The translations under genes were made by a program, and so were the position numbers. Shown here one piece after another: positions 1-64,000 of a stretch of 64,000 nucleotides of DNA. The first letter of the stretch is position 1. Each line of letters opens with the position of its first letter. The notes beneath the pieces are model-generated. The model had not been told where the DNA came from. It was given only the letters and a program-made list of their open reading frames with translations, and made no database searches. Source of the DNA: an uncultured Bacilli bacterium (lineage in GTDB: Bacteria > Bacillota_I > Bacilli_A > RF39 > UBA660); assembly GCA_934155185.1 (NCBI GenBank), contig CAKPGT010000003.1, positions 30,970 to 94,969 of the forward strand, in the 5' to 3' direction.

Positions 1-855
1 AAAAAGTTAGCACATGAAGATGGTAAGACAAGAAGAAAATTTATAGAAGATTACAAAAGGGTATATGATAGTGGTGCAATAAAAGACGTGTTTTTAAGGG
101 ATTATAAAAGCATATCTGATTATGTAGCGGTAGCTTTTATAACTGAATTAGGTGATTTGCTGTTAAACGCTGATTTTACAAAATTATTTAATAACAATAT
201 AAGAAGTGTTTATGCAGAGTCCCCAGATATTTTAAGTTGCTTTAGAATTTTTTCATTTAATTATAGGAACTTGGGTGTTAAAAATGAAAATATTGGAAAA
301 ACATTTAAGAACTTACTTAAGGAATTTGAAATTCTCTCTAAAACAGGTAAGGTAAATGGTTTTGGTGGAGTAAAATTATATGATTTTTGCAATAAAATGT
401 TAATGGCTAATAATGAGGTTTTAGATATTGTAAATAGAGGTATGAATATTAAAGAGAAACCAGATAATATGATAAATTTATCAGATATATTTTTAAAGGT
501 AGAAAATAGCGATAACTATTTTTCTGATAAATATATGCCATTATTTGTTGATATAACTAGTAGGAATTCTTTTCTTGAATCAATTGTGCAAGATAAAGAA
601 ATTAAAAACGCACTTGTAATAGCATTATTTTTAGTGAAATTAAAAGATGAAGATTTTTTAAAAAGCATTACAACTGAAGATAATCATCTAAATCTTGATA
701 AGGCATGTAAAATAATAAGTACACTTAAAAGTAAAGGTGTTCTAAAAGAACCTTTATATTATAGTCCACATGAATTTTCTAATTATTATAAAATAGTTAA
801 TGATACTTTTGAGGAAAGTAAAAAATGGACAGAAAAGTATAAGAAAATGAATTAA
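1..855 (+). CDS. hypothetical protein, 5' end outside window
   Basis: Frame is open from base 1 and continuous with the 88..855 ORF. No recognisable motif. Lies directly upstream of ftsY. Confidence 0.5.
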   Translation, partial: KKLAHEDGKTRRKFIEDYKRVYDSGAIKDVFLRDYKSISDYVAVAFITELGDLLLNADFTKLFNNNIRSVYAESPDILSCFRIFSFNYRNLGVKNENIGKTFKNLLKEFEILSKTGKVNGFGGVKLYDFCNKMLMANNEVLDIVNRGMNIKEKPDNMINLSDIFLKVENSDNYFSDKYMPLFVDITSRNSFLESIVQDKEIKNALVIALFLVKLKDEDFLKSITTEDNHLNLDKACKIISTLKSKGVLKEPLYYSPHEFSNYYKIVNDTFEESKKWTEKYKKMN

Positions 856-874
856 AAGTGCAAGGAGGATACAT

Positions 875-1846
875 ATGGGATTATTTGATAAAATAAAAAA
901 TGTTTTTAAAAAAGAAGATAAAAGTGTAAGTACATATGAAAAGGGTTTATCTAAAACAAGAAAAAGCTTTGTAAACAAATTAGCTAGTCTTTCAAAAGAG
1001 TATGATGAAATAAATGAAAATTACTTTGAAGAATTAGAAGAACTACTTATTAATGCTGATATAGGAGTTAATACCGTAATGGAATTTATGGATAAGCTCC
1101 AAAAAAGAGTAAGCAAAGAAAAAATTACAGATCCATCTATGCTAACTGAAATAATAGTAGATGAATTATTTATAATATACGTAAATGATGATATATTAAC
1201 TAACAAAATAAATTATAATAATGATGGGCCTACAGTGTTATTATTTGTTGGTGTAAATGGAGTTGGCAAGACAACTACCATAGCAAAATTAGCATCTAAA
1301 TTTAAGAAAGACAAGAAAAAAGTATTATTAGTTGCGGCAGATACATTTAGAGCAGGAGCAAGAGAGCAACTAATAACATGGGGTAAAAAAGTAGGATGTG
1401 ATGTGGTAAGTGATGATACTACAAATGATCCTGCAAGTGTTGTATATCAAGGATTAGAAAAAGCAGTAAAAGAAAAATACGATCTAGTATTAATTGATAC
1501 AGCAGGTAGATTGCAAAATAAGGTTAATCTTATGAAAGAGCTTGAAAAAATAAATAATGTTGCAAGTAAGATAGTGCCAAATGCACCCCATGAAACATTC
1601 TTAGTAATAGATGCAACAACTGGACAAAATGGAATTAGTCAGGCCAAATCATTTAAAGAAATAACAAATTTAACAGGTATAATATTAACTAAACTAGATG
1701 GCACTGCAAAAGGTGGTATAGTTTTAGCTATTAAAGAAGAAGTTAAAGTACCTGTAAGATATATAGGTTTAGGTGAAAAAGAAGAAGATTTACAAGATTT
1801 TGATATAGAAAAATATATATACGGATTATTTAAGGACATGATGTAA
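875..1846 (+). CDS. ftsY: signal recognition particle receptor FtsY
   Basis: SRP-GTPase motifs [15 protein letters not shown] and TKLDG. SD GGAGG upstream. Followed by ylxM and ffh. Confidence 0.95.
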
Positions 1847-2143
1847 ATGGATGAAAGAGAGTATTTGATAATCTTATATGATTATTATGGAGAACTATTA
1901 AATGAAGATAATAAAACCTATTTTGAAGATTATTATTTTGATAATTTATCTTTAGGAGAGATAGCTGAAAACAATAGTATTAGTCGTAATGCTGTCCATA
2001 AGCATATAAAAAGTACTGAGACAAAATTAAGATTTTATGAAGAAAAGTTAGGATTATATGATAGGGATATGCGAATAAAACGTAAATTAAAAAGCATAAA
2101 AGATGAAAAAATATGTAAAATATTAGAAGAATTTTTAAAATAG
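1847..2143 (+). CDS. ylxM: YlxM/UPF0122 HTH protein associated with the SRP operon
   Basis: 98 aa with a sigma-70 region-4-like HTH (LSLGEIAENNSISRNAVH). Classic position between ftsY and ffh. Start abuts the ftsY stop (TAAATG). Confidence 0.85.
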   Translation: MDEREYLIILYDYYGELLNEDNKTYFEDYYFDNLSLGEIAENNSISRNAVHKHIKSTETKLRFYEEKLGLYDRDMRIKRKLKSIKDEKICKILEEFLK

Positions 2144-2208
2144 TGTTTGATTTTTGAAAAAAGATGGTATAATATTACTGAATAGAATAAATAAAAGGAG
2201 TTTGTGAT

Positions 2209-2430
2209 ATGGCAACTAGTAAAAGTAAGACTAAAAAAGAAACTAATAAAAGCGCTAATCCAGTAGGAAGACCAAGAAAGAAATATGGTGCTGAAACATT
2301 AATGGATAACAAAAAAAGTTTTAAAGTAGACAATAATAATATTGTATTTGATAAGTATGGTGATGCTCTAATATTAATGGCAGTAATACTTATTATAGCA
2401 TGTTTAGTTTTATACTTTGCAGTTAAGTAA
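2209..2430 (+). CDS. small tail-anchored membrane protein with AT-hook-like GRPRKK motif
   Basis: SD AAGGAG upstream. Basic N-terminus containing PVGRPRKK. Single C-terminal hydrophobic helix (LILMAVILIIACLVLYFAV). Hairpin plus T-run follows at about 2444..2468. Confidence 0.5.
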   Translation: MATSKSKTKKETNKSANPVGRPRKKYGAETLMDNKKSFKVDNNNIVFDKYGDALILMAVILIIACLVLYFAVK

Positions 2431-2490
2431 TTGTTTGAATGAACTGGACTTAGGTCTGGTTTTTTTGTATAATTAATTATGGTGATAAAA

Positions 2491-3798
2491 ATGTTTGAAA
2501 GTTTAACTGAAAAGATAGAAAAAGCAGTAAATAAACTAAAGGGTAATGGGGTTATAACTGAAGATAATATAACAGATGCTATGCGTGATGTAAGGCTTGC
2601 CTTGCTTGAGGCAGATGTTAACTATAAAGTAGTAAAAGAATTTACAAATAAAGTAAAAGAAAAAGCTTTAGGAGAAGAAGTTAAAAAATCTTTAAAGCCA
2701 GGTGAGGTATTTTTAAAAATATTAAAAGATGAGCTTCTGACTTTATTAGGTGAAGGCAAAACAGAGCTTGATTTATCTAATAATCCATCAGTAATTATGC
2801 TAGTTGGACTTCAAGGTTCTGGTAAGACAACTACTATAGGAAAATTAGCTAATTTATTAAGAAAGAAAAAAAGTAAGAAGCCTCTTCTTATTGCTTGTGA
2901 TGTGTATCGTCCAGCAGCAATTGATCAATTAAAGCAGTTAGGTCGTGAACTTAATATAGAGGTTTATGATGAAGGGCAAGGTAATGCGGTTAAAATAGCA
3001 CAAAATGGTATTTCTTATGCCAAAGAAAATGGTTACGATTTAGTATTAATTGATACGGCAGGTAGATTGCATGTTGATGAAAAATTAATGAATGAATTAA
3101 AGGATATTAATGAGACAGTAAATCCTAATGAAATATTACTAGTAATAGATTCTATGATGGGACAAGATGCAATAAATGTTATAAATGGTTTTAATGATGC
3201 ACTTCCTTTAACTGGTACTATATTAACTAAGATGGATGGTGATACCAAAGGTGGTGTTGCTTTATCTGCAAGGCATTTAACTGGTGTTCCAATTAAGTTT
3301 ATTGGAGTATCTGAAAAACTAGATGGTATAGATGAATTTAATCCAGATAGAATGGTATCTAGAATACTTGGTAATGGTGATATAATGTCAATAATAGAAA
3401 AAGCAGAATCTGTTATTGATGAAAAAGAAGCGCTAAGTACTGTTAAGAAAATACAGGCTGGTAAGATGGATCTTGAAGATTTTTTATCACAGTTAAAACA
3501 AATTAAAAAATTAGGCCCACTTGAAAACTTGCTTAAGCTTTTACCAGGAGCTAGAAAAATGGGCCTTAATAATATAAGTATAGATCAAAAACAGTTTAGT
3601 AAGATAGAAGCTATAATACAGTCTATGACACCTAAGGAAAGAAGAAATCCATCTATTATAAAAGCATCAAGAAAGCAAAGAATAGCTAAAGGTTCTGCAT
3701 CTACTGTTCAAGATGTAAATAAATTACTAAATCAGTTTGAGCAGATGCAAAAAATGATGAAAATGATGAAAAATGGAAATTTTAAAATGCCATTTTAA
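2491..3798 (+). CDS. ffh: signal recognition particle protein Ffh
   Basis: G-domain motifs GLQGSGKTTT, DTAGR and TKMDGD. Met-rich M domain (MQKMMKMMK). Start moved to ATG 2491 (MFESLTEK), the usual Ffh N-terminus. Confidence 0.95.
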   Translation: MFESLTEKIEKAVNKLKGNGVITEDNITDAMRDVRLALLEADVNYKVVKEFTNKVKEKALGEEVKKSLKPGEVFLKILKDELLTLLGEGKTELDLSNNPSVIMLVGLQGSGKTTTIGKLANLLRKKKSKKPLLIACDVYRPAAIDQLKQLGRELNIEVYDEGQGNAVKIAQNGISYAKENGYDLVLIDTAGRLHVDEKLMNELKDINETVNPNEILLVIDSMMGQDAINVINGFNDALPLTGTILTKMDGDTKGGVALSARHLTGVPIKFIGVSEKLDGIDEFNPDRMVSRILGNGDIMSIIEKAESVIDEKEALSTVKKIQAGKMDLEDFLSQLKQIKKLGPLENLLKLLPGARKMGLNNISIDQKQFSKIEAIIQSMTPKERRNPSIIKASRKQRIAKGSASTVQDVNKLLNQFEQMQKMMKMMKNGNFKMPF

Positions 3799-3825
3799 TA
3801 CTTACTATCTTATGTGGAGGAAAAA

Positions 3826-4674
3826 ATGATTAAGGCAAAACCATTTGTTAAATGGGCAGGTGGAAAAAGACAAGTTATTGATAAATTAAAAAAATATGTT
3901 CCATATGAGTTTGATACTTACTATGAACCATTTATAGGTGGGGGTGCCCTTTTATTTGAACTAGCTCCTAAGAAGGCTGTTATTAATGATTCTAATAAGG
4001 AACTTATGAATATATATGAATGTTTATGTGATGAAAATAAATTTAAGAAAATGTGTAGCGTACTAAACAACTATGAAAAAGAACATTCAGAAGAATTTTA
4101 TTATGAAATAAGAAATAAGGACAGAAATAAACATACATATGATAGATTATCTGATTATACTAAAGCAGCTAGAATGATCTATTTAAATAAAGCATGTTTT
4201 AATGGTTTATATAGAGTAAATAGTAAAAATGAGTTTAACGTTCCATTTGGAAAGAAAGCTAAAGTAAATACCTATGATGGCGGTAATTTAATAACTGTTA
4301 GTAATTACTTAACAATGAATGATATTAAGATATTAAGTGTAGACTTTGAAGAAGCTGTAAGTACTGCTAAAAAAGGAGATTTCGTGTACTTTGATCCACC
4401 ATATGATTCAGATACTTCAACTTTTAATAGTTACACTGAAGAAGGTTTTGGTAAGAAGGAACAAAAGAGATTAGCTGAAGTCTTTAAAAAGCTAGATAAA
4501 AAAGGTGTTTATGTTATGTTATCTAACCATGATACTGTTTTAGTAAATGAATTATATAAAGGATATAATAAACATGTAATAGAAGCTAAAAGAAACATAA
4601 ACTCTAATGGACAAAAAAGAGGAAAAGTAAAAGAAGTAATCATAACTAATTTTGAAAATGAAAAGGGATTTTAA
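3826..4674 (+). CDS. Dam-type N6-adenine DNA methyltransferase (orphan)
   Basis: KWAGGKRQ N-terminus, FIGGGA SAM-binding loop and DPPY catalytic tetrapeptide (FVYFDPPYDSD). SD GGAGG precedes ATG 3826. No endonuclease ORF is adjacent. Confidence 0.9.
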   Translation: MIKAKPFVKWAGGKRQVIDKLKKYVPYEFDTYYEPFIGGGALLFELAPKKAVINDSNKELMNIYECLCDENKFKKMCSVLNNYEKEHSEEFYYEIRNKDRNKHTYDRLSDYTKAARMIYLNKACFNGLYRVNSKNEFNVPFGKKAKVNTYDGGNLITVSNYLTMNDIKILSVDFEEAVSTAKKGDFVYFDPPYDSDTSTFNSYTEEGFGKKEQKRLAEVFKKLDKKGVYVMLSNHDTVLVNELYKGYNKHVIEAKRNINSNGQKRGKVKEVIITNFENEKGF

Positions 4675-4688
4675 TTAAAGTCCCTTTT
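4661..4688 (+). terminator. hairpin overlapping the methyltransferase stop (weak intrinsic terminator)
   Basis: AAAAGGGA (4661-4668) pairs with TCCCTTTT (4681-4688) around a 12-nt loop. The U-run is part of the stem. Confidence 0.4.
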
Positions 4689-4747
4689 CTACATATTGTA
4701 GGTAAAAAGCTTAATAAACTCATGATATAATTTTTTTAGGAGGATTT

Positions 4748-5491
4748 ATGAATAAAATAGGTGAAAAGATTAAAGAATATAGGATAAAGGAAGGATTAAC
4801 GCAGAAACAGCTAGGAGATATTTTATATGTTACAGATAAAACAATTTCTAGTTGGGAGATTTGCAGAACTTATCCAGATATAGATATGTTAAAAAAGATA
4901 AGTAAGGCATTAAATTTAAGTATGTTTGAGCTTGTTTATGATAGTGCAAATGAAAATGAAATAGAAATTGAAGTAAAAATAAAGATAGATGAAAATGAAT
5001 ATAAAAGAATAAAAGAACTTATGGAAAAAGAGGGTAATTATATTAGCAAAATGAATCAAAAAGCTACTTATTATGAACCATCGGATAGAAGCTTTACTAA
5101 TTCTGATCCGATTAGAAAATGGCTAAGAATTAGAAAAGAGGGAAATAAAAAAATTCTAAATTATAAATATTGTAATGACAATAGATATTGCTGCGAATAT
5201 GAAGTGGGTATTGATAATGATAATGCTTTAATGAAAATATTTGATGCAATAGGGCTTGTCAAAATGGCAAAGGTTAGTAAAAGAAGAACCCAATATATGT
5301 ATGAAGATAAATATGAGTTTTCCTTCGACAAAGTTGATAACTTAGGATATTTTGTTGAGATAGAAGTAAAAAAGCCAGAGTTAAGTTTAGAGGAAGAGTA
5401 TGAAAAGCTTATAGAACTAATAAACAAATTTAATATTGATATTTCAAAAATAACAACGAAAAGATATCCGTACTATTTTATTAAATCTTAA
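4748..5491 (+). CDS. XRE-family HTH fused to a CYTH (CyaB / class IV adenylyl cyclase-thiamine triphosphatase) domain
   Basis: N-terminal HTH_3 signature (LTQKQLGDILYVTDKTISSWE). The CYTH-type ExExK motif (EIEIEVKIKI) starts the second domain, with acidic strands (FVEIEVK) near the C-terminus. Confidence 0.75.
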   Translation: MNKIGEKIKEYRIKEGLTQKQLGDILYVTDKTISSWEICRTYPDIDMLKKISKALNLSMFELVYDSANENEIEIEVKIKIDENEYKRIKELMEKEGNYISKMNQKATYYEPSDRSFTNSDPIRKWLRIRKEGNKKILNYKYCNDNRYCCEYEVGIDNDNALMKIFDAIGLVKMAKVSKRRTQYMYEDKYEFSFDKVDNLGYFVEIEVKKPELSLEEEYEKLIELINKFNIDISKITTKRYPYYFIKS

Positions 5492-5552
5492 GATAAAGAC
5501 CTATTCAAACATTTAGCCTTGTCATACTATAAAGTAGATAAGGGGGATTTAA

Positions 5553-5825
5553 ATGTTTTTTAATAATAAAAGCAATATGTTCTTTGGTGCTGCTGGATGC
5601 TGTCAAAATAATGATAACGTAAATTGTCCATGCGATCCAGTAATTGAACCAACTATTGAAAGATGTGTAACAAGAGATATTTGCCATACCGTAGAACATA
5701 TTTGCCCAATTCACACAAGAGTTATAAACAATCATATTATTCAACATAACTATACTCCAGAATATACTTGCTCAGAAGAAAATACTGTAACAAATGTTGA
5801 TCCTGGTTGTTGTAACAAGTTCTAG
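5553..5825 (+). CDS. CotD-like cysteine/histidine-rich spore coat protein
   Basis: 90 aa rich in Cys and His, with CotD-like repeated H-x-H/V-x-P segments (HTVEHICPIHTRVINNHIIQHNY). SD GGGGGA upstream. Confidence 0.6.
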   Translation: MFFNNKSNMFFGAAGCCQNNDNVNCPCDPVIEPTIERCVTRDICHTVEHICPIHTRVINNHIIQHNYTPEYTCSEENTVTNVDPGCCNKF

Positions 5826-5852
5826 AAAAATTCCTGTTTAGGAATTTTTTCT
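5826..5852 (+). terminator. intrinsic terminator after the cotD-like gene
   Basis: AAAAATTCC / GGAATTTTT stem with a 6-nt loop, followed by a T-run. Confidence 0.65.
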
Positions 5853-5960
5853 TTATGTAAAATTTCTAGTTTTTTTAAATGTTTACCCATAATTATACAA
5901 AATATGATGATTTAAGGTGATATTATAGAGGCATTTTCATAAAAGAAGGAGAAAAAAATT

Positions 5961-6796
5961 ATGGAAATAAGCTTAAAGGGAGGTGAAGTAGTACCTGTAA
6001 CATCAGATATGATGTTTAAAGCTATATTAATGAATACTTAGCAGTTATATAAAGTAATATATTAGATATAGACAAGAATTATATATTAGATAATTTAGCA
6101 TTTAAGAATACTAAAGCAAGGAATACTAGGTGTATCAGAAAAAAGAAAGGTAACGGATTTAATAGTAGATATAAATAAACTAACAGAGATGAATTAGGGC
6201 ATCCGTTAGGAAAAATAATGCATACCTAAGTAGAATTATGTCAGGTGCTATAGAAAGTGGGAAGACTATGCTAAGCTAGATATAGTCGTGGTTCAAATAA
6301 ACTTTGATAAAGTATGGAAGTTTGAAGATGAACTAATAATTATATTTGAAATGAGAAATAAAAGTACTTATAGAAAAAGAAGTAGTTATATATATAGTAA
6401 TGATCCAGTAATATATCATGTAAATCTTTCAAAAGCATATAAAATGTATTATAAGATAGAAAGTTAAATATATTTATAAGGGAGCTAGCACTTATGATTA
6501 CAAATAATAAGGAAGATTTAAATGAAATATTAAAAGGAGATAAGGTAATGGAAGGCGATAAAAATAAGATAACATCATTATCAATGGATGATTATATAAA
6601 GGAATACTATATAAAAGAAGAGCAAGATGAATGAATGAGAAATGTTGATATAGCTGATGCTAGGAAAATTGGCTTTAATGAAGGAATAAATCAAAATAAG
6701 ATAGAAACTGCTAAGAAAATGAAAGAGGAAAATATACCACTAGATATAATAGCAAAAATAACTAGTCTAACCAAAGAAGAAATAGAAAAACTATAA
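5961..6796 (+). pseudogene. decayed Rpn/YhgA-like (PDDEXK_2, putative transposase) gene
   Basis: N-terminal VVPVTSDMMFKAILMNT and C-terminal GFNEGINQNKIETAKKMKEENIPLDIIAKITSLTKEEIEKL match the typical ends of this family. The body is broken by many stops and frameshifts. Confidence 0.6.
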
Positions 6797-6912
6797 GCAC
6801 GGTTTAAATTTAACAGAAATAAATTTTGTTATAGACTTGCTATATAGACAAAATTATCTATTATTTTCACCTTATTTGTGCTATACTTGTATTAGAAATA
6901 GGAGAATAATTT

Positions 6913-7305
6913 ATGAGTATAGAAGAGACTAGAAATAATATTAATAATACGAAAGATATTATAAGAAGGATTATAAAAGCACATTCATTAGATACCGTCC
7001 TTGGCAATAACAGTAGGGAAGACTTAAATTATGTAGATGTGCTATATCCTTATGTTGAAAAAATATTTGGTCTTGATGTATGCTTAGCATCTATTAATGA
7101 TAAAAATTTACTTAGGTCTTTTTATGAAGAAAATTACGAATCAAGTGTTAATTATGATAAACTATTAGAAATATTTAGTGGTGCCAAAGAAATTTGTGAA
7201 GGCTTAACAGAAAATAATAAATTTCTTAATGTAAGTGATGACCTTAAGGATGTTATAGAAGAAATTATTGACAAAAAAATTGCTATCAAAGCTACTGTAA
7301 AATAA
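6913..7305 (+). CDS. hypothetical protein
   Basis: 130-aa ORF with SD AGGAGA upstream. No recognisable motif. Confidence 0.5.
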   Translation: MSIEETRNNINNTKDIIRRIIKAHSLDTVLGNNSREDLNYVDVLYPYVEKIFGLDVCLASINDKNLLRSFYEENYESSVNYDKLLEIFSGAKEICEGLTENNKFLNVSDDLKDVIEEIIDKKIAIKATVK

Positions 7306-7359
7306 TGTAAATATTATTGATATTAATATATCAAAAGTTGTATACTATAATTAGGGAAG

Positions 7360-7563
7360 GTGATATTAGTGATTTATCCATCAATTGACAAAATACTAAA
7401 TAAGATTGGATCTAAATATTTATTAGTACATGTTGTTTCAAGAAGATCAAAAGAAATGACAGAAACAAAGCATTATCAAATGCCTGAGTCAAAATATAAA
7501 TGTAGTAAAAATATTGGTAGGGCTTTAGAAGAAGTTATGGAAGACTTAATACATGTTAAATAG
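7360..7563 (+). CDS. rpoZ: DNA-directed RNA polymerase subunit omega
   Basis: YPSIDKILNKIGSKYLLVHVVSRRSKEM matches the conserved RpoZ N-terminus. The real start is probably GTG 7369, just after SD GGGAAGGTGA. Confidence 0.85.
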   Translation: MILVIYPSIDKILNKIGSKYLLVHVVSRRSKEMTETKHYQMPESKYKCSKNIGRALEEVMEDLIHVK

Positions 7564-7595
7564 TATTATGTTTTTTTTCTATGGAGGGTGCAATA

Positions 7596-8363
7596 ATGAA
7601 GATAGTTAAATTTAAAAAGACAAGTAAAAGTAAATATAAACTATATTTAGAAAACAATCAAACATTATCCTTGTATGAAGATATAATAATAAAACATAAT
7701 CTTATTTTAAAAAAAGAAATAGACAATAATGAAATTAATAAGTTAGTTAAAGAAAACATTAACTATTCAGCGTATGATTTAGCTCTAAACTATATATCTG
7801 TTAGACTTAGAAGTAAAAAGGAATTAGAAAACTATTTGTTAAAAATGAAAATAGATAAAAACATAGTAGACTTTGTCATTTTAAAGCTAGAAAATGAAGG
7901 CTATCTAAATGACTATAAATTTGCTAAAGCCTATTTAAATGATAATATAACATTAACACCCAAAGGTCCTTATAAAATAAAAAATGAGCTTATAAAGTGC
8001 GGTGTTGATAGCAGTATAATAAGTGAATTATTAGAAGATATAGATGATTCTATTTTAGAAGAAAAGTTGTATAACTTAATGGTAAAACAATTAAGAATAA
8101 AAAAGGGTAGTAAAACTGAAATTAAACTGAAACTTATTAATTATTTTTCAAATTTAGGTTATGATAAAAAAATGATACTTGATATTTTAAGTAAATTTAG
8201 CATTGAAACTGACGTTTCTAATTTGCAAAGGGAATATAATAAATTATATACTAAGTATAAAAAAAAGTATGAAGGAAATACCCTTGATAGGCTTATAACC
8301 TCTAAATTATATTCTAAAGGTTATAGCTTAGATGAGATATCCAAAGTAAAACAAGCTAACTAA
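7596..8363 (+). CDS. recX: RecX-family regulatory protein
   Basis: Three-helix repeat architecture and a YLNDYKFAKAYL-type motif. SD GGAGGG precedes ATG 7596. Confidence 0.8.
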   Translation: MKIVKFKKTSKSKYKLYLENNQTLSLYEDIIIKHNLILKKEIDNNEINKLVKENINYSAYDLALNYISVRLRSKKELENYLLKMKIDKNIVDFVILKLENEGYLNDYKFAKAYLNDNITLTPKGPYKIKNELIKCGVDSSIISELLEDIDDSILEEKLYNLMVKQLRIKKGSKTEIKLKLINYFSNLGYDKKMILDILSKFSIETDVSNLQREYNKLYTKYKKKYEGNTLDRLITSKLYSKGYSLDEISKVKQAN

Positions 8364-8383
8364 AATGTTAACTTGTTTTCTTA

Positions 8384-9691
8384 TTAATTACTAGATGTAG
8401 TTGTTGTAGTTGTAACAGCTTCTTTTATATAGCTTTCGTAATCTTTTTTAACTGTTTTATCTTTAATTTTAATATTATATTTATTTCTTAATGAAATCAT
8501 TGCTTTAGCACTTAAAGTAGTATCGTTTGATTTCTTCTCTTCAACTAATTTCTTAATTATAGTATCTTTTGATTTTTTATAACTTGGTTTTTCTTTTTCA
8601 CCAGTTTTCATTATAATATGGTATCCATAAGTTGTTTTAACAGGTTCTGTTGTATATTCATTAACAGATAATTTGTATGCTGCTTTCTCAAACGCTTCTT
8701 CCATTTCACCAGTATTAAAGTAACCTAAATTACCACCATCTTTTTTAGATGCTTCATCTTCTGAATATTCTTTAGCTAAAGTAGAGAAGTCTTCGCCATT
8801 CTTAAGCTTTTCAATTATTTCTTTAGCTTTTTCTTTAGCCTTCTTATCATTAGCTTCTTTTTCTTCATCAGTTGCGTTATCATCATTCTTAACAGCTATT
8901 AAAATATGTTTAGCTTCAATATCACCAACAATTTTATTTTCATAGTAATCTTTCATTTCTTTTTCAGTTAAGTTTTCTTTTATATAATCTTCTGTTGCTA
9001 ATGTTAATTTACTGTTTTTTATAAGTAAACTTTTTAACTCAGCATCATTAGCAATACCATTATATTCTAGGAATGCTTGATAGCTGTCACCATAAGTACT
9101 TTTATAATTATCAACAGTTGATTTAGCTGAATTTTTCATATCATCAGTTGTTTTATACTTTTTATTTAAAATGTATTCATCAATTATATTGATTGCAATT
9201 TTTTCACCATTTTGCTTTTTAAGTTCACTATAAAGTTCATTAGCAGTAATAGTTTTACCTTTTACACTAACAACGATATCATCACCATTTTTAGTTTTTG
9301 TGTTTTTAGTTGAAACACAAATTAATACTATAAGTAATACAACTATTATAAGAGTACATGATACAACTATTTGTTCTAAAGTTAAACTATTAAACCATTT
9401 AGATAATTTAGACTGTTTTTTAGTCTTGTTAGCCTTTGGTGCATAGTTATCAACTTTAACTTCTTTAACCTCTTTTACTTCTTTTTTAACTTCCTTTTTT
9501 ACAGGACTTTTTTTTGTAGAATTTTTTACTTCTACTTTTTTAGCATTAGTTTTTTTTCTCTCAGCTTTTTTTACAGTTTCTTTCTTTGCAGTTTCTTTTT
9601 TTACTGGTGCTTTTTTTGTAGTACTACTAGTTTTTTTAACATCAGTTTTAGAAGCTGTTTTTTTACTTTGAGCTTTCTTTTTCTCTGCCAT
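8384..9691 (-). CDS. prsA: PrsA-like parvulin peptidyl-prolyl isomerase with Lys-rich N-terminal tail
   Basis: Single TM helix, SurA-N-like region and a parvulin core (AKHILI ... GGNLGYF ... TTYGYHII). The first ~100 aa are KKx repeats. Confidence 0.85.
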   Translation of the reverse strand: MAEKKKAQSKKTASKTDVKKTSSTTKKAPVKKETAKKETVKKAERKKTNAKKVEVKNSTKKSPVKKEVKKEVKEVKEVKVDNYAPKANKTKKQSKLSKWFNSLTLEQIVVSCTLIIVVLLIVLICVSTKNTKTKNGDDIVVSVKGKTITANELYSELKKQNGEKIAINIIDEYILNKKYKTTDDMKNSAKSTVDNYKSTYGDSYQAFLEYNGIANDAELKSLLIKNSKLTLATEDYIKENLTEKEMKDYYENKIVGDIEAKHILIAVKNDDNATDEEKEANDKKAKEKAKEIIEKLKNGEDFSTLAKEYSEDEASKKDGGNLGYFNTGEMEEAFEKAAYKLSVNEYTTEPVKTTYGYHIIMKTGEKEKPSYKKSKDTIIKKLVEEKKSNDTTLSAKAMISLRNKYNIKIKDKTVKKDYESYIKEAVTTTTTTSSN

Positions 9692-9823
9692 TTATTCTCA
9701 TCTCCTAACAATTTACTTATATATCATAACAAATTATATTATAAAACTCAACTTTTTTAACGTCTTTTTTATTTCAATAGTAAGAAAACTATAAATCCTA
9801 TAAAATTTTATTCATAAGCATTC

Positions 9824-9851
9824 ACACATTTTATCTATTTGCCATAAAATA
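9824..9851 (+). promoter_or_regulatory. possible mother-cell (SigK-type) promoter: AC-17 nt-CATAAAATA
   Basis: AC at 9824-9825, a 17-nt spacer, then CATAAAATA at 9843-9851, 31 nt upstream of the YjcZ-like ATG. Pattern match only. Confidence 0.3.
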
Positions 9852-9881
9852 CTTTGAAAAGACAAAAAGGAGGAATGAATT

Positions 9882-9965
9882 ATGGGAAACAATTACGCTT
9901 CTGGCGCTGGAATCATATTAGTACTATTCATCTTATTAGTAATCATAATAGGTGCTTTTGTTTAA
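9882..9965 (+). CDS. YjcZ-like small sporulation membrane peptide (27 aa), absent from the ORF track
   Basis: SD AAGGAGG lies 7 nt upstream. MGNNYASGAGIILVLFILLVIIIGAFV has the YjcZ-family pattern of a short polar head plus one hydrophobic helix. Confidence 0.6.
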   Translation: MGNNYASGAGIILVLFILLVIIIGAFV

Positions 9966-9987
9966 TATAAAAAAGGAGGTTTAAAAA

Positions 9988-10128
9988 ATGGCATGTTGTG
10001 GAAATACAACTAATACTTGCAGTAACCCTTGTCAAAACTCTTGTGGTTCAAGAAAGGGTAATGGATTTTTACTAGTAATAGTATTATATATCTTACTTGC
10101 TATAATAGTTGGATCATTTATATGCTAA
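9988..10128 (+). CDS. Cys-rich small membrane peptide (46 aa), YjcZ-like tail, absent from the ORF track
   Basis: SD AAGGAGG upstream. MACCGNTTNTCSNPCQNSCGS head followed by the hydrophobic helix FLLVIVLYILLAIIVGSFIC. Confidence 0.5.
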   Translation: MACCGNTTNTCSNPCQNSCGSRKGNGFLLVIVLYILLAIIVGSFIC

Positions 10129-10200
10129 AAGAGGCTTTTAAAAGCTTCTTTTTTCTATTTAATGGTGATATAATAAAATTGTAGTAGAAGAGGTAATAGT

Positions 10201-11394
10201 ATGAGTGAAGAAAATAAAAATAATAAAAAATCTAAAAAGAAAATAATAGGTATAGTAGCAATAATTATTGTTTTATTGTTAATAATACTTTTAATATTTC
10301 AGTTTAGGTATGATTCAGTTCAAAAAAGTAAATTAAAAGAAGAATCAAAAAAGTTAAAAGAAATTTGTAATACGAAAGATTTAAGTTTTGAATACGGAAG
10401 TAAAGTAAGCTATAAACAAATATATGAAACAGTAATTAATAAAAATAAAGTAAAAGAAAATATAGATGTTTCTTTATATTTAAATGATAAGAAAATAAGT
10501 AAAAATAAAGAATATAGTTTTCTTGATTTAGGAGTTTCTAATATCAAAATAGTTGTTAAAAAAACTGGCACTAAAAAACTACAATTTGTTATAGATAAAA
10601 GCTCTATAATAAATTTTATTAAGAATTATAAAATAAAGGTTGCACCAATAATTAACGAGTATGAAGCCAAAGTAAAAGTAAATGTAACAGATACAAATAA
10701 ACCAGAAATAAATGGGGTATCTGATAAAGAAATAATTGTTGGCGCTAATATAGATTTAAAAGAAGGTATTACTGCAACAGACAAAGTTGATGGTAATTTA
10801 GACTTTGAAATAGATGGTAATGTTGATATAAATAAAGCTGGGGAATATTTAATAAAAGTAAAAGCAAAAGATAAGAATAATAATGAAACCATTAAGGAGT
10901 TTAAAGTAACCGTTAAAGAAAAAAATAAAGTAATAACAACTAAAAACGTACATAATAAAGTGAATAATTCAAATAAGACAAATAATTCATCTACAAATAA
11001 GGAGCAAAATATAGGTAAATATTCTAAAACTACTCCGGACATGCTTAGTATTATTAATAGTGAAAGGGAAAAACAAGGATTATCTCCGTTAAGCTGGGAT
11101 AGTAGTCTTGCTAAAAGTGCAGAAATAAGAGCTAATGAACTTTTAATAAATTTTTCTCACGCAAGGCCAGATGGTAGCTCACCATTTACTGTTATTCAAG
11201 GCAGTTATGGATATGTAGGAGAAAATATAGCAGCAGGACAAAGAAATAATGTAGCAGTAATGAATAGTTGGATGGCATCTCCTGGACATAGGTCAAATAT
11301 ATTGTCTAGTAATTTTAAAAAAGTAGGAGTAGCACTTTGCTATGATCCTAACTCATCTTATAAATATTATTGGGTACAATTATTTAGTGATTAA
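10201..11394 (+). CDS. membrane-anchored protein with DUF5011-type Ig-like domain and C-terminal CAP/SCP (YkwD-like) domain
   Basis: N-terminal TM helix. Ig-like segment ATDKVDGNLDFEIDG...AGEYLIKVKAKD. C-terminal CAP motifs (RANELL..FSHARPDG, GENIAAG, MNSWMASPGHRSNIL). Confidence 0.8.
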   Translation: MSEENKNNKKSKKKIIGIVAIIIVLLLIILLIFQFRYDSVQKSKLKEESKKLKEICNTKDLSFEYGSKVSYKQIYETVINKNKVKENIDVSLYLNDKKISKNKEYSFLDLGVSNIKIVVKKTGTKKLQFVIDKSSIINFIKNYKIKVAPIINEYEAKVKVNVTDTNKPEINGVSDKEIIVGANIDLKEGITATDKVDGNLDFEIDGNVDINKAGEYLIKVKAKDKNNNETIKEFKVTVKEKNKVITTKNVHNKVNNSNKTNNSSTNKEQNIGKYSKTTPDMLSIINSEREKQGLSPLSWDSSLAKSAEIRANELLINFSHARPDGSSPFTVIQGSYGYVGENIAAGQRNNVAVMNSWMASPGHRSNILSSNFKKVGVALCYDPNSSYKYYWVQLFSD

Positions 11395-11488
11395 TTTAAA
11401 TATTAGGCGCGTTACCTAAAAAAAATTATATTTAGTTTGTTAAAATACCAAAAATAGTATAAAATATAGATGGATAAAGGTGATAGGT

Positions 11489-12868
11489 ATGTTTACTATT
11501 AGAATTGGAAATAAAAAAATTAAACTTTTAAACTGGTTAATATTTCTTCTAGCAGTTGCATTAATTATCTATGTTTTAGGCTCATTGGTATTTTTTATTC
11601 CAATATTTAAAAAGACATATAATTATAAGGTTCGAAAGGAAAACTATGAGATTACTCAAAAAAATGTATTTAAAAACGTATGGTTTAAATGTAATACCAA
11701 AGAAATATATGAAGTTAAAGCATCAGATAATCTTATAAAAGAAAAAATATATAGTGATTTAAAAAATGATGGTTTTAAGGAAAGAAAAGGTATTTTAGTA
11801 AGAAAAACAAAAAGTTTTGGTACATGTAAAAACAAAAGAAAAAACTATGAAAAGTATCACAGGCAAAATGTCTTTATATTTAAACTTAATGGAAAAGATA
11901 ACATTAAAGTTAAATATGGTGATGAATATAATGACGAATACGTAACTTTAGGAAAGAACTATAAAGTTGATATTAATTCAGATTTAAATATAAAACAAAC
12001 TGGTAATTATGTTATATCTTATACTATTAATATTGATAATTTATATAAAGAAAGATTATATAGAAAAGTAAGTGTTATAGATGATGAAAAACCAGTAATA
12101 GAATTATTAGGAGAAGAGGAATTTGTTTTAAAATATAATGTATCTTATAATGAACCTGGGTATACAGCTAAGGATAATTATGATGGTGAAATTACAAAAA
12201 AAGTTAAAGTAAAAAATAACATAAATCCAAAAAAGCCTGGAACTTATAAAATAACTTATACCGTATATGATTCTAATGGGAATAAAGATGTAAAAAAAAG
12301 AAAGGTAATAGTTAATGAAAATACGGGAAAAGTTACAAATGAAAAGTCAAATATAGAAGTAAAAGACGGCATTACTTATGTAAATGGTGTGCTTATTGTT
12401 AACAAAAAGTATAATCTTCCCAAAGATTATGATCCAAAAGTTAATAATGAGGCATTAGAAAACTTAAAAATTATGCAAGCTGATGCTAAAGCATTAAACC
12501 TTAATATACCACTTGTTTCAGGATATAGGTCTTACGCAACTCAAGAAGCTTTATATAACAAATATGTAAAAAAAGATGGCGAAGCAGTCGCTAACACATA
12601 TTCAGCTAAGCCAGGGTTTTCAGAACATCAAACTGGACTAGCATTTGATATAGGAAGCGTGTCTAGGTCGTTTGAGGGTACAACCGAAGCTAAATGGATA
12701 GAAGAAAATGCCCATTTATATGGATTTATAGTGAGATATCCTAAGGGAAAGACAGATATAACAGGCTATATATATGAGCCTTGGCATGTAAGGTATTTAG
12801 GTAAAGAAATAGCATCTAAGGTAAAACAAAGTGGTCTTACACTAGAAGAATATTTAGGATTAAAATAA
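11489..12868 (+). CDS. membrane-anchored DUF5011 Ig-like domains plus VanY/M15B D-Ala-D-Ala carboxypeptidase domain
   Basis: TM helix and Ig-like segments (AKDNYDGEITKKV..PGTYKITYTVYD). M15B motifs SGYRSYATQ, SEHQTGLAFD and EPWHVRY. Start moved to ATG 11489, after SD AAGGTGA. Confidence 0.8.
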   Translation: MFTIRIGNKKIKLLNWLIFLLAVALIIYVLGSLVFFIPIFKKTYNYKVRKENYEITQKNVFKNVWFKCNTKEIYEVKASDNLIKEKIYSDLKNDGFKERKGILVRKTKSFGTCKNKRKNYEKYHRQNVFIFKLNGKDNIKVKYGDEYNDEYVTLGKNYKVDINSDLNIKQTGNYVISYTINIDNLYKERLYRKVSVIDDEKPVIELLGEEEFVLKYNVSYNEPGYTAKDNYDGEITKKVKVKNNINPKKPGTYKITYTVYDSNGNKDVKKRKVIVNENTGKVTNEKSNIEVKDGITYVNGVLIVNKKYNLPKDYDPKVNNEALENLKIMQADAKALNLNIPLVSGYRSYATQEALYNKYVKKDGEAVANTYSAKPGFSEHQTGLAFDIGSVSRSFEGTTEAKWIEENAHLYGFIVRYPKGKTDITGYIYEPWHVRYLGKEIASKVKQSGLTLEEYLGLK

Positions 12869-12894
12869 AGAAGCTTATATTAACTTAAGCTTCT
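12869..12894. terminator. bidirectional hairpin between the convergent VanY-like and HIT genes
   Basis: AGAAGCTTA (12869-12877) pairs with TAAGCTTCT (12886-12894). The right arm overlaps the 3' end of the HIT CDS. Confidence 0.5.
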
Positions 12895-13283
12895 TTTAAA
12901 ATCTCATATATTTCTTTAGGATCTTTTATTAATTCCTTATGCTTTATAAGCTCTATAGATTTTTTATCATTATAATATGGTTTTATATGTAAATGATAAT
13001 GCTTTACTTCTTGAACACTTCCGTTATTTTGAAGTAAAGAAAAACCATCACACCCTAATTTTCCTTCTAATTTTTTTATTAATACTTTTGAAACATTATA
13101 AATGTGAAGTAGCATTTCACTTGGAATATCAAATACATCTTTATAATGCTTTTTAGGTATTATAAGTGTATGACCATCACTATCTGGTGCAATATCTAAA
13201 TATGCTAAAACTAAATCATCTTCATAAATCTTCATACATGGAATTTCTCCATCAATAATTTTACAAAAAATACATTCTTTCAT
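12885..13283 (-). CDS. HIT-family (histidine triad) nucleotide hydrolase
   Basis: CIFCKI N-terminus and the histidine triad HYHLHI. Confidence 0.9.
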   Translation of the reverse strand: MKECIFCKIIDGEIPCMKIYEDDLVLAYLDIAPDSDGHTLIIPKKHYKDVFDIPSEMLLHIYNVSKVLIKKLEGKLGCDGFSLLQNNGSVQEVKHYHLHIKPYYNDKKSIELIKHKELIKDPKEIYEILKEA

Positions 13284-13409
13284 CTTTCCACCTCTATTTA
13301 AATATTAACATAAAAACGCATTTTACACTATCTTTTAAGTTTTTTTCTTGATATATAGTTAAAAATAAAGTAAACTATACTTATGTAATTACTTATATTG
13401 TAGGTTTGA

Positions 13410-13832
13410 ATGGAAGTGACTATTTATATGAAAATGGTAATAGAAAAACTAAAGAAAAATAATAAGACTATATCAACAATGGAATCTTGCACTGGTGGAG
13501 GGGTAGCTAATGCTATTACTAATATAGAGGGTGCATCTGATGTAATTAAATTTAGTGCGGTTACTTATTCTAATGAATATAAAATTAAAATGGGAGTGTC
13601 AAAGGATATTATAGATAAATATTCTGTTTATAGTTTTAAAACAGCAAATGAGATGAGCTATAACATAGCAAAGTTTGCAAATAGTAATTATGGGGTAGGA
13701 ATTACAGGTAAGTTAAACAGAGTAGATAATAATAAATATTATGAATCAAAAGTAGATGCTACTAAAAAAAGTAGAAAAGAAAATAAAGAATTAGTTATAA
13801 ATGAGATAATTAATATGTTGCTGAAAATATAG
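13410..13832 (+). CDS. CinA C-terminal domain / PncC-like nicotinamide-nucleotide amidohydrolase domain protein
   Basis: ESCTGGGVANAIT, GASDVIKFSAVTYSNEYK and GVGITG motifs of the CinA-C family. The C-terminal third diverges. Confidence 0.65.
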   Translation: MEVTIYMKMVIEKLKKNNKTISTMESCTGGGVANAITNIEGASDVIKFSAVTYSNEYKIKMGVSKDIIDKYSVYSFKTANEMSYNIAKFANSNYGVGITGKLNRVDNNKYYESKVDATKKSRKENKELVINEIINMLLKI

Positions 13833-13903
13833 TGGTATTATACAAGAAATATAATATTTATATTTTTTTAATTGCATAAAAAAATAACTATCGTTATTGA
13901 TAG

Positions 13904-14863
13904 TTATACTAATCTTATTCTAAGTTTTTTTCCTTTATTTTTAAGCTCATTATTGATTATTTTTTCACTGTCTTTAAAGAATGATTCCATTCTATCATAT
14001 AAATTACTATCCATGAATATATTTTTTTCTTCATGTAATCTTTCTACAGAAGTGTGTAAATTGGCATTTTTTAATGGTCCATGTGCCCAGTGCATAATTT
14101 CTTCATAACTAAGTAAACTATTAATAACTTCTTCGCAACTAGCGTCTTCCTTATCAAGTCCTGGAAAACATGAAAGTATGTCTTCACGTATAAAAACAGA
14201 AAGTTCATCAAAATTATCATATAATGGGCATATTCTTTTTTGAGTATCTCTTCCATTTAATTTACCACCAGAAATTATTCCAAAGTTATATGGAAATCTG
14301 TCTATGTTTCCATATATTCTATCTGTAAAACAGGTTTTCAAAAAATGTGTACTGATATTATCTTTCTTTAACAGATTATATCCTTCTTGTATATTTGGAG
14401 CTTCTTTAAATGGATTAGTTATTTTTTCATCATTTCTAAGAAAACATATAGAAGCTAGATATTCTCTGTTATCAAGCCTTACTATGTCATAATTAGCAGT
14501 ATTCATATTAAGTGATTTTAAAAAATACATAATAACAAGTTCACCTTTAGAATATGAAGAGAATCTACTTGATTTTAAAAGAAGCTTCGTGCCATTATTT
14601 AAAATAGCCCATTTATTTAATCCACGTCCACCTTCTTTTTTATTTGAAACTATAAGTGGTATTTCATCAAGTATTATTCTTCCTTCTTCATCTCTAGTTA
14701 TATTTTCTGGAAATTTAGCCTTGCAGCTCACATTCATTTTATATGTTCTAAAAAATTCTTCTTCTTTATTAATTTTGAATACCGGGCTATTATTTTCATC
14801 ATATAAATGATTTTGTTTTAATACTTTTATTATTTTTTCTTCCACAATATGCTCCCCCCTCAT
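13904..14863 (-). CDS. HipA-like kinase-fold protein (divergent catalytic loop)
   Basis: IYGNIDRFPYNFGII followed by RICPLYDNF resembles the HipA GNxDxHxxN ... PxYD arrangement, with Phe in place of His. No HipB-like HTH gene is adjacent. Confidence 0.45.
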   Translation of the reverse strand: MRGEHIVEEKIIKVLKQNHLYDENNSPVFKINKEEEFFRTYKMNVSCKAKFPENITRDEEGRIILDEIPLIVSNKKEGGRGLNKWAILNNGTKLLLKSSRFSSYSKGELVIMYFLKSLNMNTANYDIVRLDNREYLASICFLRNDEKITNPFKEAPNIQEGYNLLKKDNISTHFLKTCFTDRIYGNIDRFPYNFGIISGGKLNGRDTQKRICPLYDNFDELSVFIREDILSCFPGLDKEDASCEEVINSLLSYEEIMHWAHGPLKNANLHTSVERLHEEKNIFMDSNLYDRMESFFKDSEKIINNELKNKGKKLRIRLV

Positions 14864-14976
14864 TTATGGCAATATACTATAACACAAAAAATGACAAAAT
14901 ACAAGTTGCCATAATATATTTTATGATGGTATAATTATAAAGAAGATATAAAGATTATAGAAACTAGGTGATTATA

Positions 14977-17900
14977 TTGAAAAAATATAAAGTAATGGAC
15001 GGAAATGAGGCTTGTAGTTATGTCTCATATTTATTTGGTGAGCTAGCGGGAATATATCCAATAACTCCGGCATCTACTATGGCAGAAAAGGTAGATGAAC
15101 TATCAAGCAAGGGATTTAATAACTTGTATGGTTCTCCGCTTAAAGTAGCCCAGATGCAAAGTGAAGCGGGTGCTATAGCATTAGTTCATGGAGCACTAGA
15201 AGCGGGCGTTTTAGCAACTACTTATACAGCATCACAGGGACTTCTTTTAATGATACCTAGTATGTATAAAATAGCAGGAGAATGCCTTCCTTGCGTTATA
15301 AATGTAGCAGCAAGAACAATTGCAACGCATGCGTTAAGTATAATGGGCGATCATAGTGATATATATGCTACAAGACAAACTGGTTTTGCTATGATGGCAT
15401 CGTCATCAGTTCAAGATGTTATGGATTTAACTGCGGTATCATATCTATCATCAATTAAAAATAAGATGCCGGTTTTAAACTTTTTTGATGGCTTTAGAAC
15501 TAGTCATGAACTTAAGAAAATAAGTATACTAGATGGTAATGATTTAAATTATCTGCTTGATAAGAAAGCACTAAATGACTTTAAGAACAATAATTTAGTT
15601 ACGAATAAAGTAATTAGAGGTACTACCCAAAATGATGATATATATTTTCAAAATGTTGAAGCAAGAAATGTAAATTATGATAAGATGCCAGACGTTGTAA
15701 ATGATTATATGCAAAAGATAAATGAAATTACAAAAAAAGATTATAAACCATTTAATTATTATGGAGATAAAAACGCAAGTAAGGTAATAGTTGCTATGGG
15801 ATCTATCTGTGAAACTATAAAAGAAGTAGTACTAAATGAAGAAGATTTAGGCCTTTTAGAAGTGCATTTATATAGACCATTTAGTAAAAAATATTTTTTT
15901 GATGTAATGCCTAAGACAGTCAGGAAAATAGCTGTTTTAGATAGAACAAAAGAACCAGGCAGTATAGGTGAGCCTTTATACTTAGATGTATGCGCGTTAT
16001 ATCAAAATAAAAGTATCTCCCCTTTGATAATAGGTGGTAGATACGGATTATCTGGTAAAAATACTGATGCCGCATGCATAAAAGGCGTATTTGATTTCTT
16101 GGATGATGAAAATAATTTTAATGGATTTACAGTTGGTATAAAAGATGATTTAACAAATAGAAGTATAACTATTCCAGATTATAAAATAAAACATAAAGGG
16201 GTTAGAGAAATATTAGTTTATGGTTATGGTTCTGATGGTATGGTTGGAGCATCTAAAGATATAATAACTATACTTGGAAATTATACAGATGCTTTTGTTC
16301 AAGGATACTTTCAGTATGATTCTAAAAAATCAGGTGGGGTAACTAAGAGCCATTTAAGATTTTCTAAAGATGAAATAAATAGTCCTTATTATATTGATAA
16401 AGCAAATATTTTAGTTTGCACAAAAGATTCATATTTAAAAGACTATAACATAATAGATAAGGTTAAAAAGGGTGGCAAGTTTATAATTGCAACGTCTTTA
16501 AATGAAGAAGAATTAATTTCATTTATACCAAATAAGGTTAAAAGGGTAATAATTGATAATGATATAAAAGTATATAGCATAGATGCTCAAAAGCAAGCTA
16601 GTATTAATAACATTCCAAATAAGATAGGTGTAATTATGGAAACTGCTATATTTAAAGTAGCAGGATTAGTTAATTTTGATTTGATAAAAGATAAAATAAA
16701 AGAGCAGGTTACGAAAAAGTTTTCTAAAAAGGGTACTGAGATAGTTGAAGCTAATTTAAATGCTATAGAAAGTGTCTCTCAAAATTTAAAAGAAATATCA
16801 ATTAACATGACAAGCTTGTCTCAGGATGAAGAATTAAATGATAAGAAGATAGATGATAAAATTCTTAAGAGTACCATAAGACTTGAAGGAGATAAACTAA
16901 CTGTTAAAGACTTTGAAAGCCATATGGATGGTTCATTTAAACCAGGAACATCTAAATTAGAAAAGAGAAATATAGCACATCAGCTTCCTTGCTGGAATAA
17001 AGAAAACTGTATTAGCTGTAATTTTTGCGCAATATCATGTCCTCATGCTGTTATAAGGCCATTTATATTAACAAAAGAAGAGGTTTATAAATATGGTTTA
17101 GATGGTAAGGTAAAAAAGGTAGAAGGTAAGGAAGATTTATTCTTTTACATGGCAATTTCTAAGGAAGACTGCACAGGGTGCGGAGTATGTGAAAATGTAT
17201 GTCCTTCTAAGGATAAGGCAATTACTATGAAACCTTATAATAAGAAAGATATTAAAGATGTTTCTAAGATTTTTGAAAACGTTAAAAATAAAAATATATA
17301 TCCAAAAAACACAGTTAAAGGTTCTCAGTTTGAAAAACCATTATTTGAGTTTTCTGGGGCTTGCGCTGGGTGCGGACAAACACCATATGTTAAACTATTA
17401 ACTCAGTTATTTAATGAAAGATTAGTTATAGCCAATGCAACAGGTTGTTCATCAATATATGGAGCTTCTCATCCAACAATGCCTTATAGCATATCTTGGG
17501 CTAATTCATTATTTGAGGATAATGCTGAGTTTGGTCTTGGAATAAAAATGGGAGATGAGCTTCAAAAAGAAAGGTTTAAAAACATACTTAAAAATAGTAA
17601 TTTAAGTGAAAAAAATAAGGAGCTTTTTGATAACTATCTAGCAAATGAAAATGACCTAGATGTTTGCAATAAGTTTATTAAAAACTTTGATTTTAGTGAA
17701 GCTATAAAAGCTGAGAGATTAAAAAAATATATATTTCCTAAATCAGTTTGGTTAGTAGGCGGAGATGGATGGGCATATGATATTGGTTTTGGTGGTTTAG
17801 ATCATGCACTATCTACAGGAGAAAATATTAATGTATTAGTTTTAGATACTGAAGTATATTCAAATACAGGAGGACAAGCTTCTAAGTCAACAAGAAAAGG

Positions 17901-18375
17901 TGCTACAGCTAAGTTTACATCATCTGGTAAAAAGGGTAATAAAAAAGATTTAGCTAGAATGTTTATGTCATATGAAAATGTTTATGTTGCAGAAATATCT
18001 TTAGGCGGTAACATGAATCAAGCTATTAAAGCATTTGAGGAAGCAGCAAATTATAATGGCCCATCAATTGTAATTGCTTATGCACCTTGTATAACACATG
18101 GCATAAAAAGTGGTATGAAAACAAGTATTAATGAAGAAAAATTAGCTGTTCAAAGTGGATACTGGCCACTATTTAGATATAATCCTTTAGAGAAAAAGTT
18201 ATATTTAGATTATAAAAATCCTGATTTTGATAAATATTATAGCTTTTTAGAAAATGAAAACAGGTATATGATGACAAAAATAGTTAATGAAAAAAGAGCA
18301 TCAGATTTATTAGAAGAAAATAAAGAAGCTGCTAAAAAAAGATTTAATTACTATAAGGAATTATCAGAAAAGTAA
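14977..18375 (+). CDS. nifJ: pyruvate:ferredoxin (flavodoxin) oxidoreductase
   Basis: ~1130-aa single-chain PFOR. MDGNEA N-terminus, two ferredoxin CxxCxxCxxxCP motifs (CISCNFCAISCP, CTGCGVCENVCP) and a TPP domain GGDGWAYDIGFGGLDH. Start is TTG 14977, after SD AGGTGA. Confidence 0.95.
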   Translation: MKKYKVMDGNEACSYVSYLFGELAGIYPITPASTMAEKVDELSSKGFNNLYGSPLKVAQMQSEAGAIALVHGALEAGVLATTYTASQGLLLMIPSMYKIAGECLPCVINVAARTIATHALSIMGDHSDIYATRQTGFAMMASSSVQDVMDLTAVSYLSSIKNKMPVLNFFDGFRTSHELKKISILDGNDLNYLLDKKALNDFKNNNLVTNKVIRGTTQNDDIYFQNVEARNVNYDKMPDVVNDYMQKINEITKKDYKPFNYYGDKNASKVIVAMGSICETIKEVVLNEEDLGLLEVHLYRPFSKKYFFDVMPKTVRKIAVLDRTKEPGSIGEPLYLDVCALYQNKSISPLIIGGRYGLSGKNTDAACIKGVFDFLDDENNFNGFTVGIKDDLTNRSITIPDYKIKHKGVREILVYGYGSDGMVGASKDIITILGNYTDAFVQGYFQYDSKKSGGVTKSHLRFSKDEINSPYYIDKANILVCTKDSYLKDYNIIDKVKKGGKFIIATSLNEEELISFIPNKVKRVIIDNDIKVYSIDAQKQASINNIPNKIGVIMETAIFKVAGLVNFDLIKDKIKEQVTKKFSKKGTEIVEANLNAIESVSQNLKEISINMTSLSQDEELNDKKIDDKILKSTIRLEGDKLTVKDFESHMDGSFKPGTSKLEKRNIAHQLPCWNKENCISCNFCAISCPHAVIRPFILTKEEVYKYGLDGKVKKVEGKEDLFFYMAISKEDCTGCGVCENVCPSKDKAITMKPYNKKDIKDVSKIFENVKNKNIYPKNTVKGSQFEKPLFEFSGACAGCGQTPYVKLLTQLFNERLVIANATGCSSIYGASHPTMPYSISWANSLFEDNAEFGLGIKMGDELQKERFKNILKNSNLSEKNKELFDNYLANENDLDVCNKFIKNFDFSEAIKAERLKKYIFPKSVWLVGGDGWAYDIGFGGLDHALSTGENINVLVLDTEVYSNTGGQASKSTRKGATAKFTSSGKKGNKKDLARMFMSYENVYVAEISLGGNMNQAIKAFEEAANYNGPSIVIAYAPCITHGIKSGMKTSINEEKLAVQSGYWPLFRYNPLEKKLYLDYKNPDFDKYYSFLENENRYMMTKIVNEKRASDLLEENKEAAKKRFNYYKELSEK

Positions 18376-18446
18376 GTTTACATCAAACTTATTTTTTCTT
18401 TTGTTTAAACCTAATAATAAGGTATAATAAATAAGGGTGAAGAAAA

Positions 18447-19706
18447 ATGTTAAATACTATTAAAATAGATGAAATATATGATGTAAATATAGAAGGTTTA
18501 GAAAATGAGGGGGCTGGAGTTTGCAGGATAAATGGAATGGTTGTATTTGTACCTAAAGCTTTGACGGGCGAAAAGGTGAGAATAAGGATTACTGAAATCA
18601 AAAAAAACTATGCTAAAGGAAAGGTAATTGAAGTACTAGAAAAAAGCAAGCACAGGGTAGATTCTGGTTGTCCTTATTATGAAGAATGTGGTGGATGTAA
18701 TTTAAGGCATCAAGATTCTAAAGAAAACCTAAAGTTTAAAAAAGAAAAAGTAGAAAATGCTATAAAACGTATTGGAAAGTTAGATATAAAGGTAAATGAT
18801 GTAGTATCTTCTTTTAGAGATGATAATTATAGAAATAAAGCTAGCTTTAAAGTTGAGAATAACAAAATAGGTTTTTATAGCGAAGGAACATATCAATTAG
18901 TTGATATTAAAGAATGTAAATTAATGAAAAAAGAGATAAATGACTCTTTATATTACATAAGAAAATATTTGGAAGAAAACAAAAATGAAATAAAAAATGT
19001 AACAGTAAAATATGGTAATGCTATGAATGAAATACTTATTGATATATACTCAGTAAACGAAAGTGATATTAATATATGTGATTTTTTAATAAATAATTTG
19101 TCTAGTTTGAAGACAATTATATTTAATGATAAGATTGTATATCAAAATGGATACATAAGTCAGATAATAAATGGATTGATGTTTAATTGTTCCGCTAAAT
19201 CTTTTTTTCAGGTAAATGATATGCAAGCTGAAAAGTTGTATAATTTAGCAATAAAATCCGCTAATTTAAAAAAGAGTGATACGGTATTAGACTTATACTG
19301 TGGAACTGGAACGATATCTTGTATTGTATCTAGTCATGTTAAAAAGGTTATTGGAGTTGAGATAGTAGAAGATGCTGTTCGTGATGCTAAGTGTAATTTG
19401 ATGATTAATAATATTAATAATGTTAAGTTTATAGTGGGTGATGCTGCTAAAAAGGTAAGTAAAATAAAAGAAAAAGTAGATGTTATCTTTGTTGATCCAC
19501 CAAGAAGCGGAATGGATAGAAAGATGATTTCTATAATAAAGAACATTAAAGCAGAAAAAATAGTTTATATATCATGTAATCCTGTTACTATGGCAAGAGA
19601 CTTAAATTATCTAAGTGACACTTATATTACAAGCGAAGTAACACCAGTTGATATGTTCCCTAATACGGCGCATGTTGAATGTGTGTGCTTACTAAATTTA
19701 CGTTAA
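18447..19706 (+). CDS. rlmD: 23S rRNA (uracil-5-)-methyltransferase, RumA/RlmD family
   Basis: TRAM domain (GAGVCRINGMVVFVPKALTGEKV) and Fe-S Cys cluster (CPYYEECGGCNLRH). SAM motif DLYCGTGT, motif IV VDPPRSG and nucleophile region YISCNP. Confidence 0.9.
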   Translation: MLNTIKIDEIYDVNIEGLENEGAGVCRINGMVVFVPKALTGEKVRIRITEIKKNYAKGKVIEVLEKSKHRVDSGCPYYEECGGCNLRHQDSKENLKFKKEKVENAIKRIGKLDIKVNDVVSSFRDDNYRNKASFKVENNKIGFYSEGTYQLVDIKECKLMKKEINDSLYYIRKYLEENKNEIKNVTVKYGNAMNEILIDIYSVNESDINICDFLINNLSSLKTIIFNDKIVYQNGYISQIINGLMFNCSAKSFFQVNDMQAEKLYNLAIKSANLKKSDTVLDLYCGTGTISCIVSSHVKKVIGVEIVEDAVRDAKCNLMINNINNVKFIVGDAAKKVSKIKEKVDVIFVDPPRSGMDRKMISIIKNIKAEKIVYISCNPVTMARDLNYLSDTYITSEVTPVDMFPNTAHVECVCLLNLR

Positions 19707-19801
19707 ATCCTTGTAAATAAAGGAAAATTAACTATTAGGTAGAGGCAAAAAATGGCAAAGAAACAAGCAAATTATTGATGTTTTTACAGATTTATGAAAA
19801 A

Positions 19802-19930
19802 ATGATTTTCGAAGTAAGAGGTAAACAAGTTATTTTATCTTCTGATGTTGCAAAGTTATATAAAGCAGAAACGAGAGTTATAAACCAAGCAAGTAAAAGA
19901 AATATTATGAAAAATATAGAAATAAGATAG
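19802..19930 (+). pseudogene. truncated ORF6N-domain gene fragment
   Basis: MIFEVRGKQVILSSDVAKLYKAETRVINQASKRNI matches the ORF6N core (IRGQxVMLDxDLAxLYxVETKxLNxxVKRN). It ends after 42 codons. Confidence 0.5.
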
Positions 19931-20004
19931 TAGTAAAAGTGAAAGTTATGTAAATTATGTTTTAATTTATTACTAGAGGCAAGATAAAAATTGGGAGGTA
20001 ATAG

Positions 20005-20397
20005 CCACTTATTGGAATATGTGCAGGATTCAATAATATCTCAAGGGCTTTAGGCACGGGTATAATTGAAGATAAAACAAAAAGTCACGATATATATGAT
20101 AAAAATTATAGACATGAAGTTACATTAATAAACGGTACAAAACTATATGACCTGGTAAATAAAGACAAATATAATGTAAATAGTATTCATGCGATGATAG
20201 CACTTAAAGAAAATGTTGAAGGTTATGCAAAAATATCAACTATTTCTTATGATGGATTAGTAGGAAGTTTTGAATTGGATAATAAAAAATTTGCAATGAG
20301 AATAAAATGGCACCCAGAATTAATGATAGATGATGATGTTGAACCAAGCATTAAGTTAGTAAAACGTATTAAATCTAGAATTAATAAAGATAAATAA
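20005..20397 (+). pseudogene. 5'-truncated class I glutamine amidotransferase / peptidase C26 (PuuD-like) fragment
   Basis: Frame opens at PLIGICAGFNNI (nucleophile-elbow Cys), then VNSIHAMI and IKWHPE motifs. The N-terminal ~80 aa are missing and a stop lies at 20002. Confidence 0.65.
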
Positions 20398-20461
20398 GTG
20401 GATACACAAGGTAAAGTATATATATGACAAAAAGGGTGACTAATTAGTCATCCTTTTTCAG

Positions 20462-20614
20462 TTACTTAGACATTGGTTTTTTTTCCTCATTTAATTTATA
20501 TTCAAGCAGTACAGAATTAACGGCATCCTTTATCAAATAATCATCACTTATTTGGAAGGATTCTTTTTCTACACCATTAATATTATATTTAAAAGTCTTT
20601 TTATCATAATTCAT
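20462..20614 (-). CDS. small hypothetical protein (50 aa), absent from the ORF track
   Basis: ATG-to-TAA ORF MNYDKKTFKYNINGVEKESFQISDDYLIKDAVNSVLLEYKLNEEKKPMSK with a GGAG-like SD (AAGGAGATGA) upstream. No homology recognised. Confidence 0.3.
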   Translation of the reverse strand: MNYDKKTFKYNINGVEKESFQISDDYLIKDAVNSVLLEYKLNEEKKPMSK

Positions 20615-20771
20615 TCTATCATCTCCTTAAAATACAATACAATTATATCGTACGTGAGATTATTCTTGCAATCTAGCAAATATAAGGTATTAAAAAGCAT
20701 TGCATAATATAATAAAAAATTATATTATATTTATAGTTAATGCATTTTTAAGAAAGGAAAGAGTTATTAAG

Positions 20772-21254
20772 ATGGATAAAAATTGTGTAGAAGTAAATAT
20801 TTCGGATTATAGTTTTCTAAGACTTTTGGTTTCTTCAATTATATTAAAAGGACAAAATCCAATAATTGTAAATAATAAGTTAGAAAGAAATTTGTATAGT
20901 TTTTTTAATAGGGAACAATACAACTTTTTGTTTGAAGATATTTGCAAAAAAAGTGATGTTTTTTGTGAAAATGACTACGTTGATTTAAGTCGCGCGTTTC
21001 AGCAGGCATATGCATTGGGATTAATTTTCCAGGTTCATAGTTGTCTAAATGAAATGAGAACAGTAATAAACATTTCGATGGATGAAGCTAAGCAAATACA
21101 GTCTCAATATAGTCAGGAGCAAATCAAAGCTATGTCTAATATGGTTGATGAAATGTTTAAATTAAGAATAGATAAAGGTTCAGATAAATTTGTGGAAAAT
21201 GATTTAATTAATGAGGTGCCAGCCTTAAAAAAAGACAGAAAATTTGGCAAATAA
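20772..21254 (+). CDS. hypothetical protein
   Basis: 160-aa ORF from ATG 20772, preceded by a purine-rich SD. No recognisable motif. Confidence 0.4.
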   Translation: MDKNCVEVNISDYSFLRLLVSSIILKGQNPIIVNNKLERNLYSFFNREQYNFLFEDICKKSDVFCENDYVDLSRAFQQAYALGLIFQVHSCLNEMRTVINISMDEAKQIQSQYSQEQIKAMSNMVDEMFKLRIDKGSDKFVENDLINEVPALKKDRKFGK

Positions 21255-21332
21255 CTAATTTTTATAACGATAATACTACTCATTTTCTTAATATTAAATA
21301 TTATTAAGGTAAAAAATAGGGAGGAATATTAA

Positions 21333-21746
21333 TTGAATAAAATAATACCAATTGTTTTTAATATAAATGAGTTAGAAGCAAGTGCAAAAAATAGTGATGG
21401 ATTATCTTGCTATATATTAGGTAGAAGCTATGATAGTGGTGAAAATGGTGTTAAACAAAATTTTGAAAAAGCTTTATACTGGTATAATAAGGGAAAATTA
21501 CTTGGTGATCCCAGATGAATTTATGGCGTTGGCGCTTGTTATTACTTTGGTGATGGTATAGAACAAGATGAAGATCAAGCATATCAACTTTTTGTTAAAG
21601 CATATCAGCCTTTATTAGAATCAATAGAGCAAGAAAAAGATACGCCAAATAAGCAAGCGTTTTCTATATTTTGTTTAGGAGCATATTATTATTTTAATAA
21701 ACAAAATTATGAGTATATAGGTTTAGATTTTTTAAAAAAATGTTGA
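21333..21746 (+). pseudogene. Sel1-repeat protein gene with an in-frame TGA and a chimeric 3' end
   Basis: Sel1-like units (YILGRSYDSGENGVKQNFEKALYWYNKG; YGVGACYYFGDGIEQDEDQAYQLF). In-frame TGA at 21516-21518. The last ~18 codons duplicate part of the methyltransferase gene at 23297..23351. Confidence 0.6.
21689..21742 (+). repeat. 54-bp direct repeat, copy 1 (pairs with 23297..23351)
   Basis: TTATTTTAATAAACAAAATTATGAGTATATAGGTTTAGATTTT(T/C)AAAAAAA(A)TG is near-identical in both copies, with one substitution and one A-run length difference. Confidence 0.85.
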
Positions 21747-21756
21747 GGAGGAATAA

Positions 21757-23103
21757 ATGGCAGAATTAAAAGTTTTAAATCAAAAAATTTCTTATTTTAA
21801 AATAGAAGATGAAGATTATATTTCTATTACAGATATGCTTAAATCTAAAGATGGTGATTTCTTCGTATCTGATTGGTTGAGAAATAGAAATACTATCGAA
21901 TTTTTAGGTATTTGGGAAGAAATTCATAATCCTAATTTTAATTATGGCGAATTCGCCATAATTAAAAGTCAAGCAGGTTTAAATAGTTATAAAATTAGTG
22001 TTAAAGAATGGGTAGAAAAAACAAATGCAATTGGTATAATGTCAAAAGCAGGAAGATATGGTGGAACTTATGCCCATAAAGATATCGCTTTTGAATTTGG
22101 TATGTGGATTAGTCCAAAGTTTAAATTATTACTTATTAAAGAATTTGAAAGACTAAAAGCAGAAGAGCAAAAACAACTTGGCTGGAATGCAAAACGTGAA
22201 CTTTCAAAGATTAATTACAGAATACATACTGATGCAATAAAACAGAATTTAATACCTAATGAGTTAACAAAAGAACAAATTAATTATGTATATGCTGAAG
22301 AAGCTGATGTTTTAAATATGGCTCTATTTGGTATGACTGCTAAAGAATGGAGAAATAAAAATAAGAATCTAGATGGTAACATTAGAGATCATGCAACTAT
22401 AAATGAATTAATATGTTTAGCAAATTTAGAAAATCTTAATTCGGTATTTATAAATGATGGATTAAATCAATCTAAAAGACTTGTTAGACTTAATAAAATA
22501 GCAATATCTCAAATGAAAATTTTAAATGATAGCGATGTAAAGTATTTAAAAGGAGATGAAATGAATGAAAATTATGTAATAATTCATGGTAGTTTTGGTT
22601 CAAATGAAGGTAATTGGTTCCCTTGGTTAAAAGAACAGCTAGAGACAAAAGGAAAACAAGTTTTTGTTCCACAAATGCCAGTTGGTGTAGGAAATCAAAA
22701 CTTTGAAAATTGGTCTAATGTATTAAATCAATTAGATATAAATGAAAATGCAGTTATTATAGCTCATAGCATAGCACCTATATTTGTATGTAAATATCTA
22801 ATAACGAATCAGATAAAAGTAAAGAAGTTAATATTTGTATGTGGTTTTAACAATTATTTAGGGATTGATTCTGATTTTGATGCTGTTAATAAACCGATGT
22901 TTATTAATAACTATGCAGATGTAAAACTATATTGTAAAGATATAGTTTGTTATTATTCTGACAATGATCCATATGTTAAATATGATGTTGAAAAAGAATT
23001 TGCTGACAAACTTACTGATAAACAGTATGTTATAAAAAATGGTGGGCATATAAATGCAGAAACCGGTTATACAAAGTTTGAAGAAATTTTGAAGGAGATA
23101 TAA
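21757..23103 (+). CDS. KilA-N domain protein fused in frame to a YdeN/RBBP9-like alpha/beta serine hydrolase
   Basis: The N-terminal 140 aa match the KilA-N family (ISITDMLKSKDG..WLRNRNTIEFLGIWE..AGRYGGTYAHKDIAFEFGMWISP). The C-terminal 180 aa carry IIHGSFGS and AHSIAP (GxSxG-like). An internal SD AGGAG plus ATG lies at 22551/22561. Confidence 0.75.
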   Translation: MAELKVLNQKISYFKIEDEDYISITDMLKSKDGDFFVSDWLRNRNTIEFLGIWEEIHNPNFNYGEFAIIKSQAGLNSYKISVKEWVEKTNAIGIMSKAGRYGGTYAHKDIAFEFGMWISPKFKLLLIKEFERLKAEEQKQLGWNAKRELSKINYRIHTDAIKQNLIPNELTKEQINYVYAEEADVLNMALFGMTAKEWRNKNKNLDGNIRDHATINELICLANLENLNSVFINDGLNQSKRLVRLNKIAISQMKILNDSDVKYLKGDEMNENYVIIHGSFGSNEGNWFPWLKEQLETKGKQVFVPQMPVGVGNQNFENWSNVLNQLDINENAVIIAHSIAPIFVCKYLITNQIKVKKLIFVCGFNNYLGIDSDFDAVNKPMFINNYADVKLYCKDIVCYYSDNDPYVKYDVEKEFADKLTDKQYVIKNGGHINAETGYTKFEEILKEI

Positions 23104-23105
23104 TA

Positions 23106-23777
23106 GTGGATATTACTAAAAGTTCCTTTGATAAAAGACAATCTGTTCAAAAAAATTATGATTTGATAGCAGAACAATATAGTAATGAATTTGGAACTTA
23201 TATTGAAGATTTAGATGTATATGAAAAATTTGAACAACATCTAGTTGAAAACGCTAAAATTTTAGATTTAGGTGCAGGCTCTGTAAGAACATATTCTTAT
23301 TTTAATAAACAAAATTATGAGTATATAGGTTTAGATTTTTCAAAAAAAATGAAAGATTGTGCATATAATTTACATGGGGAATTTCCATATATTGTAGACG
23401 ATATGGTTAATGTAAAAAAGTATTTTTCTAATAATTCATTAGATGCTGTTTTTGCTGTTTATTCTCTATTTCATTTACCTAAGAATGATTTTAATAATTT
23501 ATTTTCAGATGTATATGATATTTTAAAAGTTAATGGTTTATTTTTATTTACATACCAAATAGGTCAAGGTAAAGATATGGCAGATGAACCATATTTAAAT
23601 GAAAAAGGTAAAAACTCATTATATATGTGCTATCATACAAATGAAGAAATAAATGATTTACTTCATTCTTTTTCATATACAGAATTATTTAAAAAGCAAA
23701 AAATAGAAATATCTCCTTCAGCTATTAACAGTAATAGTGTTACAACTGTCTTTATACTGGCTAAAAAGATTAAATGA
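23106..23777 (+). CDS. class I SAM-dependent methyltransferase
   Basis: Motif I ILDLGAGSVR, an acidic loop GLDFS, and a motif post-II region. Confidence 0.8.
   Translation: MDITKSSFDKRQSVQKNYDLIAEQYSNEFGTYIEDLDVYEKFEQHLVENAKILDLGAGSVRTYSYFNKQNYEYIGLDFSKKMKDCAYNLHGEFPYIVDDMVNVKKYFSNNSLDAVFAVYSLFHLPKNDFNNLFSDVYDILKVNGLFLFTYQIGQGKDMADEPYLNEKGKNSLYMCYHTNEEINDLLHSFSYTELFKKQKIEISPSAINSNSVTTVFILAKKIK
23297..23351 (+). repeat. 54-bp direct repeat, copy 2 (inside the methyltransferase CDS)
   Basis: See copy 1 at 21689..21742. Confidence 0.85.
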
Positions 23778-24134
23778 TTCTATTGGGATTGAGGGACCCA
23801 TAGTAGAATTTGTATGGGAGTACAAATTCAGTGCTGGCTAGACATAGATTTTATTCCCATATTCAAAAAAAGAGGATTAAATTATTTTGATAATTTTTTA
23901 CTCTTTTTTGAAAATCATTTATATAAAATAAAAACTTACGAACAATTAAGTCCGTAAGTTGATTTCAAATGGATCATTTGATAGGAAGGTTTTAAACCTT
24001 TTATCAAAAAAAATATCCCTCACTTGTTAAATTAATTATATGATAAATTCTTATATAAATCAATAGTCGCATAGGAATTTCTTGGTATTTATAGTATAAT
24101 TATATTAAGAAAAATCTTATTAAGGAGGGATTTT

Positions 24135-25154
24135 ATGCTAGAAAATAACGATAAATATTTTGAAGTATTAAATGATATTAAGAAAACTTTAATTGTTACT
24201 AGAAATAAAATAGTTGAAAACGCAAATAAAGATTTAGTTTTAATGTATTATAATATCGGTTTAAAGTTAATTGAAAATAATAAATGGGGTTCATCTTTTA
24301 TTGATACATTAGCAAAGGATTTAAAAATTGAATTTCCTACATTAAAAGGTATGTCTGCAAGAAATTTGAGATATATGCAAAAGTTTGCAACAGAATTTGA
24401 TAATGATGAATTTTTGCAACATCATGTTGCAAAATTACCTTGGTCTTCTATAACAACTATAATGGATCAAGTCAAAGATAAAGGGCAAAGAAATTGGTAT
24501 ATTACGGAAGCTATTCAAAATGGTTGGGCTAGACCTGTTATAGTTCATCAAATTGCAAGTAAGTTATATGAAAGACAAGCATTATTAGAAAATAAAACTA
24601 CTAATTTTGATGAAACCTTACCATCTCCAAATAATGAGCAAGCAAAAGAGTTATTAAAAAATCCATATATATTTGACTTTATAACTGCTGATAAAGATTT
24701 AAAAGAATTAGATATTGAAAGAGAACTGACTGCTAATATAACTAAGTTATTATTAGAGTTAGGAAATGGTTTTGCATTTGTCGGAAGACAATATCATTTG
24801 GAAATAGAAAATGAAGATTACTATATTGATTTGTTGTTCTATAATTTAAAAGTAAGAAGTTATGTTGTAATAGAATTAAAGACAACTGAATTTAAACCGG
24901 AATATGCAGGTAAACTTAATTTCTATTTGAGTGCAGTAGATAAATATATTAAAGATGAAAATGATAATCCTACATTTGGAATATTACTTTGCAAAGATAA
25001 AAAAAGAGTAACTGCTGAATTAGCATTAAAAGATATTAATAAACCTATCGGTGTAAGTGAATATAAAATTTTGTCAGAGATACCTGAGTTTTTAGAAAAT
25101 ACTCTTCCAAGTATCGAAGATATAGAAAAGAGATTGGAGGAAGATTCTGAATGA
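24135..25154 (+). CDS. DUF1016 / YhcG-like PD-(D/E)XK nuclease, paralogue 1
   Basis: Family hallmarks: NLRYMQKFA, LPWSSI, ELGNGFAFVGRQY, YYIDLLFYN and VVIELK (D...E-x-K core). Confidence 0.85.
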   Translation: MLENNDKYFEVLNDIKKTLIVTRNKIVENANKDLVLMYYNIGLKLIENNKWGSSFIDTLAKDLKIEFPTLKGMSARNLRYMQKFATEFDNDEFLQHHVAKLPWSSITTIMDQVKDKGQRNWYITEAIQNGWARPVIVHQIASKLYERQALLENKTTNFDETLPSPNNEQAKELLKNPYIFDFITADKDLKELDIERELTANITKLLLELGNGFAFVGRQYHLEIENEDYYIDLLFYNLKVRSYVVIELKTTEFKPEYAGKLNFYLSAVDKYIKDENDNPTFGILLCKDKKRVTAELALKDINKPIGVSEYKILSEIPEFLENTLPSIEDIEKRLEEDSE

Positions 25155-25492
25155 ATATAAATATTAATAGAGTAAAAATTATTGTTACTATACCATTAGA
25201 AAACGTAGAAGAAGTTAGAAATGCTATATGCGAAGCTGGTGCAGGTGTTATTGGTAATTATACTCATTGCTCAATGTCTACTAAATGCGTAGGAACATTT
25301 AAACCAACTGATGAAGCAAGTCCATATATTGGAGAAAAAAATAACTTAGAATTTGTTGATGAAGAAAAGTTAGAAGTTGTTTGTGATGTTAAGAAAGTAA
25401 AAGAAGTTATTTTGATGTTAAGAAAGGTACATCCTTATGAAGAACCTGCAACAGATATTATTCCTTTAATTGATGAAAGTTATTTTGAATAA
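25151..25492 (+). CDS. PII-like small protein related to the NIF3/YqfO insert domain (COG3323-like)
   Basis: 113 aa with IIVTIP..VEEVRNAICEAGAG.IGNY..CS....G.FKP......PYIGE.......EE.KLE. and HPYEEPA. The ATGA start overlaps the stop of the DUF1016 gene. Confidence 0.5.
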   Translation: MNININRVKIIVTIPLENVEEVRNAICEAGAGVIGNYTHCSMSTKCVGTFKPTDEASPYIGEKNNLEFVDEEKLEVVCDVKKVKEVILMLRKVHPYEEPATDIIPLIDESYFE

Positions 25493-25506
25493 ATAGGGGC
25501 AAGATT

Positions 25507-25752
25507 ATGAAAAAGAATTATTTATTAGTACATGGAAGTTTTGGAAATCCATTTTCAAATTGGATTCCATATTTAAGAAAGAAAATTGAAGATAAAAATT
25601 TATAAGTTTATACTCCGGATTTCCCAACTGGCGTTGGTTATCAAAATTGTGAAAATTGGTTTAAACTTTTAAAGACATATGTTGATGCAAATATTATTAA
25701 TGCAAATACAATTATATTTGCTCATTCTATTGGTGTTAGTATAGATATATAG
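25507..25752 (+). pseudogene. truncated YdeN-like alpha/beta hydrolase paralogue with an in-frame TAA
   Basis: MKKNYLLVHGSFGNPFSNWIPYL ... FAHSIG parallels the C-terminal half of 21757..23103. In-frame TAA at 25603-25605 and premature end at 25752. Confidence 0.6.
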
Positions 25753-25775
25753 ACACGAAAATCTGTATAACATGA

Positions 25776-25925
25776 GAATGCAAGTATCATATAGTATTTG
25801 CATTAAAATTTAAAAGATAGAAAATATATGGGCGTTGAAACAATTCGTTCAAAAATATTTCAAGGAACACGGTGATGATATTAGAAAGGTATCATATATT
25901 GTCTATGAAGATAGAGCCGAATATT
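25776..25925 (+). mobile_element. degraded IS200/IS605-type TnpA (Y1 transposase) remnant
   Basis: One frame reads CKYHIVFALKFKR*KIYGR, against the conserved TnpA CKYHIVFxPKYRRxVIYG. Downstream is heavily decayed. Confidence 0.4.
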
Positions 25926-26077
25926 TAGTTAATGATTGGTATTTGTTTGTAGTGAAAAATTAAATAAATCTTATGTCAATATTTTTTTCTTAATTTTGGT
26001 CTTGTTTTATGCCAAAATGGCATTGATTTAAACAATATGGCATTGACAATTAATATCTGAAAAAACTTATAAAATAG

Positions 26078-26102
26078 AAAAAAACGTTGATTTCTCAACG
26101 TT
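26078..26102 (-). terminator. intrinsic terminator downstream of tRNA-Gly
   Basis: AACGTTGA / TCAACGTT 8-bp stem with a 4-nt loop. The A-run on the plus strand is a U-run on the tRNA strand. Confidence 0.65.
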
Positions 26103-26113
26103 CAGTTTTTTTA

Positions 26114-26187
26114 TGGAGCAGGTGAGGAGAATCGAACTCCCGTATCAAGCTTGGAAGGCTTGGGTTCTACCATTAAACTACACCTGC
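26114..26187 (-). tRNA. tRNA-Gly (anticodon UCC)
   Basis: Reverse complement GCAGGTGTAGTTTAATGGTAGAACCCAAGCCTTCCAAGCTTGATACGGGAGTTCGATTCTCCTCACCTGCTCCA. 7-bp acceptor stem, anticodon stem CAAGC/GCTTG with loop CTTCCAA, T-loop GTTCGATTC and encoded CCA. Confidence 0.95.
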
Positions 26188-26313
26188 AATCAAGTAGGCA
26201 ATTCTAATTATACTTATTTTTAAGACTATGTCAATAGAATTTATAAAAAAAGTTGAAAAACCATGCCTGCCTAATTATTATATGTAAATTAATATTTTGT
26301 TATTCATACAATT

Positions 26314-27372
26314 ATGATAAAATTAGTTAGAGGAGTTATTAAGATGATAGTAAATATTTTAGTTTTGGTTATACTTATATTAATTAATGGAATTTTATCA
26401 GCTAGTGAACTTGCGTTCTTATCACTAGAAAAATTTGAACTAGATAAAATGATAAGAAAAAAGAAAAAGAACGCAAAGAAAATAAAAAAGGTGCTAGATA
26501 ATCCAAGTAATTTTTTGTCTACTATACAAGTTGGAATAACACTTGCGGGATTTTTATCAAGTGCGTTTGCCGCATCAACATTTGCAGATGAAATAATGAA
26601 AACTGGATTTATGATAGTAAGTCCAAATTTTACTAATGCTTTTTTAATAATTATTATAACAATAATATTATCTTATTTTACACTGGTGTTTGGTGAATTA
26701 GTGCCAAAAAAGATTGCTCTTTCTAGTCCATTTATGGTTGCAAGTTTTTCTGTTAATTTAATTAAGATTATGCAGGTATTATTTTTCCCACTCATAAAGC
26801 TTTTATCAATATCAACTGACTTAATTTGTAAGATGCTTAATATTGAGAAAAAAGAAGAAGACTTTACTGAAGATGATATAAAAAGAATTATAATAACAGG
26901 AACAAAGGACGGAATAATTGAAAAGAAAGAAAAAGAATATATATTTAATATATTTAAGTTTAATGATACAACGGTTGACAAGGTAATGACCCCAAAAGAT
27001 GAATGCATATTAATTAACGTTAACACTAAGTTTGGTGCGCTTCTTAAAAGACTGAAAAAAACAAAGTTTACAAGATACCCTGTATATGATGGAAATACAA
27101 ATAATATAATAGGTATCTTTAATGTAAAAGACTACATTATGTATAAGAAAGACAACGATGATTTTAATTTAAGAAACCTTCTTTTTGATGTTAGAAAATT
27201 TAATTATGACGAAAAAATAGATGATGTTTTTGCTACCATGCAAAAAGAGCATGTTCAGATGGCTATTGTAACTAAAAAAGATGAATTCATAGGAATTATA
27301 ACTTTAGAAGATGCTGTTGAAGAAGTATTAGGAAAAATATATGATGAGTATTATGAGGAAGATGATGATTAA
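26314..27372 (+). CDS. CNNM/DUF21 transmembrane domain plus CBS-pair protein (TlyC/CorB-like)
   Basis: Four N-terminal TM helices with GELVPKKIA, followed by tandem CBS motifs. There is no CorC_HlyC C-terminal domain. The real start may be ATG 26344. Confidence 0.85.
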   Translation: MIKLVRGVIKMIVNILVLVILILINGILSASELAFLSLEKFELDKMIRKKKKNAKKIKKVLDNPSNFLSTIQVGITLAGFLSSAFAASTFADEIMKTGFMIVSPNFTNAFLIIIITIILSYFTLVFGELVPKKIALSSPFMVASFSVNLIKIMQVLFFPLIKLLSISTDLICKMLNIEKKEEDFTEDDIKRIIITGTKDGIIEKKEKEYIFNIFKFNDTTVDKVMTPKDECILINVNTKFGALLKRLKKTKFTRYPVYDGNTNNIIGIFNVKDYIMYKKDNDDFNLRNLLFDVRKFNYDEKIDDVFATMQKEHVQMAIVTKKDEFIGIITLEDAVEEVLGKIYDEYYEEDDD

Positions 27373-27442
27373 ATCATCTTTTTTTGGTTTATAACCCAGC
27401 CTAATTTTTAATTAGATGTATATAATAGGCTAGGAGGTAAAA

Positions 27443-27952
27443 ATGATGGAAAATTATTCTAGTTATAACTTAGATGACATTTTAGTAAGAACATTTATGA
27501 TGCCTGCTGTGATGCCAAATGAATACACTAACATGAATATGCTACCAAAAACTAATGCTGAAATATACATGAATAACAATAACAATAATCTATCCTATAA
27601 TTCGAAGTTTTTAAATCCAGAGGAAGGATTTTTAAAAGGAAATATGGAAAGAGGAACATATGAGCCATATAGAAATATGACTTATATAAAACCAAATATA
27701 ACAAATGAAAGAGATATGATGTTATATAAAATACAACAAATGGCCTTTGCAGCTCACGATATAAACTTATATTTAGACACTCACCCAAATGATACAAATT
27801 CTATAAGTCTTTATAACAAGTATAATAAGGAAACAAAAAAGCTTACTAATGAGTATGAAAGAAAATATGGCCCTATTGATTTATCAGATGATGAAGGCTT
27901 AGGGATGACACCTTGGTCTTGGATAAATGAACCTTGGCCATGGAACAAATAA
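27443..27952 (+). CDS. cotJB: spore coat protein CotJB with an N-terminal extension (possible CotJA-CotJB fusion)
   Basis: C-terminal half: MLYKIQQMAFAAHDINLYLDTHPND...YERKYGPI...PWSWINEPWPW (CotJB hallmarks). N-terminal EEGFLKGNMERGTYEPY resembles the CotJA core. Directly upstream of cotJC. Confidence 0.75.
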   Translation: MMENYSSYNLDDILVRTFMMPAVMPNEYTNMNMLPKTNAEIYMNNNNNNLSYNSKFLNPEEGFLKGNMERGTYEPYRNMTYIKPNITNERDMMLYKIQQMAFAAHDINLYLDTHPNDTNSISLYNKYNKETKKLTNEYERKYGPIDLSDDEGLGMTPWSWINEPWPWNK

Positions 27953-27973
27953 TTAAGGAAAGGAAGATAACTT

Positions 27974-28534
27974 ATGTGGAAATATTCTAAAAAACTTCAG
28001 TATCCAATAAACATAAGAAACAAGAATTTAAAGATGGCTAAAACGGTTATTAGCCAGTATGGTGGAGCTCAAGGTGAATTAGGTGCAGCATTAAGATATT
28101 TAAATCAAAGATATACTATGCCAGATGCAAAGGGTAGGGCTTTATTAAACGATATTGGAACTGAAGAACTTGCTCACGTCGAGATGATATGTACAATGGT
28201 ATATCAAATGATGAAAGGTGCAACTCCAAAAGAATTAGAAGAAGCTGGCTTATCAGCTCACTATACAGAACATGGTTTAGCATTATTCCCAAGTGATGCT
28301 AATGGTAATGCATGGACAGCTAATTACATATCTACGACTGGAGATCCTATAGCGGACTTAGAGGAGGATTTAGCTGCAGAACAAAAAGCTCGTGCAGTAT
28401 ATGAAAACTTAATAAATCAAACTAATGACCCCGATATACTAGGACCACTTCTTTGGCTTAGACAAAGGGAAGTAGTTCATTATAACAGATTTAAAGAACT
28501 ATCTGATGAGTATAAGAAAAAAGGATACAATTAA
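27974..28534 (+). CDS. cotJC: spore coat protein CotJC (manganese catalase family)
   Basis: YGGAQGELGAALRYLNQRY, TEELAHVEM and AAEQKARAVYE di-metal ligand helices. Confidence 0.9.
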   Translation: MWKYSKKLQYPINIRNKNLKMAKTVISQYGGAQGELGAALRYLNQRYTMPDAKGRALLNDIGTEELAHVEMICTMVYQMMKGATPKELEEAGLSAHYTEHGLALFPSDANGNAWTANYISTTGDPIADLEEDLAAEQKARAVYENLINQTNDPDILGPLLWLRQREVVHYNRFKELSDEYKKKGYN

Positions 28535-28547
28535 TAAATAATTAATC

Positions 28548-28576
28548 GCTTACGAATATTCGTAAGCTCTTTTTTT
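28548..28576 (+). terminator. perfect 20-nt palindrome GCTTACGAATATTCGTAAGC plus T-run (cotJ operon terminator); copy 1 of a 25-bp repeat
   Basis: 10-bp arms followed by TCTTTTTTT. The 25-mer AATCGCTTACGAATATTCGTAAGCT recurs exactly at 30726..30750. Confidence 0.8.
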
Positions 28577-28789
28577 AAGAATGCTAATAAATTAATTATG
28601 TAGCTATTAAATTGCCATAACAATATTTATTATGATGTTATAGTAATTTAAAATAACTGGACACAATAAAGGCAAAATATTAGTTATAGGAAAGCTTACA
28701 TTGAATAAGAACTTATGTGTAGCATGCAAAACTTGAAAAGCAAAGAAAAACGTGTATAATATTAATACAAGTTTATAAAAGGAGAACCT

Positions 28790-30709
28790 ATGAATAAATA
28801 TAATTATGATATTAAAAGAATTAATTCTGTGGAGGAAATATTGGATGGTAAAAAACTATTAATTAAAGAATTCATTAACATGGATTTGTCTAATTTGGAT
28901 TTGAGTATAATTCCTAAAGAGGCTTTTGAAAACTGCTTTTTTTATAATACAAACTTTAAAAATACAGGTATTAAATTTATTCCAAATAAATTAGCACCTG
29001 CAACAGAAAAGCAAATGGAGCTTTTCCAATTACCATGGCAATACAAATACAAGAATTCTATTTATTTTTGTAATTTTAGTGACAATGATTTAACATATTT
29101 GAGTCACGAAGATTTTTTACTTGGGGAGAAGCCTAAAAGAAATAACGAGTATTTTGAGGTTGCAACGATGGGTTGTGACTTTACAAATACAGGAATAAAT
29201 TTTTTAAATACATTAATTAATGTTAAGCTTGATTCTTCATATCAAAATTATGATTTTAACGACAAATTTTGGAAGTTTAATGGTGGATTGCTTCATTGGC
29301 CTGATTTTATAGATATTAACACAATTTTAATGAATCCATTTTTAAATGTACCTTCTTTTAGATTTCTTATTGCTATTAGATATTATATAGGTGATGTTGA
29401 ATTATTACTATATTCTGATACTCTTAGATCTAGAGTATCAAGTGATCCAAAAATGATGAAAAAAATTGTAGAAAAATGTGAAAGCTTTTTAGAATATGAT
29501 AAACAAGGATATGGCAAAAAACTTTATAATAAATTATCCCCATTTATGGATTTATATGCAAAAATCAGGTTTTTTGGAGCTTTTAGCATATGCAATTTGA
29601 ATCTTAAAAATATAGATTTTGAAGATATTCCAACAGAAGTTTTACGATTTTATGAAATACAGAATAATAATTTTGAAAATATAACTTTTAATTATACAAT
29701 TAATGATTTATTAAAGATTCCAGGCGGACCAAGTCATTTTTTGGATACAATTAGTGGTTATGAAAATAAATACAAGGATTTGTTTATTACTAAAATAAAT
29801 TATAATAGTTGGCAAGAAAATCCAAATGCTGTAAAAAGAGTATCAGAAAGTGCTATTACTTTTTTTACGAAAGTATATGTAGAACTAAATAGAATATGTA
29901 ACGCTAAGTGTACTTTTTGCAGAAACGAAACATTTAATAAGAGTAAGTATGATTTAAATAAAATAATAGATACTTTAGACTCGATTAAGAATTACATCAA
30001 TGCTATAGTAATAGGCGGTGGGGAGCCTACACTTAGATTAGATGATGTAAAGAAGCTTCATGATAGCATTATCAATAATGACTTAGATTGGCATTTATTT
30101 ACTAATGGAAGTAATCCTTCTATCATAAAAGATGATTATATAATGGATAATTTTAGGCTTAATTTAAGCAGGCATGCTGTTAATGACAATGAAAACGCTA
30201 AAATATTTAATATGGATAGTAATAAGATTATGACTACCCATGAAATAGAAAAACTAAATTGTAGGAATGAAGAAGTAACATTAAATGCTGTTTGCTTTAA
30301 AGGCGGATTAGATAGTTTTGATAAAATAATAGAATATATAAAATACGCAAGGGAAATTGGTTGTAAAAAAGTATTAATTCAAGATTTACAAAGAGAGTTA
30401 TCTTTAGGTAATAATTATATAAATAATGATATATGTATAGACGCTGTTATTTTACCTAGGGTAAGAGAGTATTTAAAAAGTATTGGTTATAAAGAAAAGT
30501 ATCCAATTTATGCAACTGGTGGCTATGTATCTTATGTATTAGAAAAAGATGGATTTTCTATTTCATTACAAAAATATATTACCCAAAGCGAGTTAGATGA
30601 AAACTGGGTTAAGTCTATAAAAAGAGCATTCGATTTATCAGTAGATCCAAGTGGCAATTTATATGAAAATTGGAATCAAAAAGATGGTAGGGTAAAGATT
30701 AAAAAATAA
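28790..30709 (+). CDS. pentapeptide-repeat-like N-terminal region fused to a radical SAM domain
   Basis: CX3CX2C cluster motif CNAKCTFC (29897..29920) followed by GGGEPTL. The N-terminal ~350 aa have loose pentapeptide-like units (LSNLDLSIIP, FCNFSDNDLT, GCDFTNTGINF, ICNLNLKNIDF). Confidence 0.75.
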   Translation: MNKYNYDIKRINSVEEILDGKKLLIKEFINMDLSNLDLSIIPKEAFENCFFYNTNFKNTGIKFIPNKLAPATEKQMELFQLPWQYKYKNSIYFCNFSDNDLTYLSHEDFLLGEKPKRNNEYFEVATMGCDFTNTGINFLNTLINVKLDSSYQNYDFNDKFWKFNGGLLHWPDFIDINTILMNPFLNVPSFRFLIAIRYYIGDVELLLYSDTLRSRVSSDPKMMKKIVEKCESFLEYDKQGYGKKLYNKLSPFMDLYAKIRFFGAFSICNLNLKNIDFEDIPTEVLRFYEIQNNNFENITFNYTINDLLKIPGGPSHFLDTISGYENKYKDLFITKINYNSWQENPNAVKRVSESAITFFTKVYVELNRICNAKCTFCRNETFNKSKYDLNKIIDTLDSIKNYINAIVIGGGEPTLRLDDVKKLHDSIINNDLDWHLFTNGSNPSIIKDDYIMDNFRLNLSRHAVNDNENAKIFNMDSNKIMTTHEIEKLNCRNEEVTLNAVCFKGGLDSFDKIIEYIKYAREIGCKKVLIQDLQRELSLGNNYINNDICIDAVILPRVREYLKSIGYKEKYPIYATGGYVSYVLEKDGFSISLQKYITQSELDENWVKSIKRAFDLSVDPSGNLYENWNQKDGRVKIKK

Positions 30710-30729
30710 TATAAAAATATATTAAAATC

Positions 30730-30755
30730 GCTTACGAATATTCGTAAGCTTTTTA
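30730..30755. terminator. second exact copy of the GCTTACGAATATTCGTAAGC palindrome (bidirectional terminator)
   Basis: Identical 20-nt palindrome followed by TTTTTA. It lies between the radical SAM gene (+) and the convergent 30753..31196 gene (-). Confidence 0.75.
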
Positions 30756-31196
30756 TATTGTATGCTTTTTGAAATCTAAATCATAGTTTACATTTTCTAT
30801 TTCGCCACTGTTAGCTAAATCCTCTATAATTTTCTTATTATCTATAATTGGATCTTGAAGTACGTAAGAAAAATGATAAACAGTATAATTATTTAGGTCC
30901 TTAAAATTGTATGAAGAAATAGGGTTAATATCTAAAGCTAAGCTAATATCCTTTACTAATTTGTTAACAATATCATTATCAATACTATTTTCGGCTATAA
31001 CAGTTAATGAACCATTTTGCTTTTGAAAACAAATGCTTAGGTATCCATTTACATTTTCTTTATTTATACTTTTTATATTAACTTCATAATTTTCATATTC
31101 GCAAGTTTTTATAGAAACTTCATATTCATCTTGCAAAGCTCTAAATATTTTTGCAAAAGAACTTATGTAGGACTTTTCATAATTAGCATTTAACAT
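30753..31196 (-). CDS. hypothetical protein
   Basis: 147-aa ORF with no recognisable motif. Confidence 0.45.
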   Translation of the reverse strand: MLNANYEKSYISSFAKIFRALQDEYEVSIKTCEYENYEVNIKSINKENVNGYLSICFQKQNGSLTVIAENSIDNDIVNKLVKDISLALDINPISSYNFKDLNNYTVYHFSYVLQDPIIDNKKIIEDLANSGEIENVNYDLDFKKHTI

Positions 31197-31257
31197 ATAT
31201 AATCACCATTACTATTATAGGTAAAAAGAAAAAAACTTATGAGTAAAATTCATAAGT

Positions 31258-32691
31258 TTAATATTGCTTAGCCCAGTAAATCTTTGTTTTTGCATCTTTA
31301 CCACAGCATACACATTTTTTATCGCCATCAGGTTCAGCACCTTCAAAAGGCATACATCTAGATTTTAGCCCGAGTTCATCTTTTATTTTGTTTTCGCATG
31401 AAACATCACCGCACCAATTACTATATATAAATCCAGGCTTACTTGCTGTTTCTTTCATTTCATCCCAAGAAGATACGTTATATAGCATAGCATTTCTTCT
31501 CTTTAATGCTCTTTGATACATATCATTTTGTATATTTACTAATAGTTCACTTATCTTAATTGAAGCTTCATTAATAGATATATCTTCTTTTTCTAATGTA
31601 TCTCGTCTTACTATAGTAACAGTATTATTTGATAGACCACGTTTTCCTATTTCAATTCTAATAGGGTATCCCTTTACTTCAGCTTCAGCAAACTTAAATC
31701 CAGGAGTTTTATCCTTATTATCTATTTTATAGGTTATACTTAAATCTTTTAGTTCATTAGAAATTTTATCTACCACATTATTAACCTCATCATCATTTCC
31801 AATAGGTATTATAACTACTTTATAAGGTGCAATTCTAGGTGGAAGAACAAGCCCTCTATCATCACCATGAACCATTATTATTTCACCAATCATTCTAGTT
31901 GTACTACCCCAAGATGTTTGGTAAGGAGTTTCTAATTTATTTTCTTTATTTAAAAACTTTATATCAAATGCCCTTGCAAAACCTTGCCCAAAATAATGTG
32001 ACGTAGCGCTTTGAAGAGCAACCCCATCATACATCATAGCTTCAATAGAGTATGTATCTTCTGCACCAGCAAATTTTTCCTTATCGGTCTTTTTTCCTGT
32101 AAAAACAGGTACAGCTAATACGTTTCTTTGAAAATCTTCATATACTTTAAGCATTCTAAGTGTTTCATTAACGGCTTCTTCTTTACTAGCATGCATTGTA
32201 TGACCTTCTTGCCAAAGTATTTCTCTAGTTCTTAAAAAAGGCCTTGTAGTTTTTTCCCATCTAACTATTGTACACCACTGATTATATAAAAGTGGTAAGT
32301 CCCTATAAGAATTAATTATTTTTTTAAAATGTTCACAAAACAATGTCTCAGAAGTAGGCCTAATACACATTTTTTCTTCTAATTTATTTGAGCCACCTTG
32401 CGTAACCCAGGCTACTTCAGGCGCAAATCCTTCTACATGATCTTTTTCTACTTGTAAAAGGCTTTCTGGTATAAAGGCTGGCATTCTTAGGTTTTCATGC
32501 CCTGTTTCTTTAAACTTTTTATCCATTATACTTTGTATATTTTCCCAAATAGCATATCCATAAGGTCTTATTATCATACTTCCTTTTACTGATGAGTAAT
32601 CTACTAAATCAGCTTTTTTACAAACATCTGTATACCACTGTGCAAAGTTAGTATCACGACTTGTTATTTCTTTTACTTGTTTATCATTCAT
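31258..32691 (-). CDS. proS: proline--tRNA ligase (archaeal/eukaryote-like type)
   Basis: Class II motifs (IRPTSET, FRTREILWQEGH, GxGxGxxR-like region) and a C-terminal Zn-binding-type tail ending WAKQY. Start is at ATG 32691 (MNDKQV), after SD AAGGA. Confidence 0.95.
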   Translation of the reverse strand: MNDKQVKEITSRDTNFAQWYTDVCKKADLVDYSSVKGSMIIRPYGYAIWENIQSIMDKKFKETGHENLRMPAFIPESLLQVEKDHVEGFAPEVAWVTQGGSNKLEEKMCIRPTSETLFCEHFKKIINSYRDLPLLYNQWCTIVRWEKTTRPFLRTREILWQEGHTMHASKEEAVNETLRMLKVYEDFQRNVLAVPVFTGKKTDKEKFAGAEDTYSIEAMMYDGVALQSATSHYFGQGFARAFDIKFLNKENKLETPYQTSWGSTTRMIGEIIMVHGDDRGLVLPPRIAPYKVVIIPIGNDDEVNNVVDKISNELKDLSITYKIDNKDKTPGFKFAEAEVKGYPIRIEIGKRGLSNNTVTIVRRDTLEKEDISINEASIKISELLVNIQNDMYQRALKRRNAMLYNVSSWDEMKETASKPGFIYSNWCGDVSCENKIKDELGLKSRCMPFEGAEPDGDKKCVCCGKDAKTKIYWAKQY

Positions 32692-32704
32692 ATAAAACAC
32701 ATCC

Positions 32705-33220
32705 TTATCCTAAAATTCCTCTTAATAGTCCAAAAGATAAACTTCCAACTATAATTCCTGCTAAAATAACACCAAGTGTTATTGCTAAAAGTGCTTTTTT
32801 CTTATCCATATTTATTAAAGCTGCTATTAAGCTTCCTGTCCATCCACCCGTTCCGGGAAGGGGAATACCAACAAATAGTAGAAGACCAAAAAATTCAGCT
32901 TTTTCTATTTTATCTTTTTTACTTAGTGCTTTATTTTCTATTTTATTTACTAGCTTACTAAAGTGCTTAGTTTTTTTAAGCCAATTGAATATTGGAGTTA
33001 TAAGCCATAAAATAAATGGAATTGGAATTAAATTACCAATTAAACATATTATAAATGCTGGAACTATATCAAGCCCTAGTAAAGCTGCTGCGATAAGCCC
33101 GCCTCTAAGTTCTAATATTGGCATTAAGGAAATAATAAAAACAATTAATTCCTTACCAAATGGAATACTTCTTAACCCATCAAATAATCCTAATAAAGTA
33201 TGTACTAAGCTTTCTGCCAT
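32705..33220 (-). CDS. small multidrug export-like membrane protein (COG2426 family)
   Basis: Polytopic 171 aa with the PILELRGGLIAA motif. Ends 5 nt from the proS ORF. Confidence 0.7.
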   Translation of the reverse strand: MAESLVHTLLGLFDGLRSIPFGKELIVFIISLMPILELRGGLIAAALLGLDIVPAFIICLIGNLIPIPFILWLITPIFNWLKKTKHFSKLVNKIENKALSKKDKIEKAEFFGLLLFVGIPLPGTGGWTGSLIAALINMDKKKALLAITLGVILAGIIVGSLSFGLLRGILG

Positions 33221-33373
33221 AAAAAAATCACCTCATATAGTTAGTATTATATCATATATAATCTTGTAATATGAATACCTATTTAATATTTTATGTAAAT
33301 TAATGCAAACAAAGGCGACTTATATAAATAAAAAACTAATTATTATGTTAAAATTATTATAGAGGTATAAAAT

Positions 33374-34078
33374 ATGGAAAAGATAATTATTGATGATATA
33401 AATAAACTAAAAAATATTTTAATTTCCTTTAATATAGGAGAGGAAATCTTTAATCATGCCTCTAAAATGGACTTTAATATAGAAAAAATGTTTTATGATA
33501 AAATAATAAATGATTATTCAGATAAAACTTTAGATGAAGTTACAAGAAACTTATTAGGGGTATATGGAAATTATATTGCAACACTTTATTATAAGAAGAT
33601 ATATAATGATACTAAAAATGAGGTTCCTATAATAGACGATGATGGAAAAGAAGTAACAAGAGCGGATATATCGTTTACAGATGGTTTAGGTAAAAAAACT
33701 TATGTAGAAGTGAAAGCTGCAAAACAAATAATAGATAATATTAGAAATTATGTTGATTTAGATGAGGATTTAAGTAATTGTTATTCGGATAAAGATAGTG
33801 AAATAATTAAATATAAGATGATTGGTAAGAAATTAATTACTCAAGTAAAGAAATTATCTAAAACTGGGGCAAATGTAATTGTCGCTATATTTGATGGTTG
33901 TTATATGGATGATATAATAAAAGATGAATTAAAAGATTTAAATGCTAAAATAAACATCATTAATATGAATATAAATGATTTAGAAGAAGAAATAAAAAGA
34001 AAACTTATTTTAGCAAGAAACTATATTATGGAAAATACTACTTTAAATATTGAAAATAAAAAGAGTGCTAAAATGTGA
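33374..34078 (+). CDS. hypothetical protein with a possible PD-(D/E)XK-like motif
   Basis: RADISFTD ... TYVEVKAAK gives a D-(x)n-E-x-K arrangement. Otherwise unrecognised. Confidence 0.35.
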   Translation: MEKIIIDDINKLKNILISFNIGEEIFNHASKMDFNIEKMFYDKIINDYSDKTLDEVTRNLLGVYGNYIATLYYKKIYNDTKNEVPIIDDDGKEVTRADISFTDGLGKKTYVEVKAAKQIIDNIRNYVDLDEDLSNCYSDKDSEIIKYKMIGKKLITQVKKLSKTGANVIVAIFDGCYMDDIIKDELKDLNAKINIINMNINDLEEEIKRKLILARNYIMENTTLNIENKKSAKM

Positions 34079-34128
34079 CATGTGCATTCTTTTTGTTTAC
34101 ATAACATAAAATAATTTAGGTGATTTAT

Positions 34129-35502
34129 TTGACTAGATTAACGGTTAAAGATTTAATTGATGTATCTCATGCCAAATTAGTAAGTGGAAATTTACTAGAT
34201 GAAATAGGAGAGTGCTTTATAGATAGTAGTAAGGTTAATAATGGTGGTTGCTTTTTTGGTATTAAGGGTTGTAATACGGATGGCTCACTATTTTATAAAG
34301 AAGCTTTTTTAAATGGTGCTAGTGTATGTGTTATAAATGAGAAAATAGAGTTTGATATAAATGATTTTAAAGATAAAACTCTTCTAACGGTTAAAGATAC
34401 TAAAGAATCATTACAGCTTTTAGCTAAAAGAAAAAGAGATTTATTTAAAGGTACTGTAGTTGCTATAACAGGTAGCGTTGGTAAAACATCGACTAAGGAA
34501 ATGATATATAATATATTAAATAAAAAATATAAAGTTTTAAAAACGATAGGTAATCAAAATAGTCAGCTTGGACTACCACTTACTATATTAAGATTAAAAG
34601 ATGAAGAAGTTATGGTACTTGAAATGGGAATGAATGATTTAGGACAGATAGAAAAGTTATCACTTATAGCAAGACCAGATATTTCAGTTATAACAAACAT
34701 ATATGATTCACATATAGGTATTTTAGGCTCTAGAGAAAATATACTAAAGGCTAAACTTGAGATAGTGCGTGGCATGAAAAAGGGCTATTTAATAGTTAAT
34801 AATGATAATGATATGCTTTATAATTTAGAACTTAAAAATAAAAATATAGATATTATAACCTATGGTATTAAAAATAGTTCAAACTATATGGCTTATAATG
34901 TTAAAGAAGATGATATAGTTACGTTTGATACAAAAGATATTAAAGATATAAAAATAAGGGAAGGAGTGCCATTTGTCTATAACGCACTAGCTTCTATTAT
35001 AGTAGGGAAAATGCTTTTGGTTACAAATGAATTGATTAAAGATGGTATAAATGATAGAAGAAGTGTAAGCCATAGACTAGAGGATATTAAGATAAATAAT
35101 TATTTAATAATTGATGATACATATAATGCCAGCTATGAGTCTTTAAAAGTAGCATTAAATTATATGAGTAAGATAAATGGAAGAAAAGTAGTTATTTTAG
35201 GTGATATTTTAGAACTAGGCGAGGATTCTATAAGTATACATAAAAAAATAGGAAAATTATTACTAGATTATAATATTGATTATTTGATAACAATAGGAAG
35301 CTACTCTAAATATATAGACTCAAGCATTATAGATAATGGATTTAATAAAGATAATGTAAAACATTTTGATAATGAACTTAATTCGAGAAAGTTTATTAAA
35401 GATTTAATAAAAGAAAATGAAGTGGTTTTAATAAAAGGTTCGAACAGTACTAATTTAGTAAACATAATAAATTATTTAAAAAAGAAGGATTTAAGATTTT
35501 AG
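34129..35502 (+). CDS. murF: UDP-N-acetylmuramoyl-tripeptide--D-alanyl-D-alanine ligase
   Basis: Mur ligase P-loop ITGSVGKTSTKE, plus VLEMGMN, DTYNAS and GDILELG motifs. Start is TTG 34129, after SD AGGTGA. Confidence 0.9.
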   Translation: MTRLTVKDLIDVSHAKLVSGNLLDEIGECFIDSSKVNNGGCFFGIKGCNTDGSLFYKEAFLNGASVCVINEKIEFDINDFKDKTLLTVKDTKESLQLLAKRKRDLFKGTVVAITGSVGKTSTKEMIYNILNKKYKVLKTIGNQNSQLGLPLTILRLKDEEVMVLEMGMNDLGQIEKLSLIARPDISVITNIYDSHIGILGSRENILKAKLEIVRGMKKGYLIVNNDNDMLYNLELKNKNIDIITYGIKNSSNYMAYNVKEDDIVTFDTKDIKDIKIREGVPFVYNALASIIVGKMLLVTNELIKDGINDRRSVSHRLEDIKINNYLIIDDTYNASYESLKVALNYMSKINGRKVVILGDILELGEDSISIHKKIGKLLLDYNIDYLITIGSYSKYIDSSIIDNGFNKDNVKHFDNELNSRKFIKDLIKENEVVLIKGSNSTNLVNIINYLKKKDLRF

Positions 35503-36204
35503 TCCTTCTTTTAACATGTCTTCTAATTTTTTACATCTTTCTTTATCCATGCTAGGAGTACCCTTTAATGGATAACAAATTCCTAGCTCTTCATACTTAT
35601 GAACTCCTAAGGTATGGTATGGTAAAAGCTCTATTTTTTCTACATTTTTAAGAGGTTTAATAAAATAAATTAGTTCATTTATATATTCTTTGGTATCATT
35701 TATTCCTGGTACAATAACAACTCTAATCCAGAGCTTTTTATCTAATTTTTCACATTGCCTTAAGAATAATAGTGAATTTTTAATATCAAACCCAGTCATA
35801 TTTTTATAGTTTTCCTGATTAGTTCCTTTTATGTCAAATAAGACGAGATCAGTATATTTTAAAACCTCTTCACAGTTAGGTATGCTGCCTGCAGTATCTA
35901 AGCATGTGTGAATATCATTTTTTTTGCATAGTTTTAAACATTCAAGTAGAAAGTCTTTTTGCATTAGAGGTTCTCCGCCTGAAAATGTTACTCCACCATT
36001 ATTTTTAAAATATGGTTTATAGTTAAGAATTTTATTTATTAATTCCTCTGGTGTATAATTAGATGCTTTTCCATTCAAATCCCATGTTTCAGGATTATGG
36101 CAAAATTTACACCTAAGGGGACAGCCTTGCATAAATACAACAAATCTAACTCCTGGTCCATCAACTAATCCCATTGTTTCTATACTATTTATTTTTCCAA
36201 TCAT
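35491..36204 (-). CDS. pflA: pyruvate formate-lyase activating enzyme (radical SAM)
   Basis: IETMGLVDGPGVRFVVFMQGCPLRCKFCHNPETW and GGVTFSGGEP. Start is ATG 36204, after SD GGTGAT. The 3' end overlaps murF by 12 bp (convergent). Confidence 0.9.
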   Translation of the reverse strand: MIGKINSIETMGLVDGPGVRFVVFMQGCPLRCKFCHNPETWDLNGKASNYTPEELINKILNYKPYFKNNGGVTFSGGEPLMQKDFLLECLKLCKKNDIHTCLDTAGSIPNCEEVLKYTDLVLFDIKGTNQENYKNMTGFDIKNSLLFLRQCEKLDKKLWIRVVIVPGINDTKEYINELIYFIKPLKNVEKIELLPYHTLGVHKYEELGICYPLKGTPSMDKERCKKLEDMLKEGLKS

Positions 36205-36308
36205 ATCTATCACCATGTTAATTATATATTAAAAGCAAACAATATCCAACAATATTTTTAAAAATAATTAATATAATAGACGGTTAAACAAAAGGAGAGA
36301 TAGGTATT

Positions 36309-37199
36309 ATGAACTATTATAATGAAATAAAGGAAGAACTAGTAAATAATGAAGTATATAAAAAGGTAAAGGATTACTCTAAAAATAGAAGTGATTTAAA
36401 AACGTATTATAATGTTGGAAAGTTATTAAATGATGCTGGTAAAAAATATGGTGAGGGTATTATAAAAAAGTATTCTGATAAATTAAGCAGAGACCTAGGT
36501 AAAAAGTATAATGAAAGAACACTTAGAAGATTTAGACAATTTTATAATTTGTTTAGTGAACAAAAATGGACGACAGTGTCGACCAAATTGCTATGGAGTC
36601 ATTATGTTGAATTATTATCAATGGATGATATATGTGAAATTAATTATTACATAAAAATAGCGGAAGAAGAAAATTTATCTGTAAGAAAGTTAAGAGAGCG
36701 AATAAAAAATAATGAATATGAAAGACTAGATGACAAGACTAGGATTAAATTAAGTTCTAAGAAAAAAACGGATGCACATGATTTTATAAAAAATCCTATA
36801 CTTATAAGAAATAAATTTGATACTGATAAACTATCTGAAAAAATGTTAAAGCAAAGTGTGTTAGAAGACCTTTCACATTTTTTAAATGAATTAGGTAGTG
36901 GATATGCATTTATAAGAGAAGAATATCCAATAAAACTAGGTGATAGATATAATTATATAGATATACTTTTGTTTAATTATGTAAATAATAACTTTGCTGT
37001 AGTAGAGCTTAAAATAGGTGAAATAAAAAAAGAACATATAGGGCAGGTACAAACATATATGAATTATATTGATAAAAATTTAAAAACAATTAATCAAAAT
37101 GACACCATAGGAATTATTATCTGTAAAAAAGGTAATAGCTTTATAATGCAGTATGTTACAAACAAAAATATATACGAAAGAGAGTATGAACTAATATAA
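36309..37199 (+). CDS. DUF1016 / YhcG-like PD-(D/E)XK nuclease, paralogue 2
   Basis: TLRRFRQFY, LLWSHYVELL, ELGSGYAFIREEY, YIDILLFN and AVVELK motifs. Confidence 0.85.
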   Translation: MNYYNEIKEELVNNEVYKKVKDYSKNRSDLKTYYNVGKLLNDAGKKYGEGIIKKYSDKLSRDLGKKYNERTLRRFRQFYNLFSEQKWTTVSTKLLWSHYVELLSMDDICEINYYIKIAEEENLSVRKLRERIKNNEYERLDDKTRIKLSSKKKTDAHDFIKNPILIRNKFDTDKLSEKMLKQSVLEDLSHFLNELGSGYAFIREEYPIKLGDRYNYIDILLFNYVNNNFAVVELKIGEIKKEHIGQVQTYMNYIDKNLKTINQNDTIGIIICKKGNSFIMQYVTNKNIYEREYELI

Positions 37200-37214
37200 T
37201 TTAAAACACTAATT

Positions 37215-37400
37215 ATTATAATGAAATAAGAGTGAACTAATAAATAATGTGGTATATAAAAAAGTATTTTGACAAGTTAACTAAAGAGTTAGGGAAAGGC
37301 TATACATTTATTTCATTTGTAAGAATGAGACAATTTTTTAGTATTTCTAAAAAAATTGCGACACTGTCGCAACTATTATTGTTGAGTCATTATACTGAAT
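37215..37400 (+). pseudogene. degenerate partial duplicate of the 5' part of the DUF1016 gene
   Basis: DNA ATTATAATGAAATAAGAGTGAACTAATAAATAATGTGGTATATAAAAAAGTA parallels the start of 36309. Translated fragments KELGKGYTFISFVRMRQFF and LLLSHYTEF, with stops. Confidence 0.55.
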
Positions 37401-37502
37401 TTATAATATAGATAAAATTAATTGTTCCATAAAAACGGCAAAAAAGAAAATTTATTTGCAAGAAAAAAATATAGGGAGCAATTCACCTATATTTTAATTT
37501 TT

Positions 37503-39737
37503 TTAACATCCTAATTTTTCGTGGAAAGTACGTGATATAACTTCCTCTTGATGAGCTCTAGATAATTTGTCAAAAAGTACAGCATAACCTGATACTCTAA
37601 TTGTTAAAGTAGGGTATTTTCCAGGATTATTCATAGCATCTATCAACATTTCACGATTTAAAACATTTACATTTAAATGATGAGCACCTTTTTCAAAATA
37701 TCCATCTAATACATTTACTAAGTTTTCTACTTGTTCTTCCTTAGTATGACCTAATGCGTTAGGAACTATAGAAAATGTATTTGAAATACCATCTTCGCAG
37801 CAGTTTGCATAAGGCATTTTTGCTACCGAGTTAAGTGATGCAAGTGCACCTGATGAATCCCTGCCATGCATTGGGTTAGCTCCTGGAGCAAAAGCAGCGC
37901 CTTTTTTTCTTCCATCAGGAGTTGAACCGGTTTTCTTACCATACATAACGTTAGAAGTAATTGTAAGCACTGATAGGGTATGTTTAGCTCCTTTATATAG
38001 TTTATGGTCACATAAATCTTTATAAAACTCTTCTAAGATTTCTTTTCCTATTAAATCAACTCTATCATCATCATTACCATATTTTGGAAATTCACCTTCT
38101 ATTTCAAAATCAACTGCTATACCATCTTCATCTCTTATAGGCTTAACTTTAGCATATTTAATTGCTGATAGTGAGTCTGTTGCAACAGAAAATCCAGCAA
38201 CGCCAAAAGCCATTAGTCTATCAACCAGAGTATCATGAAGAGCCATTTGACCTCTTTCATATGCATATTTATCATGCATATAATGGATAATATTCATAGC
38301 ATCAACATATGTTTTAGCTACCTTTTTCATAGCTTTAAAATAAGCCTTTTTAACTGTTTCATAGTCTAAATATTCATCTTCTATTTTATCTAAACCAGAT
38401 ACAACAAGTTCTTTCTTAACTTCATCTACACCACCGTTAATAGCGTATAAAAGAGTTTTGGCTAAATTACATCTAGCACCAAAAAATTGCATTTGTTTTC
38501 CAACAGTCATTGCCGAAACGCAGCATGCTATAGCATAGTCTGAGCCATGAAGAGGTCTCATAAGTTCATCTGACTCATACTGGATAGCATCTGTATCGAT
38601 TGATACTTTAGCACAGTAATTTTTAAAGTTCTGAGGTAGTTTATCACTCCATAAAACGGTAAGATTAGGCTCAGGTGCTGAACCTAAATTATATAGAGTA
38701 TGTAGGTATCTAAATGAATTTTTAGTAACAAGAGATTTTCCGCCTTCAGTCATTCCACCTATACTTTCAGTAACCCAAGTTGGATCACCTGCAAAAAGTT
38801 CATTATATTCAGGTGTTCTTAAATGTCTTGCCATTCTAAGTTTCATTATAAATTGATCTATAATTTCTTGGGCTTCAATCTCATTTAACACGCCATCTTT
38901 TAAATCTCTTTCAAAATATATATCTAAAAATGTAGATGTTCTACCTAAACTCATAGCAGCACCATTATTTTCTTTAATAGCTGCTAAATATCCAAAATAT
39001 AACCATTGAGTAGCTTCTTTAGCATTACTTGCAGGCTTTGAAATATCAAATCCATACTTTGATGCCATACTTTTCATTTCACCTAAAGCAATAATTTGTT
39101 CAGACACTTCTTCTCTTAGCCTTATCTTACTTTCTGTTAAAACTTCCTCTTCAAGTGTTAGTAAATCATTTTTCTTTTCTTCAATTAATCTATCTATTCC
39201 ATAAAGAGCAATTCTTCTATAATCTCCGATTATTCTTCCTCTTCCGTAAGCATCAGGAAGTCCAGTTAATAAACCAGCATGTCTTGCTTTTCTAATGTCA
39301 GTTGTATAAGCAGAAAACACACCATCATTATGAGTTTTTCTATATTTAAAATATTCTTCAACACTATTATCTAATTTGTATCCATATGCTTCCAAAGCTT
39401 GACGCACCATACGCATTCCACCAAAAGGATTAACTATTCTTTTTAATGGAGCATCAGTTTGAAGACCAACAATTACTTCATCTTCTTTTATTATATAGCC
39501 AGGGTTATAAGCATCTATGCCAGATACTGTTTTTGTATCAACATCATATATCCCTTTTTCTATTTCAACTTTTGCCATTTCCATATATTTATCATTTAAT
39601 CTTTTGGTCTTTAAAGTAGGGGACTGTAAGAAACTTTCATCGCCAGTATATTCTGTATAATTATCCAAAATAAACTGCTTAACGTCTATAGTATCTCTCC
39701 ATTTATCACCTTTAAAATCATGCCAATTATCATTCAT
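37503..39737 (-). CDS. pflB: formate C-acetyltransferase (pyruvate formate-lyase)
   Basis: 744 aa with active-site ACCVSAM, a glycyl-radical C-terminus TIRVSGYAV and a typical PFL N-terminus. Confidence 0.95.
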
Positions 39738-39825
39738 AATTATTACCTCCTAATTTTGCGCTCTTAACCATTATAACAGCAATAAAAAAAATATCAATGC
39801 TTATTATATTAACATTGACATTTTT

Positions 39826-42366
39826 TTACTGATTTATGTTATTTAATTCACCTATAATACTAATTTTTCTAAAATTTATATGTAATAATATACTTAATAT
39901 AGTAATGATACAAAATGTAATTAAAAATGAGATTATATAGGTTAAAAAACTAATACTGAGTTTAAACGAGAATATATTTGTTTCACAAGAATTAATAATA
40001 AAGTTAGTTAAGATACTTCCAAATATAGTGCCTATTATAGAACAGATAAAAGTCATAAAGACGTATTCTTTTAACATATCTTTAATAATTTCTAAATCAT
40101 ATATACCTAAAGATTTTTTAATTACATATTCTTTTTTATTTTCATTTAATATGTACTTCATAGCACAAAACATAAAGATTATTACAATTATGATTAAAAC
40201 AAATATGACATTATTTAGAGGCTTTATATCATTTTTATACATATCTTTAACATCATCAGTTAATGTATAAGTTATTACGTTACTATCTTCTTTTACCTCA
40301 TTAATTAGAGAATTTAATTTCTTTTTATTATTATCTTTTACACATATTAATATTGTATTATATAAGACATCATTTTCTGTTAACTTTTTATATAAATTAT
40401 TTGATATATAAGCATAACTGTTTATGTAGTTTAAAGATATATCTGATACCTTTACTTTATATTCTTTTTCATCTATTGCTATTTTTATATTATCATTTTT
40501 CTTAACATTTAATGTATTAGCTGTCTTATTAGAAATAATTATTCCATTATCATTAAGTTTTAAGTTTTTGCCTTTAGTATTACTTAGCTTGATAAATGAG
40601 CTTAATTTTTTACCATCAGATGGGATAATTAAAGTTAAATCACCAGATGCATTTTTTTTCTTAACGTATGTGTTTGCTTCATTTACTTTACTTATTTTGA
40701 TAACATTTTTATTTTTTGCAAGTTTGCTTTCTAAAACGCCAAGATCTTCCTTGGTTATATTTGAATTTATGTGTAAAGATATATCATACTTATTTATTTT
40801 ATTATACTCATTATTAATTGTGTTACTTATAGAAGATTTAAAAGATAACATCGTTAGTATAAGTGAAAACATAAGACTTGATAAAATGGTTTTTGTTAAA
40901 AAATCTTTTTTATTAATTAATTTAAACTTTCTAAGTATGAAGTCTAACTTATTTATTTTCTTTTTTTCACTCATTAATTCAGATGGATTTTCTATAGAGT
41001 ATTTAATAAGTATTACAGATGTCATAACAAGTAGTAAAAATACTTCAAGTATGCAAAGTTTAACCGAATATTTAAATTGAGTACAGTTAATTATACTTGG
41101 TATTTCATAAGAACTTTTATAACACATAAATATTATTTTAGAAATAACCTTACTAAATAGAAATGAACCAAGGACGCAGCCCATAGAACCTGCTAAAAGG
41201 GTATAAAGTACATACCTGAATGAAACTTCTAATCTATTATATCCTGTAGCTCTTAAAGCGCCAATTTCTTTTCTTTCATTATTTATAAACTTATAGATTA
41301 TAAATAAACTAGATAAAGACATAGCTACAATAAAAAATATAGAAAATACTTTAGAGATACTACTTATTTTCTTAATTTCTAATTCATATTCATAAAAGCT
41401 TTGTGTTTCATTTCTTCTTAAAGTATAGCTTTTAGGTTCTGGTATACTTTTAAGATTATTTTTTGCATCATTTAATTCGTTTGATAGTTCTTTTATTGAT
41501 TCATTTAGTAACTCTTGAGGAACATCTGATGAGTAAAGTAAATTTAAACTACTTTCTAAATTTTCAATGCTACTTTTTAAATCACTTACTGTATAGTCAT
41601 ATTTACTTTTTGTGCTTTCACTTATTATATTAAGTATTTCAGTTTTATTATTATCAATATAATCATTATATTCTTTACTATATGTATCATAGTTTTTTTC
41701 ATTTTTAAATGTTACATATCCTTCAGTATAATAATTAACATTAAAATCATTTTCTTCAACATATATGTAATAATCTATTTTACTATTTTTAGAGTCTATT
41801 AAATTACCATTAGGTGAGTGGTAGCTGCTTTTAACTGTACCTACTATTTTTATTTTTTTAGCTCTTAAGTCATTACTATTATCAGGCATTAGAGTAATTA
41901 AATCACCAAGCTTTACATTATGTTCCTTAAGTAATTTTTCCTCAACAAGTCCTTCATTAATAGTAGAGGGATATCTACCACTTGTTAGTATAAGTCTATT
42001 TATATAATCATTATTTTTTTTACTTCTATCTTTATTTATAGAATTAACTTTTATAGTATAATCATTATCATTTATACTAGCATTTGTACTTAATGATTTA
42101 ATTAATGATATTCCTTTTACTTCTTTTAGTTCTTTTATTTTGATTAGATCATCGCTAGAAAATCCCATGGTGGATACTAGTTTTAAATCCATGAAATTTG
42201 TATCATCATAATATTTTTTAGAAGCACTTTTCATGTTAGATGAAATGGAGTTTAAACTTACACAAACGCTAGTTCCAAGTATTAATATAAAGATAAGACT
42301 TATAAAACTTTTTTTACTATTTTTAATCTTTATGAAAGCATTTTTTAAAATACTTTTTATTACCAT
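39826..42366 (-). CDS. ABC transporter permease with two FtsX-type modules
   Basis: 846 aa. N-terminal TM helix plus a large extracytoplasmic region and a 3-TM FtsX block, repeated twice. Overlaps the upstream ATPase gene by 7 bp. Confidence 0.85.
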   Translation of the reverse strand: MVIKSILKNAFIKIKNSKKSFISLIFILILGTSVCVSLNSISSNMKSASKKYYDDTNFMDLKLVSTMGFSSDDLIKIKELKEVKGISLIKSLSTNASINDNDYTIKVNSINKDRSKKNNDYINRLILTSGRYPSTINEGLVEEKLLKEHNVKLGDLITLMPDNSNDLRAKKIKIVGTVKSSYHSPNGNLIDSKNSKIDYYIYVEENDFNVNYYTEGYVTFKNEKNYDTYSKEYNDYIDNNKTEILNIISESTKSKYDYTVSDLKSSIENLESSLNLLYSSDVPQELLNESIKELSNELNDAKNNLKSIPEPKSYTLRRNETQSFYEYELEIKKISSISKVFSIFFIVAMSLSSLFIIYKFINNERKEIGALRATGYNRLEVSFRYVLYTLLAGSMGCVLGSFLFSKVISKIIFMCYKSSYEIPSIINCTQFKYSVKLCILEVFLLLVMTSVILIKYSIENPSELMSEKKKINKLDFILRKFKLINKKDFLTKTILSSLMFSLILTMLSFKSSISNTINNEYNKINKYDISLHINSNITKEDLGVLESKLAKNKNVIKISKVNEANTYVKKKNASGDLTLIIPSDGKKLSSFIKLSNTKGKNLKLNDNGIIISNKTANTLNVKKNDNIKIAIDEKEYKVKVSDISLNYINSYAYISNNLYKKLTENDVLYNTILICVKDNNKKKLNSLINEVKEDSNVITYTLTDDVKDMYKNDIKPLNNVIFVLIIIVIIFMFCAMKYILNENKKEYVIKKSLGIYDLEIIKDMLKEYVFMTFICSIIGTIFGSILTNFIINSCETNIFSFKLSISFLTYIISFLITFCIITILSILLHINFRKISIIGELNNINQ

Positions 42367-43061
42367 TTAAGATCACCTGCACTAACTGGCTTTTTATTTA
42401 TCTTAATACTTGAAATGCGTCCACCTTTAAGATTAATAACTTTATTAGCTATAGGTGAAATAAGATTGTTATTTGCTGTTATTATAATAACTTTTTTTTC
42501 TTTTTTAGCTAAATTTTTAAGTAATTTTATTATTTGCTTTGAACCCTTAATATCAAATTGCATTAAAGACTCATCACATAAAATAATACTAGGATTTTTA
42601 GATAATGCTCTAGCAATTGTTAAACGTCTTTTTTCTTCATTAGTTAAGTTTTCTGCTTTTATATATGCTTTATCTAATAAGCCTATTTTTTTAAGTAATA
42701 AATCAGTTTCTATGCTATTTCTACTTAAAACGGATGCTAGCTTTATATTTTCTATAACTGTTAAGCTAGACATTAAATTATATGATTGAAATACAAATCC
42801 AATATCATTTCGCCTATACTTGTTAAGATATCTTTCTTTTAAGCCACAGATGTTTTTTTCATCAACAATAATACTTCCACTATCAGGTTTATCAATTCCT
42901 GCAAGCAAGTTTAAAAGGGTAGTTTTGCCAGAACCTGATTGGCCTACTATGACTACTATTTCACCTTTTTTTATTTCAAAATTAATATTATCCAATGCTT
43001 TTATTTCTGATTCTTCATTCTCATAAGCTTTACAAATTTCTTTAAATTCTATATATGCCAT
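42360..43061 (-). CDS. ABC transporter ATP-binding protein with a degenerate signature motif
   Basis: Walker A GQSGSGKTTLLN and a Q-loop. The signature position reads LTNEEKRR instead of LSGGQ, and the Walker B region reads IILCDES. Confidence 0.85.
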   Translation of the reverse strand: MAYIEFKEICKAYENEESEIKALDNINFEIKKGEIVVIVGQSGSGKTTLLNLLAGIDKPDSGSIIVDEKNICGLKERYLNKYRRNDIGFVFQSYNLMSSLTVIENIKLASVLSRNSIETDLLLKKIGLLDKAYIKAENLTNEEKRRLTIARALSKNPSIILCDESLMQFDIKGSKQIIKLLKNLAKKEKKVIIITANNNLISPIANKVINLKGGRISSIKINKKPVSAGDLKW

Positions 43062-43239
43062 AGTAAGTGCCTCCTTTTTCAGTTATTATATTACATTTTG
43101 ATAATTTAAATGTCAACGTTTCTTAGATAAATATTTTAATTTTTAACTTGATATATTTACAGAGATTATAATATTGCTTTGATTTTTAATTAAAGTGATG
43201 TTATAATGTCGTTAGAAGATAAAAAATAGGGGTGAAAAG

Positions 43240-45216
43240 ATGAATGAGAATAATATAGGAAACACTGATGAACTTGGCTTTGAAAATGCTAATTTGGACC
43301 AAAACATAAATGAATCTGTTCAAGGAGATGTTAATATTTTAGGCGATTCTTCAATTAATACTAATTTAGACAGCACAGTAAATGATGCTAATACGCTTTC
43401 ATTAGAAAATCAGAAGTATAATGATACTTATAATGAACCACGAACTGAGTTACTCCCAGACGAAATAGGTAGAGTAAAAGATATTAGCGGTGATAAGGTA
43501 ATAGTAGGTATTACATCTGATTTAGCATATTCTAAAAATTTAGTTGATCATCATGTAGTATTTCAAGTAGAAAATGATCAGAAAATAGTTGGAACATTAA
43601 CTAGCATAAACAAGGAAACAGCAGAGATTCAACTAATTGGTGAGATAAAAGCAGATAGGTTTATAGCAGGAGTTTTAATTAAACCTCAAATTGGTAGTGT
43701 ATGTCAAATTGCAAGTGAAAACGAAACTAGTTTAATAGTAATTGATGGTAGTAATAATTCTACAAGTAAAGTCTTAGTAGGACAAATGCCTCTTTATAAT
43801 AATGCACCAGCGTATGTACCAACTAACACATTTTTCAGTAATCACTTTGCAATTTTTGGAAATACTGGTTCAGGTAAGTCTTGCGGTGTTGCAAGATTAC
43901 TTCAAAACGTATTTTTTAATACGAATCAAATTCCAAGAAATGCATGTATGTTTATATTTGATGCTTATGGTGAATACGAAAACGCATTATCTATTCAAAA
44001 TAGTAGTATATTATTTAAAAGGTATTCTACCAACGTAAGGACTAATTCAAATACGTTAATAAAGTTGCCACTTTGGCTTCTTGATATAGATGATTTTGCG
44101 TTATTACTTGATGTTGATGACCCATCGCAACTTCCAATAATAGAAAAGGCACTTAGACTAGTTACAGTATTTTCAGGACCAGAAGAAGAAACAAAGATAT
44201 ATAAAAATGATATAATTGCTAAAGCAATACTTGAGGTTTTATATTCAGGCGGTGCGGCATCACAAATACATGACCAAATATTTGCAATATTAACATCATT
44301 TAATACATCTGATCTAAACTTAGAATCTTTAATTGTACAACCGGGATATACGAGAACATTAAGACAATGCCTAATAATTGATAAAGAAGGTAAAATAGGT
44401 GAGATACAGTTAGTATCAGAATTTATAAAGAGATTTATTAATGATAATTTAAGACTAGAATTACCTGATGGAACTATACCATTTACACTTGAAAATCTAA
44501 AAGAAGCATTTGATTTTGCTTTAATATCTGAGGGTATACTAAAGAGTGATAAAATATATGATAAAGCTAATGTTTTAAAAGTAAGATTAGATTCTCTAAT
44601 AAAGAGTGAATACTCAGAATATTTTAAAGTTGATAAATATATTGACAAAGTTAATTTTATTAAGCAACTAATTACTGCGCCTAATGGTGGAAGAACACAA
44701 ATAATAAATATAAATATTAGTTACCTAGATGATAGATTAGCTAAAACTATATGTAAAATATATTCAAAATTATTGTTTGATTTTACATCTAAACTTAGAG
44801 TAAGGGGATCGTTTCCTATTCACTTAATATTAGAAGAAGCTCATCGTTATGTACAAAATGATGATGATGTAAAAATATTTGGATATAATATATTTGATAG
44901 AATTGCAAAAGAGGGAAGAAAGTATGGTGTTATACTTGGATTAATATCACAAAGACCATCTGAATTATCTGAAACTACAATGTCTCAGTGTTCTAATTTC
45001 TTAATTTTCAAAATGCAGCATCCTTATGATGTTAAGTTTATTAGGGAAATGGTGCCTTACATAACAGACGAAATAGTTGAAAAAATGAAAGGTTTGCAGC
45101 CAGGTACTTGCGTAGCCTTTGGCTCAGCATTTAAACTTCCAACTATTATAAAATTAGAAATGCCAAATCCGCAACCAATGAGTCAAAACGTTGACATATC
45201 AAGATTGTGGTATTAA
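43240..45216 (+). CDS. HerA/DUF87-type (HerA-FtsK superfamily) ATPase with Asn/Asp-rich N-terminal tail
   Basis: Barrel-like N-domain (GRVKDISGDKVIVG...), Walker A FGNTGSGKS, Walker B/sensor HLILEEAHRY and GLISQRPSELSETTMSQCSNFLIFKM. Confidence 0.8.
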   Translation: MNENNIGNTDELGFENANLDQNINESVQGDVNILGDSSINTNLDSTVNDANTLSLENQKYNDTYNEPRTELLPDEIGRVKDISGDKVIVGITSDLAYSKNLVDHHVVFQVENDQKIVGTLTSINKETAEIQLIGEIKADRFIAGVLIKPQIGSVCQIASENETSLIVIDGSNNSTSKVLVGQMPLYNNAPAYVPTNTFFSNHFAIFGNTGSGKSCGVARLLQNVFFNTNQIPRNACMFIFDAYGEYENALSIQNSSILFKRYSTNVRTNSNTLIKLPLWLLDIDDFALLLDVDDPSQLPIIEKALRLVTVFSGPEEETKIYKNDIIAKAILEVLYSGGAASQIHDQIFAILTSFNTSDLNLESLIVQPGYTRTLRQCLIIDKEGKIGEIQLVSEFIKRFINDNLRLELPDGTIPFTLENLKEAFDFALISEGILKSDKIYDKANVLKVRLDSLIKSEYSEYFKVDKYIDKVNFIKQLITAPNGGRTQIININISYLDDRLAKTICKIYSKLLFDFTSKLRVRGSFPIHLILEEAHRYVQNDDDVKIFGYNIFDRIAKEGRKYGVILGLISQRPSELSETTMSQCSNFLIFKMQHPYDVKFIREMVPYITDEIVEKMKGLQPGTCVAFGSAFKLPTIIKLEMPNPQPMSQNVDISRLWY

Positions 45217-45235
45217 TTAAATAAAAATGTATTAT

Positions 45236-45272
45236 AAAAACCTTTTCCATAGTTAATGTGGTTAGGTTTTTT
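45236..45272 (+). terminator. probable intrinsic terminator between the HerA-like gene and the T7SS block
   Basis: AAAAACCT / AGGTTTTT outer stem plus CCATA/TGTGG inner stem, with a T-rich tail. Confidence 0.5.
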
Positions 45273-45382
45273 ATTTACGTTTTTTATTTGCAATAATTGA
45301 CTAAAGCTTGTTAAAAATGCTATTATATAGATAGTAAAAGATAGTAGATGATTCTTTTACATAGTAATGAGGAGGCATATAC

Positions 45383-45637
45383 ATGTATTCTAATAAACTT
45401 TTAATATCTGTTGAAGTGCCGTCGATAGAGCAAAATTTTAACTTATTTATTCCAATAAATAAAAAACTTGGGACTATAAAGAAGTATATTACTGATAGTA
45501 TTTTTGAACTATCAGGAAAAATACTAGAACAAAAAAAATACTCTTTTTTCGACATTGATACTGGGGTTAAATATGGAAGTAATGTATATGTAAAAGACAG
45601 CGGAATAAAAAACGGGGCAAGAATAATTATGATTTAA
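45383..45637 (+). CDS. esaB: YukD/EsaB-like ubiquitin-fold T7SS protein
   Basis: 84 aa with a pattern of alternating beta-strand residues, ending NGARIIMI. SD GAGGAGG upstream. Immediately precedes the WXG100 genes. Confidence 0.7.
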   Translation: MYSNKLLISVEVPSIEQNFNLFIPINKKLGTIKKYITDSIFELSGKILEQKKYSFFDIDTGVKYGSNVYVKDSGIKNGARIIMI

Positions 45638-45650
45638 GGAGGTGAAAAAA

Positions 45651-45932
45651 ATGGCAGATTTAAAAATTAATTATGCTAATACAAGAAGTGCAGGTAACAC
45701 TGTTAAACAAAAATCATCAGAGTTTTCTGATTTATTAAAGGCAATTCATGAACAAAATGAAGAATTAAAATCTCACTGGCAAGGTGCTGATGCGGATAGC
45801 TATACAAAAAAAATATCAGAACAAGAACAAGTTATGAAAAACCTAAAATCAGCAATGGATGAAATGGGTGAGTATTTAGTTAAAGTTGCTAATGCTTATG
45901 AAGAAGCAATGGAAAGTAACAAAATAAATTAA
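45651..45932 (+). CDS. esxA: WXG100-family protein (EsxA-like)
   Basis: 93-aa helical hairpin with a central W-x-G (SHWQGADADSY). SD AGGAGGTGA precedes ATG 45651. Confidence 0.85.
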   Translation: MADLKINYANTRSAGNTVKQKSSEFSDLLKAIHEQNEELKSHWQGADADSYTKKISEQEQVMKNLKSAMDEMGEYLVKVANAYEEAMESNKIN

Positions 45933-45953
45933 TATTGATAAGGAGGATTACAT

Positions 45954-46247
45954 ATGGGAACAGAATTTTCTGGTTTATCATACGCGCAAATAAGAGGGAT
46001 AGCTGCAACTTTGAAGTCAAAAGCTACCTCTATGCAAGGAATACTAAATGAAGTTAAAACAGAGTTTGATAAAATAGGTGGAGATGACACTTGGAGTGGA
46101 ACATCTGCAGGAGCAGCAAAAGAACAATTTGATGCACTTTCAGCAAAATTTCCAGAATTTTATGAAGCAATAACTTCTTGCTCTCAGTATCTTGAGAGAG
46201 TAGTTCAAAGCTATGAAGCTGTTGATGCTAAAATTAAAGGAATATAG
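45954..46247 (+). CDS. WXG100-family protein (second paralogue)
   Basis: 97 aa with a central W-x-G (DDTWSGTSAGAA). SD AGGAGG upstream. Confidence 0.85.
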   Translation: MGTEFSGLSYAQIRGIAATLKSKATSMQGILNEVKTEFDKIGGDDTWSGTSAGAAKEQFDALSAKFPEFYEAITSCSQYLERVVQSYEAVDAKIKGI

Positions 46248-46334
46248 TTATTAGAGCACTAAAGCTCTTTGACAAAAAAGTGTTATTAAAATAGCATTTT
46301 TTTGTGAAACAGATTTAGAAAGGCAAGATGATAC

Positions 46335-46619
46335 ATGAAGATAAAGGCTTCAAGTGAACTGGTAAAAAGTGCAAGTTTAATTAATGATCGTTTTAGTGAA
46401 ATATATAAGAGTATTGATACGATTCAGAACTATATTGGGCAGACAAATAAGGTTTGGAAAGGAACAGACGCTGATTCTTTTACAAAGAAATATAATGAAG
46501 AAGTAATACCTAATTTAAGAAAATTTAAAAGTTCTATGGAAAAATATGTGACGTTTTTGTCAAAGGTTTATCCTGTTTATAAAGCACTGGACGAATATTA
46601 TGACAAACCCATAAATTGA
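46335..46619 (+). CDS. WXG100-like small helical protein (possible LXG-effector targeting factor)
   Basis: 94 aa with a central VWKGTDADSF. Confidence 0.6.
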   Translation: MKIKASSELVKSASLINDRFSEIYKSIDTIQNYIGQTNKVWKGTDADSFTKKYNEEVIPNLRKFKSSMEKYVTFLSKVYPVYKALDEYYDKPIN

Positions 46620-46633
46620 TTGGAGTGATTATT

Positions 46634-46921
46634 ATGTATGCAAATTATGATGGAATGAATGAGCTACGTGAACGTTTAGACTCTGAAATAGATAAGATGG
46701 TTAAAAATATGAAAGATGCTAAAGATTTAGTTTCAAAGCTTGATAATAATGATTACTGGGATGGGAATGGATTTAACAGTTATAATGAAAAATTTAATAA
46801 ACTAGCTATGAATTTTAATTCATTTTGTAATGATATCCAAAAGCTTAATAATAACATCAAAGTTGCAATTTCAAATTATCAGGAAATAGATAAAAAAGTT
46901 GAAGGAAGCATAGGTACATAA
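46634..46921 (+). CDS. WXG100-like small helical protein
   Basis: 95 aa from ATG 46634, after SD TGGAGTGA. Central YWDGNGFNSY. Confidence 0.6.
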   Translation: MYANYDGMNELRERLDSEIDKMVKNMKDAKDLVSKLDNNDYWDGNGFNSYNEKFNKLAMNFNSFCNDIQKLNNNIKVAISNYQEIDKKVEGSIGT

Positions 46922-46923
46922 TT

Positions 46924-47352
46924 ATGGCATATGAAAATATAGATGTTAATAAGTTGAAAACTGCACTAAGTACAATAAATAATATTAATAATTCAAAGAT
47001 AGACAACTTAGTACAAAAAATGGACTCGGAGCAGTGGCAAAGTCCTGTAAGAAGCAGACTTCAAACTGCACTTTCAAACATATCAAAGCAATATGCAAGT
47101 TTAAAAAAAGATATAGATACTTATAAAGAAATTGCAAATCATATTGAAAAATATAATCGTGCTAAAAGCGATTATGATAGATTAAATGACGATGTGAATT
47201 ATTACAATAATAAATTAAATAGTTTAGATGAAAATTCTAGCTTTTATGAATATAATAAAAGTTATTTTAAGTCGAAGCTAGATAATAATGTTTTGGCTAG
47301 AAATAATGCTAGAGCTAGTATGAATGAAATAGAAAAAAAGATTAATTTGTGA
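46924..47352 (+). CDS. small helical protein with a degenerate WxG-like turn
   Basis: 142 aa with EQWQSPVRSR at the turn position. Coiled-coil-like composition. Tightly packed with its neighbours. Confidence 0.45.
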   Translation: MAYENIDVNKLKTALSTINNINNSKIDNLVQKMDSEQWQSPVRSRLQTALSNISKQYASLKKDIDTYKEIANHIEKYNRAKSDYDRLNDDVNYYNNKLNSLDENSSFYEYNKSYFKSKLDNNVLARNNARASMNEIEKKINL

Positions 47353-47362
47353 GGAGAAAAAG

Positions 47363-47671
47363 ATGAATAATAATGTTAATTTAGGAAAATATTTGCCAAT
47401 AGGAACTGTAGTTCTTTTGAGAGGTGGAAAAAAAAGACTTATGATTACGGGCTTTTGTTCTTTAGCTGAGAATGATAGTTCAAAATTATACGATTATAGT
47501 GGTTGTTTATATCCAGAAGGAGTAATTGAAAGTAAAAGCATGGCTTTGTTTAATCATAATCAAATAGAAAAAATATTCTATTTAGGATACTCTGATTTAG
47601 AAGAAAAAAACTTTAAGAAGGAATTAGTTACAGAGGTTGCAAAACTAGTTCAAGATCAAGAAAATAACTAA
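47363..47671 (+). CDS. DUF4176-family protein (T7SSb effector chaperone-like)
   Basis: LPIGTVVLLRGGKKRLMITGF ... YDYSGCLYPEG ... FNHNQIEKIFYLGY matches the DUF4176 pattern. Confidence 0.75.
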   Translation: MNNNVNLGKYLPIGTVVLLRGGKKRLMITGFCSLAENDSSKLYDYSGCLYPEGVIESKSMALFNHNQIEKIFYLGYSDLEEKNFKKELVTEVAKLVQDQENN

Positions 47672-47704
47672 GAATATAAATAATAACAAGGAGGTGAAAT
47701 TTTT

Positions 47705-50700
47705 ATGGGACTGTATAATTTAACTAGAATAGAGGGATGGTACGAAGATTTCACCGACTTAAAAAATCGATTTAACAATGACTATTATCAAGATTTTAAG
47801 AGTAGTTATTTAAGAAAGTGCCCTAATCAATTAGTGTCAAAAATGTATTTAAATTTGCAAGAAAAGTATTTTAAAATACGTGAATTGTATAAAAAAGTTG
47901 ATACAGTTTGGAGTGAATATATAGTTGATTTAGAAAACACAGATAATAGATTAGCTGGGCAAAGTGGAAGTGTTAGTGCGTCAACTGTATCGTCATTATT
48001 GTCTAAAATGCCACAACTAAATGATACTCAGTATAGCTTATCTAATTCTGGAGGCCAAAGCAAAAACGCAGTACTTGAAATTGGGGAAAAAATTCTTTCA
48101 ACGGGTGCTGTTGTTACAACTACCGTGTATAGTGGTTTATTTAAATTAAGAGAAAAATTTCAAGATGGTGCATTATGGCTTGTAGCAACTGTTACTGCTC
48201 CGGTTGTTTCATTGTTTAATAAAGAAGCTGGGGAAAAATATAAAGAAGCAATGATGGATGCAATTGCTGTAGATAGGGTTGCAGAGGCAAATAAATATTT
48301 TTATGAAAATACTAAAGTTGGAAAATACATTAATGAAAAATCTTACTTAAAGTATGATAGTGAATTTGCAAAGAAAATGCAAAATTATTCAGAAAAAGGC
48401 TTTGAAATTGCAGCAGCAACTGCATTAACCGTAGCAACTGGTGGACTTGCTGCACCTGTATCTGCTCTACTGGTTGTGGGTACTGGCTTTGCTATTGGAG
48501 CAGGTGAAAAAGCAGAGGAAAATTATCAGCAAGAAGATAGAAGTTTTTATGGGGACGCTGGTGAAATTGCATTTGCAGGTTTAATCAAAGGAATTGAATT
48601 CTATGGCACTGGAAAGACGGGACAGGGAATTATTACTGCAGCCAAAGCAGTTGCAAGTTCTGGAGGTATAAAATCTATATCTACGGTTGCAAAACAATTA
48701 TTTACTAAAAGTGGAAATAAAAAAATCACTATGAAATCACTATTTAAAAAAGCGTCAGAAACGTTAAAAACAGCTTTATCAGATGTGGATACACATATGG
48801 ATTCGCTTAGCGCAGCAGCGGATAATATAACTTATAGTAAAGAAGAGGGTATAAAGGTTAATTGGAAAGGTTTTGCAAAAAAAACTGTTAAATATTTCAT
48901 TGCCAATTGTTGTTCAGCATTTGTTAGCAATCTATATGCACCACCAAAGACAAAAGCAGATAATGGTATAGAGAAATTTAAAGGTACAAAAAGTACATCA
49001 GCTGACGATTTAGAATCATTAAAAAAAGAATATAATGAGTTACTAGCCAAATCAAAAGAAAAATGGTTTATAGATGCAAAAGATGCTATGGATAATGGCT
49101 ATGCTTGGAAGTTAGATGATATTAAATCAGCAGATGATATTGCAAAAAGAATGAATGAAATAGAAAAGGCCCTTGGCATAGATAGCCCAAAAGTTAATGT
49201 AAAAGGAATAGAATCAGGAAGTACTCATAAATCTGATTTAGAACAACTAAAAAAAGAATATAATGAGTTATTAGCTAAGTCAAAAGAAAATTGGTTTATA
49301 GATGCAAAGAATGCTATGGATAATGGCTATGCTTGGAAATTAGATGATATTAAATCAGCAGATGACATCTCAAAAAGAATGGATGAAATAGAAAGAATTT
49401 TGTATAGTGATTCAAAAAATTTGACTAGTTCAGCTTACCCTGAAGCATTTAGTAGAAAATCATTAAGTAATATGACAAATTATGAGGTACATAAGTCATT
49501 AAGTGACATGGATATTGTTATTAAAAATATAGAGTCAAAATATCCGGGTGAGGGAGTACGTCGCTTAGAAGAATATTTAAAAACTGGTAATATAAATATG
49601 ATTACATCTCTTGGTGGTTCTAGAAACTATGTAGCTCAATTTGAACCTGATTTTATTGAATATTATCTTAAAAAAAGATATAATATTGATGTAAAAGTTA
49701 GTTCATCATTCTATGATTTAAATCAAACAGTACGTAGTGGTACATTAAAAAGTAGTAGTAATGAAGAATTATATAGTTTCTTTTCAAATAACGGAAGTTC
49801 ATTAAATGAAACATATGGTGCTGATCAAGGTGGAATAGATAAGCTATGTGATTATTATTTAAATGGAACAAGGTATTCTTGCTCTGAAGCCAAGGAGATA
49901 GCGAATTCGTATAAAGAGAGAGGATTGCCTTTACCAAAATTTAAAAAAGAGGCTGCAGTAGAAGAATACTTTACATTAAAAAATAAGTTAGTTTCAAAGG
50001 GATTAACTAGTGCTCAAGCCTCTGTTATATTATCAAGTTTTGATGATGTTGGCGCGTGTACTTATGCTGGAAAAGCTAATTCAATCTTTTTTAAGTTTTC
50101 AGATAATCCAGAACTATTTGAGAAAAAATTTGGCTTTCCAATGTATAAAATAGATAGTAATGGGCGTAAGGTTCTTAATTCAAATGAACTTTTATTAGAT
50201 ATGTATATGCATATAAATGATATATCGAATGGTGGAATGTTATTTACGAAAGTTAACGATTCATATGTTTTAAATTGCAGTGATAAAATTGATGTATTTG
50301 GCAGAAAAATGCTTGATACCGAGCATCAGGTTTATCTTTCTAATTTTGGCGGTTCAAATGACTATGCTTTAAATAATTATTTAAAATCTAAAAATTTAAA
50401 GTGGGATTCTTATAATTTGATTTCAAATCCTTCTGGTAAAAAATTAAACACGTCGGAATTAGTTGACTACGTTAATGCAATCTCTTCCAGTATTGAAGAT
50501 GGAAAGGCAGTACAAATGAACATCTTCTCTTCTGACAATAATATTACCATGCATTCAACAAATCCGGGTTCCTATAGTAGTAAATCAACAGATTCATGGA
50601 TAAAAGAAATAGTAAATGAAAATGGCAAAATTGAAAAGAAACACAGTGGTCATGCAGTAATGATTACCGGAATAAAAAATGATGGTTTTACAGTTAGTTC

Positions 50701-50797
50701 TTGGGGTCAGGAATATAAGATTTTGTATAATGATTTAATAAATGGAGGAGAATTTAACATAACAATAGATAATGTTATTGATCCTGTAGTTAGTTAG
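47705..50797 (+). CDS. large putative T7SS substrate/toxin with C-terminal Cys-His (papain-fold-like) domain
   Basis: Occupies the position of an LXG-type effector. Helical N-terminus, Gly/Ala-rich hydrophobic core and 2 x 76-aa repeat. C-terminal GACTYAG ... HSGHAVMITG ... SSWGQEY. Confidence 0.55.
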   Translation: MGLYNLTRIEGWYEDFTDLKNRFNNDYYQDFKSSYLRKCPNQLVSKMYLNLQEKYFKIRELYKKVDTVWSEYIVDLENTDNRLAGQSGSVSASTVSSLLSKMPQLNDTQYSLSNSGGQSKNAVLEIGEKILSTGAVVTTTVYSGLFKLREKFQDGALWLVATVTAPVVSLFNKEAGEKYKEAMMDAIAVDRVAEANKYFYENTKVGKYINEKSYLKYDSEFAKKMQNYSEKGFEIAAATALTVATGGLAAPVSALLVVGTGFAIGAGEKAEENYQQEDRSFYGDAGEIAFAGLIKGIEFYGTGKTGQGIITAAKAVASSGGIKSISTVAKQLFTKSGNKKITMKSLFKKASETLKTALSDVDTHMDSLSAAADNITYSKEEGIKVNWKGFAKKTVKYFIANCCSAFVSNLYAPPKTKADNGIEKFKGTKSTSADDLESLKKEYNELLAKSKEKWFIDAKDAMDNGYAWKLDDIKSADDIAKRMNEIEKALGIDSPKVNVKGIESGSTHKSDLEQLKKEYNELLAKSKENWFIDAKNAMDNGYAWKLDDIKSADDISKRMDEIERILYSDSKNLTSSAYPEAFSRKSLSNMTNYEVHKSLSDMDIVIKNIESKYPGEGVRRLEEYLKTGNINMITSLGGSRNYVAQFEPDFIEYYLKKRYNIDVKVSSSFYDLNQTVRSGTLKSSSNEELYSFFSNNGSSLNETYGADQGGIDKLCDYYLNGTRYSCSEAKEIANSYKERGLPLPKFKKEAAVEEYFTLKNKLVSKGLTSAQASVILSSFDDVGACTYAGKANSIFFKFSDNPELFEKKFGFPMYKIDSNGRKVLNSNELLLDMYMHINDISNGGMLFTKVNDSYVLNCSDKIDVFGRKMLDTEHQVYLSNFGGSNDYALNNYLKSKNLKWDSYNLISNPSGKKLNTSELVDYVNAISSSIEDGKAVQMNIFSSDNNITMHSTNPGSYSSKSTDSWIKEIVNENGKIEKKHSGHAVMITGIKNDGFTVSSWGQEYKILYNDLINGGEFNITIDNVIDPVVS
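49010..49402 (+). repeat. in-frame tandem duplication (228-bp period, about 1.7 copies) inside the effector gene
   Basis: LESLKKEYNELLAKSKEKWFIDAKDAMDNGYAWKLDDIKSADDIAKRMNEIEKAL versus LEQLKKEYNELLAKSKENWFIDAKNAMDNGYAWKLDDIKSADDISKRMDEIERIL. Unit starts are at 49010 and 49238. Confidence 0.9.
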
Positions 50798-50805
50798 GAG
50801 GTATT

Positions 50806-51363
50806 ATGAGAGAAATTGATAATTATAAGTATATGTTTTTTAAAGAAGTGTATAACACTATAAATCTTAAAAGTGTGGAACAGAAAATGTTAGGTGATAA
50901 TATAAAGCCACTTGAAGTAATAAAAGATGATAAATATGATGTAATTTCAAACTACTTTTTCTTGCTAAATGTTTTTAACATTGAGGCCTTGTCTAAGGAA
51001 CAGTTACAAGATTTTTATACGTACTTTTCTAAAGATATTAATTCTTTAAATGAACAAGAACTCCAAAAAACAAGAGAATTTATAAATGAAACTTATTCTA
51101 CGGTATTGTTTCCTAAGACTGATAGTAAATACGTATATTATGGTCCAATTAATGATGACTATTTATGCCCAAGAGATGCTATTGTAATAGGATTATACTA
51201 TGATGCTTTTGGGGAATATGGCGATTTTGAACTAGAAAATAAACTAGCAGATATTATTAATTATATTCAGTTCTCATTGGATAAAAAGAATTATAGTAAA
51301 ATTGCTGTTATACCATTTAATCAAATTACATTAGAAAATAGAATTAGTAGTTTAAATAAATAG
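50806..51363 (+). CDS. hypothetical protein; candidate cognate immunity protein
   Basis: 185 aa with no TM segment. Starts 9 nt after the effector stop and has its own SD (AGGAGG). Confidence 0.4.
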   Translation: MREIDNYKYMFFKEVYNTINLKSVEQKMLGDNIKPLEVIKDDKYDVISNYFFLLNVFNIEALSKEQLQDFYTYFSKDINSLNEQELQKTREFINETYSTVLFPKTDSKYVYYGPINDDYLCPRDAIVIGLYYDAFGEYGDFELENKLADIINYIQFSLDKKNYSKIAVIPFNQITLENRISSLNK

Positions 51364-51383
51364 CATTATAAGGAGTGAATAAA

Positions 51384-54300
51384 ATGAGGGTTTCATTAAT
51401 AAAAAAAGATAGAATAAGGCATGTTAACATACCAGATGTACCATCTGGTAACTTTTGGGTTACTGACTATGACGAAAACGGTAAAGAAGTTAATTTACTA
51501 AACATAAAGTCAGAAAATGGCAAGTGGAAATTAATTAGTAATTCAGAGTTTTACTGCTTACTAAACAATAACTATGTTGATAGTTTAGATTTAAAAAATT
51601 ATTGTTTTTATTCTATAAGAAAAGCTTCAAGTGATGAAACAATGCTAATATATTCATCTAGTTCATGCGATAGTAAAAAGGTTGAATACCTAATTAATCA
51701 AAATAATAATCCTTTAATTTCAATTGGTAGTGCTGTTAACTGTAATATTTCATTTCCATTCTTAGATGAGGTTACAGCTAATCTTATGTTTGAAAGAGGA
51801 AAGTATGTCTTACAAGTAATGTCTCCTAAAGTTGGGGTATATATAAATAATTTAAGAGTATATGATAAAAAGGTACTAGAATATGGCGATATATTATTTT
51901 TAAACGGATTAAAAATAGTATTTATGAAATGTGAGGGCAATGATAGATTAATAATATATTATTTCGGGAATAATTTAATTGTAAATGGACTTGCTAGTTC
52001 TACATATGATGATTACGAAGAACCTTTTGAAGAAGCTAAAGAAGATTTGGATATTAAATGGTACAAAGATGAAGACTTTTTTCACAAAACTCCAAGATTT
52101 GTATCTGAAATAAAAGAAAAAGAAATTAAAATAGATGTTCCTCCATCAAAGGAAGAGCAAAATGATATGCCCGTGATATTAACAATAGGGCCAATGCTTA
52201 CTATGAGTATGTCGTCTATGGTTATGGCATTTACATCAATAAGTAATGCAAGAAGTAATGGTGGTTCGTTAGCTTCTGCGATTCCATCTATTGTAATGTC
52301 TTTAGCTATGGTTGCATCTGTATTGCTATGGCCATCTTTAACAAGAAAATTTGAAGATAAAAGAAGACAAAAAAAGGAAAAAGAAAGAATAGATAAGTAT
52401 TCCAAATATATAGATTCTAGAAGAAAGATGATACTAGATGAGCTTGAAAGTCAAACTAAGTCTTTAAAAGGTAATTATCCAAGTCTTTTAGAATGTAATA
52501 GAATAATTTTAAACAAGGAGCCTGTTTTATGGCAAAGAAAAATTGAAGATGAAGATTTCTTAAAAGTTAGTTTAGGGTATGGAAGCTACGATATGAAGCT
52601 TAAAATTTCTTATCCAGAAGAACAGTTTTCAATGATAGAAGATGAGCTTAAGGATTTGGCTGATAAGTTAAGCAGGGAGCCAAAAGTTTTGCAAAATGTT
52701 CCGATTCCTTATTCTTTTTTAGAAAATAATATCTCTGCTATTGTAGGACAATATAATGATAGAAGTGAGTACTTAAAAAAGATATTATTTCAAATAATTA
52801 CGTTTCATAGCTATGTTGATTTGAAAATAGTTATTTTAACAGATAATGATAAAAAAAGTACATGGGAGAATATAAAGAATTTACCATATTGCTTTACGGA
52901 TGATAGAAGTCTTAGATTATTTGCTTCAAAAAATGAAGAGTATAGCATTGTATGTTCTTATCTTGAAAAAATATTTAGTTTAAGAAAGGAAGCTAGTAAA
53001 ACTGATGTTAATCCTCATATATACGATAAAATATATTTAATTATTACTGATTCATTTAAATCAGTAAGGAATCAAGACTTTATAGATAATCTTTTAAAGG
53101 AAAAGAATAATTATGGATTTAGTTTTATTGTTTCAAATGGTAAAATATCAACTCTTCCAGAACAGTGCAAGACATTTATAAATGTCGGATTAAATGGTGG
53201 ATATTTGTCTAAAAATATTGTAAATTCACAGAATCAAAATTTTATAACAGATTTAAATAGTGGAATAAACTACAATGAATGTTACAAAATACTTTGTAAC
53301 ATACCAATTGAAACAAATGATTCATCATCTTCTAAAATACCAGATAAAGTTGGATTTTTGGAGATGTATGATGTTGGTAAAGTAGAACAACTAAATTCAT
53401 CTAACAGATGGGAAAAGAGTAATCCAATGAATACTTTATCAGCACCTGTTGGTTATGGAAAAAACAGTGAAATCCAGTATATTGACTTACATGAAAAGTA
53501 TCATGGTCCGCATGGTTTAATAGCAGGTATGACAGGTTCTGGTAAATCAGAATTTATAATTACTTATATACTATCTTTAGCAGTTAATTATAGTCCACTT
53601 GAAGTTCAATTTATATTAATAGACTATAAAGGCGGTGGACTTGCTGGAGCATTTGAAAACTCTAACTCCGGAAAGAAATTACCTCACTTAGTAGGTACTA
53701 TTACTAACTTAGATGCGAGTGAAATTAAAAGAAGTATTTCTAGTATAGAAAGTGAGCTTAAAAGAAGGCAGCGTTTGTTTAATATAGCTAGGGATAAGAC
53801 AGGCGAAAGTACAGTTGATATATATAAATATCAGCGATTTTATAGAGAAGGTAGGGTTGATGAACCGGTATCTCATTTATTTATAATATCTGATGAGTTC
53901 GCTGAGTTAAAAAATCAACAACCTGAATTCATGGATCAGCTTATATCTACGGCACGTATAGGACGTTCATTAGGTGTGCATTTAATTTTAGCAACACAAA
54001 AGCCAAGTGGTGTAGTAGACCCTCAAATATGGTCAAATACAAGGTTTAGAGTTTGCTTAAGAGTTCAAGATAAGAGTGATTCTAATGAAGTAATTAAATG
54101 CCCAGATGCTGCATTTTTAAAACAAACAGGTAGATTTTACTTTCAAGTTGGTTATAATGAAGTATTTACTTTAGGACAAGCTGCTTGGGCAGGAGAAAAA
54201 TATGTACCAAAAGAAAAAACCAAAAAACCAGTAGATACGACAATAAAGTTTATTAATAATGTTGGTTATGTAATAAAAAAGGTAGCAACTAGAAAAATTC

Positions 54301-56039
54301 AAACTAATCAAGATGAAAAGAAATATGGGGAAGAATTATTAAATGTTGTAAATTATTTATCTGATATTGCTACAGAATTAAAAATAAAGGCAAAGCCATT
54401 GTGGCTTGATAAGATTCCAAGTTTTATTAAGATAAGAGATTTAATTAAAAAGTATGATTATAAATCTAATGTTCCAATAATTGATATACCTGTAGGTGAA
54501 TTTGATATACCTCAGCAGCAAAGACAAAGTATACTTACAGTTCCTATAAGTAATGGTGGAAACGTTTTACTATATGGAACTACCGGTTCTGGTAAAGAAA
54601 ACTTTATTATGACACTTATATATTCTTCAATGCTATTATATACACCAGAAGAGATTAATTTTTATATAATGGATTTTGGTGCAGAGGTACTTAAAGTATT
54701 TAAAGACTCACATTATGTCGGTGATATAGTTCAAATTGATGAAGAGGAAAAAATTAAGAATCTATATAAGTTAATAAATAATATGATAGATGAAAGAAAG
54801 GAGATGCTTTCATCTTATGGTGGAAGTTTCTTAAGTTACTTAAAAAATGGTGGTAAAAAGTTGCCAAGTATTGTAGTAGTTCTTAATAATTATGAAGCTT
54901 ATTATGATACTTACGAAGAACTTGATGATACGTTTAATATACTAACTAGAGAATGTGCTAAGTATGGTATATATTTCATAATTACTTTAAATACTCCTAA
55001 TGGAATGCGCTTTAAATTACGTCAGAACTTTTCACAAATATACTGTTTGCAACAAAATAATGAGGATGATTACATAAGTATTCTTGGTAATACTGGAAAA
55101 AGTTACCCATCTAAATTATTTGGTAGAGGTATAATTAAAAGAGATAATGTATATGAATTTCAAACAGCTTCTATAGATGTTCAAGAGAAATTAAATGAAA
55201 GTATACAACTTGAAATATCAAACTCAAATAATAAAACTAATTTTGTTGCTAAAAAGATACCTATACTTCCTAAGGTTGTAGATTATGAATATATTAAAGA
55301 TAGTATAGACTATAATGATGAAGAAGTTATAATTGGTGTTGAAAAACAAAGCTTAGAAGTTTGCAAGTATAATTTTAGAAGAGATTTAATAAACGTAATT
55401 TCTGCTAATGATAGTGATATGATGTCTGATTTTGTTAATTCTTTCATAAATCAAATTAAAATAAATAAGAAATTCCAGACTATGGTTATTGATGCTTCAG
55501 AATTAAGAATTGATGATGATACTAAAGAGAAAGTTGCTTATGAGGAAAATAATTACAATGAGGTATTTGAAAGAATATTAAAGTATGAGAATGATTGCTA
55601 TGATGTATATAGAAATAATAATTATAATAATTTAATATTCCGTAATCAAAAACCACTTATTGTAGTTATAAACGGTATAGATAGTTTTGTTTCTAAATTA
55701 TCTGATGAAAATAAACTAAACGTATCTGACTTCTTTACAAAAGCAAAAGATTTAAACATAATTAATTTTGTTTTAATAGATAGTGTAAGCGGTATAAAGA
55801 AAGTTGAGTACGAATCATGGTTTAAGGAAGGGTTTAATCCTAATGATGGTATATTTATTGGTGATGGTATAAATGACCAATATACAATGAAAGTATCTGT
55901 TAGAACACAAGAAATAAAGGAAACTATAAGTGATGATTTTTGCTTTGTACTATTAAGGGGTAAACCAGTACTTGTTAAGTACATTAGTAGTTTTAATCCT
56001 ATTTTAGATGATATGATAGAGATTCCTAGTGAAAAGTAA
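51384..56039 (+). CDS. essC: T7SS FtsK/SpoIIIE-family ATPase EssC/YukBA
   Basis: FHA-like N-terminal modules and two TM helices (MPVILTIGPMLTMSM.., IPSIVMSLAMVASVLLW). ATPase modules have P-loops GMTGSGKSEF and GTTGSGKENF, with Walker B IISDEF. The third module lacks a P-loop. Start is ATG 51384, after SD AAGGAG. Confidence 0.9.
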   Translation: MRVSLIKKDRIRHVNIPDVPSGNFWVTDYDENGKEVNLLNIKSENGKWKLISNSEFYCLLNNNYVDSLDLKNYCFYSIRKASSDETMLIYSSSSCDSKKVEYLINQNNNPLISIGSAVNCNISFPFLDEVTANLMFERGKYVLQVMSPKVGVYINNLRVYDKKVLEYGDILFLNGLKIVFMKCEGNDRLIIYYFGNNLIVNGLASSTYDDYEEPFEEAKEDLDIKWYKDEDFFHKTPRFVSEIKEKEIKIDVPPSKEEQNDMPVILTIGPMLTMSMSSMVMAFTSISNARSNGGSLASAIPSIVMSLAMVASVLLWPSLTRKFEDKRRQKKEKERIDKYSKYIDSRRKMILDELESQTKSLKGNYPSLLECNRIILNKEPVLWQRKIEDEDFLKVSLGYGSYDMKLKISYPEEQFSMIEDELKDLADKLSREPKVLQNVPIPYSFLENNISAIVGQYNDRSEYLKKILFQIITFHSYVDLKIVILTDNDKKSTWENIKNLPYCFTDDRSLRLFASKNEEYSIVCSYLEKIFSLRKEASKTDVNPHIYDKIYLIITDSFKSVRNQDFIDNLLKEKNNYGFSFIVSNGKISTLPEQCKTFINVGLNGGYLSKNIVNSQNQNFITDLNSGINYNECYKILCNIPIETNDSSSSKIPDKVGFLEMYDVGKVEQLNSSNRWEKSNPMNTLSAPVGYGKNSEIQYIDLHEKYHGPHGLIAGMTGSGKSEFIITYILSLAVNYSPLEVQFILIDYKGGGLAGAFENSNSGKKLPHLVGTITNLDASEIKRSISSIESELKRRQRLFNIARDKTGESTVDIYKYQRFYREGRVDEPVSHLFIISDEFAELKNQQPEFMDQLISTARIGRSLGVHLILATQKPSGVVDPQIWSNTRFRVCLRVQDKSDSNEVIKCPDAAFLKQTGRFYFQVGYNEVFTLGQAAWAGEKYVPKEKTKKPVDTTIKFINNVGYVIKKVATRKIQTNQDEKKYGEELLNVVNYLSDIATELKIKAKPLWLDKIPSFIKIRDLIKKYDYKSNVPIIDIPVGEFDIPQQQRQSILTVPISNGGNVLLYGTTGSGKENFIMTLIYSSMLLYTPEEINFYIMDFGAEVLKVFKDSHYVGDIVQIDEEEKIKNLYKLINNMIDERKEMLSSYGGSFLSYLKNGGKKLPSIVVVLNNYEAYYDTYEELDDTFNILTRECAKYGIYFIITLNTPNGMRFKLRQNFSQIYCLQQNNEDDYISILGNTGKSYPSKLFGRGIIKRDNVYEFQTASIDVQEKLNESIQLEISNSNNKTNFVAKKIPILPKVVDYEYIKDSIDYNDEEVIIGVEKQSLEVCKYNFRRDLINVISANDSDMMSDFVNSFINQIKINKKFQTMVIDASELRIDDDTKEKVAYEENNYNEVFERILKYENDCYDVYRNNNYNNLIFRNQKPLIVVINGIDSFVSKLSDENKLNVSDFFTKAKDLNIINFVLIDSVSGIKKVEYESWFKEGFNPNDGIFIGDGINDQYTMKVSVRTQEIKETISDDFCFVLLRGKPVLVKYISSFNPILDDMIEIPSEK

Positions 56040-56115
56040 AGGCTTATTTTGTCTTTACTTTTTACTTTAATCATTTAATTTATTATGATAAAATATAAAT
56101 ATAACAGGAGGAATT

Positions 56116-56574
56116 ATGAAAGAGCAAACTAAAAAGAAAATACTTTTAATAATATTATGCACGTTAACACTTTTGGTTTTATATGTAGCTATAAGACTAA
56201 ACTCAAATAGAAAGCATAGTTTATTGTTAAATTCGGATATTAAAGGATACTTAAGTGAGATAAAGTATGAAGAAATAGAATCTCATGTAAAGGAAAGGCC
56301 TAATGTAATCATATATGTTTCAAATAGCAGTCAAAATGAGTCAATTAAGTTTGAAAGAATGTTTAAAGATATAATTAAAAAATATAATTTAGAAAATGAA
56401 GTAATCTACATAAATATAAATGAAACAACAATTATTGATCCGATATATCAAAATGCCCCAGAACTTGTATTTTATAAAGATGGTACAATTAGTGATATTA
56501 TTGATTGCAGTACATTAAAAAGCAAGAAAAGTATTATAAATGAGTTAAAAGAAAGAAGTGTTATAGATGATTAA
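56116..56574 (+). CDS. N-terminally anchored membrane protein, possibly a thioredoxin-like fold without CxxC
   Basis: One TM helix (ILLIILCTLTLLVLYVAI) followed by an alpha/beta-like ~110 aa. The stop overlaps the trmL start. Confidence 0.4.
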   Translation: MKEQTKKKILLIILCTLTLLVLYVAIRLNSNRKHSLLLNSDIKGYLSEIKYEEIESHVKERPNVIIYVSNSSQNESIKFERMFKDIIKKYNLENEVIYININETTIIDPIYQNAPELVFYKDGTISDIIDCSTLKSKKSIINELKERSVIDD

Positions 56575-57097
56575 TGTTGTATTATATGAACCAGAAATAC
56601 CTGGAAATACAGGCAATATTATGCGTACATGTGCAGCTACAGATACGCATCTTCATTTAATTAAACCACTTGGTTTTTCATTAGACGAAAGCTATATTAA
56701 AAGAAGCGGGGCTAACTATATTAATGATTGTAATTATACTTTGTATGAAAACTGGGATGACTTTAAAAGCAAAAATAAAGGAACATATTATTACTTAACA
56801 AGATATGGTAAAAAAGCACATACTTCTTTTGATTATAGTAATAAGGATGAAAATATCTATCTTGTATTTGGGAGGGAAAGTAGTGGATTACCTCTTGAAA
56901 TATTAAAAGATGATTTAGATCATTGCCTTAGAATTCCTATGACAAATAAAGTAAGAGCACTTAATTTATCTAATTGTGCTGCTATTATGGTTTATGAGGT
57001 ACTAAGACAACAAGATTATAGAGATTTATTAAGAAAAGAACCATTTAAGGGTGAAGACTATATAGAAACAGGTATAGATATTAGTAAGCAAGACTAA
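56567..57097 (+). CDS. trmL: tRNA (cytidine/uridine(34)-2'-O)-methyltransferase TrmL (SpoU family)
   Basis: VVLYEPEIPGNTGNIMRTC, LVFGRESSGLP and NLSNCAAIMVYE SPOUT motifs. Confidence 0.9.
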   Translation: MINVVLYEPEIPGNTGNIMRTCAATDTHLHLIKPLGFSLDESYIKRSGANYINDCNYTLYENWDDFKSKNKGTYYYLTRYGKKAHTSFDYSNKDENIYLVFGRESSGLPLEILKDDLDHCLRIPMTNKVRALNLSNCAAIMVYEVLRQQDYRDLLRKEPFKGEDYIETGIDISKQD

Positions 57098-57126
57098 AAA
57101 AAGACAGTCAATTGATTGTCTTTTTT
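57098..57126. terminator. bidirectional terminator between trmL and the convergent lipoprotein gene
   Basis: AAAGACAGTCAA / TTGATTGTCTTT stem (one mismatch) flanked by A- and T-runs. Confidence 0.65.
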
Positions 57127-57997
57127 AATTATTTACTTCTAACTTTATTGAATTAATATTATCCATCATTATATTTATATAGTTTTTCTTATCTTTTCTT
57201 TCACTAGCTCTAAGAGTAGATAGTGAATTTAAACTAACAGTTTGAATTTTATATTTTTCTTTTAAATTAGCAATTGTTTTATTAGGTTCTTCGTTATCCT
57301 TTAAAAATATATATTTTACAGACTTACTTGAAAGAATCTTATTAACATCAGAAAGAAGTTTATCTGTTAAGTTTTCATTTTCTTCAAGGGATATAACAGT
57401 AAAACCATATTTTTCTAAATACTTAAATGTATCACTACTAACTATTAAAGTTTTCTTAGAAGAATTATTAGCTACTGCTTTTAATTCAGCATCTATTTCA
57501 GAAATATCTAGCTTTAGTTTATCATAATTTTCTTCAATTTCTTTTAAATCAATATGTTCACTAACGTATTCTTGTAGTCCTTTTTTAATATTAGATGCCA
57601 TCATTAAGTAGTTAGAAGGATTAAGCCATGTCTCTGCAATATCATTTGTATAATCCATTCCAAGAGATGCATCAATTATTTTAATCCGTTTATTTTTATT
57701 TAGTAATTTAACAGCATAGTCTTTTTCTTTTTTTATAATACCACTATATACGTATAAATCTCCTTTACTATAATCAGATAACTGTTTACTAGACAGATTA
57801 TAGTTTTTATAATCGTTACCATCTGGGTATATACTATATATAGCAGTTTTATTACCATATAAATTATCTAGTATATACTCAACAGGATATACACTAGTAT
57901 ATGCTGTCATAGTGCTTTTATCTTCTTCATAGGAACATCCACTTAAAGTTAAAAGACAGGTAAGAAGTCCTACTATAATTATTAGTTTATTTCTCAT
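57125..57997 (-). CDS. metal (Zn/Mn-type) ABC transporter substrate-binding lipoprotein, ZnuA/TroA-like
   Basis: Lipobox LTLSGC after [21 protein letters not shown] and TWLNPSN motifs of cluster A-I SBPs. No partner ATPase or permease is adjacent. Confidence 0.7.
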
Positions 57998-58220
57998 TTT
58001 TATTCTCCTTTTTAGGTACAGGATCATATCCAAAACTTCCAAGTGGCCTGCATTTTAGTATCCTTTTTATAGATAAAAATCCACCTTTAAAAACACCATA
58101 TGTATCAATAGCTTCATAAGCATAATTAGAACATGTTGGTATATGTTTACAATACCCGTGAAAATTTCCAGGAATTTTCTGATATAACTTAATTGTACCT
58201 AATAATATATTTTTTATCAT
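57987..58220 (-). CDS. yidD: membrane protein insertion efficiency factor YidD
   Basis: LIKLYQK-type N-terminus, C-x-x-x-P-T-C-S-x-Y ([15 protein letters not shown]) and [13 protein letters not shown]. Confidence 0.9.
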
Positions 58221-58371
58221 AAATACATTCTAGCATTTTTTTAATATTTCTACAAGCCCTAGCTGTATATGCAAAAGAGCATTATAAATTAAAATTTTGA
58301 AAAACGTATATAAATTTATATGATTTTATAGTATAATTTTGGTATAAAAAATTAATGATAGGGGGAAGGAT

Positions 58372-59399
58372 ATGAATAGTAAATTAATTAGTAATGATAA
58401 AGAATTTAATTATGTTTTTGATAATATTAAGGATTTAATAATAAATAGTAGAAATAAGGTATACCAAGCTGTTAATACAGAAATGCTTAATCTATATTGG
58501 AATATAGGAAAAATAATAATGGAAATACAGCAGGGTGATGAAAGAGCAAGTTATGGAGATGCTGTACTTGATAGATTATCTCAAAAATTAACTGATGAAT
58601 TTGGCAAGGGATTTTCTTCAAGAAATTTAAGAACTATGAGAAAATTCTATTTGATGTATCCAATTTGGAAGACAGTGTCTTCCAAATTAAGTTGGTCACA
58701 TTATTTAGAGCTTATTAAAATAGATGAAGAACCTAAAAGAAAGTTTTATTTAAATGAATGTATAAATTCAAGATGGAGTGTTAGAGAACTGCAAAGACAA
58801 AGAACATCTTTACTTTATGAAAGATTAACTATGTCAGCTGATAAAGAAAAAGTACTTGAATTATCTGAAAAAGGGCAAGTTTTAAATACGAGTAAAGACT
58901 TAGTAAAAGATCCTTTCGTTTTAGAATTTCTGGATATAAAAGAAAATACAAATTATCTTGAAAGTGACTTAGAAAAAACTTATTAGAACATTTAAAAGAA
59001 TTTTTGCTTGAACTTGGAAAAGGGTTTAGTTTTATTGGAAGTCAAGTTAGAATTACATTAGGAGGAGAGCATTTTTATCCAGATTTAGTTTTCTATAATA
59101 GACTATCAAAATGCTTTGTTATAATTGATTTAAAGATTGGCAAAGTTACGCACCAAGATATTGGTCAAATGCAAATGTATGTTAATTACTATGATAGAGA
59201 AATTAAAAGTGAAGATGAAAATAAAACAATAGGAATACTACTATCAACTAATAAAAGTGAAACAATTGTAAAATATACTTTACCGCTTGATAATAATACA
59301 ATATTCTCATCAGAATATAAGTTACATATGCCAACAGAGCAAGAATTAATTAGTGTTGTTGAAGAAGAAAAGAAAAATTTTGAATTGAATGAAGGATAA
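58372..59399 (+). pseudogene. DUF1016 / YhcG-like PD-(D/E)XK nuclease, paralogue 3, frameshifted in an A6 tract
   Basis: Two ORFs (58372..58986 and 59004..59399) together reconstruct the family. Adding one A to the A6 run at 58973..58978 restores ...DLEKNLLEHLKEFLLELGKGFSFIG. Confidence 0.8.
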
Positions 59400-59501
59400 T
59401 AAAATCAATTTAAATTTGTGTGCAATAAACTATACTTTACGTAAAGTGTAGTTTTTTTTGATATTATTTTTATATAATTATATGGACTAATATTTATTAA
59501 T

Positions 59502-59547
59502 GTGGTAGTATAATGGTAGCTAGTGGAATATAGTGGTAGATTGTGGG
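59502..59547 (+). promoter_or_regulatory. array of five (G/A)TGG direct repeats at 10-11-bp spacing: candidate MraZ operator
   Basis: GTGG at 59502, ATGG at 59513, GTGG at 59523, 59533 and 59543, immediately upstream of mraZ ATG 59556. Confidence 0.55.
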
Positions 59548-59555
59548 GGATAAAT

Positions 59556-59990
59556 ATGTTCATGGGAGAGTATCATCATAACATAGATGATAAGTCAAGA
59601 ATAGTATTACCATCCAAGTTAAGAGAAGAACTTGGTATGCGTTTTGTTGTAACCCGTGGATTAGAAGGCTGTCTATTCGTGTATTCATCTGATGAATGGA
59701 ATAGGCTTGTTGATAAATTAAAAAAACTTCCATTTACCAAGAAAGATGCTAGAGCTTTTCTTAGATTCTTCTTATCTGGTGCAACAGAATGCACATTTGA
59801 TAAGCAAGGAAGAATAGCATTACCAGTTCCACTTGTTAATTACGCTAAACTAAAAAAAGAGTGCGTAATTATTGGAGTGAATGACAGGCTAGAGATATGG
59901 GCAGAGGATTCATTTAATGAGTTCTTTAGTGAAAATGAGGAAAATATATCAGATTTGGCTGAGGACTTATTTGATAATATGGAGGACTAA
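59556..59990 (+). CDS. mraZ: transcriptional regulator MraZ
   Basis: MFMGEYHHNIDDKSRIVLPSK and a second DKQGRIALP SpoVT-AbrB repeat. The ORF-track start 59523 lies within the repeat array; ATG 59556 follows SD GGGGGA. Confidence 0.95.
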   Translation: MFMGEYHHNIDDKSRIVLPSKLREELGMRFVVTRGLEGCLFVYSSDEWNRLVDKLKKLPFTKKDARAFLRFFLSGATECTFDKQGRIALPVPLVNYAKLKKECVIIGVNDRLEIWAEDSFNEFFSENEENISDLAEDLFDNMED

Positions 59991-60917
59991 ATGAAACATA
60001 TAAGCGTTTTATTAAATGAAACTATCGATGCTCTTAATATCAAAGAAGATGGCGTATATGTTGATTGTACGTTAGGCTATGCTGGTCATTCTAGTGCAAT
60101 CTTAAGAAGATTAAAAAAGGGAAAACTATTTGCTTTTGATCAAGATGATGAGGCAAGAAAATTTAGTGAAAACGCACTTAGCAAAATCAGTAATAACTTT
60201 ACTATTATTCCTTCAAATTTTGTTAATTTGAAAGATGAATTAATAAAAAGAGGCATTACTGAAGTAGACGGTATTACATTTGACTTAGGCGTTTCTAGCC
60301 CACAGTTAGATGATAGTTCAAGGGGGTTTAGTTTTCACGAAGATGCTTTGCTAGATATGAGAATGGATAAAGGTGCTAATTTAAGTGCTTATGATGTAGT
60401 TAACACATATTCTTACGAAGACTTAGTTAGAATAATAAAAAACTATGGTGAAGAAAAATATGCAAAGCAAATAGCAAGAAAAATTGAAAGTAAAAGAAGT
60501 ATAAAACCTATTAGGACAACTTTAGAATTAGTTGATGTTATATCAGAAGCTGTACCCGCTAAATATAAAAAATTAACTCATCCAGCAAGAAGAACATTTC
60601 AAGCTATTAGAATAGAAGTTAACAAAGAGCTTTCCATACTTCCTAAGGCTTTAAATGATGCTATAGATATGTTAAAAGAAGGCGGAGTAATCGCAGTAAT
60701 TACATTTCACTCGCTAGAAGATAGAATATGTAAAAACATATTTAAAGAGCGTTCATACGAAGATGAATTAACAAAGGGAATGCCTGGTATATCAGATAAA
60801 TATAAACCAGAACTTAAAGTTCTAAAAAAAATAAAACCATCTAAAGAAGAAGTAGAAAAAAATAAAAGGAGTAGGAGTGCAACACTTAGAGTAGCAATTA
60901 AGCAAAGGAGAAAATAA
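59991..60917 (+). CDS. rsmH: 16S rRNA (cytosine(1402)-N4)-methyltransferase
   Basis: HISVLLNE, DCTLGYAGHS, FDLGVSSPQLD and SLEDRI motifs. Confidence 0.95.
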   Translation: MKHISVLLNETIDALNIKEDGVYVDCTLGYAGHSSAILRRLKKGKLFAFDQDDEARKFSENALSKISNNFTIIPSNFVNLKDELIKRGITEVDGITFDLGVSSPQLDDSSRGFSFHEDALLDMRMDKGANLSAYDVVNTYSYEDLVRIIKNYGEEKYAKQIARKIESKRSIKPIRTTLELVDVISEAVPAKYKKLTHPARRTFQAIRIEVNKELSILPKALNDAIDMLKEGGVIAVITFHSLEDRICKNIFKERSYEDELTKGMPGISDKYKPELKVLKKIKPSKEEVEKNKRSRSATLRVAIKQRRK

Positions 60918-60918
60918 C

Positions 60919-61206
60919 ATGGCAAGTAAAAAGAAACGTAAAACTAAGTTTGAAAAAACTATGATATCACTTACATTAAGCACTATTTTTTGTGTATTTA
61001 TATCTGTACTCTTTTTTAAAGTTCAACTATCTTCTGTTAACATAGAAGTTGAAAGGCTAAAGAAAAGTGTTTCAAAAGAAGAGAAAATAAATGAAAGTTT
61101 AACTATGAAAGTAAATGAACTTGTTTCTTTAGAAAATATGCAACTTGTTGCAGCAAATAACGGATTGGAGTATAATAACAATAATATAATTGTAATTAAA
61201 AAATAA
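60919..61206 (+). CDS. ftsL: cell division protein FtsL
   Basis: 95-aa bitopic protein (basic N-terminus, one TM helix, coiled coil) in the canonical position after rsmH. Confidence 0.7.
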   Translation: MASKKKRKTKFEKTMISLTLSTIFCVFISVLFFKVQLSSVNIEVERLKKSVSKEEKINESLTMKVNELVSLENMQLVAANNGLEYNNNNIIVIKK

Positions 61207-61218
61207 GGGTGATTATTT

Positions 61219-63339
61219 ATGAAAAGGGAAGTATTAATTAAAAACAGGAACTTAACAGCAAAAGTTTTTACATTGATATTTTTCCTTATTCTTTTTTTAT
61301 TTGTTATAAGACTTGGGTATTTATGCCTTACTGGAAAGGTTGATGGCATTGACTTAAAGAGTTTTGCAAATAAAAGAAATACTAAAAAGGAAACACTTTT
61401 GGCGTCTAGAGGAAATATATATGATGCTAATTCTGAAGTTTTAGCACAAACAATAAATTCTTATACCATTATAGCGTATTTAGATGAATCAAGAAGTGAG
61501 GGTTCAAAAAAACCTATGCATGTAGTAAATAAAGAACTTACTGCAGAAAAATTATCAACCGTTCTTAACATGTCAAAAGAAAAAATACTAGAAAGATTAA
61601 ATAAAAAAGCATACCAAGTTGAATTTGGATCTGCTGGTAAGGGACTTACAGAACTTCAAAAAGAAGCTATAGAAAATTTAGAATTATCTGGTATAGACTT
61701 TATTACAACTCATAAAAGATATTATCCTAATAATACTTTTTTATCATATATAATTGGTTATACAACTGATGATGATACTACAATGAAAGGTGAAATGGGT
61801 ATAGAAAAGTCTTATAATGATGTAATGACTGGTGTTAATGGTTTTGTTGAATATCAAAAGGATTTAAATGGTTATAAATTTCCAAATGCTAATGAAATTA
61901 GAAAAGAAAAAGTAGATGGTAATGACGTTTATTTAACAATAGATTCAAATGTTCAAATGTCACTTGAAACCATAACAGCTAAGGCTTCTTCTGAATCTGA
62001 TTCTGATTGGATGATAGCAGTTGTTGCTGATGCTAAAACTGGAAAAATATTAGGTTCTGCAACATCACCAACTTTTAATCCAAATACTAAAGAAATTAGT
62101 AATTATTTAAATCCACTTGTTTCTTATACATATGAACCAGGTTCTGTTATGAAAACTTATAGTTATATGGCTGCTATGGAAAATAATCCAACTTGGGATG
62201 TATCAAATACAACCTGTTTTACTGCACCATATACGATAGGTGATGATGTAGTAAGCGACTGGAATAAAACTGGTTGGGGAGAAATTAGTTATAGGAAAGG
62301 TTATACTTTATCATCAAATACATGTGTTGCAAATATGATAAAAAATTACCTAACGAAAGATAAACTAATGGATTTTTATAAAAAAATAGGCTTTGGTTCT
62401 AAAACAGGAATAGATTTGCCAAATGAATATTCAGGAAAAGTTAAGTTTAAGTATGATGTAGAAGTTGTTAATGCAGGATTTGGTCAAGGTATTACAACAA
62501 CACCTATACAGCAGGTAAGGGCGTTAACAGCAATTGCTAATAATGGAGTTATTCTAAAACCTTATATAGTATCTAAAACAGTTAATTCATCTACTAGTGA
62601 AGTTACCTATGAAGGAAAAGTTAAAGAAGAAGGAAGAGTTGCATCGGCTGAAACAGTAAATAAGATAAAAGATCTTATGTATGGGGTAGTTAATGGAGAC
62701 TCATCTGAAACAACGGGTAGTGCTTATAGGATGGATGGATATGATTTAATTGGTAAAACAGGTACTGCACAAATCGCTAATCCAAAAACTGGAAAATATT
62801 ATACAGGAAGCCATGATTATATTACTTCCTTTGCAGGAATGTATCCTAAGGATAATCCTGAAGTTATAATATATGTTGCTATGCAAAGAAGTAAAAACTC
62901 AAAGGTATTACCAGAAACAGTTAAGACAATTGTTAAAGATACTGCAAAGTATTTAGGAATATTTGAAAAAGCTCCTGAGCTTAATAGTGAAATATCAACA
63001 TATAAACTTGGTAATTATAAAAATAAGGAAACTGAGGAAGTAAAAAATGAACTTAACAGTAAATCAGCTACATATGTTGTATTTGGAAATGGTACTAGAG
63101 TAATAGATCAATTTCCATCAAAAGATACAAAAATGAATACTAAAGATAAAGTATTTATATTTACTAATGATGAAGTTATAACTATGCCAGATTTGACGGG
63201 ATACTCTGTTAAAAATGCTTTTGTAGTTTTAACTAAGTTAGGAATTAAGCATGAATGTTTATCTAATGGATATGTTAGTAGTCAAAGTATATCACCAGGT
63301 ACTGTTATAACTAATGATATGACAGCTACGTTAAATTAA
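61219..63339 (+). CDS. class B penicillin-binding protein (PBP2B/SpoVD/FtsI type) with C-terminal PASTA domain
   Basis: N-terminal TM helix, dimerisation domain, and transpeptidase motifs SVMK, SSN and KTGTA. PASTA-like tail (MPDLTGYSVKNAFVVLTKLG). Confidence 0.9.
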   Translation: MKREVLIKNRNLTAKVFTLIFFLILFLFVIRLGYLCLTGKVDGIDLKSFANKRNTKKETLLASRGNIYDANSEVLAQTINSYTIIAYLDESRSEGSKKPMHVVNKELTAEKLSTVLNMSKEKILERLNKKAYQVEFGSAGKGLTELQKEAIENLELSGIDFITTHKRYYPNNTFLSYIIGYTTDDDTTMKGEMGIEKSYNDVMTGVNGFVEYQKDLNGYKFPNANEIRKEKVDGNDVYLTIDSNVQMSLETITAKASSESDSDWMIAVVADAKTGKILGSATSPTFNPNTKEISNYLNPLVSYTYEPGSVMKTYSYMAAMENNPTWDVSNTTCFTAPYTIGDDVVSDWNKTGWGEISYRKGYTLSSNTCVANMIKNYLTKDKLMDFYKKIGFGSKTGIDLPNEYSGKVKFKYDVEVVNAGFGQGITTTPIQQVRALTAIANNGVILKPYIVSKTVNSSTSEVTYEGKVKEEGRVASAETVNKIKDLMYGVVNGDSSETTGSAYRMDGYDLIGKTGTAQIANPKTGKYYTGSHDYITSFAGMYPKDNPEVIIYVAMQRSKNSKVLPETVKTIVKDTAKYLGIFEKAPELNSEISTYKLGNYKNKETEEVKNELNSKSATYVVFGNGTRVIDQFPSKDTKMNTKDKVFIFTNDEVITMPDLTGYSVKNAFVVLTKLGIKHECLSNGYVSSQSISPGTVITNDMTATLN

Positions 63340-63340
63340 A

Positions 63341-63370
63341 AGAAGTAAGAATTTTGTTCATCTTACTTCT
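63341..63370. terminator. bidirectional terminator between the PBP gene and convergent rnhC
   Basis: AGAAGTAAGA / TCTTACTTCT 10-bp stem with a 10-nt loop, flanked by A/T runs. Confidence 0.7.
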
Positions 63371-63371
63371 T

Positions 63372-64000
63372 TTAATTTAATATTTTTTCTGTATTTTTAA
63401 AATTTAATTTAGCAACTTTCCTAAGAATATCTCTGCCATGCTTTTTAACTATTTCTTTACCAAATTCATCTACTTTTATCCCAGCACCTTTAGGAATAGT
63501 ACTACCTAATACTTTAGATATCTTTTCCATTTCTTTTATAAATACATATCTACTAATTAGCGAGCCACAAGCAACAGATAGACATTTGTCCTCTGCCTTA
63601 GTAGTAAAATCTATTTTTCTAAATACATTACTAGATTCTTTTAAATATCCAAAATAATTTCTTGGGTAGCAAAACTGGTCAACAACAACTTTATCAACAA
63701 TATAATTATCTTTTTTCATTAAATTAAGTAGTGCTTTATTATGGAGAATTGCTTTTACTTTATTCATATTATATGAAGGGTTGCTGTTATATTCTTCATT
63801 ACTATATATTATTGTTTCGTAAGGTATTTTCTTTATTATTTTAGGTACTATTTTTAATATTTTATCATCTGTTAATTTTTTTGAATCTCTAACACCTAGT
63901 TCTTCTAAAAAAGGAATATTTTCTTTAGATACATATGATGCAGTAACAACTATCGGTCCAAAATAATCGCCAGTACCAACTTCGTCAGAACCTATAGAAT
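63372..64000 (-). CDS. rnhC: ribonuclease HIII, 5' end outside window
   Basis: Frame is open to the window edge. GSDEVGTGDYFGPIVV catalytic motif near 63990, KAEDKCLSVACGSLISRY, and a C-terminal AKLNFKNT. Confidence 0.8.
   Translation of the reverse strand, partial: SIGSDEVGTGDYFGPIVVTASYVSKENIPFLEELGVRDSKKLTDDKILKIVPKIIKKIPYETIIYSNEEYNSNPSYNMNKVKAILHNKALLNLMKKDNYIVDKVVVDQFCYPRNYFGYLKESSNVFRKIDFTTKAEDKCLSVACGSLISRYVFIKEMEKISKVLGSTIPKGAGIKVDEFGKEIVKKHGRDILRKVAKLNFKNTEKILN

Follow-up and report, generated by a model that had tools for sequence, protein, structure and literature searches.

The 64-kb window, the whole stretch of DNA that was analysed, contains an operon on the + strand in the order WXG100 (two genes), WXG-like (two genes), DUF4176, a gene for a 1030-aa protein, an ORF of 185 aa, and EssC. 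The intergenic gaps are 8–33 nt, with Shine-Dalgarno sites. The genes are as follows.

45642..46247, + strand: two WXG100 (EsxA-like) genes (Pfam WXG100, 3.4e-12 and 3.8e-13)
46335..47352, + strand: three small helical proteins of 94, 95/101, and 142 aa (weak WXG100 matches, conserved synteny)
47363..47671, + strand: small DUF4176 protein, 102 aa (Pfam PF13780, 3.2e-26), directly upstream of the putative toxin gene
47705..50797, + strand: gene for the 1030-aa putative T7SS-associated polymorphic toxin (ORF, translation, cassette architecture)
50806..51363, + strand: 185-aa cognate immunity candidate, 8 nt downstream and swapped with the toxin C-terminus
51375..56039, + strand: gene for the T7SS membrane ATPase EssC (TIGR03928 at 1025 bits, cut-off 778)

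The 1030-aa reading frame begins with ATG and is preceded by a strong Shine-Dalgarno sequence (AAGGAGGTG); an identical protein was found on 3–4 public contigs. Among the three small helical proteins, the weak Pfam WXG100 matches had E-values of 1e-5 and 6.8e-3, and the first two proteins terminate in YxxxD/E motifs; all three may be Lap-like targeting partners. Homologues of the DUF4176 protein, a predicted toxin-specific chaperone by analogy, occur in 24 related loci, and those of EssC in 25. The first-pass annotation had assigned the gene to the slot of LXG polymorphic toxins, after WXG-like and DUF4176 genes, and the profile searches identified DUF4176, WXG100, and EssC neighbours. EssC and WXG100 genes lie in the locus, as expected for a T7SSb substrate. 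EssA, EssB, and EsaA were sought within the window and not found, so that a working T7SSb is an assumption here.

We compared the operon with three syntenic loci (L081, L082, and L083), in which every flanking gene was kept at 29–90% identity and toxin residues 1–430 at 35–44%. Only L082 retained both residues 621–1030 (53%) and the immunity gene (64%). In L081 and L083, the toxin C-terminus and the small downstream gene were both replaced by unrelated sequences, the immunity slot being occupied by an unrelated ORF of 161 aa and 97 aa, respectively. The same pattern was seen among related proteins (P0002–P0011): residues 1–~520 were common to all of them, residues 621–1030 to P0002 only, and the N-terminal module was elsewhere joined to ADP-ribosyltransferase or TNT toxin domains. 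Two features expected of polymorphic toxins, a conserved carrier with variable C-termini and a downstream gene that changes with the toxin domain, are therefore both present, in agreement with the slot proposed at first pass. In 27 other loci, too, the toxin domain is directly followed by a homologue of the 185-aa protein. The 185-aa protein has a maximum KD19 of 0.98, without a TM-like segment or signal peptide, and a search for Pfam and PDB relatives found none. These sequence comparisons support the 1030-aa protein as a putative T7SS polymorphic toxin of a gut Gram-positive bacterium, paired with the 185-aa protein as its candidate antidote. Its features, all on the + strand, are listed below.

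47705..48994, + strand: predicted N-terminal delivery module, residues 1–430, common to relatives with other C-termini
48407..48505, + strand: hydrophobic Gly/Ala-rich segment, residues 235–267 (Kyte-Doolittle; kept in the N-module alignment)
49004..49459, + strand: two tandem 76-aa repeats, residues 434–509 and 510–585 (protein and DNA self-comparison)
49565..50794, + strand: swappable C-terminal putative toxin module, residues 621–1030, a helical pre-domain followed by a core at 744–1030 (homology limits, AF2, Foldseek)
49814..49828, + strand: YGADQ motif, residues 704–708
50057..50059, + strand: Cys785 codon, predicted nucleophile, at a helix start in the model
50651..50653, + strand: His983 codon, predicted general base, at a strand start in the model
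50696..50707, + strand: S998-S999-W1000-G1001, the likely counterpart of papain N-S-W-G (conservation; strand after His)

Residues 1–430 are 35–47% identical to P0002–P0011, which have different C-termini, and matched no Pfam family. The AF2 model of this module was all-helical with a pLDDT of 54, low values extending over residues 308–430. It includes a helix-turn-helix at residues 6–83 that closes on a conserved L83-A84-G85 at the end of helix 42–83; Foldseek with this poor model returned only noise. Neither LXG nor WXG was recognised in the N-terminus: LXG (PF04740) gave no match at E ≤ 0.1 for the 1030-aa protein or at E ≤ 1 among 17 N-module relatives, and hhalign against the LXG domains of distant relatives returned a probability of 0.6%. 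The hydrophobic segment at residues 235–267 reads IAAATALTVATGGLAAPVSALLVVGTGFAIGAG, with a maximum mean Kyte-Doolittle value of 1.92 over 19 aa, and is the only place in the toxin where a 19-aa window reaches 1.4. By analogy with other systems, it is a candidate membrane-insertion or translocation element and a candidate binding site for the DUF4176 chaperone. The repeats that follow are spaced at 76 aa (228 nt) and share a conserved core of about 56–60 aa, in which 48/56 residues are identical; at the DNA level they are 91% identical over 160 nt (49007–49166 vs 49235–49394) at 228-nt spacing, and TRF did not report the 76-aa repeat in this region. Because P0002–P0005 and P0011 have a single copy, the repeat looks like a recent duplication. 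It is a candidate linker. The first-pass description of this half of the protein, a helical N-terminal region with no LXG motif confirmed, a hydrophobic Gly/Ala stretch, and two 76-aa repeats, held up throughout, though helicity is read from a model with a pLDDT of 54.

The C-terminal region (residues ~621–1030) belongs to a family of 610 representatives at 50% identity (E ≤ 1e-3), for which no Pfam or NCBIfam model scored above threshold. The motifs quoted in the first-pass annotation, DDVGACTYAGK (Cys785), HSGHAVMITG (His983), and VSSWGQEY (998–1001), were all found, but its size of ~280 aa for the toxin module did not stand: by homology the module is larger, with the core at 744–1030, the conserved YGxDQ motif at 704–708, and the start of the swapped cassette near residue 621. 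Among 143 family members, G783, C785, N825, D832, N838, H983, and G1001 were invariant. In a wider set of 27 sequences, consisting of the query and 26 members of a distant subfamily, the invariant positions were C785, H983, N792, N825, D832, W1000, and G1001. Since Cys785 and His983 are invariant in 143/143 and 27/27, their motifs are not a product of chance. Conservation of the SSWG positions among the 143 members was 96% for S998, 90% for S999, 92% for W1000, and 100% for G1001; the wider set retained them in 26–27 of 27 sequences, with Asp at 998 in one member. Y704, G705, and Q708 of the YGADQ motif were conserved in both subfamilies (24, 25, and 26 of the 27 sequences, respectively), and the G and Q were invariant in subfamily A1. 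The motif may provide an oxyanion-hole Gln or a processing site.

The distant subfamily is homologous to the toxin domain by hhalign (99.9%) and is fused to Pfam LXG (1.9e-10 and 7e-12), its NCBI name being 'T7SS effector LXG polymorphic toxin'. Genuine LXG toxins from Streptococcus sanguinis and Listeria portnoyi belong to it, and the family as a whole is spread across gut Bacillota, including the LXG toxins of these two species and of Enterococcus larvae. Of 151 proteins, 131 carry the domain at the C-terminus. In about 20 of the 151 it is internal, one 5914-aa protein carries it five times, and some members have it within giant or dockerin-bearing proteins; not every family member need have a T7SS toxin role. 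The domain might alternatively be a peptidase that serves chiefly in self-processing or maturation, or a surface enzyme that is not toxic, with a downstream gene unrelated to immunity. The internal and multiple copies fit this idea, as do the dual toxin and processing roles of Tox-PL1 and PLOTU (Zhang et al., PMC3482391) and the conserved upstream YGxDQ(G), which could serve as a cleavage site. In the present protein, however, the domain stands at the very C-terminus, and no other part of the protein is a catalytic candidate. Relatives have ADP-ribosyltransferase, TNT, or further modules at this position, and the domain is swapped together with a particular small ORF, which follows it in 27 loci, so that we regard this explanation as highly improbable.

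The AF2 model of residues 621–1030 had a pLDDT of 92.1 and a pTM of 0.84. Cys785 (model residue 165) lies at the N-terminus of helix 164–177 and His983 (model residue 363) at the start of strand 362–370, and SSWG occupies the strand following His983, as in papain. This is the clan CA topology, with Cys at a helix N-terminus and a downstream His on a strand. Foldseek searches against two libraries gave credible matches that were all papain-fold. The top match was the C39-like structure 3erv (probability 0.96, E 5.2e-3, TM-score 0.43 target-normalised); a phage C1A papain domain (0.93), CtaG (0.85, the second-best credible match), and the C39 domain of PCAT1 (0.63) were also found, with PeiR, a transglutaminase-like isopeptidase, and a phage 'lysozyme' among the weaker matches. 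No match reached E ≤ 1e-3, and TM-scores were at most 0.43 (target-normalised). The Foldseek check proposed in the first-pass annotation gave papain-fold matches at probabilities of 0.96 and 0.93, none of them at E ≤ 1e-3.

Sequence profiles gave weaker signals in the same direction. Peptidase_C39_2 (PF13529) matched the query at 14.7 bits (E 0.047), below its 24-bit gathering threshold, and 4 of 37 members at sub-threshold values of 0.013 at best. A Butyrivibrio relative reached 21.6 bits, also below the cut-off of 24, and the strongest E-value in any relative was 3.5e-4, still sub-threshold. Profile searches of all PDB chains (E ≤ 10) returned only ribosomal protein eS17 (E 0.95), which we took as a chance match. 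The first-pass reading of the domain as a papain-fold Cys/His enzyme is consistent with the invariant Cys and His, the model topology, the Foldseek matches, the sub-threshold Peptidase_C39_2 signal, and a distance from His to SWG like that in papain. These lines are independent and individually modest, and together they support a papain-fold thiol enzyme; the C-terminal end resembles a papain-type cysteine enzyme not described before and would represent a new papain-fold toxin family.

The chemistry of such an enzyme need not be proteolysis. Several papain-fold toxins and enzymes are non-proteases, including the Tox-PL1 deamidases and the amide-forming CtaG. With the same delivery and fold, the domain could act on a protein or a small molecule as a glutamine deamidase, a transglutaminase, or an acyl/amide transferase or hydrolase. 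The CtaG match and the listing of PeiR point this way, and an atypical active site is suggested by the invariant polar residues Q708, N792, N825, and D832 and by the position of papain Asn175, which is Ser998 here (96% Ser) in place of the canonical Asn/Asp third residue; the part of the latter might be played by a different residue. Papain-fold toxins may indeed be peptidases or transglutaminases (Zhang et al., PMC3482391). On the other hand, the best Foldseek matches are peptidases (C39-like and C1A), and no member of a set of 37 matched the Pfam Tox-PL1, PL2, PLDMTX, or transglutaminase families at E ≤ 10. The His-to-SWG spacing, which we take to equal that of papain and other family C1 peptidases, also favours a peptidase, and we consider a non-protease activity unlikely.

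A further possibility is an extracellular role, in which the domain would cut peptidoglycan stem peptides or lipid II on the outer side of the target membrane, as an amidase or endopeptidase of the cell wall, in the manner of NlpC/P60-, CHAP-, and C39-like hydrolases. Many peptidoglycan hydrolases have the papain fold, the phage 'lysozyme' and PeiR were among the weaker Foldseek matches, and dockerin or surface-type architectures occur among the proteins that carry the domain. We judge this very unlikely. T7SS toxins that act extracellularly have immunity proteins that are anchored in the membrane or exported, as established for TelC/TipC, whereas the 185-aa protein has neither a signal peptide nor a TM segment. 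The DUF4176 chaperone and the hydrophobic middle segment are likewise linked to cytoplasm-acting toxins (PMC12478183).

The locus shares its operon plan with the LXG toxins of T7SSb, such as TelA and TelB of Streptococcus intermedius and EsaD of S. aureus, with WXG100-like and DUF4176 genes upstream and immunity downstream, as well as their modular layout of N-terminal carrier, middle region, and C-terminal toxin. Distant members of the toxin-domain family are themselves genuine LXG proteins, but the carrier here is an unnamed helical module of ~430 aa in which LXG was undetected. In LXG toxins that act in the cytoplasm, the hydrophobic middle domains are chaperoned by DUF4176 proteins (PMC12478183). 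The present operon resembles these Ltc systems in having DUF4176 as the next gene upstream and a toxin whose middle region is hydrophobic and was modelled poorly. The characterised LtcA and LtcB, however, are 'large' DUF4176 proteins of 200–250 aa, whereas the present protein is of the 'small' class (102 aa), which rarely adjoins LXG toxin genes (PMC12478183).

Among polymorphic toxins, papain-like toxin domains have already been recognised as a class by bioinformatics (PMC3482391). Tox-PL1, PL2, PL3, and PLC39 resemble the present domain in having a predicted C-terminal papain-fold toxin domain and dedicated immunity, and Tox-PL1 has an association with carriers of the T7SS (WXG) type; Tox-PLC39 is listed with T2SS, T6SS, and PVC, not T7SS (PMC3482391). 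The present family differs in its own motif set, YGxDQ ... GAC[ST]YA ... GH ... SSWG, and 37 of its members gave no Pfam match to these Tox-PL families at E ≤ 10. Cpe1, EvpQ, and TsaP, toxins of T6SS and CDI that are papain-like cysteine proteases of a C39-like type, share with the present toxin a C-terminal, C39-resembling papain-fold Cys/His domain, a small immunity protein, and a cytoplasmic action, which is predicted here (PMC12136450). A PDB-wide profile search gave no match to Cpe1, ComA, or LahT C39, the only C39 signal of this kind being the weak PCAT1 match (probability 0.63). Peptidase_C39_2 (3erv) and C1 papain provided the best fold matches and the only recurrent Pfam signal, and have the same Cys helix N-terminus, His strand, and S-W-G about 17 residues on. 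The toxin domain differs from them in being sub-threshold, with TM-scores of at most 0.43, a large insertion, and Ser for Asn175.

We put the probability at roughly 75% that the 1030-aa protein is an antibacterial toxin of the polymorphic kind that leaves the cell through the adjacent T7SS, with a papain-fold C-terminus and the 185-aa protein as its immunity. The helical N-terminal ~430 aa and the small WXG-like partners would form the export signal for EssC. In the producer, the DUF4176 chaperone may shield the Gly/Ala segment at 235–267, which could later aid passage of the toxin across the target membrane. The module at 621–1030 would be a divergent papain-fold thiol enzyme with Cys785 as nucleophile and His983 as base, Ser998 probably standing where papain has Asn175, and with an oxyanion hole that may come from Gln708 or from the Asn/Asp just before the Cys. 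Its most likely site of action would be the target cytoplasm, where it may cleave or thiol-dependently modify an essential protein, and the soluble 185-aa protein would bind and neutralise the toxin domain in the producer. More tentatively, the domain may represent an unnamed, widespread branch of the papain fold, with Cys-His, Ser as the third position, and a Gln-bearing YGxDQ 40–80 residues upstream, delivered by a non-LXG carrier through a compact T7SS that would lack EssA, EssB, and EsaA and have a HerA-like ATPase.

To our knowledge, the T7SSb toxins characterised to date are nucleases, NADases, a lipid II phosphatase, lipases, and membrane-depolarising proteins. The first-pass annotation had placed the proposed activity outside the well-characterised T7SSb toxins, and our literature searches were consistent with this: among the characterised T7SSb toxins, they turned up neither a papain-fold warhead nor a thiol peptidase or thiol-modifying enzyme. 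With 610 clusters at 50% identity, the family is large, and it has neither a Pfam or NCBIfam model above threshold nor a solved structure. With C785, H983, and a cognate immunity candidate defined, testing for toxicity and rescue and looking for the substrate become straightforward. The combination of a non-LXG carrier with a 'small' DUF4176 protein beside the toxin gene bears on substrate recognition and chaperoning in T7SS, and identifying the substrate could bring to light a new essential target in Gram-positives, as Cpe1 did with GyrB and ParE in Gram-negatives.

The toxin gene (47705..50797, +) proved to be a real open reading frame, with an ATG start, AAGGAGGTG just upstream and a 1,030-aa product, and three sources list the identical protein, the longest contig being 140 kb. 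It is located inside a tightly packed block with all genes on one strand, and the intergenic gaps flanking it are 33, 8, and 11 nt. The first-pass annotation had placed it behind WxG-like and DUF4176 genes, and this slot was confirmed by the gene order of the block.

Genes and features of the T7SS block, in order
First in the block: DUF87/HerA-like ATPase, then an 84-aa protein
After the 84-aa protein: two WXG100 proteins (Pfam, 3.4e-12 and 3.8e-13)
46335-46921: two small WXG-like proteins, followed by a 142-aa helical protein
After the 142-aa protein: DUF4176 protein, 102 aa (3.2e-26)
47705-50797, +: 1,030-aa toxin
49004-49459, +: within the toxin gene, two units of a 76-aa linker repeat, duplicated solely in the window protein and single-copy in relatives
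50806-51363, +: 185-aa protein
After the 185-aa protein: EssC (TIGR03928, 1025 bits vs a cut-off of 778)
After EssC: DUF6568 protein, then SpoU

The remainder of the window consists of housekeeping genes, amid which a 448-aa protein (21757-23103) shows an unusual fusion of KilA-N and serine-hydrolase domains. Across the full 64 kb, no EssA, EssB, or EsaA was detected. The G+C content of the window is 27%; a composition scan detected neither a compositional break at the toxin nor a signal at the cassette boundaries, and promoter-like sites were not more common than in shuffled sequence. The two small WXG-like proteins carry the C-terminal motifs YKALDE and YQEID, of the YxxxD/E type typical of T7SS export signals and Lap targeting factors. 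The T7SS locus (43240-57097) is compact and syntenic across four related contigs (the window, L081, L082, and L083), and in these it encodes the DUF87/HerA-like ATPase, the 84-aa protein, WXG100 proteins, EssC with FHA, and a DUF6568/PedC-like 152-aa membrane protein. A HerA/DUF87 component is nowhere mentioned in the account of T7SS variants c-j (Garrett et al. 2024, PMC11217815), and the locus may represent an undescribed minimal T7SS arrangement of uncultured low-GC Bacilli.

When whole-protein homologues were compared, similarity was confined to toxin residues 1-~520, and only P0002 shared residues 621-1024; some homologues carried alternative C-termini, namely an ADP-ribosyltransferase (PF03496) or TNT (PF14021) domain. 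The same locus with the same gene order was present on L081, L082, and L083, where identity to the window was 87-90% for SpoU, 74-76% for the DUF87 ATPase, 70-72% for EssC, 64-69% for DUF4176, 47-66% for the WXG100 pair, 29-52% for the small partner proteins, and 35-44% for toxin residues 1-430. Only L082 kept both toxin residues 621-1030 (53%) and the small protein encoded after them (64%), while in L081 and L083 the toxin C-terminus and the downstream gene were both swapped for unrelated sequence (the gene that follows being an ORF of 161 and 97 aa, respectively). Toxin-immunity cassettes are defined by such joint swaps, and these sequence comparisons indicate that the 1,030-aa protein is a polymorphic toxin. 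The replacing C-termini had no Pfam match: that of P0004 (the homologue in L081, 8001-11339) contains an HExxH-type SHENIHQ, and that of P0011 (in L083, 8001-10760) a Cys...His...Asp pattern (CSNWS ... GSHKWV ... YYMADAT) resembling that of transglutaminases or papain-like enzymes. Each may represent another toxin family that has yet to be named.

Of the related loci, 27 encode a homologue of the 185-aa protein directly after the toxin domain, and the similarity of this homologue broadly declines in step with that of the toxin. No relatives of this immunity candidate were found in Pfam or the PDB. On a rival reading the toxin is a cell-wall hydrolase, which would work outside the membrane; the 185-aa protein has no hydrophobic segment, and a soluble immunity candidate argues instead for a cytoplasmic site of action.

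We then characterized the C-terminal module by an exhaustive HMMER search with residues 580-1030 (E <= 1e-3, representatives at 50% identity). By this measure the module is a large unnamed family of 610 representatives, 122 of them at <= 1e-30, and the domain match ended <=25 residues from the C-terminus in 131 of 151 proteins. Pfam detected almost nothing on 42 full-length carriers. For the whole window protein, Pfam gave two chance-level matches (E 0.031 and 0.079) and NCBIfam none, and PDB sequence searches with the whole protein and two family profiles returned chance matches only. A genome scan detected 127 relatives. The closer ones were in gut MAGs (rabbit, ruminant, and human samples) with the label Bacilli, Tenericutes, or Erysipelotrichaceae, and a distant subfamily (25-30% identity, members of 360-520 aa) included Streptococcus sanguinis, Listeria portnoyi, Enterococcus larvae, Butyrivibrio, Pseudobutyrivibrio, and others. 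Several distant members contain the Pfam LXG domain (1.9e-10, 7.1e-12, 4e-5), and two are named 'T7SS effector LXG polymorphic toxin' by NCBI. LXG versions are found, for instance, in S. sanguinis S28 (WP_149565576.1) and L. portnoyi (WP_187133042.1). The two subfamilies are homologous (profile-profile 99.9%, E 9e-35) and have in common C785, H983, N792, N825, D832, SSWG, and a YG[GAV][DN]Q motif. The domain was also seen on contigs binned as Muribaculaceae, Bacteroidaceae, or Methanobrevibacter (L010, L011, L020, L023, L024, L030), several of which also have EssC or DUF4176 homologues; these are probably mis-binned Bacillota contigs, not cross-phylum transfers.

The C-terminal motifs quoted in the first-pass annotation were all located in the translation: DDVGACTYAGK (Cys785), HSGHAVMITG (His983), and VSSWGQEY (Ser998-Gly1001). 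Across 143 aligned members, G783, C785, N825, D832, N838, H983, and G1001 were invariant and S998-S999-W1000 were 90-96% conserved. AlphaFold2 modelled residues 621-1030 confidently from a 37-sequence alignment (mean pLDDT 92.1, pTM 0.84). In the model a helix (164-177) has Cys785 in its first turn, a strand (362-370) carries His983 at its start, and the next strand (374-379) bears SSWG, a layout of secondary structure characteristic of papain-fold enzymes. The His-to-Trp spacing is 17 residues, close to the 18 of papain (His159 to Trp177), which puts Ser998 at the position of papain Asn175; one distant-subfamily member has Asp there. Asp1010 was dropped as a third catalytic residue because it is unconserved in the distant subfamily.

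In Foldseek searches with the C-terminal model, all matches of meaningful probability were papain-fold enzymes, and none reached E <= 1e-3 in PDB or BFVD. The best PDB match was the C39-like peptidase 3erv (E 5.2e-3, probability 0.96, TM 0.43), followed by CtaG (0.85), the PCAT1 C39 domain (0.63), a Josephin DUB (0.57), and PeiR (0.30); phage matches were a 'Peptidase C1A papain' domain (0.93) and a phage 'Peptidase' (0.75). Galectin, CBM, and capsid matches (probability < 0.2) were taken as noise from the beta-rich insert, which forms part of the ~200 residues between Cys and His. Peptidase_C39_2 was the sole recurrent Pfam signal, matching 4 of 37 members with every score below threshold (E 0.047 for the query, 3.5e-4 for a Butyrivibrio relative). 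The family is remote from all solved structures, and the modelled papain-fold assignment, with a predicted Cys-His dyad, is well supported. On a rival reading, the dyad belongs to a thiol enzyme that does not cleave proteins, such as a deamidase, transglutaminase, or transferase.

C39 peptidases cut after Gly-Gly, so the YG[GAV][DN]Q motif (49814-49828, residues 704-708), which lies 40-80 residues before the predicted catalytic Cys and marks the toxin-domain start in LXG proteins, could be a processing site; it could also be the source of an oxyanion-hole Gln. The Cys/His domain is internal in ~20 of the 151 proteins, its placement being atypical in P0018, P0131, P0043, and P0058; it occurs in five copies in the 5,914-aa P0018 and two in another protein, and two carriers also have dockerin domains. 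Some family members may be processing peptidases, a rival function for the window domain as well, or parts of non-T7SS giant toxins.

The carrier (residues 1-430) is a helical module common to many other carriers of the same toxin domain. The first-pass annotation could not confirm an LXG motif here, and our searches agreed: Pfam left the carrier unmatched and found nothing consistent in 17 N-modules, and hhalign against 26 LXG-type N-termini gave a probability of 0.6%. A poor AlphaFold2 model (pLDDT 54) suggested a helix-turn-helix (6-32, 42-83) up to a conserved L-A-G, then long helices with the hydrophobic segment among them; Foldseek with this model returned noise (best E 0.69). T7SS carriers below domain-detection thresholds are already known (PMC13483458). 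The Gly/Ala stretch noted earlier corresponds to residues 235-267, the sole 19-aa window of the protein with Kyte-Doolittle >= 1.4 (maximum 1.92); Pfam gave no match to the PT-TG pre-toxin domain, which was dropped as an account of this stretch. Recent work showed that DUF4176 proteins act as toxin-specific chaperones, binding a hydrophobic and disordered middle domain in LXG toxins that work in the cytoplasm, and that DUF4176 proteins of the 'small' class rarely adjoin LXG toxin genes (PMC12478183); the window DUF4176 is of this class, yet adjoins the toxin gene. The reported 76-aa repeats were recovered by self-comparison (48 of 56 core residues identical) and by a direct-repeat finder (160 nt, 91% identity, copies spaced 228 nt), and Tandem Repeats Finder did not report the two-copy repeat. 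Because relatives carry a single copy, the unit looks like a recent in-frame tandem duplication that lengthened the carrier-toxin spacer.

Papain-fold domains recognized among polymorphic toxins include Tox-PL1/2/3, Tox-PLC39, PLOTU, and TGase (PMC3482391), but the window family matches none of those Pfam models. Its closest functional analogues are the C39-like protease toxins Cpe1, EvpQ, and TsaP of T6SS and CDI in Gram-negative bacteria, to which sequence homology is undetectable; Cpe1 is paired with a cognate immunity protein and cuts its substrates, GyrB and ParE, at a Gly-Gly site (PMC12136450). In line with the first-pass annotation, no characterized T7SSb toxin of papain type emerged from literature searches that paired LXG or T7SS with papain, cysteine protease, C39, or peptidase.

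The reading of a T7SS polymorphic toxin with a papain-fold warhead thus holds in context, cassette swapping, conservation, and fold: the warhead belongs to an unnamed, widespread family that comes with a dedicated immunity family, and it is borne on a carrier with no detectable LXG domain. We propose that the N-module and the small WXG-like partners would mediate EssC-dependent export, with DUF4176 shielding the hydrophobic segment in the producer cell, and that this segment may aid entry into the target cell. There the Cys785/His983 domain would cleave or modify an essential cytoplasmic target, and in the producer the 185-aa protein would neutralize the toxin domain. Since papain-like toxins exist in other systems, the finding will be less surprising to specialists; it opens a testable gap, a candidate first thiol-enzyme toxin for T7SS, with a predicted Gram-positive target.
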